This document shows, one piece after another, positions 1 through 64,000 of a stretch of 64,000 nt of DNA. Within the stretch, counting starts at the first letter, position 1; each line of letters begins with the position of its first letter. Made by a program: the position numbers and the translations under genes. The notes beneath the pieces are model-generated. The model was not told the origin of the DNA, did no database searches, and was given only the letters and a program-made list of their open reading frames with translations. Source of the stretch: Rhodospirillales bacterium (GTDB taxonomy: Bacteria > Pseudomonadota > Alphaproteobacteria > Bin95); NCBI GenBank assembly GCA_038143065.1, contig JAYQLI010000035.1:2336894-2400893 (forward strand). Direction: 5' to 3'.

Positions 1-296
1 AATTTTATGGAAAGTGGCGTGTTGTGTTCTCGGCCGTCCCAAGATAACGGATTAGCCCAAATGTGGGGGGATGTCTGGGAGTGGACCGCCTCTGCGTATA
101 GACCCTATCCAGGCTTTCGTGCCCCCGAAGGGGCCATTGGCGAATATAATGGAAAATTCATGGCAAATCAGTTTGTTCTGCGGGGGGGTCGGCTCTAACG
201 CCAGAATTACAAATGCGTACAACCTATCGAAATTTCTTTTATCCATTCCAACGCTGGCAAATGACGGGCCTTCGCCTGGCAGAGGATATAGTGTGA
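1..296 (+). CDS. egtB: Ergothioneine biosynthesis sulfoxide synthase EgtB, 3' part only (FGE-sulfatase domain; 1-nt indel in the G run at ~182-188)
   Basis: [36 protein letters not shown]. Adding one G continues as [35 protein letters not shown] (TGA 294-296), overlapping the egtD ATG. Confidence 0.85.
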
Positions 297-1225
297 TGGA
301 AACATCTTTTGCAAAGGCTCTCTTAACTGGTCTTACAAAGCGTCAAAAAAGCTTAGAGCCTAAATTTTTTTATGATGCGGAGGGTTCTCGACTTTTTGAG
401 GAGATAACCCAGCTAGAAGCCTATTATCCTACTAGAACGGAGTTGGGTATTCTTGAGGCTAAAGCCAGTGAGATGGCGGCATTTTTAGGAACGGGTACGG
501 TACTTGTTGAGCCTGGGGCTGGGGCTCCAACTAAGGCGCAAAAACTACTGGCGGCGATGAACAAGCCTTTGGCTTATGCTCCAGGTGATATCTCTATAGA
601 CCATTTGGAAGAGGCAACGAGACCGTTACAAACTGAATTTCCGCAACTGACGATAACTCCATTTCAATTAGATTTTGACAATGAAATAGCACTTCCGGAA
701 GTGGTTTCTGCTCTTGGGCCGGTGGCAATATTCTTTCCTGGTTCGACAATTGGAAATTTTTCGCCAGAGGGTGCACGGGGCCTGCTAAGGAGGTTTTGGA
801 ATATTGAAAATTCTCAGAGCCTGCTAATCGGAGTAGATTTAAAGAAAGATAAAGCGAAGCTGGAACGTGCTTATGATGATCCTGAAGGTGTCACCGCCGC
901 GTTTAACTTAAATCTTCTAGCTCGTGCTAATCGAGAGCTTTTAACAGATTTTGACCTTTCGAGCTTCCGTCATTTTGCCCGTTACGATGAAACTTTGGGA
1001 CGAGTAGAAATGCATCTTCAAAGCATTTGCAACCAGACAGTCAACGTTCTCGGCGAACCAATACATTTCGCGGAAGGGGAAAGTATTCATACTGAAAATT
1101 CATATAAGTTTAAAATCGCAGATTTTCAGAAAATGGCAGTGGAGTCAGGTTGGTCGCCTGTTCATGTTTGGACTGACCCAAATCATCTTTTTGCTGAATT
1201 GGCGTTTTCGAAAATTAACCCCTGA
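296..1225 (+). CDS. egtD: L-histidine N-alpha-methyltransferase EgtD
   Basis: PKFFYDAEGSRLFEEITQLEAYYPTRTE, FPGSTIGNF, AYDDPEGVTAAFNLN and IHTENSYKF motifs; ATG at 296 is coupled to the egtB stop. Confidence 0.93.
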   Translation: METSFAKALLTGLTKRQKSLEPKFFYDAEGSRLFEEITQLEAYYPTRTELGILEAKASEMAAFLGTGTVLVEPGAGAPTKAQKLLAAMNKPLAYAPGDISIDHLEEATRPLQTEFPQLTITPFQLDFDNEIALPEVVSALGPVAIFFPGSTIGNFSPEGARGLLRRFWNIENSQSLLIGVDLKKDKAKLERAYDDPEGVTAAFNLNLLARANRELLTDFDLSSFRHFARYDETLGRVEMHLQSICNQTVNVLGEPIHFAEGESIHTENSYKFKIADFQKMAVESGWSPVHVWTDPNHLFAELAFSKINP

Positions 1226-3623
1226 GTTGGCCACCAGTTGCCTTCTCGACTGCTTTGACAACCTTGGAAGAGAGTGACTCGATATCAGCATCAGTTAGAG
1301 TAGCGTTCGTGGGTTGGAACGTAACTGAGATAGCTACCGATTTCTGACCATTTTCAATCCCTTTTCCTTGGTAAGAATCAAAAGCCTCAGCTTCAGTAAT
1401 CATTTCCCGATCAGCTAGACGTGCTGCGGTCACTGCTTTTGCTGCAGGAACATCAGCATCCATAATGAAGGCAAAATCACGGTCGACTGGTAGGAGAGAA
1501 TCTAATTTCAAAAACGTCTTTGTCTTGCCCAGTTGTTTACGGCGCGGCTCTGGTGGCGCATTTATGAAGACTTCAAAAGCCACCACCGCGGTTTCAATAT
1601 CATAGTGATTAGTGATTTTTGGGTGTATTTCACCGAAACGAGCTAATAAATTTTTTCCTAGACATATTTCTCCTGACCGCCTGGGGTGTTGCCAAGACTG
1701 AGCAGCCTGATTAACCGGTGCTTCTGCGGGAGCACCTATCGCTGCCAACGCCGCTAGTGCATCTGCTTTCACGTCGAAGACATCCACAGACCGTGATTGA
1801 TCGGACCAATGGCGAGGTATCGCGTCACCCCAGCGTACACCCGCGGCAACCCAATCCTGTCCATCCTCACTCGGATCTAGATAAATGGGGCCAACTTCAA
1901 AAAGAGCTCCAGAACGCTTGGATCGCGCAAAATTTCTAGAAGCGGCAGCTAATAGGTTAGGAATTATAGAGGGCCGCATGCAGTCTAAGTCGGCACTAAT
2001 TGGATTATCTAAAACGAGGCACTCGTTGCCTCCACCAAAGAGAACTGCATCTTCTTGCTTCATGAATGAGAAGGTAAGGGCCTCAGTCATGCCTCGACCG
2101 GCCAGAGCTCGACGCGCTCGAACCCGCCGAGCCTGTAATAAATTTAGCGCTGCGGTTGGTTGATTTCCAATTTGAGACAACGGAACAGCTTTTATGGTGT
2201 CAAATCCATGGATACGAGTGACCTCTTCAACCAAGTCGGCCTCGCCATCGATGTCAGGGCGCCATGAGGGTGGTACAGTTTCTATTTTGTTGTTTGCTTC
2301 GCTTGGTTCAAAGCCGAGGACATTCAGAATTCGAATTTGCTCAGTTTTGTCTATTTCGATACCAGCTAATTCCAAAGTACGATTTGGGCGAAGGCTAATA
2401 TTGCGTTTCCATTTAGGCGTCTCGCCAGCGAAAACTACTTCGCTTGGTTCGCCGCCGCATAGTTCCAAGATCATAGCAGTAGCGGCTTCAATACCAGGTA
2501 AAAGACTTTCTGGGTCTACCCCTCTCTCAAAGCGATAGCGAGCGTCAGAATGAATGTTTAACTTGCGCCCGGTGGAGGCTGTCCGAAGGGGGTCAAACCA
2601 AGCGCTTTCAACAAAAACCTCTGTGGTCTCATCGGTGCAGCCAGTTTCTTCGCCGCCTATGATCCCGCCGAGTGCGTGGGGAAGCGTCTGATCCCCTATT
2701 ACTGTCATTTCACTATCAAGTTCATATGTTTTGTTATCGAGAGCAGCCAGTGTTTCACCCGGGCGAGCGAGCCGCGCAGTGATGTCTCCGCTGAGTTTAC
2801 TAACATCAAAGACATGAAGAGGGCGGGCTGCGTCCATTGTAAAAAAGTTAGTGATATCTACCAAAGCAGAGATTGGTCTAAGTCCTATTGCCCGGAGCCT
2901 GTCCTGCAACCAACGTGGGCTCGGGCCGTTTTTAACTCCGCGAATATGCCGCCCAGCAAAGGCTGCGCATGCCGTCCTAGCGTTTTCTGGAAAATCCAGA
3001 TGGACATTTATAGGACTTTTAAACGTACCCGTAACTTTCTGGTCCCAACCAGGTACTCTTTTAAGAGCACCAAGCCCTGCTGCTGCGAGGTCCCGGGCTA
3101 TGCCGCGGACACCAGCGCAGTCACCACGATTAGGAGTTAGTCCAATTTCGATAATTGGATCATCAAGGCCTGCTACTTTTGAGTAAGGCGCACCAATTTG
3201 TGTATCTGCCGGCAGTTCAATAATACCGTCATGATCGTCGGAGAGCTGAAGCTCTCGCTCAGAACACAGCATTCCATGCGATCCGACACCACGAATTTCC
3301 GCATCTTTTAGCGTAAAGTCTGTCCCTGGAATGTAGGTGCCAGATGGCGCAAAAACGCCAACCATGCCTTCTCTTGCATTTGGCGCACCACATACAACTT
3401 GAATCTCTGAGGAACCTGTGTCGACAACGCACACTTTTAGCCGATCGGCATTTGGATGTTGGGTTGCTGAAATTACACGAGCCGTTTGAAAAGCTGATAA
3501 GGCGGGGCCCTTGTCGACTACAGAGTCTACCTCGAGACCAATCATTGTAAGTTTGTCGCAAATCTCTTGGAGACTAGCTTCCGTATCCAGGTGTTCTTTA
3601 AGCCAAGATAGTGTGAACTTCAT
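1215..3623 (-). CDS. pheT: Phenylalanine-tRNA ligase beta subunit
   Basis: [21 protein letters not shown] and RFERGVDP motifs, C-terminal FDX-ACB domain; 802 aa. Confidence 0.98.
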
Positions 3624-4698
3624 CGGTGCAGTCCCCTAGCGTGCCAGGTACATCTAGAGGAACGAAGCCATAGTGCTTAAGCCATCGCAGATCAGAATCG
3701 TAAAAAGTCCTAAGGTCGGGAATTCCATATTTCAACATGGCAATTCGCTCTATGCCCATGCCAAAAGCAAATCCCTGGTACTTATTTGAATCAATACCGC
3801 AATTCTCCAAAACGCGCGGATGAACCATCCCAGATCCAAGAATTTCTAGCCAATCGTCGCCGTGACCAATCCTGAGTTCGCCATTGGTACGTGTGCAGCC
3901 AATATCAACTTCTGCAGAAGGCTCTGTGAATGGGAAATGACTATTGCGGAAGCGAACGGGTAGATCAGAAATTTCAAAGAATGTCCGACAAAATTCTATT
4001 AAACAGCCCTTTAGGTGCCCCATATGGGATACCTCATCAATCACCAATCCTTCAACTTGATGAAACATGGGTGAGTGAGTTGCATCGTGGTCTGATCTAA
4101 ATGTTCGGCCTGGAACTATCACGCGAATTGGTGGTTTTTCACTCATCATAGTTCGGATCTGCACCGGACTGGTATGCGTTCGCAAGACAGGTCTAGTCCC
4201 ATCCACCCCAGCACGGAGATAAAAAGTATCCATTTCCTGACGAGCAGGATGTTCTTCCGGGATATTCAGAGCTGTGAAGTTTTTCCAATCATCTTCTAAG
4301 TCTGGTCCTTCGGCAACCTGAAAGCCCATTTGTCCAAAGATCTGCACTATTTCATCAATGGTTTGGCTAATGGGATGAATCCTGCCCTCAACCTCTGACC
4401 TTATTGGAAGAGTCACATCAACCTGTTCTGCAGCAAGCTTGGCGTCTAGGGCGGATGCCTCAAGGTCTGCTTTACGCAGCTCAATGGCTGCTTCCACGGC
4501 TTGCTTTAATGCATTTACCGCCTGGCCATAATCTTTTCTTTGCTCAGGGGGCAATCCCCCTAAAGCCTGCATAAGCGCTCCGACACGCCCTTTTTTGCCG
4601 ATTGCAGCTAAGCGCGCTGACTCTAGCGCCTTGAGGTCACCTGCAGACTGCACTGCAGCCAAAAGGTCCGCCTGTACAGCGCCAAGATCTTCAGTCAT
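3620..4698 (-). CDS. pheS: Phenylalanine-tRNA ligase alpha subunit (as sequenced the ORF runs to 3598; one G probably missing at ~3635)
   Basis: [31 protein letters not shown] and [13 protein letters not shown] motifs. Restoring a G gives ...LGGLHR* with an ATGA overlap to pheT. Confidence 0.97.
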
Positions 4699-4723
4699 TT
4701 TACCCGTCTCCCAGCTCGCCCTA

Positions 4724-5080
4724 TCAGGCCAGCGCGGCGCGGGCCTTTTCAATAATGGCCTCAAAACCAGCAGCGTCGTTCATGGCGAGATCGGCAAGCA
4801 TTTTACGATCTATATCAATGCCTGCTTTATGAATGCCATTCATGAATTGGCTGTAGCTCAGGCCATGGGCGCGAACACCAGCATTGATTCGCTGAATCCA
4901 AAGTGCACGAAAGTTACGCTTCTTTGTGCGCCGGTCGCGATAGGCGTATTGAAGGCCTTTCTCAACCCGCTCCAGTGACAAGCGGTAATTATTATTCGAA
5001 CGGCCTCGATAGCCCTTCGCAGCTTTGGTAATCTTTTTGTGGCGGGCGCGGCTTGTAACACCACCTTTAACGCGGGACAT
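4724..5080 (-). CDS. rplT: 50S ribosomal protein L20
   Basis: [16 protein letters not shown]...[10 protein letters not shown]. Confidence 0.99.
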
Positions 5081-5118
5081 GTCTGTTCTCCTAACGACTC
5101 AGATTGAAGCAGGCCTGT

Positions 5119-5316
5119 TCAGGCATAAGGCATGAACTGGCGCACAATTTTTGCATCGGCTTCGGATAGAACCCGAGTCCCACGCGCATGGCGCTTCATT
5201 TTAGTGGATTTGGAGGACAGGCAGTGGCGTTTATAAGCCACATTAAATTTAAATTTACCTGAAGCCGTCTTTTTGAAACGGCCTTTCGTACTAGACTTGG
5301 TCTTCATTTTGGGCAT
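5119..5316 (-). CDS. rpmI: 50S ribosomal protein L35
   Basis: [15 protein letters not shown]; 65 aa; directly upstream of rplT. Confidence 0.98.
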
Positions 5317-5340
5317 TTTGACACCTCGCTAAGTTGCGTG

Positions 5341-5393
5341 CGGCAGGTTGCCGTTTTGAACTGCCATGGCATGCCCTTCTCGCCAGACAGTTC
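5341..5393 (-). promoter_or_regulatory. Structured 5' leader of rpmI-rplT (candidate ribosomal-protein autoregulatory element)
   Basis: Minus strand GAACTGTC-TGGCG-AGAAGGGCA-TGCCA-T-GGCAGTTC hairpin, then a CGGCA-ACC-TGCCG hairpin just before the RBS (GAGGTG). Confidence 0.45.
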
Positions 5394-5408
5394 TCTCAAG
5401 AAGGCGGG

Positions 5409-5437
5409 TTTATACTCAGCATGGACGACAAGAGCAA
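5409..5437 (-). promoter_or_regulatory. Sigma70-type promoter for rpmI-rplT-pheST
   Basis: TTGCTC-17 nt-TATAAA on the minus strand, followed by a GC-rich discriminator (CCCGCC). Confidence 0.65.
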
Positions 5438-5458
5438 GGATTGATTTTTGGGTCCTAT

Positions 5459-5971
5459 TTAGATTTTGGCTAGAGCAATTGCATCAATCAATGATGCCGA
5501 TAAGAAGGGACCATTCGTTGTAGCTGTTCCAATTAAAAATTTTGCTTCTGTTAGTCGCTCTATAATAACCGCCAAACCTAATATTTCGGTAGCAGCCACG
5601 CTTCCAACATGAAGTCTGTTAAAATCAAAAGGCGTCAAGTTGTTTAGGATTGCCATTGCTCTGGCACCGTCAAGATCAAGCCAACAGTGTGTTTGGGTTA
5701 CATCGACTAAAATGTAGCCAGGCTCAGGGATTGGATTCTTTGCAATCAAAAACCACTTATCTGGTCCAAGGCATATTAAACGTTTTTCATCCTGGGATGC
5801 GGTTCCTCCAACTCCCAGGTCGGTAGGCATGCCTAATTCCTCGCCGATCACTTCCGCTGTCGCCTGGATGCTGTATAGAGCCCCGACCTCAGCAATTGAC
5901 AGCGTTATATTCTTTCCTTTGATGGGAAATTGAGACTCGATGTCCTCAAAAGGCGACCACGATTTCACCAT
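5459..5971 (-). CDS. soxG: Sarcosine oxidase subunit gamma family
   Basis: LICLGPDKWFL..VDVTQTHCWLDLDG GcvT-like fragment immediately downstream of soxA. Confidence 0.75.
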   Translation of the reverse strand: MVKSWSPFEDIESQFPIKGKNITLSIAEVGALYSIQATAEVIGEELGMPTDLGVGGTASQDEKRLICLGPDKWFLIAKNPIPEPGYILVDVTQTHCWLDLDGARAMAILNNLTPFDFNRLHVGSVAATEILGLAVIIERLTEAKFLIGTATTNGPFLSASLIDAIALAKI

Positions 5972-5974
5972 ACA

Positions 5975-8851
5975 TCAGTTCTTTTTGGTTTCAATGAATA
6001 CGGGCGGTCTAACTTCCACCTCATGGATCTTTCCAAGGCTCCAGGCAAACAGCTTCTCTTCTTGTCGTTTAAAACCATCTTTGACGAGTGCTAAAGCAAA
6101 GCCAGACGATAGTGTTTCGCTCCAATAACTCGATGTCACATGGCCAATCATTGGTTCTGGAGATCTGGGCCTAGGGTATTCAATTATCTGTGCGCCTTCG
6201 TCTAAAACTACTGAAGGGTCCTTTGGCACCAGCCCAACGAGTTGCTTTCTGTCGGATTCTAACATTGATGGCCGCTTCAAAGCTCGTTTGCCAATAAAAT
6301 CACCTTTTGTTTTGGATAAAATCCAATCCATTCCGAGATCAACTGGTGTCACTGTACCATCCGTTTCATGGCCGATTACGATAAAGCCCATCTCCGCCCG
6401 AAGAACATGCATTGCCTCCGTGCCATAAGGTGCAGCCCCTGCTTCCTTAATCGCATCCCATAGTTTGCTGCCATCTTGCCATTGCACATAAATTTCAAAA
6501 CCCAGCTCGCCGGAGAAGCTCACTCGAAAAATCCGTGCTGGTTGATCAAAAAGAACAGTTTCCTGCCAGGCAAGATTTGGCAGGGAAGATGAGGAAAGAT
6601 CCACTTTGGGAAGTAAATTTTTAATTACGCTGCGCGCGTTGGGCCCTGCAACAGCAATACCAGCCCATTGTTCTGTTAAGGAAGTCAATCGGACTCTTAG
6701 GTCTGGCCATTCTGTCTGACGCCAATCCTCCATCCAAGCTAACACTGCTGCTGCGCCACCAGACGTTGTTGTTACAAGAAACCGATCTTCGTCAATTCTG
6801 GCCACAACACCGTCGTCAAAAACCATGCCATCATCTTTTAGCATCATGCCGTAACGGCACTTGCCGGGTTTGATCGTATCGATACGATTAGTATATAGGC
6901 GGTTTAAAAATTCAGCAGCGTCTGGACCTGCCACGTCAATCTTTCCTAACGTAGATACGTCTAGCATTCCTACATCAGTTCTTACGCTCCTGCATTCCCG
7001 TGCAACAGCTTCGGACATGGTCTCGCCAGATTTTGGATAGTAACGTGGACGTTTCCAGTCACCTACATCTTCGAAGACTGCTCCTAAAGCTAGATGTCTT
7101 GCGTGGATCGACGTGTGTCTTTCCGGTTGAAAAAGTCGACCCACCCTTCGGCCGGCGAATGCTCCAAATGGTACGGGCGTAAGGGGTGGCCGCACGCCAG
7201 AAAGGCCAATCTTCTGGATGTTTTGCTGTGTAGCTGTTGCAAGAGCTGCAGCGGTGGCGAGTTGCGCGGTTCGGCCCTGATCTGTTCCCATTCCGGAAGT
7301 GGTGTAGCGCTTTGTATGTTCGATTGATTTAAAACCTTCTCGAGCAGCTAGTTCGATATCAGCTACGGTAACGTCATGCTGAAAATCTACGAATGCTTTT
7401 TGTTTATCGGTCTGTAAAATAGGAGCGATTGGCAAACCTTGCCCAATGGGGCCATTGTTCCCTGTAACTTCACCAAATGAAAAATTGTTGTCCTCTAGCG
7501 TAGCTGCATCTTTAAGGGCGTCCCTTGCAGTGAAACGAGCGTTTGCCGCTCCTATTAACTTGACGGCACCTTTTTCGCTGGTGGTAGCAATGAATGCGCC
7601 AACTTCGGGTGACCAAGTCTGTTGTCCACCAGCCATCAGATAAAGATGTAGCATGGGGGACCAGCCTCCAGAGGTCACAACAAGATCAGCCGAAATTCGC
7701 CGACTTTTTTTTCGCTCGGGCAAGCTATTCGCACCCAGTTTAGAGATCTCCACCATTTTTAGGCGACTAGAACCAAAGGTTCCTGTAATGGTTTCATCAA
7801 CCTGGACTTCTGCTACAACCTCCGCGCCAGCTATTTTTAAAGCAGTGCGAACATTATTCAGCTCTTCGTGATTCCCATAGAGAACGGCTTTTTTACCAGG
7901 AAGAATTGCGAAACGGTTAATGGCGGTTTCGACGGCTCCTGACAGCATAACTCCAGGAAGGTCGTTTCCAGGAAAGACCATGGGACGCTCTAAAGCACCT
8001 GTTGCAATGACAATTTTCTTGGCACGAACATGCCAAATTCTTCCACCATCAACCTTCGTTGCAGATTTTTCAAAGACTGTAAGGAAGCCATGGTCATACA
8101 GACCAAAGCCCGTCGCACGAAGCCGAGCTATTCCCTTTTCTTCAAGTTTGCCCCACGTACTCGCAGCCCAATTTTCCGCCGTTTCACCATCGATAGTGCA
8201 GCCAGGTAGAGAATGTACCCGTCCTCCTGGCAGTGAATCCCTTTCAAAGATGGCCACCTTTTTCCCTGAATTAAGAGCGCACAGAGCTGCAGCAAGTCCA
8301 GCTAAGCCAGCGCCAATTACCGCTACATCTACGTGAACATCAGTGTGTTGGTATGTGGCAGTATCCGAACCTACTGGTGCTGGGCTTTGCCCAGCCATAC
8401 GCCTTATTAAGGGCTCCCATATGCGGTTCCAGGTATCAAATTTAGGCCTCCTAATGTGGCCCATAAAGGTTTTGTAATAAAATCCTGCAGCTACGGCTCT
8501 AGGTACCCAATCGAGGGCGCGAAAAATGTCAAATTTTGAGCTGGGCCATCCTCGTGTTGATTTGGCATCTAAGCCATTCACCAGCTCTACTTCACTGGCA
8601 ATACGATTGGGCAGCGTATTTGATTCCGTGCTCAGGGTAACGATTGCGTTGGGCTCTTCTAATCCCAAAGATAAAAGGCCGCGTGGGCGGTGGCGCTTGA
8701 ATGACCGGCCAACAATGTGGATGTCATTTGCGAGCATGGCGGAAGCGAGTGTATCGCCAGCAAAACCGATGTAGGTTTTGCCGTTGTATTGGAAATCAAT
8801 AGATTGGTCTCTATCAATAAGACCGCCTTTGGTAAGTCGCGAAGAGGCCAT
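5975..8851 (-). CDS. soxA: Sarcosine oxidase subunit alpha family
   Basis: GDTLASAMLAN..GRSFKRHRPRG, EHTKRYTTSGMGTDQG, DVSTLGKIDV and C-terminal GcvT domain. Confidence 0.95.
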   Translation of the reverse strand: MASSRLTKGGLIDRDQSIDFQYNGKTYIGFAGDTLASAMLANDIHIVGRSFKRHRPRGLLSLGLEEPNAIVTLSTESNTLPNRIASEVELVNGLDAKSTRGWPSSKFDIFRALDWVPRAVAAGFYYKTFMGHIRRPKFDTWNRIWEPLIRRMAGQSPAPVGSDTATYQHTDVHVDVAVIGAGLAGLAAALCALNSGKKVAIFERDSLPGGRVHSLPGCTIDGETAENWAASTWGKLEEKGIARLRATGFGLYDHGFLTVFEKSATKVDGGRIWHVRAKKIVIATGALERPMVFPGNDLPGVMLSGAVETAINRFAILPGKKAVLYGNHEELNNVRTALKIAGAEVVAEVQVDETITGTFGSSRLKMVEISKLGANSLPERKKSRRISADLVVTSGGWSPMLHLYLMAGGQQTWSPEVGAFIATTSEKGAVKLIGAANARFTARDALKDAATLEDNNFSFGEVTGNNGPIGQGLPIAPILQTDKQKAFVDFQHDVTVADIELAAREGFKSIEHTKRYTTSGMGTDQGRTAQLATAAALATATQQNIQKIGLSGVRPPLTPVPFGAFAGRRVGRLFQPERHTSIHARHLALGAVFEDVGDWKRPRYYPKSGETMSEAVARECRSVRTDVGMLDVSTLGKIDVAGPDAAEFLNRLYTNRIDTIKPGKCRYGMMLKDDGMVFDDGVVARIDEDRFLVTTTSGGAAAVLAWMEDWRQTEWPDLRVRLTSLTEQWAGIAVAGPNARSVIKNLLPKVDLSSSSLPNLAWQETVLFDQPARIFRVSFSGELGFEIYVQWQDGSKLWDAIKEAGAAPYGTEAMHVLRAEMGFIVIGHETDGTVTPVDLGMDWILSKTKGDFIGKRALKRPSMLESDRKQLVGLVPKDPSVVLDEGAQIIEYPRPRSPEPMIGHVTSSYWSETLSSGFALALVKDGFKRQEEKLFAWSLGKIHEVEVRPPVFIETKKN

Positions 8852-8853
8852 GA

Positions 8854-9138
8854 TTATATTTTTTGATTAGGGAAGGGGGGCTTTGGAGCGCCCATTACAT
8901 AGGACTGAGCAACTTCATTAGTCGCTGTATTGCGACAAAGGTTGAACCAGCGACCACAACCGGAATCATGACGCCAACGCTCTCTAGTCCAACCTTTTAC
9001 GTTGTCTCTTAAAAATAAACGATTGGCCCAAGTATAATCATCTGCTGCAACATCAGGGCGCTGGATATGGGCTTCCCCTCCATAGACGAATTCGGTCTCT
9101 GGTCTTGGGCCACAATGAGGACAGGGAATAATTAACAT
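8854..9138 (-). CDS. soxD: Sarcosine oxidase subunit delta
   Basis: MLIIPCPHCGPRPETEF...ERWRHDSGCGRWF Zn-binding motif. Confidence 0.95.
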   Translation of the reverse strand: MLIIPCPHCGPRPETEFVYGGEAHIQRPDVAADDYTWANRLFLRDNVKGWTRERWRHDSGCGRWFNLCRNTATNEVAQSYVMGAPKPPFPNQKI

Positions 9139-9149
9139 TTGCGGATGTC

Positions 9150-10181
9150 TCAGACGTTATAATATTTTCGATACCAGGCTACGAACTTAGCTATGCCGTC
9201 ATTTAAGCTAGTTGACGGTCTATAATCGGTCCATTCTGCTATGGCATTTGTATCTGATTCAGTATCGATCGCTTCTCCTGGATGCATTTCGACGTATTCA
9301 CGAATTGCTTTCTTTCCAATTACGGCCTCAAAAGCCTGCACGTAGCTCTCAAGATTAACCGGATTGCTAGATCCTAAATTAAATAATCGGAAAGGTGCAT
9401 GCCCACTAGACCCAGGTGTCGGCTCTTTGGCCCAGTAAGGATCAATAGACGCAGGACGATCGTATGCTGCTAACAATCCCGATACAATATCATCTATATA
9501 AGTGAAATCCCGGGTCATTTTACCGTGGTTGTGTAGTTTGATCGGCTCACCAGCTATTATTTGACGGGCAAACCGGAAAAAACTCATGTCTGGACGTCCC
9601 CACGGTCCATATACTGTGAAAAAGCGGAGACCGGTTGTCGGTAGTCTATTTATATGGGCAAGAGCGTGGGCCATAACTTCATTTGCTTTTTTTGTCGCCG
9701 CGTACAGACTTAGCGGGTGATCGGCACTGCCGGTCTCACTAAATGGCCGAACTGGGTTGCCGCCGTACACTGAACTACTTGAAGCAAAGATAAAATGTTC
9801 CGCCTGCCGCTCAACGGCCAATTCGGCAACATTATAAAATCCTAATAAATTGCTAGGAATGAATTCTTCAGGATGCTCAAAGCTGTGACGCACCCCCGCC
9901 TGTGCTGCGAGGTGAATCACGCCATTAATGTCTATCTTGTTCAACGTTGATTTAAACGCATCCCTTTTAGAAATGTCTTCCTGAAGAAAAATGAAGTTGG
10001 AGAACTTTTCTAAGATCTCAAGGCGAGCTCGTTTAAGGGAAGGGTCATAATAGGAATTAATATTATCGATGCCCACTACAGAGGCACCTCTTTCAAGGAA
10101 TGCTAGAGACGTGTGGAATCCTATGAAACCAGCTGCGCCCGTGATCAAAACACTATTCGTTGAATGTGGTGTTCTGCTCAG
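9150..10181 (-). CDS. NAD-dependent epimerase (UDP-glucuronate 4-epimerase-like); start uncertain (CTG 10181 or TTG 10148)
   Basis: VLITGAAGFIG, HLAAQAGVR, ASSSSVYG, YAATKKANE, RFFTVYGPWGRPDM. Confidence 0.92.
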   Translation of the reverse strand: MSRTPHSTNSVLITGAAGFIGFHTSLAFLERGASVVGIDNINSYYDPSLKRARLEILEKFSNFIFLQEDISKRDAFKSTLNKIDINGVIHLAAQAGVRHSFEHPEEFIPSNLLGFYNVAELAVERQAEHFIFASSSSVYGGNPVRPFSETGSADHPLSLYAATKKANEVMAHALAHINRLPTTGLRFFTVYGPWGRPDMSFFRFARQIIAGEPIKLHNHGKMTRDFTYIDDIVSGLLAAYDRPASIDPYWAKEPTPGSSGHAPFRLFNLGSSNPVNLESYVQAFEAVIGKKAIREYVEMHPGEAIDTESDTNAIAEWTDYRPSTSLNDGIAKFVAWYRKYYNV

Positions 10182-10222
10182 CTGGTTACCCCTTGAACGG
10201 CATAAAACCGAATGAACTTGTA

Positions 10223-10696
10223 CTATGATAACCTAGAAGGAAGCTCATCTATCGCAGAGTCTAATGAAGGGTCTGCCTTAGCGTTAGCCATTTCGGAGGA
10301 GATAACTTCGCGTGCTGCCAATATAGCTACCGAAGCGGCTTCCGCACGAACTGCACGTAATGCCTCCGCCTCCGCCTGTGCAATCTTCGATTGCGCCTGA
10401 GCACGACGACGTTCTGCGTTAGCTTCAAAGGCAGCTATCGCCGTTTCTTGGCTGCGCTTAGCCTCTTCCTGGGCCTGCACGATTATAGCTTTTGCTTCAT
10501 CGCTCGCAGATTCTGCCAATTTTTTATTTTCAGCGAATAAACGCTCGGCTTCTTCCCGAAGAGAGCTAGCTTCCTCTATCTCTGCGCGTATTTGGGCGAT
10601 CTTATGATCTAGGCCATTGGCAATGGCTTTCCTGCCCTTCCAGAACACCAGACCTAAAAAGATTAATAGCGCCAGGCCGACGATGTAAGTTTCCAT
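10223..10696 (-). CDS. atpF: ATP synthase F0 subunit b
   Basis: N-terminal TM helix plus Ala/Glu coiled coil; last gene of the F0 operon. Confidence 0.9.
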   Translation of the reverse strand: METYIVGLALLIFLGLVFWKGRKAIANGLDHKIAQIRAEIEEASSLREEAERLFAENKKLAESASDEAKAIIVQAQEEAKRSQETAIAAFEANAERRRAQAQSKIAQAEAEALRAVRAEAASVAILAAREVISSEMANAKADPSLDSAIDELPSRLS

Positions 10697-10717
10697 GTCG
10701 TCTTTCTCCCGACTTAC

Positions 10718-11212
10718 CTAGTGGGTCCGTTGATTAATGGCAGAGTCAACAGCAGCAGTTGTTTTACTGCTGTCGATGTTACTATGTGTTAAGCGCTCGG
10801 CGATTGCCTGTGCCGCATCAATTGCGATATCTCTCACGTTGCTCATAGCTTCATCTTTGGCAACCGAGATCTGCTTTTCTGCTTCAGATGTTTGCTTTGC
10901 AATTTCTTCAGCTAAAGATGCCTGACGACTATCAAGAGCGGCTTGAGTATCAGCTTGGGCTACACGAAGTGCCTCACGAGCTTCATCCCTAGCTTTTGAG
11001 ATTGTCGCAGCATGCGACTCAGCCAGCGCGGCTGCGTCCTGCTGAAGCTTAGCAGCTCGATCAAGGTCGCCTTGAATACGCTCAGCTCTCGCCTCTAGCG
11101 CGGCCTGTACCCGCGGAATAGCGTGCTTCAACATAAGCCAATAAAGCACACCCAAAACTATCGCCAGCCAGAAGATTTGGCTTACGAACCACGTGGGATC
11201 AAATTGCGGCAT
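10718..11212 (-). CDS. atpG: ATP synthase F0 subunit b'
   Basis: MPQFDPTWFVSQIFWL, typical of alphaproteobacterial b'. Confidence 0.92.
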   Translation of the reverse strand: MPQFDPTWFVSQIFWLAIVLGVLYWLMLKHAIPRVQAALEARAERIQGDLDRAAKLQQDAAALAESHAATISKARDEAREALRVAQADTQAALDSRQASLAEEIAKQTSEAEKQISVAKDEAMSNVRDIAIDAAQAIAERLTHSNIDSSKTTAAVDSAINQRTH

Positions 11213-11304
11213 CAAACACCCCTGCCTTTATTGCGGTTGCTTTATGCCTCCGCTGACTGGCCACCTCTAAAGCGCTAGCTTTTGAAATGACCAGAACGCT
11301 GAGG

Positions 11305-11529
11305 TCAGGCGAATAGTGCGATTAGCGCAACAATCAGAGCGAAAAGCGCGATAGCTTCTGTAACGGCGAAGCCAATCCAGATGTTGGCGCCAATTTCGCT
11401 TTTTGAAGCCGGATTACGGGCTAGAGCAGTGATATAGCTCGCCCAAACGTTGCCGACACCGATACCTGCTCCGATCATGCCAATGGCGGCTAGACCAGCA
11501 CCAATGAGCTTTGCAGCTTCCGCTTCCAT
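11305..11529 (-). CDS. atpE: ATP synthase F0 subunit c
   Basis: AAKLIGAGLAAIG..ARNP..GFAVTEAIALF; 74 aa. Confidence 0.98.
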   Translation of the reverse strand: MEAEAAKLIGAGLAAIGMIGAGIGVGNVWASYITALARNPASKSEIGANIWIGFAVTEAIALFALIVALIALFA

Positions 11530-11573
11530 GAGTTTAACTCCTTCAATTAACGTAGTGAGGATTGGAAAAAACG

Positions 11574-12347
11574 TTAGTGCAAGTGCAACGCGTCATGCAG
11601 ATATATGCATGTTAAAATGGTGAACACGTACGCTTGCAGAATAGCTACCAAGAATTCTAATGCGGTAATACCCACTAATAGCACTAGTGGAGCAATACCA
11701 CCGACCACGCCCAGCATAATAGCAAAGCTAGCTATCACCTTAAGCAAAGTATGCCCTACCATCATATTGGCAAACAGACGCACTGATAAGCTAACTGGCC
11801 GAGACAGATAAGAAATCAATTCGATAGGAATAAGGATAGGCGCTGTCGCTATGGGAGCCCCGTGAGGGAAAAACAGCGAAAAGAATTTTGCTCCATGCTT
11901 AACAAGCCCTATTGCGGTAATCACCACAAAGATTGATGCAGCTAAAGCAAAGGTTACAGCAATGTGGCTGGTGAAGGTAAACGACCCTGGAATCATACCA
12001 AGAACATTTCCGAACAAAAGGAACATGAACAAAGTAAAAATAAACGGAAAATATTTTTTTCCCTCGTTTCCTACATTGTCTCGCACCATGTCGGCGATCG
12101 TTGTGTAAAGCGACTCAGCAATTAACTGCCAACGACTAGGGACAAGGCTACCTGGACCTGCGCCAAACCTAATAAGGCTAAATGAGACGATCGCGGCAAT
12201 AACCATCCATAGGGAGGAATTTGTGAAGGAGATATCTAATCCACCGATCTGAATATCCAGAATCGGATGAATTTCGAACTGATGGAGAGGGTCTAAACCT
12301 CCACCACCGTGGCTTTCCGCCGCTTGTGAGCCTTTGTTTCCTGCCAC
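11574..12347 (-). CDS. atpB: ATP synthase F0 subunit a
   Basis: DPLHQF, FTNSSLWM, SLSVRLFANM and LQAYVF motifs; GTG start after a GAGGGG RBS. Confidence 0.97.
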   Translation of the reverse strand: MAGNKGSQAAESHGGGGLDPLHQFEIHPILDIQIGGLDISFTNSSLWMVIAAIVSFSLIRFGAGPGSLVPSRWQLIAESLYTTIADMVRDNVGNEGKKYFPFIFTLFMFLLFGNVLGMIPGSFTFTSHIAVTFALAASIFVVITAIGLVKHGAKFFSLFFPHGAPIATAPILIPIELISYLSRPVSLSVRLFANMMVGHTLLKVIASFAIMLGVVGGIAPLVLLVGITALEFLVAILQAYVFTILTCIYLHDALHLH

Positions 12348-12357
12348 TGGCCCCTCG

Positions 12358-12707
12358 CTATCCCTTGTCGTCTTCGGCGATTTCTCGCGCTGCACGTTCT
12401 CTGGCGGCTCGAGCATCTAAGTCACGAGCTGTTCTAATCACATTTGCAAACGCCGCGCCAGATCCAGAATGAACCCAACGATCAGCAAAAACGGCGCAGT
12501 CTCGAAGTAAGAGTCCAAAAACAGACCTCCTCCGACACCAACTGCCAGGCCGGCCACCATTTCGATGACAATCCTGAGCCCAACAGCCATGCCGTTTGCT
12601 GCACGACCGCGACCAGAGCCGCCGCCTTGGGTTTGCAGCACCCGCCGTGTTCTCGCCGCCTTTACCCGCTGACCTAAATCTTGCAAACGGTCGTCATTGA
12701 CCATCAC
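12358..12707 (-). CDS. atpI: AtpZ/AtpI family protein (1-nt indel at ~12465)
   Basis: GMAVGLRIVIEMVAGLAVGVGGGLFLDSYF. Adding a G continues as GSGAAFANVIRTARDL...DDKG*. Confidence 0.85.
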
Positions 12708-12808
12708 AAAGACCCCTCAACCCATTCCTAATTGGTGGCTGAACATCAAACATCCGCCAACAACTAAGACTTGCAAAGACGAATAAGAATTATCCGACAG
12801 GCGGGCGG

Positions 12809-12838
12809 ACATTAGGCGGGCGGTCGAAGTAGTGTCAA
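12809..12838 (-). promoter_or_regulatory. Candidate sigma70 promoter of the atp F0 operon
   Basis: TTGACA-18 nt-TAATGT on the minus strand; the -10 box is flanked by two AGGCGGGCGG direct repeats (plus-strand spelling). Confidence 0.5.
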
Positions 12839-12903
12839 GGATAGGTGGGGGGCTAAAAGGCCCTTGCTGCAGCGTTGGTTTGTCGCATCCGATTGGTTCA
12901 GCA

Positions 12904-15900
12904 TCAGCCGGCTTCTCGCATTGCTGCAGCGTCATCAAAATTTACAGACACAAGCTGGGAAATGCCACGTTCCGGCATGGTTACGCCGTATAAGCGATCC
13001 ATACGAGCCATTGTCATTCTATGGTGTGTGACGACAAGGAAACGAGTGTGCCCTTCAGAAGCCATTTCTTCCAGAAGTGAGCACACCCGATCCACGTTCG
13101 AATCATCTAATGGCGCATCTACCTCATCAAGAACACAAATTGGGCTTGGGTTGCACCGGAAGGCTGCAAAAACAAGTGCCAAAGCAGTCAATGCACGTTC
13201 CCCACCTGAGAGGAGTGAGAGGGTTTGAAGACTCTTTCCTGGCGGGCTTGCCATTATTTCAAGGCCTGCTTCAAGGGGATCATCCGAGCCAACCAGCGCA
13301 AGGCGGGCACGACCACCGCCAAAAAGCCGCTGGAACAGTTGGCTGAACTCTTTATCTATCAAATCAAACGTTTGTCGAAGACGCTGGCGGGCTTCTCCTG
13401 AGAGGTCAGAAACGCCCCGTCTCAGTTTTGTTATTGCTTGAATGAGATCTTCACGCTCTCGTCGGATTGTTTCGGATTGTTCTTCGATCTCTTCTATTTC
13501 AGTTTCAGCCCTAAGGTTTACCCCACCCATATTTTCGCGTTCACGTCTAAGTCGCTCTACCTTTCGGTCTAGAGCGTCGAGATCACTGGGAGGATTTTCT
13601 GGATCAACGCCTGCTATTTTGGCGAGGTCTCCAGGTGTTGCATCTAATTTTTCGACTATGCGATCTAACAAGTTTTGAGAAAACACACGAGCTTGATCAG
13701 CCTTGGCGGCAGCAACTGCTCTAGCCTCTCGAGCACTGCTTGCTGCAGTGTCAGCAGTCTTTGCGGCTGCAGCAAGCCGCGAAGCTTCTGTCTCAGCGCT
13801 AGCTAAGGCATCTCCTAGGGCGTGACGTTTTGATTCAGCCGTCTCAAGGGCATCGAGGATACGAGCTCTGTCTGAATCCTCATTGTTATCACCCTCTTCT
13901 GCGGCAGCAATTGCAGACGCAGCCTCAGTTGCTCTAGAGGCTAGTGCTAAAAGAGCAGCTTCAGCGGCTGATATTGCATTTTTCCTCTCTGATTCTTCAT
14001 CTGCAACGGCCTTGAGGCGCCGAGCATTTTCGGCTTTAGCGGCTTCTAAGCGCTGTCTTTCGGCCTTCGCTTCTGACAAAGAGAGTTGGGCTGCGTTTGC
14101 TTCAGCGCGTGTGTTCTCTGCAATAGACCTTGCGGTATCTGGTTCGGCAATTTTATTTGCCAATCGTGACGCCTCATTTGACTCTGCCGAGGCAAGTTCC
14201 ACCTGTTGACGTGCATTGGCAACAGCTTCTGCCTTTGCCGCTATGTTAGCTGCATAAAGGGCCTTATCTCTCTCGGCATGTCCCGCAGCGTTTTGATGTT
14301 CGTCGAGCTTTTTTCTTGCAGCTTGTAGAGAGTTTTGGGCTTCCCTTTCGTCTGCCTCCGCTTTGGTTAGCTCTGCCCTTGCAACGTCGCTAACAGCGAG
14401 CGCTGCAACTGAAGCTTCGGAAGCCTTTTTTCTGTTAACTTCGGCGGTTTCTAAACGATTTTTTAAAGCTAGGCGGCGCGCAGCTGCTGTCTCTGCCCCC
14501 GGTCTTCGAACAAACCCATCCCAGCGCCAAAGACCTCCTTCAGCTGAGACTAACCGCTGGCCTTGGGCAAGAGAGGGCGCAAGGGCTTCTGCTGCTGCGG
14601 AACTTTCAACGAAACCAATTTGGCTTAGTCGCGGCAATAATTGGTCTGGAGCAGAAACAAAATCGCTAAGCGGCTGCGTGCCCGAGGGCAAATCAGCTTT
14701 AGATCTGCTTGCCGCTTCACCCCAAAAGACTCGGCAGTTGGATCAAGTGAAGCCTCTAAATCATCTCCCAGGGCAGCACCCAAAGCTGTCTCATACCCTT
14801 CTTTTGCTCTGATGTGGTCGAGCACTGGAGCGCGATCGGGAGTGGATTGATTCTCAAGTAGGCCAGAGAGAGTTTTGGTTTCTGCAGTAAGTGCTGCTTC
14901 TGCACTGGCGGCGGCAGCACGAGCTTCCTGAGCGCTCGCAAGGTTTGCGCGCAGTGTTTCGACAGCTTCTTTGAAACTTTCGGCAGCTTCAGAAATTTCA
15001 GCTAAAGCTTTTCGAGCTTTGTCAGCTTGTGCAGTTGCATCTTCCAGTGCATTGGCGGGTGGAGCCTTTTCTTCTGCTTCAGAGTAAGCTCTTTCTGCTA
15101 CCGTTAGAGTAGTGGAGACGCGCTCAAGTCTGGATTCAGCATCTCTTAAACGCTGAGATAATGTTCGGTTGTTGGCTTCTATTTCTGCGGCTTGATCTGC
15201 AGCCCTGTTAGCGGCCTCTGTTTTTTCGGCAACGATGGTCGTTGCTTCTTTGATCCGAGAGTCGAGCTCTTCTGGAGCGTCCAGATCAGCTGCTATCGCT
15301 AATAGGGCAGTTGTTTCCTCACTGAGCCGGATTAAGGCCCGTTCGGCAGATGTTTTTCTTTCTTCTTCCCGCTCTCTATCCCTACCAACATCTTCTAAGC
15401 GTATTTGAGCAGCGGCTCTGGCATCGGCCCTCCGCCGCCGCTCAGCGTCGATACGTTCTAACTCTAGCCTAAGACGCTGTTGAGTTGCTGCTGCTTCTGA
15501 TTCCAGTCTTCTCGCGGCGGGAAGGGCGGCATTTGCCTCGCTGGCAAGACGTTCAACTCGAGCAGCTTCAGCGGCCACTTGAGCGACAGCGGATTCTGCA
15601 ATTTTAGCGTTCTCAAAGGCTTGAGTTCTCTCTGTTTCGCTTAAGCGCCAGCGAGCTAAAAATGCTGCTGCATCCGCTGCTCGGATTAGATCGGAGGGCT
15701 TGCGAAAGCGATTAGCCTGCCTTGCTTGCTTCTGTAAGCTAGCTAACTGGTTGTCAAAACCAGTTAGGATATCTTCCAAACGTTCCAAATTAGTTTCGGC
15801 TGCATTTAGGCGAAGAGTAGCTTCATGTCTCCGAGCCCGAAGGCCCGCTACACCGGCAGCCTCTTCAAGAATAGAGCGGCGCTGTTCAGGTTTGGCGAGC

Positions 15901-16361
15901 ACAAACGCGCCAATTTGACCTTGGCTGACAATAGCAGCTGAGCGCGCGCCAGAAGCCAAATCAGCGAAAAGCGTTTGGACGTCACGCGCCCTCGTGTCTC
16001 GGCCGTTTACTCGATATGAGGATCCAGAACCTCTCTCTATCCGACGAGAAATTTCTAACTCTGCCTGCCCAATCCATGGTGCGGGAAACGCACCGTCTGG
16101 ACCAGTTAAGCCTATTGTGACTTCCGCGTGATTTCGAGAAGGACGTCCACCCCCGCCGGAGAAGATGACATCATCCATGCCATCTCCACGCAACTGCTTT
16201 GCCGATGTTTCGCCCATTGCCCAGCGCAAAGCTTCAACAACATTAGATTTTCCGCATCCGTTTGGACCTACCACGCCGGTTAGGCCCGGCGAAATAGCAA
16301 CCTCAACCGGATCCACAAACGATTTAAATCCTGTTACTTTGAGCCGGACGATGTTCGCCAT
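12904..16361 (-). CDS. smc: Chromosome partition protein Smc (split by an indel at ~14700-14730)
   Basis: N-terminal GFKSF and Walker A GPNGCGKSN; long coiled coils; C-terminal LSGGE and LDEVDAPLD. Confidence 0.96.
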
Positions 16362-16395
16362 GCTCGCTCCTCTATATTTTTCGCTTGCGAAACAA

Positions 16396-17021
16396 TTACT
16401 TGGTGAGGGTGTCGATGACTTTTATCATTTCCTCAGCGGTTATGCCGCCCCGATAGAGTGTTTCGTCAATCACAAAACTTGGTGTTGAGCGAACGCCATG
16501 TTTTTGTTCCCCTCCTGAGCTTCTGCAATAATCTGCTCAAGCATGCTTTTGTCTTCCATGCATGCCATTGAGGTTTCTTCTTTGAGGCCCGCCAGCTTAC
16601 CAATGTTCGCTAGAGCTTTGAGGGGATTTTGGCTTCGCGACCAAACGCTTTGTGATTCGAATAAAAGATCGAGTATAGCGAGGCGTCGAGATGCGCCTGC
16701 GCACCGGGATAAGGCTGCAGCTCGAAGAGCTAGGCCATCAAGTGGAAAATCACGAAAGACTAAACGCGCGCGTCCATCGGCAATAGGACCAGCTTTCAAC
16801 TTAGGCAAAATACTTTGATGAAAGTTGGCACAGTGCGGGCATGTTAGCGAGGCATATTCCACAATGACTACTTTTGCATCAGCCTTCCCGTAAAACACGT
16901 CGCTTTCGCGAATCTCTGGTGCGGCGGTCACCTCTCCGGAAGGCTCTGCCACGGCAGATGGAACAGCAAAAATCCAAAGCGCAAAAACAGCGTTGGTGAT
17001 CAAAATCAATATTTTATGCAT
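16396..17021 (-). CDS. DsbA family thiol-disulfide oxidoreductase (indel at ~16500)
   Basis: Signal peptide, EYASLTCPHCANFH and FRDFPLD; the shifted frame continues GVRSTPSFVID...TK*. Confidence 0.9.
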
Positions 17022-17180
17022 TGTAGAGTCTCTTACCCCTATATCTTGTAATTGTATCGGTTCCTAGCATCTGTCTGCAACCTAGATATTTATCAAAGAC
17101 GGGGACAAGTTGGCGAAAGTGTGGCGCTTGGATTGTTAGGGCTTCGCAGAATCAAACGTGTGCGCTATATCAGGGGCGTG

Positions 17181-17255
17181 GCCGGGTTAGCACAGTGGTA
17201 GTGCAGCGGTTTTGTAAACCGAAGGTCGGGGGTTCAAATCCCTCACCCGGCACCA
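17181..17255 (+). tRNA. tRNA-Thr (anticodon TGT)
   Basis: GCCGGGT/ACCCGGC acceptor stem, GCAC/GTGC D-stem, anticodon loop TTTGTAA, GGTTCAAATCC T-arm, encoded CCA. Confidence 0.97.
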
Positions 17256-17404
17256 CTTTTCTAAGAGAATTAAGTAGTTTTGCGCTTCTAACGATATCAA
17301 TGGGTTAGTAGCTGTCCTGATCCCAAGTTCCCGCTAGATTTGGCGGCCTCAATGGTAGATTGAGAATAGGGTCCTTACACGCTTTGTTATCCGCACCCGA
17401 GGCA

Positions 17405-18307
17405 TCATTTTTTAAGGTTGATTAGAGCTTGTTTGCTATTAGAGGATCGTTCTCGCTTCAGAGCATAAAGTCCAGAGGCAATAACAATGCCACCTCCCGT
17501 GATAGTCCAGATATCAGGGAAATCCCCAAAGGCAACCCACCCTAATATGACGGCGAACAGAGGCATTGCGTATGAGAAAGGTTGGAGGGTTGATGCCTCC
17601 GCGTTTCTGTATGCGGATGATAGAAGTAAATGACCACAAGCTCCAAGAAGTCCGAGTAGTACTAACCATGCCCAGCCTTCTGGTGTTGGAGGTTGCCAGA
17701 CTAATGGTGCAACCGCAGAAAAGCAGACAAAACCGACCATAGCAGAGTAAAGAGTTGTTGTTTCTGCGCTGTCCTTAGCACCTACTACACGCAATAAAAT
17801 CTGAAAAGTGGCCCAGCAACATGCACCACCCAACGCTATGAGGGATGCTGGTTCAAAAACCGTTGAGCCTGGCCTTATGATTATAAGCACACCGATGAAA
17901 CTGATTGCTACCGCTGTTATTCGGCGCGGACCAATTTTTTCCTTCAGAAAAACAGCAGCTAATGCCATCACAAGAATTGGCGCAGCCGCCAGGATTGCAT
18001 GCACATCTGCAAGTGGCATCACGCGTACAGCAACTATAAAGGCGGTCATTTGTCCAATCATTATGATTCCGCGAAGTAATTGGGTTTTTGGTTTTGCGGA
18101 TTTAAGGGTTTTTTTAAAACCCTTATGCCCAGCTAACGACAGACTGAAAATAAGAAAAACCCAGAAACGAATGGCCAAGATTTGAGGGATTGCTAAGCTC
18201 GCAGTTAGGTGTTTGGAGATCGCGTCCATAGATGCAAGAAGTAACATCGCTAGCAAAACAACTGCGATGGCAAATCTAGGACGGTTGGGGCGATTAGGCT
18301 CAGACAT
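17405..18307 (-). CDS. DMT/EamA family transporter
   Basis: About 10 TM helices; FLKEKIGPRR, GVLIIIRPG and FGDFPD motifs. Confidence 0.9.
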   Translation of the reverse strand: MSEPNRPNRPRFAIAVVLLAMLLLASMDAISKHLTASLAIPQILAIRFWVFLIFSLSLAGHKGFKKTLKSAKPKTQLLRGIIMIGQMTAFIVAVRVMPLADVHAILAAAPILVMALAAVFLKEKIGPRRITAVAISFIGVLIIIRPGSTVFEPASLIALGGACCWATFQILLRVVGAKDSAETTTLYSAMVGFVCFSAVAPLVWQPPTPEGWAWLVLLGLLGACGHLLLSSAYRNAEASTLQPFSYAMPLFAVILGWVAFGDFPDIWTITGGGIVIASGLYALKRERSSNSKQALINLKK

Positions 18308-18399
18308 GGTCCGTTTCAAAATTAAGTTTTGCTCTCTGCCGTATCATGAATGCGAACTTATGAGTAAAATTTGGGTGGGTAGATTATTGGAGAGACACC

Positions 18400-19250
18400 G
18401 TGCAGGAAATGGCAACAGGTTATGGACTTGTGGAAGGACCAGTTTGGCATAGTGAGCTGGGTTTGCTTTACAGCGACGTCCTGAATGGTGGAGTATTTCG
18501 AATATCTAAGAACGGGGATGTCAGTCAGCAGGTGCCAAAGCGGCGAGGAATTGGAGGAATGGCGCTTCATGCCGATGGCGGATTAGTGATGGGCGGAAAG
18601 GATATTGTTGCTGCGGATATTGATGGCACTAACATGGGTATCCTACTTGCCGGTGCCGATACTCAAGCAGGAATTGGCTTCAACGATTTAACAACGGACG
18701 CTAACGGTCGAATTTTTGTAGGTGACTTAGGTTTTCGAGTTTTTCGTGGCGATGAGCCAAAACCAGGATATCTGCATTTGATTGATCTTGATGGCAGTGA
18801 ACGGGTCATTTCCGATGGAATAATGCTCACTAACGGCCTTGGGTTTTCGCCTGATGGGAAAAGACTTTATCATTCTGACGCGCGTGCAGATCTAGTCAGG
18901 GTGTATGACGTATTTCCAGATGGCTCGGTTAGTGATTGGGTGCCTTTTGCTACCCTCGAGTCAGGGGAAACTCCTGATGGTTTAGCTGTTGCTATGGATG
19001 GCTCGGTATGGGTGGCTCTGGCCCATGGAGGAGCTGTTGCGGTCTATGAGTCCGATGGTCAACTCAGACAGCGGGTGCCAGTTCCTTTGCCAATGGTCAC
19101 AAGTGTTTGCTTTGGTGGAGACGACCTAAAGGATGTGTATATCGTATCTGGCAGCCGTGGCGGTCAAGAGAAAATTGTGGCAGCGTATTTGTTACACGCT
19201 CGTCGGTTGCGGGGCTTCCTCTCCCGCCTGCAAAAGTAAAAAGGAATTGA
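18400..19250 (+). CDS. SMP-30/gluconolactonase family lactonase (indel at ~19165)
   Basis: EGPVW, FNDLTTD, NGLGFSPDG and PDGLAV metal-binding beta-propeller motifs; the shifted frame ends ..GSVFVTRSSVAGLP..*. Confidence 0.9.
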
Positions 19251-19311
19251 TGGCTTAACCCATTCTTCGTCAGTTGATTCCAACTTATTTGGTGCCACTC
19301 TTGATGATGCT

Positions 19312-20948
19312 TTACTCGGCTGCAGCTGCAGAGCGCGCAGGCTCGAGATGGAAGCCTCGATAGTTATCCGCAACTACTTCTTCACAAATACGGCGGTAAG
19401 TTCCTACTCCGGCAATATAAGGCATAAAGAGGCGCGGTTTGCCTGGAATGTTGGCGCCCGTGTACCAAGAATTGGCCTGAGGAAAGAGTGTTTTGTTTGC
19501 AACTTCTTGGACATGGTCAACCCATTGATCTTCAGCCGATATTTCTGGTTCGATAAGCTCAAAGTTCTCAGCTCGCATGTGCTGAATAGTGCTTACTACA
19601 AGATCCACATGCTGCTCTATCGATGTAAGCATGTTGCTTTTTACAGATGGGCTGCCAGGGCCAGTGATCATAAAAAGATTGGGAAAGCCTTCGCTCATAA
19701 CGCCTAAGTAAGTCCTAGGGCCTGCTTTCCATTTTTCTTTAAGGGCCAATTTATTGCGACCACGTATATCAATATTGAACAAGGTGCCTGTCATTGCATC
19801 AAAACCGGTTGCAAAAACGATGGTATCAAATTCGTAAACTTTGCCGTCAACACTCAGTCCGTTATCAGTCACGTGTTCGATAGGATTTTGACTAATGTCA
19901 ATAAGATTGACGTTATCTCTGTTGTAAGTTTCGTAGTAACCACTATCGACACAAATACGTTTTGTACCGATAGGATGGGATGCCGGCGCTAGGATTTCGG
20001 CTGTTTTTTTATCTTCAACGGTTTCGTATATTTTACTTCTGACAAACTCTGACATCATATCGTTTGCAGATTGGCTTACCAAAATATCATTAAAGGCGGC
20101 TAAGAAGCCTGATCCCCATTTTTCCATTGGGCCTCCAGTATTGCTTGTCGTTCTTCGGTGTTTACTTCTAAGGCAGATTTTTCGCCCCTAGGTCTGGTAT
20201 TCCCTTGTTGGGAATAACGCATCAATTCCCGCTTATCGGCGTAATCCTCTTTCCACGACCGCGAATAGTCAGCAGTCATCGGCGCGTTCCGCGTTGGGAT
20301 TGAGAAGTTTGCGATCCGTTGAAAAACAGTAAGATGACCGGCTTCTTTGGCAATTTCAGGTATCGCTTGAATACCGGAGGAGCCAGTTCCAACTACCGCT
20401 ACGCGTTTGCCATTAAAGTCAACTTTTTCATGAGGCCATGAACCAGTGTGATATGTTTCGCCCTTAAATTGAGTAAGCCCTTCAATTTCTGGTACCTGTG
20501 CTGTTGAGATGCACCCAGTAGCCATTATGACAAACTTGGATGTTATTGTTTGCCCCCTGTTAGTTTTTGCACTCCAAAGACGGCTTACGGGATCAAAGTG
20601 CGCAGATTTTACCTCTGTCTCAAATTCAATATGGCGCTTTACATCGAACCGATCGGCAACATGATTTGCATACCGCAGGATATCTGGTTGAGCGGAGTAC
20701 TTTTCAGGCCACTCCCACTCCTGCTGTAAGGCCTCGTCAAAACCATATGAGTATTCCATGCTCTCAACGTCACAGCGTGCACCAGGATAACGGTTCCAAT
20801 ACCAAGTGCCACCGACACCATCACCTCGTTCGTAGCAGCGAACTGACATTCCTGCAGCAACACATCGATGCACCAGATAGATGCCTGAAAACCCAGCTCC
20901 TACAATTATAACGTCAAAATGAGGTGCAACGGACGTTTGATGGGACAT
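19312..20948 (-). CDS. Type I Baeyer-Villiger monooxygenase (split by an indel at ~20115)
   Basis: GAGFSG, GGTWYWNRYPGARCD, BVMO fingerprint FKGETYHTGSWP, GTGSSG, ATGFDAMTG, SWYTGANIPGKP. Confidence 0.93.
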
Positions 20949-21055
20949 CTTTTGTCTCCCTAATATCACCGCGCTTCAGCAAGCAATGTGAGTACCTTAG
21001 AAGTAATCTGACAGTTCACTCTAAACCATGCACTTTGTGCGGGTCATCTGTTTTA

Positions 21056-21601
21056 TTAGACGTCAAGTGCTTCATGAGCGGGATTAGGCTCCAGTTCGAC
21101 GCCGTTCACAGTCATCGCGAGCATGGCATAGTATCCAATGCAGGTGGTTAATTGAACATATTGATCTGCGCCAAGCCTTTTCATAACTGCATCAGCAAGA
21201 GCTGAAGACACACGATTTTTGCTAAGAAGCTCACGCGTGAATTCTATTATTTGTAGGTCTTGTGGTGGAATTCCGTCTGAACGACCTTCCCGGATTGCAT
21301 CGATAGTGGATCGAGGCACTCCTCGTTCTGCACCAATAACACCCTGTATCCCCCAGACGTATTGAGCTTGGAAATGAAGACCGACTACTAACGCGGCGAG
21401 TGTGCGGGTTCTTAGCTCTAGTGTTCCCTCCCAACGAACTAAGGTTCCAAGATGGGCCACACGCTCAGCCCATTCTGGGGCATGCATCCATACTGAAAAT
21501 GGCCCATCAAGAGATTTACGGGTGTCGACAATTTTCTCTGCGATGCGACGAGCTTCACCTGAAAGCTCAGAAGGGGATTTAAGAACTTGTACTCTGGCCA
21601 T
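21056..21601 (-). CDS. Carboxymuconolactone decarboxylase/AhpD-like protein (no CxxC)
   Basis: GPFSVWMHAP..RTLAALVV..AQYVW..IGYYAMLA; CMD-family pattern. Confidence 0.8.
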   Translation of the reverse strand: MARVQVLKSPSELSGEARRIAEKIVDTRKSLDGPFSVWMHAPEWAERVAHLGTLVRWEGTLELRTRTLAALVVGLHFQAQYVWGIQGVIGAERGVPRSTIDAIREGRSDGIPPQDLQIIEFTRELLSKNRVSSALADAVMKRLGADQYVQLTTCIGYYAMLAMTVNGVELEPNPAHEALDV

Positions 21602-21678
21602 ATTGCTTCCTCGGATTAATGATGGGGGAAAGAATAATCAGATAGTATTGCTAACAGCATCCAGGGTAGGAGAATACA

Positions 21679-22506
21679 ATGTCCAAACCAGAAGTTGACA
21701 GAAGTTTTCTCGGGAAGACTGTCGTAGTTGTTGAGGCTACCTCCCATGCGAAGGGTGTCTTTGCACCAGCACCGGCTGGTAGCCAGAACATTCATGTTGG
21801 TTCAGCGTCCGCTCGTCTATTTGCCTCTCGAGGAGCAAGAGTGGTGGTGATTGATCCAGACCGAGATGCTCTTCAAGAACTCGAGGAAGAAATAAAGTTA
21901 GCGAATGGCGAGATCGAAACAGTGACCGTTGATCATATCGATCCCAATGCGCTGCGTTCAGTTGTGCGAGAAAAAATTGGACCAGTTCATGCCCTCATCA
22001 ATTGCCACTTTAATCCGGAGCGGCAGTCTATAGAAGATGTTGAAATGGATGCGCTGGAGCAGGTTATTCAGTCTGAATTACTTGGACCACTTGCCGCGAC
22101 GAAAGCCTTTTTGCCGGCGTTGAAGGCTGCAGATGGGGCGGCCATTATTCATATGGGGTCTATCGATGGCATTCTTGGGAACCCCAATATACCTGCTTAC
22201 TCTATGGCTAAAGGTGGACTTGTTCCGATGACCCACGTAATGGCGGATGAGTTTGCTCCCTATAAAATCAGAGTAAACTGCATTGCTAGAGGTATGGCGA
22301 TTGGTAAGGGTGATTTGGTGCAGCCAGGTTATGCGCCACTGGTTGCGGTTACGCCGTTGGGGCGCCCAGCATTTCCAGAGGAGATTGCTGAGGTAGCGTA
22401 TTTCCTTGCTTCTGATGCCGCATCATACATAACTGGCACGGTGCTTCCTGTTGATGGGGGGCGCATAGGTATCACGCCGGGCACTGGCCTCAGAGTGGGG
22501 CTCTAG
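21679..22506 (+). CDS. SDR family oxidoreductase with an atypical N-terminal cofactor loop
   Basis: S..YSMAK catalytic motif, IRVNCIA, TPLGRPAFPEEIA and YITGTVLPVDGG. Confidence 0.88.
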   Translation: MSKPEVDRSFLGKTVVVVEATSHAKGVFAPAPAGSQNIHVGSASARLFASRGARVVVIDPDRDALQELEEEIKLANGEIETVTVDHIDPNALRSVVREKIGPVHALINCHFNPERQSIEDVEMDALEQVIQSELLGPLAATKAFLPALKAADGAAIIHMGSIDGILGNPNIPAYSMAKGGLVPMTHVMADEFAPYKIRVNCIARGMAIGKGDLVQPGYAPLVAVTPLGRPAFPEEIAEVAYFLASDAASYITGTVLPVDGGRIGITPGTGLRVGL

Positions 22507-22513
22507 CCAATTT

Positions 22514-23281
22514 TTAACCTTTCTTATTTTTGGCTTTTGTCGCTTCTTGAGTGAGGATCGGTAAACTTTCAGTCATGGTGTGTATCCCTAGGGCGGCTAT
22601 CAGCTGCAGTATTTCCATTAATTCTTCTTGGCTTGCCCCATAACCGATCGCGTTTCTGATATGTAGACGCAGCCCTGGTTCATAGAGATGAGTTGTAGAT
22701 GCATCGATCGCTATATAGACGAATTCGCGGACCTTTGGCTCGAGCACGTTGGTTCGCCAAGGTGCGCCAGAGAAGTTTAAGTATGCCTCAAAGAACTCAG
22801 GAGCCATTGCCAGCATGTCCTCCTGTCTTTCGGACCAATATCCACGCACCTTAATATATTCATCTTTGATCTTTTGACGTCGTTCATCAATTTTGGGTCT
22901 ATTCAGCTTCCCAGCGGCTTGTAACTCTTCAATTAGTACAGGCATGCCGAGGCTACAGCTATGAATGCCAAGTACGCTGGTCATTGCTAGAACTTCAAAA
23001 ACTTCTTCTTCTGATGCGCCATGCCGAAGAGCATTCTGTATATGGACACGAGTACCCCTATTATAGAGGTGAGTCGTCGACGCATCTGCAGCAATGTACA
23101 TAAACTCTTTAACTTTTGGCTCTAATGTTCCGTGCTTCCAAGGAGCCGACGAAAAGTCAGTATATGCCTTAAAAAAGTCAGGGTTTAATCGAAGCATTTC
23201 CTCCCAGATGTCCATCCAGTAACCACGGTTTTTAATGAAATCATCCTTGATTGCCTGGCGGTGTGGGTCCAGAGAACTCAT
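22514..23281 (-). CDS. Tandem-domain carboxymuconolactone decarboxylase family protein
   Basis: Two internally repeated halves, each RGYW..P.FF.AY..FS.APW....LEPKV.EF.YIA.DASTTHLY..G.R.HI.NA...GAS. Confidence 0.85.
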   Translation of the reverse strand: MSSLDPHRQAIKDDFIKNRGYWMDIWEEMLRLNPDFFKAYTDFSSAPWKHGTLEPKVKEFMYIAADASTTHLYNRGTRVHIQNALRHGASEEEVFEVLAMTSVLGIHSCSLGMPVLIEELQAAGKLNRPKIDERRQKIKDEYIKVRGYWSERQEDMLAMAPEFFEAYLNFSGAPWRTNVLEPKVREFVYIAIDASTTHLYEPGLRLHIRNAIGYGASQEELMEILQLIAALGIHTMTESLPILTQEATKAKNKKG

Positions 23282-23413
23282 GTTCGGTCTCCTTATTAGT
23301 TCTGTTCTTCGACAAAATAATAATCTCAAGGGCTCATCGTGAGCTATCTGCCGATGTTGACAAGTGGTTCTCTGATCCGAACCCTTGATTGAAATCGCCA
23401 GCAGGAGCCTCTT

Positions 23414-25033
23414 ATGGCAGGAATCACATACGACTATGTTATTGTAGGTGCTGGAGCAGCTGGTTGTGTCTTGGCCAACCGCTTAAGCCAAGATGGGAAG
23501 GCGACGATATGTGTTTTAGAGGCGGGAAGGAATGATAAACATCCATTAATCCATATCCCCGCAGGCTTCGTTAAGACGCTCTATGGCGATCGTTTTATTT
23601 GGCGGTTTGAAACGGAAGAGGGTCCAGGTCTAGACGGACGTAAGGTAATGATGCCGCAAGGTAAGGTCGTTGGCGGCTCTTCATCTGTTAATGGAATGGT
23701 ATATAACCGCGGCCAGCGCGCCGACTTTGATCAGTGGGCCCAAATGGGCAACCGTGGTTGGGGTTTTGATGACCTGCTTCCATACTTCAATCGATCCGAG
23801 ACCCGCATTACATCAGACCAAGCAGAAAAACGTGGCGAAGCAGGAGAGTTACCAGTCACTGACCATGATTGGATTAATCCTCTTACTGAAGCGTTCTTCG
23901 ATGCCGCTACTGCATGCGGTGTCCCGAGGTCGAGGGACTACAATTCTGGATTTCAATTCGGATCAGGTTATTTCCAGCGCTATATTCACAATCGTCAGAG
24001 AGTAAGTTCAGCTAAGGCCTTTCTTAAGCCAGCGCTTAACCGTCCAAATGTTCGCCTTGAGACTCATGCCAACGCCATTGCAATTGAATTTCAGGGTAAG
24101 CGAGCGTCTGGTGTAAAATGGGTTAACCGCGCTGGCCAAGAACAGTTGATTCAGGCAGGGCGTGAGGTGATCTTATCTGCTGGCGCTGCCAATACGCCAA
24201 AGCTTCTTCAAATTTCGGGAGTTGGTGCACCAGGTCAATTGTCGGATATTGGTGTTTCAGTTCATCATTCTCTCGCTGGTGTTGGAGAGAACCTCCGAGA
24301 CCATTACACCGCCCGCATGACGGCGAGAGCAAAGAATGTCAAAACGATCAATGAATACGCTAGATGGCCACGTCTTCCGTTGGAGGTTGTAAAGTGGGCA
24401 GTTGGAAGGCCAAGCGTTCTTGCTCTCTCTCCAACTATCGCATTCGTTCACGGCAAGTCACACCCTCAAATGGAAGATGCGGATCTCCGTATATTATTTA
24501 CTCCGGGTAGTTATCAGGATGGCAAAGTTTACGTTCTAGATGAGTATCCGGGTTTGACGTGTGGAGCCGCCCAACCAAGGCCGGAAAGCACAGGTTTTGT
24601 GCGTGCTCGTTCGTCTGATCCTCAAGCACCCCCTATCATTCAACCTAATTATTTAACAGCAGAGGAAGATCAGAGGATAACGATAGCCGGTTTACGTCTC
24701 GCTCGAAAAATCCTTAATCGCCCAGAAATGTCTAAATATTTTGACTTTGAAACTTTGCCTGGAGCGGATGTGCAATCTGATGATGAGCTTCTTGATTTTG
24801 CTAAACGTAAGGGCAACACGGGGTACCATCTTGTAGGCACGGCAAAAATGGGTCCAGCAACAGATAGTCGTGCTGTCGTTGATGACCAGCTACGCGTCCA
24901 TGGGCTTCAGGCTTTACGCATCATCGATGCATCCGTGATGCCAATGTTGCCTTCGGCAAATACATTTGCTTCAACTATTGCAATTGCTGAAAAAGGGGCT
25001 GACCTGATACAGGGCAAGCTATCAGCCGAATAA
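23414..25033 (+). CDS. GMC family oxidoreductase (choline/alcohol dehydrogenase-like)
   Basis: DYVIVGAGAAGCVLANRLS, GGSSSVNGMVYNRG, YHLVGTAKMG and LRIIDASVMP. Confidence 0.93.
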   Translation: MAGITYDYVIVGAGAAGCVLANRLSQDGKATICVLEAGRNDKHPLIHIPAGFVKTLYGDRFIWRFETEEGPGLDGRKVMMPQGKVVGGSSSVNGMVYNRGQRADFDQWAQMGNRGWGFDDLLPYFNRSETRITSDQAEKRGEAGELPVTDHDWINPLTEAFFDAATACGVPRSRDYNSGFQFGSGYFQRYIHNRQRVSSAKAFLKPALNRPNVRLETHANAIAIEFQGKRASGVKWVNRAGQEQLIQAGREVILSAGAANTPKLLQISGVGAPGQLSDIGVSVHHSLAGVGENLRDHYTARMTARAKNVKTINEYARWPRLPLEVVKWAVGRPSVLALSPTIAFVHGKSHPQMEDADLRILFTPGSYQDGKVYVLDEYPGLTCGAAQPRPESTGFVRARSSDPQAPPIIQPNYLTAEEDQRITIAGLRLARKILNRPEMSKYFDFETLPGADVQSDDELLDFAKRKGNTGYHLVGTAKMGPATDSRAVVDDQLRVHGLQALRIIDASVMPMLPSANTFASTIAIAEKGADLIQGKLSAE

Positions 25034-26170
25034 GCCGGATTTCCGCAGGGCCTCAGGTTCTCCTTCAGGGAGCCAGTGTTTCAGAGCTTCGACTGAATTT
25101 TCAGGAGAAGGTGCCTTTGCCGCGGTAGGCATAGGAGATGAATGGTTACTAAAGCGGGGTGCAGGTGCAGGCTGCACTATACCGTCTACCTCAACGAAGG
25201 TTTTGCGACTAGCGAGATGAGGGTGATCTGGCGCTTCGTCCGGCCCTAATACTGGCGCAAAGCAGACATCCGTGCCCTCTAATTCTTCTTGCCATTGAGC
25301 GCGTGTTTTAGTCTTAAATATGACGCCTAAACGAGCCTTAACTTCGTCCCATGAAGACCTGTCCCACTGTTCTGGAAGGCTCGTAGGATTAATTCCTAAC
25401 CGTTCTAAAAGTTCAGTGTGAAATTTAGCTTCTATTGGGGCAAGTGATACCCATTTCCCGTCAGAGCATTCATAAACATCATAAAAATAGGCACCTGAGT
25501 CATTCATATTTTCTCCACGTTGATCAGTCATAAACCCTGAAGCAAAATGGCCAAAATAACTTGTCATCAGGGAGGCTGCTCCGTCCACCATTGCGGCGTC
25601 AACGACTTGACCTTTTCTGGTTTTTCCAGCTTCGAACAATGCGCACATAACACCGAATGCGAGATACATCGTCCCTCCACCAAAATCCCCAACCAAGTTA
25701 AGTGGAGGTGTTGGAGGTCCGCCCTTGCGGCCGATGGCGTGCAACACTCCAGCTAGAGCTATGTAATTCAGATCATGTCCAGCTGCATGCGCAATTGGTC
25801 CCTCCTGGCCCCATCCTGTCATTCGGCCAAAAACCAGCTTTGGGTTTCGGGCTAGACATACTTCAGGGCCAAGACCAAGGCGTTCCATAACCCCTGGTCT
25901 AAATCCCTCGATCACAGCATCCGCGGTATCGATTAAACGAAGTGCAATATCTACAGCGTTTTTTTGCTTAAGGTCTATTGCGATAGCCGGTCGGCTGCGC
26001 AGCAAAAGATCATATTTTCGCTCTTGGGGGGCTCCTAGGCCGCTAGGTTCTAAGCGATCGATTCTAATGACTTCAGCACCCAGATCAGCCAGCAACATTG
26101 CGCACATAGGTGCGGGTCCTATTCCAGCCATTTCTACAACTTTGAGGCCATTAAGTGGTCCGGAGGGCAT
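25022..26170 (-). CDS. CaiB/BaiF family protein, alpha-methylacyl-CoA racemase-like
   Basis: EMAGIGPAPMCAMLLADLGA, AGHDLNYI and NLVGDFGGG (His/Asp pair as in AMACR/Mcr). Confidence 0.9.
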   Translation of the reverse strand: MPSGPLNGLKVVEMAGIGPAPMCAMLLADLGAEVIRIDRLEPSGLGAPQERKYDLLLRSRPAIAIDLKQKNAVDIALRLIDTADAVIEGFRPGVMERLGLGPEVCLARNPKLVFGRMTGWGQEGPIAHAAGHDLNYIALAGVLHAIGRKGGPPTPPLNLVGDFGGGTMYLAFGVMCALFEAGKTRKGQVVDAAMVDGAASLMTSYFGHFASGFMTDQRGENMNDSGAYFYDVYECSDGKWVSLAPIEAKFHTELLERLGINPTSLPEQWDRSSWDEVKARLGVIFKTKTRAQWQEELEGTDVCFAPVLGPDEAPDHPHLASRKTFVEVDGIVQPAPAPRFSNHSSPMPTAAKAPSPENSVEALKHWLPEGEPEALRKSGLFG

Positions 26171-26175
26171 TAAAC

Positions 26176-26787
26176 TTATCCTTTTGGTAAAGGAGGGATG
26201 GGAATAGGGCAGACCCCGTTCGCATTGCCGTCTTCGACCTCCGCCAGAGTATCGGTATCTACATCTGTTAGGAAGGTGGCGTGGAAACGGTTCACCATAT
26301 TGCTAAGCCCAACAGTTAGGCAGAGATCTATGATTTGCTGGTCACTGAAATGCCGACTTAGATCGCCGTAGGTTTCGTCATCGATTGGAGCCATCGTAGT
26401 TGCTTTACGCGCATATCGCACAATCGCAGCCTCTTCAGGGGTATAAATGCCGGCTGGCAGAGGATCATCCAGTAGGTGTGTCATCTGTTCTTCCGTCAGT
26501 CCTAGCACCCGACCGAGCGCTGTGTGTGTCGGAATTCAGTAAAAGCAATTATTAACTGTGGTGGCTGTGAGGTATGCGAGCTCACCGTGGTGAGGCTCTA
26601 GCGTTGAGTCTTGCCGATAGACGGTTGTTAGAAAATTTGAGAATGCAACGAGAGCCTCCGGTCGATTAGCCATAGCCCGATGTATATTGATCATTCGGCC
26701 ACGAGCAGCACCCGCCTCCTGAAGTGCAGTACGAGCATTTGGATCAAGGTCAGGATCATTTTCATCTAAAATAGGGATGCGTGCCAT
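26176..26787 (-). CDS. AhpD/CMD-family protein, probable selenoprotein (in-frame UGA at 26536-26538 giving CxxU)
   Basis: ORFs 26536-26787 and 26176-26508 are in the same frame. Read-through gives ...TVNNCFY-U-IPTHTALGRVLGLTEEQ..., matching the AhpD CxxCxxxH motif; 203 aa in total. Confidence 0.8.
26504..26521 (-). promoter_or_regulatory. Candidate bacterial SECIS element
   Basis: mRNA UGA-AUUCCGACACACAC-AGCGCUC-GGUC-GGGUGCU: 7-bp stem (two G-U pairs), G-led apical loop starting 22 nt after the UGA. Confidence 0.6.
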
Positions 26788-26876
26788 TTTTACTCCTCAA
26801 GGTGGGTTAGGACAGTTCATGAATATCAGTATCGGGCTCATGAAGTTGAAAAGATTTTGGATTTACGGGTATTTTT

Positions 26877-28007
26877 TTATCCCTGTCCCAGAGTCTGTAG
26901 GCGCTCTAATGCATCTGCAAGTTCGGTTTGCATTTCTAGCATGACCTGGCGGACGCTCGTCTCCTGTTTCATTGACCCGACAACCTGTCCAGCTGGGAAG
27001 GAATATAGATCTGATCTTTCAGCTCGGATGACGCGAGCGGTAACTTCGTTAAACAGCACTCCTTGCAATGGAGGATCGAGATATTCTGGAGCGTCAGGAG
27101 CTTCCCATATCTCTGAAAGTCGGCTTTTTAACATTCTCACGGTTTTGCCAGTTCGACAGCGGCGTCGCACAGCATCTTCAGCCTCTGCCGCAAAATAAGC
27201 CTGTTTTTCGAACGGTGTTAGCTCGCTTTCTCGCGTGCCTAGCCAGACCGTTCCACACCAAACACCTTCAGCTCCCATAGCAAGGGCAGCAGCTATCTGA
27301 GATCCGCGAGCGAAGCCCCCCGCAGCTATCACGGGGATTTCATTCTTAACTGCATCGATGACATCTGGAACTAGAACTAGCGTTGATATTGCTCCGGTAT
27401 GGCCGCCAGCTTCTGTTCCCTGAGCAACGACGAAATCTACTCCAGCAGCACACTGTCTGCTTGCGTGTTTTGGTTTGCCACACATGGCGCCTATTACGAT
27501 CCCACGGTGTCGTAAATCTCTGACTACATCCTCAGGCGGTGCACCAAGTGCACTTACAACTACGCGAATTTTAGGGTGGTGTACTACGACATCTAGGAGC
27601 CGCCTTGCTCCTTCTGGTGTCATCCCACCACGACCGGAGGCTATTTCATCATGGACACGAGTTTTTTCTTCCTGCGGTAGTTCTGGAACGCCTTCTGCGT
27701 CCAAGAAATCTTTCATGAATGCCTTGTGGGTATCAGGAATGAGATCGTTCAGATCTTTCTTACCGAATGCAGCCTCCGCATCACGGTCATATTTTACAGG
27801 GATAATTACGTCGACACCGTATGGAAGGTCACCAACCTGTTCATCTATCCATGCAAGCTCAACTTCGAGTTGCTCGGGAGAGAAAGTTGATGCTCCAAGC
27901 ACACCAAAGCCTCCAGCTTTGGTTACCTCGGCAACAACATTGCGACAGTGAGAGAAGGCAAAAATGGGGCTCTGGAAGCCTAGGTGTTTTTGGAGACGGT
28001 TTTGCAT
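26877..28007 (-). CDS. Nitronate monooxygenase / FabK-like flavoprotein
   Basis: PIFAFSHCRNVVAEVTKAGGFGVLG, AQGTEAGGHTG and IAAGG..G.QIAAALAMGAEGVWCGT. Confidence 0.88.
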   Translation of the reverse strand: MQNRLQKHLGFQSPIFAFSHCRNVVAEVTKAGGFGVLGASTFSPEQLEVELAWIDEQVGDLPYGVDVIIPVKYDRDAEAAFGKKDLNDLIPDTHKAFMKDFLDAEGVPELPQEEKTRVHDEIASGRGGMTPEGARRLLDVVVHHPKIRVVVSALGAPPEDVVRDLRHRGIVIGAMCGKPKHASRQCAAGVDFVVAQGTEAGGHTGAISTLVLVPDVIDAVKNEIPVIAAGGFARGSQIAAALAMGAEGVWCGTVWLGTRESELTPFEKQAYFAAEAEDAVRRRCRTGKTVRMLKSRLSEIWEAPDAPEYLDPPLQGVLFNEVTARVIRAERSDLYSFPAGQVVGSMKQETSVRQVMLEMQTELADALERLQTLGQG

Positions 28008-28065
28008 TTTTATTCTTCCCGGTGAGCGGTAGTGCAACCTTATCTAACTATATTTTACAATAGTA

Positions 28066-30012
28066 CTAAGAGCGTCGAAGGTGGCTCAACTCCTCCACAG
28101 ATTCTGGATTAATTAACGAGCTTAAATCACCGGTCTCGAGGCCAAGGTATGCTGCTCTTACAACTCGCCGCATGATTTTCATATTTCGTGTTTTGGGAAG
28201 GTCTGAAACAAAAATAACTTCACTCGGTCGAAAGGGGCGTCCAAGCCCGCTAGCTACAACTTCCGCCAATTCTTCTTTCAGTGCATCGTTAGCGACAACA
28301 TTCGTTCGGACCTGGCATACGCAAACAATAGTCGTTCCCTTGACTGGATGCGGTGCGCCCACAGCTGCAGTTTCGACTAGCTTTTGTGTCCCCATCAAAA
28401 GTGCTTCGATTTCTGCGGGTCCGGTGCGTTTTCCAGCAATTTTTAAGGTATCGTCGGAGCGACCATGTACCATCCATGTGCCGTCTGATGCCCTACTTGC
28501 AAAATCGCCGTGCACCCACATTCCTGGAATAATATTCCAGTAGGTTTGTAGGTATCTTTCATTGTCATTCCAAAGGCCTCGCGTCAGTCCAATGGAGGGG
28601 CGTCGCATGACCAGTTCACCGACTTCGCCAGGACTGACTGGTTTACCAGACTCATCCACTACGTCGGCTCCGACTCCTGGCACTGGGCCTGAAAAAGCGC
28701 ATGGCTTGAGAGGATGAATAACTGTGGTAGCAACGATGCCTCCTACTTCAGTTCCTCCGGAATAATTGAGAATAGGTAGCTTTCCTTTCCCTACTGCATT
28801 GAAGAGCCAGAGCCATGAAGGTTCATCCCAAGCTTCGCCAGTAGAGGCAAAAATACGAAGGCTGGAGAGATCATGACGGTTCAGTTGTTCGGGTCCGTTT
28901 ACCATCAAGGTTCGCACGATGGTTGGAGCAATGCCAAGCCAAGAGACTTTGTGGTCGGCAATTAGTCTCCAGTATCGATCTGCTTCTGGGTAGTTGGGAG
29001 CACCCTCGATTAAAACTACTGTTCCGCCAAGCTGGAAGCCTCCGTAGACAAGAATTGGGCCAACAAGCCAGCCCATATCTGACATCCACATAAGTCTGTC
29101 ATCCGGCTTGAAATCCATACAAATGGATAGATCAAGGGCGAGCTTGGCGGGAAAGCCGCAATGACTATGCACAACACCTTTAGGCTTTCCTGTAGTCCCT
29201 GAAGTGTAAATGAGAAGAAAAGGGCTGTCGGCATCCACTTCCGCGGTTGCCACCTCGTCAGGCATGTCTCTCGTCAAGTCAGCCCACCAGTGGTCACGTC
29301 CCTCGGTCCAGTCGTGAGGTGCTTCCCAATGCTTTGTAACTATAACGTGCTGAAGGTTGGGCGCTTGATCTGCTATCTCATCTACAATTGCCTTAGCTGG
29401 AACAGCACGCCCTCTACGTGGAGAGCCATCAACCGTAATGATGGCTTTGGCTTTACTGTCATTCAGGCGGGCAAGCAGAGCGTCACCACCAAATCCGGAA
29501 AACATAGGGAGTACAATACCGCCAATCTTAGCGACGGCTAAAAGTGTTATTGCAGCTTCCGGTATATTTGGAAGATACATTGCGATCACGTCACCAGATC
29601 CCAGGCCAAGCTTGCGAAGACCCCCAGCAAGGTGATTTGTCTGTGTTCGCACCTCAGCGTACGTTAACTGCTTTGTGGTCCCGTCTTCTCCTTCCCAATC
29701 GATCGCTATCTTTCTGTCGGTTGGCGTATTTTTCCATTTATCAAGACAGTTGAGCGCTACGTTAGTGGTTCCGCCCTTACACCATTGAGCAAATGCGGGC
29801 CCCATAGTTTCATCAACAATTTGATCCGGGTACTTGAAGAAACGAAGATCTATAAAATCGAAAAGCTTTTGATGAAATTCTTCGGGGTTTTCATCCGACC
29901 AGGAAACAAGACTTTTGTAATCAGCTACACTGCACTTTCGAATGAATGCAGTCAGATTGGCGTTGTCTATTAAATCTTTCGAAGGGCTCCATACGAACTC
30001 ATCGCCATTCAT
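28066..30012 (-). CDS. AMP-forming acyl-CoA synthetase (acetate/propionate-CoA ligase-like)
   Basis: YTSGTTGKPKG, NYSGGTE, HGD..GRSDDTLKIAGKR and LPKTRNMKIMRR. Confidence 0.92.
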   Translation of the reverse strand: MNGDEFVWSPSKDLIDNANLTAFIRKCSVADYKSLVSWSDENPEEFHQKLFDFIDLRFFKYPDQIVDETMGPAFAQWCKGGTTNVALNCLDKWKNTPTDRKIAIDWEGEDGTTKQLTYAEVRTQTNHLAGGLRKLGLGSGDVIAMYLPNIPEAAITLLAVAKIGGIVLPMFSGFGGDALLARLNDSKAKAIITVDGSPRRGRAVPAKAIVDEIADQAPNLQHVIVTKHWEAPHDWTEGRDHWWADLTRDMPDEVATAEVDADSPFLLIYTSGTTGKPKGVVHSHCGFPAKLALDLSICMDFKPDDRLMWMSDMGWLVGPILVYGGFQLGGTVVLIEGAPNYPEADRYWRLIADHKVSWLGIAPTIVRTLMVNGPEQLNRHDLSSLRIFASTGEAWDEPSWLWLFNAVGKGKLPILNYSGGTEVGGIVATTVIHPLKPCAFSGPVPGVGADVVDESGKPVSPGEVGELVMRRPSIGLTRGLWNDNERYLQTYWNIIPGMWVHGDFASRASDGTWMVHGRSDDTLKIAGKRTGPAEIEALLMGTQKLVETAAVGAPHPVKGTTIVCVCQVRTNVVANDALKEELAEVVASGLGRPFRPSEVIFVSDLPKTRNMKIMRRVVRAAYLGLETGDLSSLINPESVEELSHLRRS

Positions 30013-30034
30013 GCAGAACCCTCCTGAAGATAAT

Positions 30035-30472
30035 TCAGTCTCGCGTTGGCACGTCAGGTACCCAGAGATATCCATCTGGGTCGAGAATATATACTTCGCG
30101 CAGTCCGTGTTTTTTGTCTATTGCGCCAGTAAGGATCCGATCTCCGCGCATACGGGCACATCTCTCCGCTTCATCAGGGTCTAGGCCATGTATTCGGAGT
30201 TCAATCCCTGAGCCACGGGAGCCGTCGGAGTTAAGACAATTTATCAACGGATGCTTTTCATAGGTATGGTCGGCATGAAGCATCCACTCCATATCTTGGC
30301 GCCGTAGCACCGCAAAATCGGGATCCGCGTATAATACCTCAGCCTGGAGGACGGATTTAGCGAATTCAACAGAGACGGCGATTTCTTTCACCAACAGATT
30401 AATGCCAAAGCCCTGTAATGCTCGCCCATACTCGCTTGCGGGTATCCATGGATCACCCACTCGCTTCTTCAT
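30035..30472 (-). CDS. VOC/glyoxalase family protein
   Basis: GINLLV..WMLHADHTY..GIELR..HGLREVYILDPDGYLWVP. Confidence 0.8.
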   Translation of the reverse strand: MKKRVGDPWIPASEYGRALQGFGINLLVKEIAVSVEFAKSVLQAEVLYADPDFAVLRRQDMEWMLHADHTYEKHPLINCLNSDGSRGSGIELRIHGLDPDEAERCARMRGDRILTGAIDKKHGLREVYILDPDGYLWVPDVPTRD

Positions 30473-31143
30473 TTTGGTTGATGCCTTCCATCCTTTGTAG
30501 GCGTTCCTGTTATTCTTATACCGGCGCCCGCAATTCCATATCGACGATTTATTTGAATGATAAGTGAGGTTAGGGCCTCTGCTGCGGCCGAATTGGCAAG
30601 GGGGCCGGCGTGCCATCCACGCATCCCAGCGTCTTCTACTAGGTCAATAACCGTCTGGCGTGCTGCAACTTTGTCTCCGGCAACCAAGACATCACACTCA
30701 AGGTCAATATCTGATTTTAGTTTCTCTGCAGCCACATTCTGAAAGGCTGAAACAACAGTGACATCCTCTCCAAGTGCTTTCTGAGCATTCACCGCAGCCG
30801 AGCCACCTTCTGGTAATTGCACCGTGCCAACCTTTGGCGGCATTAAGGGGACGGTCGCATCAATCAATATCTTACCAGAGAGCTGGCTTTTTACAGCTTC
30901 AAGTGTAGCAAGCTGATTAGAATAAGGGACTGTTATGGCAACTATATCGGCTTTTGCAGCAGCTGCAGTGTTTTCCAAACCTTCAACACCAAAACTTGAA
31001 AGATCAGCAGCTGCTATTTCAGCTTTCTCAGCTGTACGCGAGCCTATTACAACTTTATGTCCCGCCTTTGCCCAACGGCGAGCAAGTCCGGTTCCGAGAT
31101 CGCCTGTGCCGCCAAGAATTGCGATCGTTAAAGAACTAGTCAT
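30469..31143 (-). CDS. npdG: NADPH-dependent F420 reductase (F420H2:NADP+ oxidoreductase)
   Basis: IAILGGTGDLGTGLARRWAKAGH..IGSR, DATVPL, GSAA, VSAFQNVAA and GPLANS..AEALT. Confidence 0.88.
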   Translation of the reverse strand: MTSSLTIAILGGTGDLGTGLARRWAKAGHKVVIGSRTAEKAEIAAADLSSFGVEGLENTAAAAKADIVAITVPYSNQLATLEAVKSQLSGKILIDATVPLMPPKVGTVQLPEGGSAAVNAQKALGEDVTVVSAFQNVAAEKLKSDIDLECDVLVAGDKVAARQTVIDLVEDAGMRGWHAGPLANSAAAEALTSLIIQINRRYGIAGAGIRITGTPTKDGRHQPK

Positions 31144-31148
31144 GAGAG

Positions 31149-32671
31149 TCAGTTTCCTTTGTTAAAATCGAAAAGCCCAAGACCAGTTGGCGAATCGGGC
31201 ATGATAGCTTGCTTGGTTACTTCTGGATTTAGGGCGGTGACACCCCGTCCGTCCAGTCCTGACAGATTGTGTATAGCGGTTAAGAAACGGTCAATTTCTG
31301 GTTGTGTTAGCAGGTGCCCTGCAAGGCTTGTAAATTTGCGCGAATAGTCCTCAAGTTTCCAAGGTTTTGTTCCGTTTGGATGGGCATCTGCAATACTTTT
31401 TTCAAAAACAAGCGTTGCACCATCAGTCATCTTTAGTTCAAGTCGCCCGCCGTATGCCCGCATTGCGGGGTCTTCGGCGTGGTAGCGACGGTCCCATTCG
31501 GGATCTGCTGCGGTTTCTATTTTCTGCCAAAGATCAATGGTGCTAGGTCTGCTGGCGCGCTCGGCGGAGTAGCTATCTATGTGGTGCCAAGAGCCATCCT
31601 CAAGTGCCACTGCAAGGATATACATAATTGAATGATCAAGGGTTTCCCGGCTTGCTTTTGGGTCCATTTTTTGCGGGTCATTTGCACCAGTGCCTATGAC
31701 AAAATGGGTGTGGTCAGAAGTGTAAAGGACAGCCTTAGAAATCCTACAAATATCAACTTTGCTCCGAACCTCAAAGGCCAGGTCTATGATAGCTTGCGCC
31801 TGATATTCTGCTGAGTGGGCCTTAGGAAAACTCTCTAAAATATTATTTGCGGCTTCGCCTGGTCGAGGCAATGTGATTGCGTATGTTGCTTCTTTACCCG
31901 CCAACATCCACGGAATGACAGAATCCTCTCCCTCATAAATTGGACTCGGGGCACCTTCTCCTCGCATTGCCCTATCAACCGCTTCAATGGCCGTTTTACC
32001 AGCTTGTGCAGGCGCAAAAGCCTTCCAAGAAGAGATTTGCCCTTTGCGTGACTGTCGAGTTGAAAAGAGAGGTGAACAGCTTGGTTTACTGCCTGAAAAA
32101 TAATCTCGGCGGGTAGTTTTAATAGGGCTCCCAGGCCTGCAGCAATTGCGGGAGCTAGATGAGCTACGTGGTCTTTTTTGTAAGAATGTAAATCTATAGC
32201 CTTAACGAGTGCGATGTGGATTTCATACGAAACCGCAATAGCCTGAGCGAGACTAGTCCCTGATTGCTCCGTTTGTTGAGCGACAGCCAGAAGTGGAGCT
32301 ATGCAGTCGCTTGGGTGTGCAAAGTCGGCGGCGAGAAATGTATCGTTGAAATCCAATTCGCGAATAGCCACGCTATTTGCAAAGCCCGCCCATTCGCAAT
32401 CTACTGTGATGGAGTTTGGTAAACCAAATAAAGGGGCTCCTCCACTGCGCTGATGAGCTAGCGCCATCGCTCTGGCAGATGCCACTGGTCCTCTATTTAT
32501 TGCAGCGAGTGCAACAGCAAAACTATCTAAAAGGCGACACTGGATCATCTCCAGGGTCAACGATTCTGGTGGAAGAGCTGCTGTGCTGAAAGTGGCTATC
32601 CTGCCAGCAAGCTGCTCACGCCAAGGCGGCGTTTCGGCAGATGACAGGCTACGAATGCTGTATCTTGGCAT
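31149..32671 (-). CDS. prpD: MmgE/PrpD family 2-methylcitrate dehydratase (split by an indel at ~32065)
   Basis: RELDFNDTFLAADFAHPSD, KDHVAHL, RQSRKGQISSWKAFAPA, ASRETLDHSIMYI and ADAHPNG. Confidence 0.85.
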
Positions 32672-33603
32672 CAGATGTTTCGAGGCCCGGCAGTACGAAT
32701 ATCATCAGGTACTAAGGTCGCAGCCACACTATCGTCTAATTCCTCAAACGAGTGATATCCGATGGTGTCATACAGTTGGGCGCGAGTTTGCATCTCTTCA
32801 AGCTTGTCAATGAGCGTTCCTTTTTCGGCTAATTCTGAATACATAGATTCCATAGCTTTTGCTGCAACGCGAAGGCTGGAAACAGGCCAAATTACCACCT
32901 TGCATCCAAACTCCTGGAATTGTTGTGCTGTATAGTAGGGCGTCCGGCCAAATTCAGTCATGTTAGCCATAAAGGGGACGCCACATTCTGAAGAAAAACG
33001 ACGGAATTCTTCAGGCGTTTTTATTCCATCAGCAAATACTAAGTCTGCTCCAGCTTCGGCATATAATCGTGCTCGGGCTAAACCGGCCTCTAAACCTTCG
33101 GATTGCACAGCATCTGTCCGAGCAATGATTCGTAGATGACGGCGCGCCTTTCGAGCCGCTGCTACCTTGCGAGCCATTTCTTCCGGGCTTGCTAGTAACT
33201 TATCGTTGAGGTGGCCACATTTTTTGGGGAGGATTTGGTCTTCCATTTGTATTGCAGCGGCTCCTGCATCTTCGAGCTCCCTGATAGTTCGCATAACGTT
33301 GAGGACTTCTCCGTAACCGGTGTCTCCATCTACTATGAGAGGAAGCTGCGTAGCTCTATGTATTTGGCGCACCGTATCGCAAAGCTCGTTCAGCTGAATG
33401 ACGCCTAAATCAGGCAAAGCCATTGCTGCCGTAACTGCAGCTCCGGAGACATAAAGACAATCAAAACCAGCGGCCTTTGCTAGCAAGCCAGCCATGGCGT
33501 TGTGGGCTCCTGGAGCTTTAACAATTCCAGGGCGATCAAGAAGCGCTTGGAAGCGCTCTCCCATCGGTTTTGATTCCCAGTTTTCTGCGACAAGCCAGGT
33601 CAT
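32671..33603 (-). CDS. prpB: Methylisocitrate lyase (ICL/PEPM family)
   Basis: LPDLG, VDGDTGYG, EDQILPKKCGHL and ANMTEFGRTP. Confidence 0.9.
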   Translation of the reverse strand: MTWLVAENWESKPMGERFQALLDRPGIVKAPGAHNAMAGLLAKAAGFDCLYVSGAAVTAAMALPDLGVIQLNELCDTVRQIHRATQLPLIVDGDTGYGEVLNVMRTIRELEDAGAAAIQMEDQILPKKCGHLNDKLLASPEEMARKVAAARKARRHLRIIARTDAVQSEGLEAGLARARLYAEAGADLVFADGIKTPEEFRRFSSECGVPFMANMTEFGRTPYYTAQQFQEFGCKVVIWPVSSLRVAAKAMESMYSELAEKGTLIDKLEEMQTRAQLYDTIGYHSFEELDDSVAATLVPDDIRTAGPRNI

Positions 33604-33686
33604 GGTTGAAAACTCCAGCGCTTTAATAGATGACGGACGAACTATAAACTGCCATCAATCATATCTACACAACAGAGGTATGCTAG

Positions 33687-34865
33687 ATGCGGCAGAGACG
33701 GATACCAGCAGTTTTCATGAGAGGTGGCACTAGCAAGGCAATCGTATTTCATGAAAAAGACTTGCCAGATGATCGTGGAATGTGGCCGGAATTATTTGTT
33801 GCAGCCATAGGGGCTAACGATCCAAATGGGCGGCAATTGAATGGGATGGGCGGTGGCATCTCATCTTTATCTAAGGTTTGCGTAGTCGGACCACCGAGCA
33901 GGCCAGAAGCCGATATTGACTATACATTTTTCCAACTTGCACCAAAGGATGCCTCGGTAGATGTATCTGGCAACTGCGGAAATATGTCGAGTGCCATGGG
34001 TCCTTTCGCTTTAGATGAGGGCTTGGTGAACGGAAAAGGTGATCAGGCTGAAGTCAAAATTCACAATACTAATACAGGAAAAATTATCAGAGCTCGTTTC
34101 CAAATTGATGAAGAGAACGCAGCAGTAGATGGAGATTTTATCCTGCCAGGTGTTGCAGGAAGTGGCTCACCTGTTTCCTTGGATTTTTTAGCTCCTGGGG
34201 GGGCTAAAACTGGTAAATTGCTACCCACAGGAAGCCCTAGCAATATTCTGCAGGTTGAGAGCGTTGGCAAAATCGAAGCCAGTATGGTCGATGCTGCCAA
34301 TCCTTGCGTGTTTGTTCGTTCAGAAGACCTGGGCGTGATTGGTACGGAGACGCCAGAGATATTAGAAGCGGACGCTGGTTTCCTTGAACGTATGGAGGCA
34401 GTGCGACGAACAGCAAGCGTGGCTATGGGTATCGCATCTGACCTGAGCCAAGCTGCAAAAATCCCAAGCATACCCAAAGTTTGTGTTGTCTCCGAGACGC
34501 AAGACCAAAATCTTTTGACTGGCGAGAAGATGAGTGGCGACCAAGCGGATATAATAGCCAGAATGATTTCCGTTGGTCAGCCCCACAGAGCCATTCCTCT
34601 TACCGGAGCACTTTGCCTAGCGGCGGCTACCCAACTCAATGGATCGATTCCACATGGTTTGTGCAGGCCAGGCCGCACACAAGTTAGAATTGGTCAACCT
34701 TCAGGCTTGACCGTAGTTGAAGCAAAAATGAGCGTGGTTGATGGCAACCTTTTTGCTGACAGCGCAAGCGTAGTAAGAACCCAAAGGCGTTTGTTCTCTG
34801 GTTATGTCTATGTCCCTGCTAAATTGACCCCCAGCCTTGATCAAATGATGTTTGCCGCGGAGTAA
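33687..34865 (+). CDS. prpF: PrpF family isomerase (aconitate/methylitaconate isomerase-like)
   Basis: FMRGGTSK, GMGGGISSLSK, GNCGNMSSA and HRAIPLTG. Confidence 0.88.
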   Translation: MRQRRIPAVFMRGGTSKAIVFHEKDLPDDRGMWPELFVAAIGANDPNGRQLNGMGGGISSLSKVCVVGPPSRPEADIDYTFFQLAPKDASVDVSGNCGNMSSAMGPFALDEGLVNGKGDQAEVKIHNTNTGKIIRARFQIDEENAAVDGDFILPGVAGSGSPVSLDFLAPGGAKTGKLLPTGSPSNILQVESVGKIEASMVDAANPCVFVRSEDLGVIGTETPEILEADAGFLERMEAVRRTASVAMGIASDLSQAAKIPSIPKVCVVSETQDQNLLTGEKMSGDQADIIARMISVGQPHRAIPLTGALCLAAATQLNGSIPHGLCRPGRTQVRIGQPSGLTVVEAKMSVVDGNLFADSASVVRTQRRLFSGYVYVPAKLTPSLDQMMFAAE

Positions 34866-34868
34866 CCA

Positions 34869-36225
34869 ATGAACAAATTGCATTCCCCAACTGCCATCAT
34901 TGCCCAGTTTATTGCGGGCTTCAAAAATAGTGATCTGCCGATAACAACACGAAAGTCCATACGTCTAGCAATTCTAGATACCTTGGTTGCGGGTAGGTAT
35001 GGAATGCCAGAGCCATGGACGCGGATGGTACGCAGTTATGCGGAGGAACACCAGCCAGCTTCGGTTGAGGGCCTTGCGCGTTTTTGGGGAGATGTGAAGG
35101 CTAAAGTTCGACCTGCGGATGCTGCGCTTGTGAATGGTGTTGCCGCCCATGCATTTGAGTTAGATGATTTTGCAGCAAAATTACACCCTGGTGCTGTGGT
35201 TCTCCCCGCGGCGCTAGCAGTTGCTGAAGCACGTGGCTCCTCCCTAGAGGATTTGGAGACTGCAACAGCACTAGGCTATGAAATAATGATCCGAATTAGT
35301 CTAGCGCTTGACCCCAATATGGCCCGACTAAGGGGGTGGCATTTAACCGGAGTTGTAGGCCCATTTGGGTCAGCCATAGCATGTGCAAAACTCATGGGTC
35401 TAAATGAAGAGCAGACACTGTGGGCATTGGGTCTTGCGGGCACTCAGGGAGCCGGTCTTTTCGCTTTTAATGCGGATGGAGCGATGTCAAAACGATTGCA
35501 CCCTGGAAAGGCAGCGCAATCTGGTGTTCTCGCCGCCGAGCTTGCTATCCGTGGCTTCACAGGTCCTTCAACAGTATTGGAGGTGGAAGATGGTGGTTTC
35601 TTGCGGGCATTTTCTGACCATTGGTCAGTAAATCCAATATTGGACGAGCTTGGGTCTCGATGGCGATCTGAGGAGGTTAATTTTAAACCCTATGCGTGTT
35701 GCGGTAGTGTTCATGCTTATGTAGATGCGGCAAAGCAAATTCGAGCAGAGCTGGGTGGTGCCCCCAAGCAGACATGTTAGTGCGGGCCGGCGTTGCTAAG
35801 GTTGTCGATGTGCAGTGTGGTTATGACTATATCCCAGGTACCGTCTTAAATTCACAAATGAGCTTACGGTATTGTTTGGCAGTTGCGCTCCTTGACGGAG
35901 AGGCTCTACCAGCTCAATTCCGAGAGGAACGTCTGGCTGATCCAGCTATAATAGATCTCGCTGGACGTATAGAACTTGTACCTGATGCTGAGCTTGACGG
36001 CTTGTACCCAACTCACTACGCCGGCTGGGCTGAAGTAGGGAATGTGAGAAGCTTCATAAAAGATCCTGCTGGATCAATAGCAAATCCAAACCGGGAAACT
36101 GCGCTTCGCGAAAAAGCTCATTCTCTTTTTAAGGATCTGGATACAAAAGTCAGGCATCTGAGCTTGAGGCTATCGTCGATTTAGGTGGTGGCTCCGCCAA
36201 TGCACTCCTGGAAGCAATTATTTGA
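34869..36225 (+). CDS. Second MmgE/PrpD family protein (indels at ~35765 and ~36135)
   Basis: AALVNGVAAHAFELDD..LHPGAVV, SKRLHPGKAA, FKPYACCGSVH and QMSLRY. Confidence 0.82.
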
Positions 36226-36952
36226 ACGGGATTTTTAAAGATAAGAATTCGGCCAGAAACTATGTCTGGCAGCGTTTAGAGACTGAATTCTTCGCATTGG
36301 AGCCCTTTCCGGTCTGGAATAGAATTCCCAATTTTAAGGGTGCTGAAGCAGCGGCAAGAAAGCTTTTTAACCTTGAGCCTTGGTCGTCTGCTAGCTCGTT
36401 AAAGATAGGTCCAGACTCAGCTCTTACTTATGTTAGAGTTGAAGCCCTTAGACGGGGAATTAAGGTGTACGTGCCAACACCAAGGCTTGCAGGAGCCTTC
36501 ATGTTGCTTGATCCGGAAAAAATTGTGACGGAGCAAATTGTGCATGCTAGTGCTCGAGAGAACTTCGCTGAATATTCCAAAGCTGTTGGGCTATCTGATC
36601 TCCCGCATTTTGACGGCATCGTGGCAGGTTCTGTCGCAGTAACAAAAGACGGGTGCAGAGCTGGAAAAGGTGCTGGGTACAGTGATTTAGAATTTGCCTT
36701 GCTTAGGGAGCTTGGTCATTCCCCTGTTCCCGTGGCTACAATTGTCCATGAGGCACAAATTGTTGAAGGGTTCCTGTTGAGACCACAGATCAGCGCCTGC
36801 ACTCTATTGCAACGCCAAGTTCAGTTTGGCTCACAGGGATAGACCTGAAGGATGCACCTTCTCAAATTGATTGGTCGCTTATCGGTCGCGATATCATAGC
36901 TTCTATGCCACCGTTGCAAGAAATTTATGAGCGCGCAAAAAAAAATAAGTGA
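36222..36952 (+). CDS. 5-formyl-THF cyclo-ligase paralog (COG0212/MTHFSD-type; indel at ~36770)
   Basis: PFPVWNRIPNFKGA..VYVPTPRL..GSVAV..GKGAGYSDLEF..ATIVH; the shifted frame continues D....IATP...IDW...MPPL. Confidence 0.82.
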
Positions 36953-37090
36953 AAATATGCCTTCTGGACCAGTTAGTGACTGTTACCACTTTTACAAATC
37001 CATGCCGGTAAATTTTTAATTTTTAGTTGCCCCCTATGATAGTGGGGTGAATTGATAAGGGGATATCCAGATGTCGGTAATAGCTCTTTT

Positions 37091-37504
37091 TTATTCGTTT
37101 GGTCCTTCTACAAGTTTTGTCGCAAAGTTTGCAGGTGAAACGATCTCAAGCACTTCGTAGTCATCAGAAATAGCAACTTCACGATGCTTAATCATTGGCT
37201 TTTGCAGGATGACGTCTCCAGCTTCTAGTCGACGCACACCTTCATTTTCAAATTCAAATTCGGCCCAACCTCTAATAACGTAGACCAGTTGAAAGTCACA
37301 TTCATGAATGTGCCATTCTTGCACTTCATCGCTCATTTTCTTGCCATTGCATTTAATTACATGAGCAATGAAGTCGCCCTTTGTTCCTTCTTTTACTCCA
37401 ACATCCCTATAGTCGAATATTTCCCGAAGTCCTTTTGTCCATTGGGCGTCTTTTGCTTTGGACAAAACAAAATCCCAATGATTAGTGTCTTTTATTTCAG
37501 TCAA
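37091..37504 (-). CDS. Cupin domain protein
   Basis: WHIHECDFQLVYVIRGW..GD...Q.P.IKHRE cupin metal motifs. Confidence 0.85.
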   Translation of the reverse strand: MTEIKDTNHWDFVLSKAKDAQWTKGLREIFDYRDVGVKEGTKGDFIAHVIKCNGKKMSDEVQEWHIHECDFQLVYVIRGWAEFEFENEGVRRLEAGDVILQKPMIKHREVAISDDYEVLEIVSPANFATKLVEGPNE

Positions 37505-37576
37505 TCTTCAACTCCTTTAAAAACCTGGCGAAAGTGCAGATGAATTATCAAAAGAACATCTAAAAAGAATTATTGA

Positions 37577-40038
37577 TCATAAATCCATCATGCCTTGATT
37601 GTCATGATACATTGCTTCAGCAATTAGGATTTCAGCCATTTTTGCTTCCGCGTCTGCGAGGAGCGTGTCTTCTACGTCACCATAAACACTCTCCTTACCA
37701 ACCTCGAGTAAAACTGGAACGGCCAAAGGAGATACTCGATCCAAACGACGATGGATAATTCTATCCTTTGCTCTAGCCAACATATCGCTAAGCCGCCGTA
37801 TATCGGTAAGCCCCCTTGCAGCGTCGCGACGTGTGGCGCGCAGAAGAATGTGGTTTGGCTCATAACGGCGAAGCACATCGTATATGAGATCGGAGTTTAC
37901 TGTTATCTGTCTGCCGTTTTTCTCTTGCCCTGGGTGACGCTTTTCAATAAGGCCGGCAATCACAGCCACTTGGCGAAATGTGCGCTTAAGAAGGCTTGAC
38001 TCTGCCATCCATTCTTCCAGCTCATCACCTAGGATGTCTTCGTCAAAAAGATGGTCTAGCTTGGTAGGCTCGCGCAAACTCCATACTGCAATAACGTAGT
38101 CTGTTGCGCAGAAACCGAGAGGTCCAAGACCTAATCGCGCCATTCGCCGCGTCAACAACATTCCGAGTGTTTGGTGGGCATTTCTTCCTTCGAAGCAGTA
38201 AGCAACTAAGTAGTAACGACCTCCTCTGGGGAAAGTCTCGACAAGCAGCCCATCTTGTCCGGGGAGCTGGGACCGCCAACGTTGCATTTTTAGCCAATCT
38301 GTTACGTCTTTAGGAAAGTCTTTCCATTGGCATGGATCTGAGAGAATTTTGCGCACTCTTTGGCAAGATCTGTTGTTAGCGGAAGTCTTCCCCCAGCAAA
38401 TGCTGGAACCTTTGGTTCCCCCTTACCTCCTAACTTCGCCATCAGTGTAGTTTCTCGGATACCAATAAATTCCAGAAGTCGTCCTGAGAAAACAAATGTG
38501 TCTCCTGGTTCGAGCCCATTGGCAAAGTATTCTTCAACCTCGCCAATCTGACGCCCGTTGACTCTTACCTTTAGCAATGGCGCCTCGACGATTACACCTA
38601 CGTTCATTCGCCACTGCCGTGCAATTCGTTGTTCGGTGACCCGCCAAAGTCCATCGGTGCCTTGGGATAATCGATGGTAACGCTCATATGCACTCAATGC
38701 ATAACCACCGGTTGCAGCAAAGTGGAGTACAGAATCAAAGTCCTCTCGTGAGAGTTCCGCATAAGGCATTGCTTTTTTGACTTCGCGATACACCGCTTCT
38801 GCATCAATAGGGGATGAGCACGCTATGCCGACAAGATGCTGTGCTAGTACATCAAGCCCTCCCGGAATCGGGACGTTACCATCAAGCTCACCATCCTCTG
38901 CTGCCTGAATGGCCGCTTTGCATTCTAGTAATTCAAACCTATTCGCTGGGCAAAGTACGGCTCGACTAGCTTCATCAAGCTGATGGTTGGATCTTCCTAT
39001 TCTTTGCAAGAGACGAGCTACACCCTTTGGTGCCCCTACTTGTACGACTAGGTCGACGTCACCCCAATCTATGCCCAAATCTAGGGAGGATGTAGCTATT
39101 ACCGCGCGCAGCTTGCCCATAGCCATTGCCGCTTCGACTTTTCGGCGTTGCTCTACGTTAAGGCTACCGTGGTGAAGGCCAATTGCTAGATTCTCATCAT
39201 TAAGCTGCCATATTGCTTGAAAGCAGAGCTCAGCTTGAGCGCGCGTATTCACAAAAACGATCGCAGAGCGTGCGGTTTTAATTAGAGAGTAAACCTCGGG
39301 CATTATATGTAGAGCCATGTGTCCGGACCAAGGTGTTCTTGCTTTAGACTCAGCAATATTGACTGAGGGGACTGCTCCAGTTGCTCCTTGAATTATCAAA
39401 ATATCTTCCTCTTCACTGGCAGTTTTTGAGAGCCAACGAGCAAGATCCTTTGGATATTTAATAGTTGCTGACAGACCAACGCGGCGATGGTTAGGCGAGA
39501 GGGTGTTCAGCCGCGATAGGCTAAGGGCAAGCATTTCCCCCCGTTTGTTGTCGGTCAGTGCGTGAAGTTCATCAATTATTACTGTCTTTAATGTTTGAAA
39601 TATTTTATCTGCGTCAGCATAGGAAAGCAGTAACGCAAGTGACTCAGGTGTAGTAAGCAGAATATGCGGGGTGTTTCGTCTTTGGCGCTGGCGTTTGGTT
39701 TGTGGAGTATCGCCTGTTCGAGTCTCTATAGAAATTCCTAGTTCCATTTCTGCTGCAGGTATTTCTAAATTTCGAGCGACGTCTACCGATAATGCTTTTA
39801 ATGGCGAGATATAAAGAGTGTGAAGGCCTGAAAACGGAACTGTATCGTGGTTCGCCAATTCAATTAAGCTCGGCAGGAAGCCTGCCAATGTTTTGCCGCC
39901 ACCTGTTGGGGCAATCAGAAGGGTGGAATTTCCAGATGCAGCCGCTGCAACCAGGGCTAGTTGGTGAGCATGCGGTTTCCAATGACGCTTTTTAAACCAA
40001 GCATCAAATTTTATAGGCAGAGATGGCGAGTCACTCAT
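37577..40038 (-). CDS. Ligase-associated DNA damage response DEXH-box (Lhr-core) helicase (indel at ~38358)
   Basis: APTGGGKT, YISPLKAL, DELH, SSLDLGIDWGDVD, QRIGRSNH and FEGRNAHQTLG. Confidence 0.92.
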
Positions 40039-40094
40039 GTGGTACAATATAGAAGTCCTGTATAGCAGATCGACTGCTTCTTTTGGAAATTGAA

Positions 40095-41380
40095 ATGACC
40101 GAACCTCTCCGTGCCGCTCTATTCATTGATTTTGACAATGTTTACTTGTCCCTAAAGCAGATTGATGCTCGTGCAGCCAATACATTTGCCCAACGCCCGG
40201 CAATGTGGCTGGATTGGCTCGAGGCTGGACGCCATGATACAGGTGAAAGGAAACTTCCTCGCCGAGTGCTAGTCAGAAATTGTTATCTAAATCCAGCTGC
40301 ATTTCACCAGCAGCGCGCCTTTTTTACTCGTGCTGCGTTTAATGTCATAGACTGCCCCTCCTTGACTGCTCGTGGGAAGAATAGCGCTGATATTGTAATG
40401 GCCATGGACATTCTAGATGGCATTCAGCATTCAACTCGCTTCGATGAATTTATTATCCTGTCGTCAGATGCAGATTTTACCCCGGTTCTTCTCCGCTTGC
40501 GCGAGAACGACCGACTCACTGCAGTATTAACATCTGCTGTCACCGCGGCTGCTTTTAGAGAGGCCTGCGATACATCAATAGATTTAGAGACTTTTGCGGT
40601 GGAGGCACTTGGTTTAGATGCCGATGACTACCGTCGTCGCCAACCCACACAGGAGGGCAATCATCGCCCTCAAGCTGCAAGCTATGCAAATGATATCGAC
40701 GAGGCTGCGCGTCGTCTGATGGAGGAGACACGCCGGAATACTGAGATACCATCTCAGGAAATTTTCAAAGTTTTTACGAAGATGCAGCGTTTTCAAGGAA
40801 GCTACTGGTTTGGCATGGGCAGTTTAAAAGCTCTTTTAGATAAAATAATTGAGAAACAACCGGATCTTATCATCGAAATGGATGGTTCATTACCCGCCTT
40901 GGTTCGTTTGCGTGGTGATGCAGATCCAAAATCAACTTATATTTCTCAGCTACCGCCTTCGCGTAACCCAGCTAATCATAATCCTAATGAGCAGGAGTTT
41001 CGGGGGATGGAACTCCTGAACCACGCTTTGTGGATGATGTTTATATGCTAATAGGAGCCCCTCGACTTTCTGGCACTCGCTATCGACGGTTGTTTGAAGT
41101 TCTATCTCAGGCCTCAGCTGATGAACTGCTGCTTGCAGCTGCGGCTCCATTACCGAAGGGGGCTGGCGTTTCTCGACGAGATGCTAGTTTTGTTATTTCC
41201 AGCCTTTCGGATTCGGGTGAAAATCCTTTGGATGGTGATGAATATGATCTTGCAGAACGGTTCCTCAGATCGATTGAGCAGGCCCTAATTAATGCTGGCC
41301 ACCCACCTTCGGAGAGCGACAAAGCAATTTTAGAAAACTGGATACTGGGCCCAGAAGATGAGGACGACGTGGTGGAATGA
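40095..41380 (+). CDS. NYN (LabA/DUF88 PIN-like) domain protein with C-terminal extension (probable indel at ~41000)
   Basis: ALFIDFDNV, GKNSADIVMAMD and ILSSDADFTPV acidic catalytic motifs; ORF 41030-41380 probably continues it. Confidence 0.8.
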
Positions 41381-41613
41381 TAGCTTTTGACGCTGAACTA
41401 GATGCTACAGGCCTGAAATGCCCTATGCCGGTGCTTCGTGCTAAGCGAGCACTCAGACCATTGTCAAATGGTCAGGTTTTAAGACTTTTGGCAGACGACC
41501 CGGCTTCTAAAAATGATGTTCCTGCCTTTTGTCATACTATTGGTGCTGAGCTCTTAGAGACTTCTTTTTCAGAAGGTGCCTACGAATTTTTGATACGCAA
41601 GGGATCTATCTAG
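41377..41613 (+). CDS. tusA: Sulfurtransferase TusA/SirA family
   Basis: LDATGLKCPMPVLRA..ADDP. Confidence 0.9.
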   Translation: MIAFDAELDATGLKCPMPVLRAKRALRPLSNGQVLRLLADDPASKNDVPAFCHTIGAELLETSFSEGAYEFLIRKGSI

Positions 41614-42268
41614 GAAGTCTTAAAAGCCCAAGGTGGTAGTGCCCAGTCTCAACTTCACCACCGCCAAGAGAGCCAATAAGGTCTGCAATCCCAATTGCCG
41701 ACTTTTGGGCGGTCTCATATGAGCCGGTTTCAACTAAAAGGCCCCAAACTGGAGGATTTTCCTCCATTTTTCTTAGCTGGGCCTCTGTTGTCCCTTTAGC
41801 AGAGTCGATGCTTGTTGGATGCCATGATTGGGCGGAAACTGCTTTGCCTTCGTCCACTAGAGAATGAGGCGCATTTTCGAGCCATGAAGTAAGCGCCTTA
41901 TTCGCTACTGAATTTGGTCTGAAACGATGCGTAGTACACCAGCCACCTATGCCAGTTCCTGCCTTTGAAATTTGCCTTGCTGTTACGCGTGTTACATTGC
42001 GAAAACAGGGCATAATCCGACGGGTCCATTCTGTGGGATTAGCCTGACGTTCCCCATATTCTGCAGAGCCAAGCACTTCAGGGCTATCTGTCTCGTACCA
42101 AGCTAAATATTTAGGCTTTCCATCCACAACTTGATATCGACGGCCGTTTAAAAAGCCGCGAACTCCTACGCGCTCCTCCACGTGCTGCTGCTCGTACCAG
42201 TTGTTAAAATCAATCTCAGCCTCTGGGGTAATATCCGTCCAGATTATAAGAAGGCCGTTTGACATCAT
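41606..42268 (-). CDS. Hypothetical protein (EthD/DUF4286-like alpha+beta barrel)
   Basis: FNNWYEQQHVEER..V.GF..GRRY..KYLA.YE pattern; start overlaps the gcvPB stop. Confidence 0.6.
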   Translation of the reverse strand: MMSNGLLIIWTDITPEAEIDFNNWYEQQHVEERVGVRGFLNGRRYQVVDGKPKYLAWYETDSPEVLGSAEYGERQANPTEWTRRIMPCFRNVTRVTARQISKAGTGIGGWCTTHRFRPNSVANKALTSWLENAPHSLVDEGKAVSAQSWHPTSIDSAKGTTEAQLRKMEENPPVWGLLVETGSYETAQKSAIGIADLIGSLGGGEVETGHYHLGLLRLPR

Positions 42269-43843
42269 TCCGCTGCCTGAAGTTCTTGCATCTTTGGTCG
42301 CCAGCGCAGAATTGGTTTCCGTGCGGCCTGAGTTTCATCGAGTCTTCTGCGGGGGGCATAACGGGGAGCTTGTTGGAATCGATCCAAGTTTTGCTCTTTT
42401 GCTTCTTCAGCGAGGAAACGAAGACAATCTATGAAACGATCTAAACTTTCCTTAGATTCGCTCTCCGTAGGCTCTATTAACATTGCTCCTTTAACTACTA
42501 AGGGAAAATACATAGTCATCGGATGATAGCCTTCGTCGATCATAGCCTTGGCAAAATCAAGGGTTGTGATTCCGGTGTCCTTCAGAAAACTCTCATCGAA
42601 AAGGGCCTCATGCATGCATGGCCCATCGCCAAATGGAGCAGACATAACGTCTTGAAGTCGGGCCTTCACATAATTAGCAGCCAACACAGCGTCACCGGAG
42701 GCTTGCATCAATCCGTCAGCGCCATGGCTAAGCATGTAAGTGAGAGCTCGAGTAAACATACCCATCTGTCCATGGAAACCTTTCATTCTTCCGAATGAAT
42801 TTTCTGCACCTTGATTGCGTTCCTCAATTAGGTTGAACCCGGCTTCATCATCGCCAGTAATCCAAGGTATTGGTGCGAATGGAGCAAGAGCGTCAGAGAA
42901 AACGACAGGTCCGGCGCCTGGTCCACCACCCCCATGAGGAGTTGAAAAAGTTTTGTGGAGGTTAATGTGCATTGCGTCCACGCCAAGGTCGCCTGGTCTC
43001 ACCCGACCAACAATTGCGTTGAAGTTGGCGCCATCGCAGTAAAAGAAACCACCAATGCTGTGAATGGCGTCAGCAATAGCTTTAATATCGTTCTCGAATA
43101 CGCCACAGGTGTTGGGATTGGTTAACATTATCGCAGCAACATCTCCACCAAGCATTGCCTTGAAAGCATCAAGATCAACGCGTCCTTTATCGTTTTCTGG
43201 TATCTCCTCAACTTTAAAACCAAGCATGGCTGCTGTTGCTGGATTAGTTCCATGTGCTGAGGCGGGGGCCAGACCCCGCTTTCGTGTCTCACCCTCACCA
43301 CGCGCGTTAAGTGCGGCTTTGATCGCCATCATGCCGCAAAGTTCACCATGAGCGCCTGCCCCTGGCGGTAGTGCTACTCCCTGGCATTCCGGTAAGAACT
43401 GAAAGCCAATTTTTGAGTTGCTGCATTAATTCTAAAGCGCCTTGTATCGTCGATACGGGCTGCATCGGGAGAAGATCAGCAAAGCCCGGAAGCCTTGCCA
43501 TCCGCTCATTTAAGCGGGGATTATGCTTCATGGTGCATGAGCCAAGAGGAAATAGCCCCGTGTCGATGCCATAGTTCAGACGGCTTATGCGAGTGTAATG
43601 TCGAACTACTGTAGGTTCGGCAAGTGATGGCAAGCCGATATCTTCGCCACGTGCTAGGTTTTCAAGGCGGTTCTTAGCGTCAGGCTTAGAGGGGAGATCC
43701 ACACCCACCGCGCCAGGTGAGTCCATCTCAAAAATAAGAGGTTCATCCTGCTCTAGCGCGCGTGCCCCAGTGAATGTTGCGAGCGCACTTGCAGCGTCGT
43801 TAGCAGGTAATGGGCGAGTTGGGCGGCCGTCTTTAAGCATCAA
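42265..43843 (-). CDS. gcvPB: Glycine dehydrogenase subunit 2 (indel at ~43380)
   Basis: PLGSCTMKHNP, AHGTNPATA, PLP-lysine motif HINLHKTFSTPHGGGGPG and LIEPTESE. Confidence 0.95.
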
Positions 43844-45187
43844 GCAAGCGCTCCTTCCAGCGCAGAAACAAGAGCATCGATATCAGAATTCGTATTAGTT
43901 TCTGTAGCGGCAACAATGAGAACATCGTCCAGATTTGATGAGGACCAAAGTCGGGAAGCCGGCACTCCGCCTAAAACCCCTGCGTCGGCCATTGTTTGAA
44001 CAACCTCCGAGGCTTTTTTAGGCAACTTCAAAGCGAATTCATTGAAAAATGAGGGCGTTATAAGGTCCACCCCTGGAATTTCTGAAAGTCGATCTGCCAG
44101 TTGACTGGCTCGTGCATGGTTCAAAGCCGCTAATTCTTTAAAACCAGTCTCTCCAAGCAGCGTCATGTGAACAGTGAAGGCGAGAGCGCAAAGGCCAGAA
44201 TTTGTGCATATGTTGCTAGTTGCTTTCGCTCGCCGAATATGTTGTTCACGAGTGGAAAGAGTAAGAACAAATCCACGTCTGCCCTCAGCATCAACTGTTT
44301 CACCACATAGCCGTCCCGGCATTTGTCGGATGAGTTTTTCCTTGCAAGCGAAGAGACCGATGTGAGGCCCACCGAAGTTTAAGGCATTTCCAATAGACTG
44401 GCCTTCAGCAACAGCAATATCGGCACCCATTGCGCCTGGTGGCTTAATAGCACCAAGGGAAACAATTTCTGTAGTAACCACAATGAGAAGTGCGCCAGCT
44501 GCATGGGTTGCTTCGGCCAGACTGCTGAAATCAACAATGTGGCCGAAGACGTCTGGGTATTGCACGATTACGGCACTAGTCTCACCGTCAATCTCATCCT
44601 TCAATTTTTGAATATCACTGCCTTCGGCTTTGGGTGACATTTCCTCGAATTGAAATCCTGTTTGCTTAGAAAGGGTAGCTATTGTTCCGGAGTAGTGCGG
44701 GTGCAAATTCCTGACGCAATGATTTTTCTCTGCGCGTGACCCGGTTTGCCATCAAGGCGGCTTCTGCAGCAGCAGTCGCGCCATCGTACAATGATGCGTT
44801 TGCTACATCCATGTCAGTAACCAGAGCTACTTGTGTTTGAAACTCAAATAATGCTTGCAGTGTGCCTTGGGCAATTTCAGGCTGATAGGGCGTATAGGCT
44901 GTGAGAAATTCTCCACGTTGAATTACATAATCAACAGTAGCAGGCACGTGATGGCGATAAGCACCTGTCCCTAGGAAGCTTGGCACGGTGCTGGCCGATA
45001 TGTTTCGGCCTGCAAGCGATACCAGTTCTTTCTCAACTTCTATTTCTGACTGTCCGAGAGGAAGACCGACTGGTTCATTCAGCAAAGCCTCTGCTGGAAC
45101 ATCGGAAAAAAGATCATTGATGCTTGATACTCCTATTGTAGAGAGCATCTCGCGTCGGTTGGTGTCTGTCAGCGGCAAATAACGCAT
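43840..45187 (-). CDS. gcvPA: Glycine dehydrogenase subunit 1 (indel at ~44715)
   Basis: [19 protein letters not shown] and [18 protein letters not shown]. Confidence 0.95.
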
Positions 45188-45207
45188 CGTTAGTGCTCCT
45201 TAAGGTC

Positions 45208-45579
45208 TCAGCCTTTGCAAAATTCGGCGTAGGCACTCTCGTCCATTAGGTTTTCTAGTTCTGAAACATCAGAAATTTTTATCTTGAAAAACCAGCCATC
45301 GCCTTGGGCATCAGAATTTACCAGTCCAGGGTCAGTTTCGAGAGCTTCGTTGACTTCAACTACTTCCCCTGAAAGCGGGGCATAGACATCGCTTGCCGCT
45401 TTGACTGATTCGACGACTGCGCAGTCGTCATCTTTATTCACGTCAGTTCCAGTAGTTGGTAAATCTACGAAAACTACGTCACCGAGTTGAACTTGTGCGT
45501 ATTCGCTAATACCGCATGTCGCAGTGTCGCCATCTACGCGAACCCATTCGTGCTCTTCGGAGAAATAAATGTCTGACAT
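45208..45579 (-). CDS. gcvH: Glycine cleavage system H protein
   Basis: [22 protein letters not shown] lipoyl-lysine motif. Confidence 0.98.
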
Positions 45580-45591
45580 TTTTCGGTTTCC

Positions 45592-46692
45592 TCAGCCTTT
45601 AAAATAGCGATGTGGATGGAACGGCAATTTTACAATCTCTCCTGGACGAGATTGGCCGCGGACCATTAGTTCGATTTTGGTTCCTGGGGTGCTGGCGTTG
45701 TAATCGACGTATCCCATGGCAATTGGGTGATCTAGACTTGGTCCAAACCCTCCGCTTGTAACTGATCCAACGTTTTGGCCAGCTACCCTGATCTCAACGC
45801 CTTCTCGGGCTATAACTCGCCCTTCAGGTCTAATACCAACCCGACGACGCGATGGCTTTTCTGTTAGTTCTTTCTTGATGCGGTTGAAGCCAAGGAAGCC
45901 GCCTTCTTCTCGCCGTCTCTTGCCAATGGTCCATGAGAGTCCTGCCTCTACGGGTGATGTTTGGTGATTGAGATCGTGTCCATAAAGGCATAGTCCTGCT
46001 TCCAGCCTGAGCGAGTCTCTTGCGCCTAGCCCAATAGGTGCTACTTCTTCTTGATCGAGAAGGGCGCGAGCGATCGCTTCGGCAGCATGGTTTTCCATAC
46101 TGATTTCAAAACCATCTTCGCCGGTGTATCCAGACCGCGTTATAAAACAGCGGAACCCTTCAATATCAATTTCAGACCCAGACATAAAAGGCATTGCAGA
46201 CGTCATGGGAGCAAAGCGCTCCAACACAGAAGCAGCTTTTGGTCCTTGTAGGGCCAAAAGAGCCCGATTATCTAAGTACTGGACCTCCACTCCGGCTAAA
46301 TTATCTTTCATGTGGTCCAGGTCTTCGTGTTTACAAGCGGCGTTTACTACGAGAAAAAAGTCCTCACCACGATTAAGGATCATGAGGTCGTCAGAAACGC
46401 CGCCCAATTGATTGGTGAACATGGTGTAGCGCATTTGACCTTTAGACAGCTCTTTAATGTCGGCAGGCACAATCTGCTCTAAGCTCGTTGCAATGTTTTT
46501 CCCCACCAATCTCACTTGCCCCATGTGGGACACGTCAAAGAGACCAGCAGAATTTCTGCAATGCTTGTGTTCTTCAAGCACGCCCAAGGGGTATTGAACG
46601 GGCATATCATAGCCCGCGAAGTTGACCATCTTTGCGCCAAGTTCAATGTGCAAGCTATGCAGAGGGGTTTTAAGAGGCGCGGCGTCTGTCAA
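45592..46692 (-). CDS. gcvT: Glycine cleavage system aminomethyltransferase T
   Basis: GLFDVSHMG, RSGYTGEDGFEI and GLGARDSLRLEAG. Confidence 0.98.
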   Translation of the reverse strand: MTDAAPLKTPLHSLHIELGAKMVNFAGYDMPVQYPLGVLEEHKHCRNSAGLFDVSHMGQVRLVGKNIATSLEQIVPADIKELSKGQMRYTMFTNQLGGVSDDLMILNRGEDFFLVVNAACKHEDLDHMKDNLAGVEVQYLDNRALLALQGPKAASVLERFAPMTSAMPFMSGSEIDIEGFRCFITRSGYTGEDGFEISMENHAAEAIARALLDQEEVAPIGLGARDSLRLEAGLCLYGHDLNHQTSPVEAGLSWTIGKRRREEGGFLGFNRIKKELTEKPSRRRVGIRPEGRVIAREGVEIRVAGQNVGSVTSGGFGPSLDHPIAMGYVDYNASTPGTKIELMVRGQSRPGEIVKLPFHPHRYFKG

Positions 46693-46746
46693 CGTATGTC
46701 TCCGACTCAGAGTTGCAGTTCATCGGACTTTCGCCTGATGCACCAA

Positions 46747-46970
46747 CCCCCTCTGTCATCGGGACCTGAAAGATTCTCCCAAAATAGCGTCACCGCCATT
46801 ATTGGGTTTGCATCTTCGGTGGAACGATTCGGCCTAAACCGTTTCGCTCACTTTCCAGAGTTGCCTATCCTATCGGTCCGCTTCGCCTGAGAGTTTCCGG
46901 GGCGGTTGCTCCTTCGGCGGCTAACAAACTAGCGACTCGCTACATTTGAAAGCTCTCTCCCGATCAGGAT
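46747..46970 (-). ncRNA. Tandem glycine riboswitch
   Basis: Minus strand: GGGAGAG...CGCCGAAGGAGCAA..GGAAACTCTCAGGC (aptamer 1); CTCTGGAAAG...CACCGAAG...TCTTTCAGGT...GACAGAG (aptamer 2); upstream of gcvT. Confidence 0.95.
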
Positions 46971-47156
46971 CTTTAGCTTTTAAAGGTTGACCATATGAAC
47001 AACCTTGAAGGAGTCAACTGACGCCCTAAAAAAACAGGTGGAAAGGCTTCAAAGGTCGCAGTACACAATGTGCGATTGCGAACATTGCGTACGATGACTA
47101 AAGTGCGGCCGCGAGGTCCTCGCATTAGTCCGTGGTTTAAGAATAGGAGAGACGTC

Positions 47157-47530
47157 ATGGCCGGTCTAGACGATCTGCTTCGAGAATATTTGCCCATATT
47201 GATTTTTTTCGGCGTGGCTGCTGGCGTAGCTGTGGCTGCTGTGTCGGCTTCATACATCATTGCCAGACAAAAACCTGATCCAGAAAAGGTGTCCGCATAC
47301 GAGTGTGGGTTTGAGGCTTTCACGGACAGTCGAGGCAAATTCGATGTGCGTTTTTACTTAGTGGCAATTCTTTTCATCATCTTCGATCTTGAGGTTGCAT
47401 TCTTGTTTCCTTGGGCCGTTGCTCTCGGAGACATCGGTGCTTTCGATTTTGGTCGATGATGGCCTTCTTGGGTATTTTAACGGTTGGGTTCATCTACGAA
47501 TGGAAAAAGGGCGCTTTGGAATGGGAGTGA
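47157..47530 (+). CDS. nuoA: NADH-quinone oxidoreductase subunit A (indel at ~47445)
   Basis: [21 protein letters not shown]; the shifted frame ends ..[11 protein letters not shown]. Confidence 0.95.
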
Positions 47531-48060
47531 TTGATAATGTTGGCCCAGTCGGCCCAGGGGCAGAGCAAGATGCCATCCTAAAAGGTGTGACCGGAGAGCT
47601 TGAAGATAAAGGCTTTGTGGTTGCGCAGCTTGATAGCCTGGTGAATTGGGCCCGCTCTGGATCGCTGTGGCCAATGACATTCGGGCTTGCGTGCTGTGCA
47701 GTTGAAATGATGCACTCTGCTTGCTCGCGCTATGATCTTGATCGCTTTGGGGTGGTCTTCAGGCCAAGTCCTCGTCAATCTGATGTGATGATTGTCGCGG
47801 GTACTTTAACTAACAAAATGGCCCCTGCTTTGCGGAAAGTATATGATCAAATGGCAGAGCCCCGCTGGGTCATTTCCATGGGCTCGTGTGCAAATGGAGG
47901 TGGCTACTACCACTACAGTTATTCAGTGGTTCGAGGCTGCGATCGCATTGTGCCAGTTGATGTATATGTTCCTGGTTGCCCGCCGACCGCTGAGGCGTTG
48001 CTTTATGGGGTGTTGCAGCTTCAAAAAAAGATCAAACGCACCGGCACCTTGTTGCGCTAA
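47521..48060 (+). CDS. nuoB: NADH-quinone oxidoreductase subunit B
   Basis: [10 protein letters not shown] and VPGCPPTAE. Confidence 0.98.
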
Positions 48061-48083
48061 CGGGTTTTTAGGCGGAAAATCTT

Positions 48084-48695
48084 ATGCAGAACCTATCAGA
48101 GCACATTGCCGAGCATCTTGGTGATATCCTTGTAAGCCGTGAAGTCCGTTTAAATGAACTGATTCTGACGGTTAGAAAGGACGGGATCGTTAGAGCGTTA
48201 ACCTTTCTGCGGGATGATAGTACCGTGGATTGCAAAATGTTGGTGGACGTTTGTGGAGTGGATTATCCAAGTCGAGAAGAGCGGTTTGAGGTTGTCTATA
48301 ATCTTCTTAGCCTGCGCCAAAATCATCGTGTTCGCGTAAAAATAACAACAGACGAAGACACACCTGTGCCGTCAGTGGCGGAGGTGTTTTCATCGGCCAA
48401 CTGGTTTGAGCGAGAAGTCTGGGACCTTTATGGCGTGTTTTTTGCTGACCATCCGGACCTGCGGAGGATTTTGACCGATTATGGGTTCGAGGGACATCCT
48501 CTTCGAAAAGATTTTCCCATGACGGGGCATGTTGAAGTTCGATATGACGATGAGGACAAGCGTGTTGTTTATGAACCCGTACGCTTGCCCCAAGAATTTA
48601 GATCTTTTGACTTCTTGAGCCCATGGGAAGGCGCTGAGCGTCAACTCCCGGGGGACGAAAAAGTCGATGAGACAGCGGCCGAGAAGACGGACTGA
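48084..48695 (+). CDS. nuoC: NADH-quinone oxidoreductase subunit C
   Basis: [11 protein letters not shown] and GHPLRKDFP. Confidence 0.98.
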
Positions 48696-48699
48696 AAAG

Positions 48700-49877
48700 A
48701 TGGCTGAAGCTCACATAAAAAATTATACTATTAATTTTGGGCCGCAGCACCCAGCAGCACACGGTGTGTTGCGTATGGTGATGGAGCTCGATGGAGAAAT
48801 AGTTGACCGCATTGATAGTCACATTGGCTTACTTCATCGCGGTACAGAAAAGCTGATAGAATATAAGACTTATCTCCAGGCAATGCCTTATTTCTATAGG
48901 CTTGATTACGTATCTCCCATGTCTCAGGAGCATGCCTATTGTTTGGCCGTTGAGAAACTTCTCGGGATAGCCCCCCATTGCGGGGCCAGTATGTAAGAGT
49001 GCTTTTTGCTGAGATTAGTCGGGTTCTGAACCATCTCTTAAACATAACTGCATTCGCGATGGATGTTGGCGCTATGACCCCAATGCTTTGGGGTTTTGAA
49101 CAGCTCGAGAAGCTGATGGAATTTTACGAGGGTGTTTCGGGGGCTCGTTTACACGCGGCTTACTTCCGTCCTGGAGGGGTTCATCAGGACCTGCCTGACG
49201 GGATGTTGGGTGAAATCTCAGCTTGGTGTGATGAATTCCCGAGATTTGTGGACGATATGCGTCACCTTCTAGACGGAAACCGCATTTTTAAGCAGCGGAC
49301 GGTTGATGTTGGGGTCGTTTCAGCTAAGGACGCCATCGACTGGGGCTTTACTGGTCCAATGCTTAGAGGATCTGGCGTAGCTTGGGACCTGAGGCGTTCC
49401 CAGCCCTATGATGTTTATGACCAGTATGATTTTGATGTTCCAATCGGAAAAAACGGCGATTGTTATGATCGCTACGTCTGTCGTGTTGAAGAGATGGCTC
49501 AAAGTCTGAAGATTATTCGTCAGTGCATTGCTGATATGCCTCAAGGGCCGGTACTCGCAGAAGACGCTAAGATTGCTCCTCCACGACGAGGTGATATGAA
49601 GCAGTCTATGGAAGCACTTATTCACCACTTTAAGCTCTACACAGAAGGCTTCCATGTGCCTGCGGGTGAGACCTACACTGCGGTTGAGGCACCAAAAGGT
49701 GAGTTTGGTGTCTATCTCGTTTCTGACGGAACAAACAAGCCTTATCGCTGCAAGATTCGTGCTCCCGGTTTTGCCCATCTTCAGGCAATGGAATTTTGCT
49801 CGAAAGGTCATATGCTTGCTGATAGCGTGGCCATACTCGGATCTATGGACATTGTTTTTGGAGAGGTCGACCGATGA
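48700..49877 (+). CDS. nuoD: NADH-quinone oxidoreductase subunit D (indel at ~48975)
   Basis: [20 protein letters not shown] and [12 protein letters not shown]. Confidence 0.97.
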
Positions 49878-50458
49878 GTGGTATCGAAATCGCCCCTGAC
49901 CATCTTCAGCCTGGTTCTTTCGTCTTTTCTGATGAAAATCTTGTTAAGGCTCAAACGACGATAGCAAAGTATCCTGAAGGCAAGCAGCAGAGCGCCCTTA
50001 TGCCTCTGCTGGACCTTGCGCAGCGTCAAAATGGTGGCTGGGTCCCAAGAGCGGCAATCGAATACATTGCTGACATGCTTGAGATGCCTTCTATCCGGGT
50101 TTGGGAAGTTGCCACTTTTTATACTATGTATTTTCTTGCACCAAAGGGTCGGACGAAAGTGCATGTTTGCACAACTACTCCCTGCTGGCTTCGCGGTTCT
50201 GATGATGTTGTGAAAGCCTGCAAGGAAAGCCTTGGCATCGGGATGGACGAAACAACCAGCGACGGTGCATTTTCCTTACATGAAGTTGAATGCGCAGGTG
50301 CCTGCGTGAATGCACCTGTTGTGCAAATTAATGACGACTATTACGAAGATTTGGATTACGAAAAGACCAAGCGCCTGCTTGACTCTTTCAAGGCGGGAGA
50401 CCCTCCGAAGCCTGGTCCATTGAGTGAACGTCGCGGTTCTGAACCTGCAAAAGCCTAA
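49874..50458 (+). CDS. nuoE: NADH-quinone oxidoreductase subunit E
   Basis: [14 protein letters not shown] and [10 protein letters not shown]. Confidence 0.97.
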
Positions 50459-50484
50459 TTGAAAAGAAGCTAGAAGCCAGCCCA

Positions 50485-51768
50485 ATGTTAGATATTAAAG
50501 ATCGAATTTTCACCAATCTTTACGGCGAGGAGCCTTGGGATCTTGCTGCTGCTAAAAAGCGTGGCGATTGGGATGGGACCAAGGAATTAATTGCAAAAGG
50601 CCGAGATTGGATCGTAGAGGAAATGAAATCCTCAGGCATGAGAGGCCGTGGAGGTGCTGGCTTCCCAACTGGCCTAAAATGGTCATTCATGCCTAAGGAT
50701 GACGACGGCAAGCCACGTTATCTGGTTGTGAATGCGGATGAAGGCGAACCTGGTACGTGCAAAGATAGGGATATCATTCGTAATGATCCTCATAAGTTAG
50801 TTGAGGGATGCTTGCTTGCAGGTGTCGGACTTGGAGCTACGGCAGGTTATATTTACATCCGGGGTGAATTTCATAACGAGGCAAATATATTAGATGCTGC
50901 TATTCAAGAGGCTTACGATGCTGGCCTTCTTGGTAAAAACGCCTGTGGTTCAGGTTATGATTATGATTTATATTTGCACCGGGGTGCTGGTGCATACATT
51001 TGCGGTGAAGAAACCGCTCTAATTGAGAGTCTTGAAGGTAAAAAAGGCCAGCCACGCTTGAAGCCCCCGTTTCCTGCAATGGCCGGGCTTTATGGTCGCC
51101 CCACAACTGTAAACAATGTCGAAACGATTGCGGCTGCTCCAACAGTTTTGCGTCGAGGGGCTGCGTGGTTCTCAAGTTTTGGGCGCGAAAATAACGCTGG
51201 GACCAAACTTTTCTGTATATCTGGCCATGTTAACACTCCATGTAATGTTGAAGAGACGATGGGTATTTCGCTCAAAGAGTTGATAGAGCGGCATGCAGGT
51301 GGAGTTCGTGGTGGTTGGGATAACTTACTCGCTGTCATACCGGGTGGCTCATCTACTCCTGTGCTGCCTAAGCACATTTGCGATACAGCCATAATGGACT
51401 TTGATGGTCTTCGTGAGCATCAGAGTGGGCTCGGGACCGCTGCAGTTATTGTGATGGATAAATCAACAGATATCGTTAAGGCGTTTGCCCGACTTTCCTA
51501 CTTCTACATGCATGAGAGTTGTGGCCAATGCACACCTTGCCGTGAGGGTTTTGGTTGGGTTTATCGAGTAATGCAGAGAATGGTTACCGGCGATGCTCGC
51601 ATTGAGGAGATAGATATGCTCCAGCAGGTAACTAAGGAAATTGAGGGTCATACCATCTGTGCCCATGGCGACGGTGGCTCTTGGCCAATCCAGGGAATGA
51701 TCAGGCACTTTCGCCCAGAACTCGAGCGTCGTATCGAAGAACGCTTAGCTGCTGCCCGGGCGGCTTAA
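50485..51768 (+). CDS. nuoF: NADH-quinone oxidoreductase subunit F
   Basis: [21 protein letters not shown] and [12 protein letters not shown]. Confidence 0.99.
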
Positions 51769-51783
51769 GGAGGATCAGCGAAG

Positions 51784-53794
51784 ATGCCAAAACTCACAGT
51801 TGACGGCGTTGAAGTAGAAGTGCCAGCCGGAGCAACCGTGCTGCAAGCGATCGAGGCAACAGGGAAAGAAGTTCCGCGCTTCTGCTATCATGATCGTTTA
51901 TCCATTGCCGGCAACTGCCGGATGTGTTTGGTGGAAATAAAACCGGGTCCACCAAAACCTGCGGCATCTTGTGCTATGCCTGCTGGGGAAAACATGGAAG
52001 TTTTTACCAATAGCCCAATGGTGGAACATGCCCGAAAGGGCGTGATGGAAATGCTGCTGATTAACCATCCACTGGATTGTCCAATATGTGACCAGGGCGG
52101 TGAGTGTGATCTTCAAGATCAGGCGATGTCTTATGGTGGTGGGGCAAGCCGTTATGACGAAATGAAACGTGCAGTCCCTGATAAGTATATGGGACCATTA
52201 GTTAAGACAATTATGACTCGTTGCATCCACTGCACGCGCTGTGTGCGTTTTGTGGATGAGGTGGCAGGTGTTCCAACGATTGGCGCACTTGGGCGAGGAG
52301 GTGCCACAGAAATTAGTACGCTTGAAGCAGGTATTAATTCTGAGCTATCTGGAAATATTATTGACCTCTGTCCTGTGGGGGCTCTGACTTCAAGGCCCTA
52401 CGAATTCGTAGCGAGGCCGTGGGAACTCTCTAAGACTGAATCTGTAGATGTTATGGATGCTGTTGGCTCTAATATTCGCGTTGATGCGCGCGGGCCAGAG
52501 GTTTTGCGGGTGCTCCCTAGGCTTAATGAAGATGTCAATGAAGAATGGATTTCTGACAAGACCAGATTTGCAATTGATGGCTTAAAACGCCAGCGCCTAG
52601 ACACCCCTTACGTCCGGGGAGCCGATGGTCGTCTGAAGGCTACAAGTTGGACAGCGGCCCTGAACGTGGTTGCTGAAAAATTAAAGGCAACAGCCCCAGA
52701 GAAGATCGCTGTTATTGCTGGTGATCAAGTTGACGCTGAGGCAATGTTTGCCGCCAAGGCACTTTTTGAAAATATAGGCGTTCAAAATATCGATTGCCGA
52801 CAGGACGGTATGAAAATTGCGCCAGGTACTCCGCGCGGTGGATATATTCTGAACGAAGGTCTCTCCGGTGTGGAGAAGGCAGACCGATTACTTCTAATTG
52901 GTTCGGACCCTAGACGCGAAGCGGCAGTCTTTGGGGCCCGTATTCGTAAGCGCTGGCTTGAAGGGGATTTCAAAGTCGGTGTGGTTGGGGAAATAGGGGA
53001 TCAAACCTACCCAACGGAATTAGTTTCTCTTGAAAGTGCTGCCGAATTTCTTCAAGGGGCGTCCAGGCCGATGGTGATCGTTGGCGCTGGCGCTCTAGCA
53101 AGAGCGGATGGTGCATCAGTGCTGGCTCATGCTCGATCTTTAGCAACAGTTACGGATGAATGGGTTGGTTTCGGTGTCCTGCACACTGCGGCGTCACGTG
53201 TCGCTGGGCTGGATCTTTCCTTCTTGCCTGGGCCTGAAGGTCAGGATGTTGCTGGTATGTTGGCGGGCGTTAAAACAGGGGATATTGAAACTGTTTTTCT
53301 TCTTGGAGCTGATGAAATTAACTTTGAAAGCTTGAAAGGCGCATTTGTTATTTATCAGGGTGCAGTTGGTGACGAGGGTGCAGGGGCTGCTGACGTAGTG
53401 CTGCCTGGAGCTGCATTTACAGAGAAAGATGGTACTTACGTTAATACGGAAGGCCGCGCTCAGAGAGCTTCTCGCGCTGTATTTCCACCTGGTGATGCTC
53501 GTGAAGACTGGACTATATTAAGAGCTCTTTCGGAAGTTTTAGGTTCCAAGTTGCCATTTGATGATTTGATCAGTCTTCGCGCTCAGATGATTGAAAAAGT
53601 TCCTGTGCTCGGAGCCATTGACGAACAGATGCCAGGTGTTTGGGGTGAGTTTGGCGAGAAGGGTTTGGTTGAAGATGAGCCAATGCAGTCTGCGGTCAAA
53701 AATTTCTATATGACTTGCCCAATTTCTCGTGCCAGCCCGACTATGGCCCGATGTGTGCAGGAATTTATGAATAGTTCAAATCAGGATAAAGCGC

Positions 53795-53802
<8 letters not shown>
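51784..53802 (+). CDS. nuoG: NADH-quinone oxidoreductase subunit G
   Basis: [26 protein letters not shown] and RCIHCTRC. Confidence 0.99.
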
Positions 53803-55307
<1,505 letters not shown>

Positions 55308-55400
55308 ATCTTTTTGCCCATCGCATCGTGCTAATGAAGCTCAAGTTTTGAGATATAGTTTGCGGATGTGGGCTGCCTTTAAATTGGTTGGAGGGTCAAC

Positions 55401-56018
55401 ATGACCGTCGCCGCATTATGTTTTTACCTTTTTGCTTCAGTTGCTGTTGTCTCAGGGGTAATGGTTGTTACTGCGCGTAATCCCGTGCATGCAGTGCTTT
55501 TCCTTATTCTGGCAGTTTTTAACTCAGCTGGTTTATTCGTTTTGATAGGTGCGGAATATCTCGCCATGGCTCTTGTGGTTGTATATGTCGGGGCAGTTGC
55601 GGTTCTATTCTTATTTGTCGTTATGATGCTGGATGTGAATTTCCAAGAGTTGAGAGCTGGTGCCGCTCGTTACATTTCGATCGGCGCGGTTGTTGGTTTG
55701 GCACTTCTTGCATAGTTAAGCTTGGTGCTCGGTGGTGCTGCGTTTGGTGATGCCAAAGTCATGGGTGGCGCACTTCCAACCCCACCAGCGGATCAGGTTG
55801 AGAATGTTAGAGCTCTTGGTCAAATTCTCTACACCGATCTTTTTGTCCTATTTCAGATTTCAGGTCTGATATTGTTGGTGGCGATGATTGGCGCAATAGT
55901 ATTGACGTTGCGCAGTCGCCCTGGTGTTCGCCGTCAACGGATTAGTGACCAACTTGAGCGAACTCCAGAAAAAGCTATAGAGGTTGTCAAAGTGCCCATT
56001 GGCGGAGGCGCCCAATGA
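55401..56018 (+). CDS. nuoJ: NADH-quinone oxidoreductase subunit J (in-frame TAG at 55713, probably a GAG base error)
   Basis: [10 protein letters not shown] and [17 protein letters not shown]; the same frame resumes to [12 protein letters not shown]. Confidence 0.93.
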
Positions 56019-56323
56019 TTATTGGACTTGGACATTATCTCGCCGTTGCCGCTGTTTTATTTACTCTTGGCATCTTCGGGATCTTTCTAAATAGAAGAAA
56101 CGTGATCGTTATTCTCATGTCGATCGAATTAATGCTGTTAGCAGTTAATATTAATTTGGTGGCATTTTCTGCTTTCAATGGTGACCTTGCAGGTCAAGCC
56201 TTTGCAGTATTCATTCTCACGGTAGCAGCGGCTGAGGCTGCTATTGGTCTCGCTATTTTAGTTGTGTATTTCCGCAACCGCGGCTCGATTGCGGTTGAAG
56301 ACGTCAATGTGATGAAGGGCTAA
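56015..56323 (+). CDS. nuoK: NADH-quinone oxidoreductase subunit K
   Basis: ILMSIELML and [12 protein letters not shown]. Confidence 0.98.
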
Positions 56324-56330
56324 TAAACCT

Positions 56331-58295
56331 ATGAATGCCCTATACATATTAGCAATTTTCTTGCCCCTTATTGGGGCCTTAATTGCTGGCCTAGGAAACA
56401 GAAAGCTTGGTGACCGAGGAGCTCAGCTTGTTACATCCGGCGGCTTAATTCTGGCAGCTTTGATTTCGTGCTTGGCCTTTGTCGAGGTTGCTCTAGGGCA
56501 TAATCCTAGATCGATCGAGCTTTTTAGATGGATTGATAGTGGTAGCTTTGAGGCAGCTTGGTCGCTGCGTTTTGATACCCTCTCAGTGGTGATGATGTGC
56601 GTCGTGACTATCGTGTCAGCATGCGTGCATGTGTATTCCATTGGGTATATGAGTCACGACCATTCCAAGCCGCGGTTCATGGCCTACCTGTCACTGTTTA
56701 CATTTGCCATGTTGATGTTGGTGACGGCGGACAATCTTGTGCAGATGTTCTTCGGTTGGGAAGGGGTCGGTGTTTGCTCCTATCTTTTAATCGGTTTTTG
56801 GTATGACCGACCAAGTGCAAATGCTGCCGCTATGAAGGCTTTTGTGGTAAATCGTGTTGGTGACTTTGGTTTCGCGCTTGGTATTTTTGGCGTGTTTCTC
56901 TTGTTCGATACTGTGGCATTTGATGCAATCTTTGGCGCAGCGGCCCAGTTCACCGATGCCCGCATCCATTTCTTGGGTATGAACATGGATGCACTCGAAG
57001 TCCTGTGTTTCCTCCTTTTCATTGGAGCTATGGGTAAGTCAGCCCAGCTTGGGCTCCATACATGGTTGCCTGATGCTATGGAAGGGCCTACTCCAGTATC
57101 AGCTCTTATCCATGCTGCCACCATGGTTACGGCAGGGGTGTTCATGGTTTGCCGGCTTTCGCCGATTTTTGAGTATGCTCCAAACGTTCTGGCGTTTGTT
57201 ACCATGATTGGAGCTTTCACAGCCTTCTTTGCAGCGGCAGTTGGATTAACTCAATTTGATATTAAGCGGGTTATTGCTTATTCGACTTGCTCCCAGCTCG
57301 GTTACATGTTCTTCGCGGCTGGCTTGTCAGCTTATCCTGCTGCTATGTTCCATCTTACTACTCACGCGTTTTTCAAGGCTCTTTTGTTCCTTGGTGCAGG
57401 CTCAGTCATCCATGCAATGTCTGACGAGCAAGATATGCGCAAAATGGGTGGGATTAAGAGCCATATAAAACAAACATATATATTGATGTGGATTGGCAGT
57501 CTTGCCTTGGCGGGAGTTGGTATTCCTGGGGTGATTGGATTTGCTGGCTTCTACTCTAAAGATATGATTTTGGAGGTTGCTTGGGGCGCTCATTCGGTTC
57601 CAGGATTTATCGCGTTTACCTTCGGTATTTTGGCTGCTCTTATGACAGCATTTTATTCATGGCGTCTGCTTTTCATGACGGTCCACGGCGCTCCGCGGGC
57701 AGATGAAAAAGTGATGGCGCACGTTCATGAGTCGCCGCCTGTTATGTTATGGCCTCTTTATGTTCTTGCTTTTGGGGCTGTGGTATCAGGTTTAGCACTG
57801 TATGGGCCATTTGTGGGGCATCATTTTCAGGAATTCTGGGGTAATTCAATTGTTATATTGCCTGATGCTAAGGGCGAAACGATTATCGATCATGCTCATC
57901 ATGTGCACTTCCTGGTCAAAGCATCTCCTGTAGTGATTACCTTGCTAGGTATTTGGCTGGCATACCGTTTTTATGTTCAAAAACCTCATCTTCCTGGCGA
58001 GACAGTGCACGCTTTCGAGGGTTTGCATAAGTTATTCTACAATAAATGGTTCTTCGACGAGGCCTATGATTTCTTGTTTGTGAGACCTGCACATTGGCTC
58101 GCGCGGACTTTCTGGAAGCGGGGTGATGTTGGTATTATCGACAGGTTTGGTCCGGACGGAATTTCTGCAATGGCGAAGCGTGCTGCGGAGGCGGCAAGTC
58201 GCCTTCAAACAGGCTACGTCTACCACTACGCATTCGCCATGCTGATAGGGGTCGTTGCCCTTGTCGCTTGGCGGATCATGCAACAAGGGGCCTGA
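56331..58295 (+). CDS. nuoL: NADH-quinone oxidoreductase subunit L
   Basis: WLPDAMEGPTPVSALIHAATMV. Confidence 0.99.
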   Translation: MNALYILAIFLPLIGALIAGLGNRKLGDRGAQLVTSGGLILAALISCLAFVEVALGHNPRSIELFRWIDSGSFEAAWSLRFDTLSVVMMCVVTIVSACVHVYSIGYMSHDHSKPRFMAYLSLFTFAMLMLVTADNLVQMFFGWEGVGVCSYLLIGFWYDRPSANAAAMKAFVVNRVGDFGFALGIFGVFLLFDTVAFDAIFGAAAQFTDARIHFLGMNMDALEVLCFLLFIGAMGKSAQLGLHTWLPDAMEGPTPVSALIHAATMVTAGVFMVCRLSPIFEYAPNVLAFVTMIGAFTAFFAAAVGLTQFDIKRVIAYSTCSQLGYMFFAAGLSAYPAAMFHLTTHAFFKALLFLGAGSVIHAMSDEQDMRKMGGIKSHIKQTYILMWIGSLALAGVGIPGVIGFAGFYSKDMILEVAWGAHSVPGFIAFTFGILAALMTAFYSWRLLFMTVHGAPRADEKVMAHVHESPPVMLWPLYVLAFGAVVSGLALYGPFVGHHFQEFWGNSIVILPDAKGETIIDHAHHVHFLVKASPVVITLLGIWLAYRFYVQKPHLPGETVHAFEGLHKLFYNKWFFDEAYDFLFVRPAHWLARTFWKRGDVGIIDRFGPDGISAMAKRAAEAASRLQTGYVYHYAFAMLIGVVALVAWRIMQQGA

Positions 58296-58298
58296 TTA

Positions 58299-59818
58299 GT
58301 GTCTGGCGCGCCGCTTTTATCTTTAATTACCTTTGGGCCTCTTGTAGGCGCTCTGTTAATTATGCTCTTTGCCCGAGGCGAAGAAAAAGCCAAAAATGCT
58401 CGTTGGGTAGCATTATGGGCTTCAGGTTTTGTATTCCTTATTTCGCTTGTTGCATGGGTACAGTTTGACCCAAGAGCAGTAGGCTTCCAGTTAACTGAAA
58501 AATATGACTGGTTTCCCGAATATAATATAGCGTTTCAGCTTGGTGTGGACGGTCTGTCCTTTTACTTTGTTCTGCTATCGACGTTCCTTACACCCATTTG
58601 TGTTATTGCTTCTTGGACAAGCGTTAACAAGCGAGTGAGCGAATATATGGCAGCTTTCCTCGCTCTTGAAACCTTTATGATTGGGATGTTTTGTGCGCTC
58701 GACCTTATAGCTTTCTATGTCTTTTTCGAGGGTGTCTTGATCCCGATGTTCCTCATCATAGGGGTCTGGGGTGGGGCGCGTCGCATATACGCGTCTTTCA
58801 AGTTTTTCTTGTATACGTTACTCGGCTCAGTGTTGATGCTAGTCGCTATCGTCGCAATGATTGGGATGATAGGTGGTTCTGGTATTGAAGATGCACAGAA
58901 GTTCTCTTTTCCAACCAGTGTCCAAATTTGGCTTTGGTTAGCGTTTTTCGCTTCATTTTCAGTTAAAATGCCAATGTGGCCAGTACATACATGGCTTCCC
59001 GATGCTCATGTGGAAGCGCCGACTGCAGGATCAGTGATTCTAGCTGGGGTTTTGCTTAAGATGGGAGGCTACGGCTTTTTACGCTTCAGTCTTCCCATGT
59101 TCCCTGAAGCATCTGAATTTTTCACCCCGCTTGTGTACTCACTATCAATAATCGCGATCGTTTATACCTCCTTGGTGGCTCTTGCCCAGGAGGATATGAA
59201 GAAGCTCATTGCTTACTCTTCGGTCGCTCATATGGGTTACGTTACTTTGGGGATCTTCACCAATACCCCCAAGGTGTAGAAGGTGCTGTATTTCAAATGC
59301 TGAGTCATGGGATTGTCTCGGCCGCACTTTTCCTTTGCGTGGGCGTTGTTTACGACCGTATGCATACTCGAGAAATTTCGCGTTACGGCGGACTTGTTCA
59401 TCGCATGCCACGGTATGCTCTTGTCATGATGGTATTTACGATGGCCTCAGTGGGCTTGCCTGGAACCAGTGGGTTTGTCGGGGAGTTCTTGGTTTTAGCC
59501 GGTGCGTTTAAAGACAACACCTGGGTTGCAGCCTTAGCGGCAACAGGGCTGATTTTGGGCGCCGCCTATATGTTAATGCTCTACAGACGGGTGATCTTTG
59601 GTCGGCTGGAACATGAAGACCTAAAGTTGATTAATGATCTGAACTGGCGTGAAGTATTGGTCTTTGCGCCAATGATAATTCTCGTTCTTTGGATGGGTAT
59701 CTATCCAGCTACGTTCCTTGATGGAATCCAGATAGCTGCTTCTGAAACTTTACGCAGTTCCGTGGCTACCGCGTCGTCAATTGGTGACGTTGGTACGTTT
59801 TTCGCCTGGTTACGATAG
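58299..59818 (+). CDS. nuoM: NADH-quinone oxidoreductase subunit M (indel at ~59270)
   Basis: [29 protein letters not shown] and [14 protein letters not shown]. Confidence 0.97.
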
Positions 59819-59828
59819 GGGGTTTTGA

Positions 59829-61268
59829 GTGATGTTGGCTATGCCCCTCTTACCTGAAATTTTGTTATCGATTGTCGGAATGTGCCTCCTGTTAATTGGC
59901 GCATTTTCCGGCAACCGTATTGCCAAACCAATGTGCTACATCGTGGCATTGTCACTGGTTGGTTCATTGTTGGTAGGATTTTTAAGTCCTGCAGGAGCCG
60001 CTTTTGGTGGGCTATTTGTTGCGGATAAATTAGCAAGCTTTGCGAAAACCCTGATAGTTATTGGGGCTGTCGCAACGGTCATTATGGCTGCTGGCAGATC
60101 GATATCGGCGGATGGGGTTGGGCCAATGCGCTTTGAGCAGCCGGTGCTAATGCTGTTTGCAACGATTGGTATGATGTTAATGGTCTCTGCCAATGACCTT
60201 ATTTCATTGTACATTGGCTTGGAGCTGCAGAGTTTATCTTTATATGTGCTCGCCGCTATTCGGAGAGATAGCCTGAGAGCCACTGAAGCCGGTCTAAAGT
60301 ACTTCGTTCTAGGAGCTTTATCGTCCGGCATGCTTCTTTATGGGGCTGGTCTTATCTACGGATATACTGGTTCCACTGGGTTTGATTCTATTCAAACTAG
60401 TGTTGCAGAAATGGGGCAGCCGTCTCTTGGATTAGTTGTTGGTATAGTGTTTTTGCTTGCTGGACTTGCCTTTAAGGTGTCGGCAGCGCCATTTCATATG
60501 TGGGTCCCAGATGTGTATGAAGGGGCAGACACTCCGATCACTGCCTTCTTTGCTGCAGCGCCAAAGGCTGCCGCTCTGGCATTGTTTGCCCGAGTGATGG
60601 CCGATCCTCTTGCTGGAGCAGACCAAGCATGGGGCCAAATTGTAGCTGTGATTGCTGGATTGTCGGTTGTTATAGGTGCATTAGGTGCATTGGCTCAGAA
60701 AAATATCAAACGCCTATTGGCTTACAGTTCAATCGGTCATGTCGGCTTTGCATTGATTGGTCTAGCAGCTGCTAGTGAAGCGGGTGTGCGGGGTCTGCTG
60801 ATCTATTCAGCTTTATACCTTTTTATGACACTTGCCGCATTTGCATGCGTTATGGCCATGCGCCGTGGTGGCAGGGCTGTAGAAACCATTGATGATTTAG
60901 CAGGTGCTAGTCGTACTCACCCCTGGATGGCTTTTGGTCTAGCCGCCGTTATGTTTTCTATGGCAGGTATCCCTCCTTTAGCAGGGTTCTTTGGTAAGTT
61001 GTATGTACTTGGCGCAGCAGTGGATTCTGGTTTGTATGTGCTGGCAGTAGTTGGTGTCTTGGCAAGTGTTGTTTCTTGCTTCTATTACATCCGTATTATC
61101 AAGCTGATGTATTTTGATGAGGCAGCCGACGTATTAGATGGTCCGATGCCCAGGGATTTAGGTGTTGTGTTGGCTATTGCGTCCTTGGTGATTTTATTTT
61201 TCATCGTGCTGCCTGGACCAATAGTAACCCAAGCTACTTTAGCCGCTCAGGAACTTCTTCAAAATTGA
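59829..61268 (+). CDS. nuoN: NADH-quinone oxidoreductase subunit N
   Basis: EAGLKYFVLGA, FHMWVPDVYEG and AGIPPLAGF. Confidence 0.98.
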   Translation: MMLAMPLLPEILLSIVGMCLLLIGAFSGNRIAKPMCYIVALSLVGSLLVGFLSPAGAAFGGLFVADKLASFAKTLIVIGAVATVIMAAGRSISADGVGPMRFEQPVLMLFATIGMMLMVSANDLISLYIGLELQSLSLYVLAAIRRDSLRATEAGLKYFVLGALSSGMLLYGAGLIYGYTGSTGFDSIQTSVAEMGQPSLGLVVGIVFLLAGLAFKVSAAPFHMWVPDVYEGADTPITAFFAAAPKAAALALFARVMADPLAGADQAWGQIVAVIAGLSVVIGALGALAQKNIKRLLAYSSIGHVGFALIGLAAASEAGVRGLLIYSALYLFMTLAAFACVMAMRRGGRAVETIDDLAGASRTHPWMAFGLAAVMFSMAGIPPLAGFFGKLYVLGAAVDSGLYVLAVVGVLASVVSCFYYIRIIKLMYFDEAADVLDGPMPRDLGVVLAIASLVILFFIVLPGPIVTQATLAAQELLQN

Positions 61269-62020
61269 TCGACTTACCGCCCGAATGGCGGCTCGAGCTG
61301 TTTGATACAGTCGATAGTACTAATGCCGAAGCTGCCCGTAGAGCCCGAGGCGGTGCTGCCGCTGGGCTGGCGATAGCCTCTTCTTGTCAGACTGCTGGTC
61401 GCGGGAGAAGTGGCCGGAGTTGGTCAACAGCTGGGTCAGATCTCGCTTTGTCGATCTTACTAAGGCCGTCTATGCCTCCTGGTGAGGCGGCAAAGGTAGC
61501 ATTTGTTGCTGCCCTGGCTGTTTATGATTTTGCTGCGGGAATACTACCAAAATCAGTTCCTCTTACCATCAAGTGGCCCAATGATATTCTGATAGGTGAC
61601 GCAAAACTTAGTGGAATTTTGGCGGAGGCTTCTGGTGGGGTAGGAGGTACTGTTGAATGGCTCATAGTTGGTATAGGTGTGAATTTGAGACCAGCAGAGC
61701 GTCCAGAGGCTAAATATCCAATTGATTTAGTGACAGCAGGAGGAAGGGAACTCGCTCTAGAAGATGCAGCAAAAAACCTTCTTTCGGAGTTTGATAAGTG
61801 GCAGAGACGTTGGGTCCTGGATGGCTTTGGGCCAATACGTGAAGCCTGGAAGACCCGAACACATAACCTTGGGAAAACAGTGATTGCCCGGTTGCCTGCT
61901 GAAACAATAGTGGGTAGAGCGGTTGACTTAGCTGATGACGGTGCTCTCATTCTGGCTTTGCAGGATGGTCAAGAGTGCAGAATCACTGCTGGCGATATAT
62001 TTCCAATTGACACGGAGTGA
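61265..62020 (+). CDS. birA: Biotin-[acetyl-CoA-carboxylase] ligase (no HTH domain)
   Basis: DSTN, QTAGRGRSGRSW, KWPND and KLSGIL. Confidence 0.95.
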   Translation: MIDLPPEWRLELFDTVDSTNAEAARRARGGAAAGLAIASSCQTAGRGRSGRSWSTAGSDLALSILLRPSMPPGEAAKVAFVAALAVYDFAAGILPKSVPLTIKWPNDILIGDAKLSGILAEASGGVGGTVEWLIVGIGVNLRPAERPEAKYPIDLVTAGGRELALEDAAKNLLSEFDKWQRRWVLDGFGPIREAWKTRTHNLGKTVIARLPAETIVGRAVDLADDGALILALQDGQECRITAGDIFPIDTE

Positions 62021-62027
62021 GTGATCC

Positions 62028-62801
62028 ATGCTCCTAGCTATCGATGCGGGTAACACCAATACCGTTTTTGCCGTTTATGACGGTGACGAACAACGTGGCC
62101 TTTGGCGAGCTGCAACTGACACTCGAAGGACCGCGGACGAGCATTTTGTCTGGCTAGCGCAGTTGATGGCACTAGAGAATGTTTCGAAAAATGATATTTC
62201 CGCAGCAATTATCTCTACGGTGGTACCGGCGTCACTATTTAATCTCACCCGCCTATGCCAAAGATATTTTGATACTGAGGCATTAGTGGTTGGAGATCCG
62301 AACGTTGACCTTGGCATAAATGTTGAGCTGGAAAACCCTGCAGAGGTGGGTGCCGATAGATTGGTTAACGCAGTAGCGGCTAAATCTGCTTATGAAGGCC
62401 CTTTAATCCTGATTGATTTTGGCACTGCAACGACCTTTGATTTGATTGATAAAGATGGAAATTATCAAGGTGGAATCATAGCACCAGGCGCAAACCTCTC
62501 AATGGAAGCATTGCATATGGCTGCAGCAAAACTTCCATTGGTAGCTGTTCGCCAACCCGCGGAGGTTGTTGGGCGAAATACTGTACAGGCCATGCAGTCG
62601 GGAATCTTTTGGGGCTACGTCGGGCTAATTGAGGGGCTAGTCAGTCGTATTCGAAGTGAGGTTGCCGACCCAGAACTTCGAGCCATTGCGACAGGTGGTC
62701 TTGCGCCGCTTTTTAATGGAGCCACAGATGCTATCTATGACGTAGACCGAGATCTTACCCTACGGGGGCTCCTTGAAATTTATGAACGGAATGCAAAGTG
62801 A
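62028..62801 (+). CDS. coaX: Type III pantothenate kinase
   Basis: [23 protein letters not shown] and ATGG. Confidence 0.96.
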
Positions 62802-64000
62802 CCACAGAAAATATTGATCTTCCAACCCCTGGGAGCGACGAAGTTTTGTTCGTGGCTCTTGGTGGCTTAGGCGAAATAGGTATGAATCTTGCGTTGTATG
62901 GTCACGACGACGCATGGGTTGCAGTAGATATGGGCGTTACTTTTGGTGATGAGGATACTCCAGGAGTTGACGTTATCGTACCTGATATCAGTGTAATTGA
63001 CGGACTTGGTGATAAGCTAAAAGGCGTCATAATTACTCACGCGCATGAAGATCATATCGGCGGAATACCGTACCTGGCAGGGCGCTTCAAATGCCCAGTG
63101 TTTTGTTCACCATTTGCAGCTGCTTTCCTCCGAAGAAAATTAGAGGACGATGGTGGAAGGCGCGCGAAGAGAGTGAAAATTGTTGAAATTCCATCAGGGG
63201 GTCGGCGTGGCGTTGGTCCTTTTGATGTAGAACTGATTCCTATGCCTCATTCCATCCCAGAGGCACACTTGACAGCTCTCCGATCGCAGAAAGGGTTAGT
63301 TGTACATACCGGTGATTGGAAATTAGATCCTGATCCGGTCATTGGCCACCCAGTTGACGAACGAAGATTAGCCAATCTGGGGAAAGAGGGGGTTTTGGCC
63401 CTTGTTTGCGATTCAACGAACGCTCTTAGGGAAGGTTGGACTGGAAGCGAAGGGGAGCTAACATCTTCTCTAACGGAAATCGTTGCATCCTCTGACAGAA
63501 GAGTTCTGTTTGCTTGTTTTTCATCTAACGTTGCTAGGTTAAGAACAATTGCCCTCGCTGCGCAGGCAGCTGGGCGAGAGATTGGACTCGTAGGCCGTTC
63601 TCTCTGGCGAATGCATGATGTGGCTGGAGGCCTTGGTTATCTCAAAGGCTTGCCTACATTTTTGCGCGAAGATGAATTGGGTCGCCTGCCGCCTAATAGG
63701 ATGGTTGCCATTTGCACTGGAAGCCAAGGTGAGCCTAGAGCCGCTCTGCACCGTATCGTTGACGGGCAGCATCGACATATAGAAGTTGATCCTGCAGATA
63801 AGGTCATATTTTCGTCTCGTGATATTCCTGGAAATGAAAAAGCTATCGGACGTTTGCAGAATCGTTTGGTTGCAATGGGAGTGGATGTGAGCACTGATGG
63901 AACTGCAAAGGTTCATGTCTCCGGTCACCCAGCAAGAGATGAACTTAGACACCTATACAGTTTATTAAAGCCAGCACGACTCCTTCCTGCGCATGGCGAA
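62798..64000 (+). CDS. rnj: Ribonuclease J (partial, runs off the window end; absent from the ORF track)
   Basis: Translation from GTG 62798 gives [46 protein letters not shown]. Confidence 0.95.

Follow-up and report, generated by a model that had tools for sequence, protein, structure and literature searches.

Published descriptions of AhpD-like selenoproteins with a CxxU motif go back to 2005 (PMC1088965, PMC2398784). The function of the family stands as uncharacterised. The Sargasso Sea set contains 27 sequences of an 'AhpD-like protein' (COG2128), according to the relevant section of PMC1088965, and the GOS set contains 299 'AhpD-like 1' and 70 'AhpD-like 2' sequences (Table 2 of PMC2398784). 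In the same sections these marine proteins are known from sequence analysis only; 'CMD domain-containing protein' is a further name in use for such selenoproteins. A 2026 review ties 'AhpD-like protein' to the model TIGR01926. Among AhpD proteins with Cys at both redox positions, the excerpt of PMC3141380 used here gives the proton-relay residues as Glu36/Cys48/Tyr50/Cys51/His55 for PA0269 from Pseudomonas aeruginosa and Glu118/Cys130/His132/Cys133/His137 for AhpD from Mycobacterium tuberculosis.

We analysed a stretch of DNA of 64 kb, hereafter the window, which encodes a protein of this kind. The window protein shares with the marine proteins the superfamily, a CxxU motif whose second redox position is Sec and a SECIS hairpin that directly follows the UGA, a likeness that is drawn from the published descriptions in those sections and not from sequence alignment. 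In contrast to the marine set, its relatives are, judging from record titles, mostly Alphaproteobacteria, Chloroflexota and Actinomycetota from soil and freshwater, and they carry a conserved C-terminal Cys-Pro tail.

A reading frame divided by a single TGA

The ORF list of the window contains two minus-strand ORFs in one frame, an 83-aa ORF (26536..26787) that ends in ...NNCFY and the TGA, and a 110-aa ORF (26176..26508) that starts with GTG. The 27 nt between the TGA and the GTG correspond to nine sense codons (IPTHTALGR). When TGA was translated as U, 26787..26176 gave 203 residues including ...N-C-F-Y-U-I-P-T-H..., and the sole in-frame TGA took the place of the second Cys in the AhpD motif. 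The ORF list and the read-through translation thus bear out the initial annotation, which had described two ORFs joined in frame by one TGA and nine sense codons, with the TGA exactly on the second Cys of CxxCxxxH (C81-F-Y-U84-I-P-T-H88). We consider, with a probability of about 0.88, that 26787..26176 on the minus strand is one AhpD-like gene of 203 residues in which UGA codon 84 is decoded as selenocysteine. A TGA that encodes selenocysteine would have led gene callers to split the gene wrongly into two ORFs, and public records do carry both halves as separate proteins, as had been supposed. The features of the locus are collected in Table 1.

Table 1. Coordinates of the features in and around the AhpD-like gene (positions in the window)
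Feature	Position	Strand	Basis or remark
AhpD/CMD-family gene	26176..26787	-	203 codons and TAA stop (26176-26178); proposed Sec at codon 84
In-frame TGA, proposed to be read as selenocysteine U84	26536..26538	-	homologous codon TGA in 81/81 sequences
Redox motif C81-F-Y83-U84-I-P-T-H88	26524..26547	-	aligned-protein invariance
E69, candidate proton-relay glutamate, 12 residues before C81	26581..26583	-	alignment A5 invariance
C193 in C-terminal tail G-x-C-P-[IL]-P-x-P	26209..26211	-	conserved tail
SECIS-like upper hairpin, 7-bp stem, apical loop GGUC (26511-26514)	26504..26521	-	fold and conservation
Possible lower helix (26530-26534 with 26491-26495) around the hairpin	26491..26534	-	window MFE; weakly supported
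CoA-transferase family III gene, downstream	25022..26170	-	PF02515, E 1e-80
Nitronate monooxygenase (NMO) family gene, 89 nt upstream	26877..28037	-	PF03060, E 2.9e-45

Conservation of the TGA codon and of the sequence around it

The decisive evidence came from comparison of the locus with 80 related loci, the best 80 of 121 confirmed relatives. They come from species-representative genomes, including a 96%-identical relative (L001) and two isolate genomes (L033, L048), and their record titles span four phyla, Pseudomonadota, Chloroflexota, Actinomycetota and Vulcanimicrobiota. The homologous codon was TGA in all 80 loci and in the window, while TGC or TGT was found in none of the 81 sequences. 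Cys forms occur among more distant homologues, available as protein sequences only: P0122 (49% identity) and P0123 (45%) have Cys at the position of U84, and of 92 full-span homologues at greater distance, 53 have a CxxC motif.

These results bear on the possibility that the TGA arose through an error in sequencing or assembly, or through a recent nonsense mutation (TGC>TGA), in an ordinary Cys-type AhpD-like gene, so that the locus would be an artefact or a pseudogene. The initial annotation had itself raised such an error as a caveat, and the window is indeed rich in errors or pseudogenes, many of its genes carrying frameshifts. Split genes comprise SMC, two PrpD-like genes, Lhr, GcvP, nuoM and an FMO-like gene; a TAG interrupts the frame of nuoJ, and a frameshift has removed the N-terminus of nuoD. 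However, all 80 independent assemblies, which span four phyla, have TGA at this codon, Cys codons are absent from this site in the entire set, and the hairpin downstream is conserved. The orthologues refute the caveat, and we regard an error or recent mutation as exceedingly improbable.

The sequence on both sides of the TGA was examined for coding constraint. In codons +1 to +5 after the TGA, pairwise divergence was 0.028, 0.083 and 0.598 at codon positions 1, 2 and 3, respectively, a pattern which indicates that the amino acids directly 3' of the TGA are under strong purifying selection. Divergence was also biased to the third position upstream of the TGA (0.211/0.164/0.517) and downstream (0.225/0.176/0.52). 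The bias on both sides indicates that translation runs through the TGA.

This pattern is difficult to reconcile with a naturally split gene, in which the TGA would be a true stop and the two ORFs would encode separate polypeptides. Several observations do agree with a split: gene callers report two genes, 115 of the 120 best matches span only 43-59% of the query, an 83-aa N-terminal cluster with 34 members exists, and in the window a GTG start lies nine codons past the TGA. On the other hand, the five codons after the TGA, which lie upstream of any listed restart, are very strongly constrained at the amino acid level with free synonymous change, and the break always falls exactly at the second redox residue. 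The predicted fold needs both halves, with the helix of residues 84-94 starting at the TGA codon, and the loop and spacing of the hairpin described below fit a SECIS rather than a ribosome-binding site. Two separate polypeptides are therefore very unlikely, and we favour a single gene read through at U84. A scan of the window for other ORF pairs joined by a TGA gave no further candidate with a redox motif; the remaining pairs are adjacent genes that share a frame, or antisense ORFs.

A SECIS-like hairpin downstream of the TGA

The initial annotation had pointed to a stem-loop, AGCGCUC-GGUC-GGGUGCU, with a G-led loop beginning 22 nt after the UGA. The sequence from 26521 to 26504 contains this element, a 7-bp stem with a 4-nt loop that lies within the minimum-energy fold, and the first G of the loop is the 22nd nucleotide after the UGA (a spacing of 21 nt). 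The hairpin alone has a free energy of -8.4 kcal/mol (z = -2.76; matched by 3 of 200 dinucleotide shuffles), and the 51 nt from the UGA have -16.6 kcal/mol (z = -2.18). The bSECIS model, as given in the Fig. 2 legend of PMC13188914, specifies a loop of 3-9 nt with a G within its first two positions, an upper stem of 4-16 bp, a distance of 16-37 nt from the UGA and an MFE of -7.5 kcal/mol or lower. With its 4-nt loop opening with GG, 7-bp stem, 21-nt spacing and -8.4 kcal/mol, the window hairpin lies within the limits in that legend, in line with the earlier proposal. The SECIS of E. coli fdhF likewise has a hairpin immediately 3' of the UGA with the identical apical tetraloop GGUC; in the window the loop begins one codon (3 nt) later, and the stem sequences are unrelated.

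Conservation of the hairpin was evident in stem pairing, compensatory changes and fixed synonymous codons. A hairpin whose apical loop falls at the same site was present in 64 of the 80 genes, against 1640/16000 (10.25%) synonymous-codon shuffles of these genes; the MFE structure of the 51 nt lacked the hairpin in 16 of 81 sequences. The codons CTC GGT CGG, which form the loop and close it, are fixed contrary to codon usage: all 80 genes use GGT for Gly +8, while GGT accounts for only 14.5% of Gly codons elsewhere in the same genes, and 79 of 80 use CTC for Leu +7 (34.4% elsewhere). Third-position divergence drops to 0.297 in codons +6 to +12. At least 5 bp can form under a GGUC or GGUCG loop in 78 of 81 sequences, with GGUCG in 58 and a bulged stem base in 28 of the 81.

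Applied to the ungapped alignment of the 81 sequences, RNAalifold missed the hairpin and gave no more than a trivial 4-bp helix, the cause being two registers of the stem (loop GGUC versus GGUCG). Registers were thus analysed per sequence and per class. In the first class (20 sequences) the upper helix was 95.7% paired and 4 of 7 pairs showed double changes; in the second (33 sequences) it was 93.9% paired and 2 of 8 pairs did so, the percentages being inflated since sequences were assigned to registers by their best stem. The fixed synonymous codons and the compensatory stem changes point to a constraint on the hairpin at the RNA level, beyond coding.

The test of stability was negative. The 51-nt region was no more stable than synonymous-codon shuffles (mean z -0.02, with 4 of 80 genes in the best 5%). 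E. coli fdhF also did not exceed its shuffles (z +0.10), and stability is therefore not the right criterion. A scan of positions 25000-28000 against Rfam (E <= 10) placed no family on the hairpin and gave two chance matches elsewhere (a snoRNA and a miRNA). We dropped from the element the lower helix that the MFE structure suggests, as it is poorly conserved in relatives, with only 73.0% (A3) and 58.8% (A4) of cells pairing.

Family, fold and active site of the read-through protein

The Pfam CMD family (PF02627) matched residues 43-126, spanning the TGA, with 39.7 bits against a gathering cut-off of 23. No NCBIfam model reached its cut-off on the 203-residue protein. The score for TIGR01926 ('peroxidase-related enzyme') was 59.7 bits, below the curated cut-off of 81.8, and the protein is thus a relative and not a member by threshold of the model named in the review. 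Two (seleno)protein models also stayed below their curated cut-offs, NF041238 (AhpD_rel_CFYUT) with 25.9 against 175 bits and NF053654 (GroundWater_YciW) with 34.4 against 310 bits.

An AF2 model of the read-through protein (pLDDT 93.0, pTM 0.90) predicts one complete all-helical AhpD-like domain. Foldseek gave a probability of 1.00 and TM scores of 0.70-0.75 (query-normalised) to the AhpD-like structures 3c1l, 2pfx, 2prr, 2oyo and 6k40. The first four, best structural matches annotated as 'uncharacterized peroxidase-related proteins' of the TIGR01926 type, align over 178-189 columns and share the length class and the position of the CxxC; they have Cys instead of Sec and only 18-24% identity. 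The all-helical fold is also shared with M. tuberculosis AhpD and PA0269, and sequence matches to the PDB entries 2ijc and 2o4d (PA0269) were found at E 1e-8. Compared with these two AhpDs, the window protein has Sec in place of the second Cys, and its chain of 203 aa, against 145 for PA0269, resembles the 'peroxidase-related' proteins of about 190 aa. The Bmp8 debrominase of the CMD family (6ohi, 6ohj) has the same fold (TM 0.64-0.67, sequence E 3.8e-5) with a catalytic Cys in the same region, but at 16% identity this is a weak match at the superfamily level and gives no pointer to dehalogenation.

E69, C81, Y83, position 84 and H88 do not vary among the 41 aligned full-length proteins (alignment A5). 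These residues conform to the AhpD-type array Glu...Cys-x-[His/Tyr]-Cys-x-x-x-His, with spacing identical to the relay arrays listed above from the excerpt of PMC3141380. By analogy, E69 is a candidate proton-relay glutamate, its distance to C81 being that of Glu36 to Cys48 and of Glu118 to Cys130 in the same excerpt. The Cys motif of the tail, visible in alignment A5, is present in 77 of 81 sequences, and the model is less confident there (block pLDDT 65-78). A role for C193 as a resolving or relay thiol is speculation.

Together with the conserved TGA, the Cys-form homologues and the hairpin, the single fold supports the central proposal of the initial annotation, a hidden CxxU selenoprotein of the AhpD/CMD family with a SECIS-like hairpin.

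Selenocysteine machinery

We also considered whether the UGA is read through without selenium, by a near-cognate Cys or Trp tRNA or under a reassigned code (tables 4/25), with the hairpin only stimulating the event. Five JGI proteins have W at this site, which means that their contigs were called by some pipelines with TGA taken as Trp. The 64-kb window, the part of the genome searched, contained no selA, selB or selD in a profile search and no tRNA-Sec according to ARAGORN. Nevertheless, TGA is the terminal stop in 39 of the 80 related genes (best 80 of 121) and in 26 of the 64 ORFs of the window. It serves as a normal stop codon in these genomes and is therefore not reassigned. The position aligns with a catalytic Cys and not with Trp, and the SelB-binding loop of E. 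coli fdhF has the same sequence as the loop found here. Furthermore, in one related locus (L072) selB, selA and selD follow directly after the gene, all above NCBIfam cut-offs. We consider selenium-free readthrough unlikely, and decoding of codon 84 as selenocysteine remains the preferred reading. In another locus (L060), selD lies 2.3 kb from the gene. ARAGORN found no tRNA-Sec in the 80 loci (best 80 of 121 relatives), and L072 and L060 had no Rfam match at gathering thresholds. In some Alphaproteobacteria, selC is described as lying inside selB (PMC8124441).

Genomic neighbourhood

The CoA-transferase gene starts 5 nt past the stop codon of the selenoprotein gene, and from this short gap the two are probably co-transcribed. 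This adjacency is common only to the two closest relatives (L001 and L002), and an NMO-family gene was found within 3 kb in 3 of 80 loci and is not a conserved neighbour. A search of the 80 loci for conserved neighbours gave none, with 104 of 124 neighbour clusters being singletons, a count in which neighbours were taken as the longest ORF within 1.5 kb, a rule that may pick spurious ORFs in GC-rich DNA. The initial annotation had suggested that the enzyme serves a surrounding oxygenase-rich catabolic cluster; this finds no support, with immediate neighbours differing in almost every related locus. No AhpC partner gene is present nearby. A second gene of the CMD family, at 22514-23329 in the window, has no Cys motif and no bearing on the present finding.

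Proposed decoding and catalysis

A route for inserting Sec in this organism, a catalytic cycle and possible substrates can be inferred from the established bacterial Sec pathway and from AhpD. As a ribosome nears the UGA, the mRNA just downstream would fold into the 7-bp hairpin with its GGUC loop. SelB-GTP carrying Sec-tRNA(Sec) would bind this loop and deliver Sec to the A site, and translation would then proceed into the second half of the gene. The product would carry the active-site array E69/C81/Y83/U84/H88. By analogy with AhpD, the selenolate would attack an oxidised partner (a peroxiredoxin sulfenate, a peroxide or a disulfide), C81 would resolve the adduct as a selenenyl-sulfide, and a cellular reductant would re-reduce the latter.

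A tentative wider reading, which we regard as possible but doubtful, is that the gene represents a distinct, near-exclusively Sec AhpD-like clade outside curated models, having both a SECIS and a third redox residue in C193. It would draw on the TGA in all 80 genomes examined and on Cys forms appearing only at 49% identity or below. A SECIS near-identical across four phyla would suggest horizontal transfer together with the recoding signal, and the Cys-Pro tail with C193 would shuttle electrons to or from the C81/U84 centre. Without a curated model for such a clade, public databases would consistently carry its genes as two pieces. This subfamily may already be among the sequences in the supplements of PMC1088965 and PMC2398784.

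General knowledge of selenoproteins is unchanged, as the family and its CxxU motif were already published in 2005, and the 203-residue protein adds a member. It places a putative Sec-dependent AhpD-like enzyme in soil and freshwater Alphaproteobacteria, Chloroflexota, Actinomycetota and Vulcanimicrobiota. The practical value lies in annotation: in the window and in all 80 related genomes the gene is recorded as two fragments or as 'hypothetical protein', and many of these entries could be mended by a purpose-built model that flags Sec. The small, well-conserved SECIS-like element with its E. coli-type GGUC loop could suit expression tests.

Gene structure and family assignment

The initial annotation proposed a hidden selenoprotein encoded by two open reading frames that lie in the same frame and are joined by one TGA and nine sense codons. 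This arrangement was confirmed from the ORF list (see the table of feature coordinates). With the TGA read as Sec, the gene encodes 203 residues, including ...V-N-N-C-F-Y-U-I-P-T-H-T-A-L-G-R.... Residues 43-126 of the read-through protein, a region that includes the TGA, matched the Pfam family CMD (PF02627) with 39.7 bits, above the cut-off of 23. In NCBIfam, no model reached its cut-off; the best-scoring ones were TIGR01926 'peroxidase-related enzyme' (59.7 bits, cut-off 81.8), NF053654 'YciW-related (seleno)protein' (34.4 bits, cut-off 310) and NF041238 'AhpD_rel_CFYUT, alkylhydroperoxidase-related (seleno)protein' (25.9 bits, cut-off 175). Public records hold the gene as two fragments, labelled 'hypothetical protein' or 'alkylhydroperoxidase family enzyme'. 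The proposal of an AhpD/CMD-family CxxU selenoprotein with a SECIS-like hairpin is supported by the conservation of the TGA and of the hairpin and by Cys homologs, as described below.

Coordinates of the AhpD-like gene, its neighbours and the Sec machinery genes of locus L072 (Vulcanimicrobiota MAG)
Feature	Sequence	Position	Strand	Remarks
AMP-binding ligase	window	28066-30075	-	upstream of NMO-family gene
NMO-family gene	window	26877-28037	-	between ligase and AhpD-like gene
AhpD-like Sec gene	window	26176-26787	-	between NMO-family gene and CoA-transferase
N-terminal ORF	window	26536..26787	-	83 aa, ORF list
In-frame TGA	window	26538-26536	-	between the 83-aa and 110-aa ORFs, with nine sense codons
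Hairpin	window	26521..26504	-	18 nt, 7-bp stem, GGUC loop; folding
C-terminal ORF	window	26176..26508	-	110 aa, GTG start, ORF list, same frame as 26536..26787
Tail Cys, C193	window	26209-26211	-	window copy of G-x-C-P-[IL]-P-x-P
TAA stop	window	26176-26178	-	end of AhpD-like gene
Family III CoA-transferase	window	25022-26170	-	downstream of AhpD-like gene
AhpD-like gene, end	L072	10633		followed directly by selB, selA, selD; region 10001-15272
selB	L072	10650-12548	-	TIGR00475, 285.3 against cut-off of 242.25 bits
selA	L072	12557-13984	-	TIGR00474, 508.5 against cut-off of 267.9 bits
selD	L072	from 14191	+	TIGR00476, 234.3 against cut-off of 125 bits

Conservation of the TGA and translation past it

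A word-indexed protein search with the read-through protein gave 386 relatives, of which 120 were listed. In 115 of these 120, only 43-59% of the query was covered, the proteins being C-terminal halves of 111-155 aa. The remaining five were longer (64-100% coverage) and all had W at the Sec site, indicating that the TGA had been translated by the calling pipeline under a Trp-reading code. These five (P0002, P0003, P0004, P0005 and P0008) are JGI-predicted full-length forms on short contigs; calling TGA as Trp in JGI contigs thus conceals selenoproteins as apparent Trp proteins.

DNA was obtained for the best 80 of 121 confirmed relatives, on one-genome-per-species contigs, with taxa taken from record titles. 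The majority were Alphaproteobacteria (Rhodospirillales, Hyphomicrobiaceae, Acetobacteraceae, Reyranella), and Chloroflexota (Ktedonobacteraceae, Tepidiformaceae), Actinomycetota (including Rubrobacteraceae and Acidimicrobiales), one member of the Burkholderiaceae and one of Vulcanimicrobiota were also present. A Rhodospirillales MAG, L001, encodes a protein that shares 96% identity with that of the window, and two loci are from isolates, Rhodopila globiformis DSM 161 (L033) and Rhodospirillales URHD0017 (L048). TGA occupied the homologous codon in all 81 sequences (80 loci and the window). The initial annotation had suspected a TGC>TGA error at 26536, a concern reasonable in itself given the numerous frameshifted genes in the window, the TAG in nuoJ and the frameshifted nuoD, but unfounded at this site because the TGA is invariant. 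One Hyphomicrobiaceae chromosome (OZ244119.1) carries two paralogs about 3.9 Mb apart (L010 and L012), both with the TGA and the hairpin. At L067 121-666 (Acetobacteraceae UBA8620), the copy is interrupted by an additional in-frame stop and carries a deletion within the N-terminal third; it may be a decaying gene or an assembly error.

For regions counted in codons from the TGA, divergence between pairs of sequences was averaged separately for codon positions 1/2/3. The values were 0.211/0.164/0.517 upstream (-20 to -1), 0.028/0.083/0.598 just after the TGA (+1 to +5, preceding the listed restart codon in the window) and 0.225/0.176/0.52 downstream (+16 to +95). Over the SECIS region (+6 to +12) they were 0.201/0.153/0.297, a fall at the third position. 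Among the 80 loci, the residues following the TGA were Ile (79/80; three synonymous codons used), Pro (80/80; four), Thr (79/80; four) and His (80/80; two). Near-fixed residues with varied synonymous codons are the signature of translated sequence, and this pattern indicates that the ribosome passes through the TGA. General reassignment of TGA as a sense codon, which would also allow translation past this site, was ruled out, as TGA terminates 39 of these same 80 AhpD-like genes and 26 of the 64 window ORFs.

We also carried out an exhaustive profile-free search against 1.84 billion representatives, which gave 2172 matches at E <= 0.001. Among the best 150 of these, 92 spanned the motif, 53 of them with CxxC, the Cys forms being known from protein sequence alone. 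P0122 (194 aa, 49% identity) and P0123 (179 aa, 45%), seen as protein only, have Cys at the Sec site. Twelve of the same 150 were N-terminal fragments stopping exactly at C-x-Y.

The hairpin downstream of the TGA

The hairpin described in the initial annotation is present, and folding gave a minimum free energy (MFE) of -8.4 kcal/mol for the hairpin alone and -16.6 kcal/mol for the 51 nt from the UGA that include it. The bacterial SECIS model, as outlined in PMC13188914, has a loop of 3-9 nt with a G in its first two positions, an upper stem of 4-16 bp, a distance of 16-37 nt from the UGA and an MFE <= -7.5 kcal/mol. With a 4-nt loop beginning with GG, 7 bp, a spacing of 21 nt and -8.4 kcal/mol, the window element agrees with that outline in every feature. 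Its GGUC tetraloop is identical to that of Escherichia coli fdhF; counted from the U of UGA, the loop begins at nt 22 in fdhF and one codon later, at nt 25, in the window.

In the 81-sequence alignment, CTCGGTCG, comprising the loop and its closing pairs, was invariant at seven of its eight bases; the remaining one, the stem-closing C, differed only in L080. Leu at +7 was encoded by CTC in 79/80 genes, Gly at +8 by GGT in 80/80 and Arg at +9 by CGG in 70/80, against shares of 34.4%, 14.5% and 34.2% elsewhere in these genes. Judging from this departure from the genes' own codon usage, conservation of CTCGGTCG exceeds what protein coding explains. In 65/81 sequences, the MFE structure had an apical loop at this position with the sequence GGUC, GGUCG or CGGUC. 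Under a stricter definition, a hairpin was found there in 64/80 genes compared with 1640/16000 (10.25%) shuffles in which synonymous codons were permuted within each gene.

The stem occurs in two registers, one with loop GGUC (20 sequences, and 3 with a bulged base) and one with loop GGUCG (33, and 25 with a bulged U); taken together, at least 5 bp were kept in 78/81 sequences. In the alignments of the two classes, A3 (GGUC, n=20) and A4 (GGUCG, n=33), the upper helix was 95.7% and 93.9% paired, with changes on both sides at 4/7 and 2/8 pairs, values biased toward pairing by assignment of the classes according to best stem. Covariation was 0.303 in A3 (0.158 shuffled) and 0.232 in A4 (0.183 shuffled), neither reached in any of 500 shuffles, and sliding the partner by 1-3 columns lowered pairing to 34-55%. 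The lower helix of the window MFE structure was poorly conserved (73.0% paired in A3, 58.8% in A4). RNAalifold did not recover the hairpin from the ungapped 81-sequence alignment, Rfam gave no match to the window element, and the region showed no excess stability over synonymous shuffles in the 80 genes (mean z -0.02). E. coli fdhF is likewise no more stable than its dinucleotide shuffles (z +0.10). The conservation and covariation support the hairpin as a putative SECIS.

Sec machinery

E. coli SelA, SelB and SelD were used as queries against 1.30 Mb of DNA, comprising the window and the 80 loci. None of the three was found in the 64-kb window, nor was a tRNA-Sec, its sole tRNA being tRNA-Thr (17181-17255). 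In L072, selB and selA lie on the strand opposite to the AhpD-like gene, and selD likewise contains an in-frame TGA, within G-G-U-x-x-K, as well as a frame break further on. In L060, selD (244.6 against a cut-off of 125 bits) is 2.3 kb from the AhpD-like gene. At least some carriers therefore own Sec machinery, physically linked in one. No tRNA-Sec was seen in any of the 80 loci; selC nested in selB is described, in PMC8124441, for Rhizobiales and a few Rhodospirillales groups.

Predicted structure and relation to known families

An AlphaFold2 model based on 41 full-length read-through sequences was all-helical (pLDDT 93.0, pTM 0.90), with helix 84-94 beginning at Sec. Foldseek against the PDB identified 'peroxidase-related / AhpD core' proteins of about 190 aa (3c1l, 2pfx, 2prr, 2oyo; TM 0.70-0.75). 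AhpD of D. radiodurans (6k40) and of S. pneumoniae (6e8l) were also recovered, with the debrominase Bmp8 as a weaker match. The best PDB matches by sequence were Atu0492 (2gmy, E 4e-12) and PA0269 (2ijc, 2o4d). E69, C81, Y83, position 84 and H88 were invariant (41/41), with spacing identical to that of the proton-relay residues given in PMC3141380 for PA0269 (Glu36/Cys48/Tyr50/Cys51/His55) and M. tuberculosis AhpD (Glu118/Cys130/His132/Cys133/His137). From the fold and these residues we infer a thiol/selenol oxidoreductase, whose predicted cycle would include a C81-U84 selenenyl-sulfide intermediate. A C-terminal tail, G-x-C-P-[IL]-P-x-P, is conserved in 77/81 sequences; model confidence is lower in this Cys-Pro-rich tail, which has no counterpart in the matched solved AhpD-like structures.

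AhpD-like CxxU selenoproteins have been described previously. The respective sources report 27 sequences (COG2128) and a CMD-domain CxxU family of 4 sequences in the Sargasso Sea set (PMC1088965), 299 sequences of 'AhpD-like 1' in GOS, where this family ranked fourth by abundance in the table published (PMC2398784), three CxxU families in a 2026 review, AhpD-like (TIGR01926), CMD-like (PF02627) and AhpD-related (NF041238) (PMC13188914), and an AhpD-like family page in BSepDB (PMC13326102). The window gene is thus a further example, possibly from a distinct subfamily. A literature search for experimental work on AhpD-like selenoproteins returned bioinformatic papers only.

Gene neighbourhood and split genes

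The four minus-strand genes from the ligase to the CoA-transferase are separated by 28, 89 and 5 nt, gaps that make co-transcription plausible. Among the 80 loci, the CoA-transferase is adjacent only in L001 and L002. Clustering of immediate neighbours gave 104 singletons among 124 clusters, the largest containing 4 loci. No partner gene is thus conserved across the family, and the role initially proposed in the surrounding oxygenase-rich catabolic cluster lacks comparative support. The array differs even between very close relatives: in L001 only about 100 nt separate the selenoprotein gene from the ligase upstream of it, whereas in the window the NMO-family gene intervenes. A second CMD-family protein in the window (22514-23329, minus strand; 271 aa, tandem double domain) was rejected as a redox AhpD-type protein, its motif position (D-A-S-T-T-H) being devoid of Cys.

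nuoJ (55401-56018) and nuoD (48693-49877) were rejected as Sec candidates. The former has an in-frame TAG (55713-55715), not TGA, and in the latter the first ~95 residues are missing from the reading frame, the upstream stretch being frameshifted. Genes for SMC, an FMO-like monooxygenase, two PrpD/MmgE-like proteins, Lhr helicase, GcvP and nuoM are each broken up into several ORFs that overlap or adjoin (12904-16361; 19312-20969; 31149-32671; 34869-36184; 37577-40047; 42265-45187; 58299-59818). Most of the splits in the window look like frameshifts, and their number points to either an indel-rich assembly or a genome rich in pseudogenes. Glycine dehydrogenase GcvP is in four pieces.
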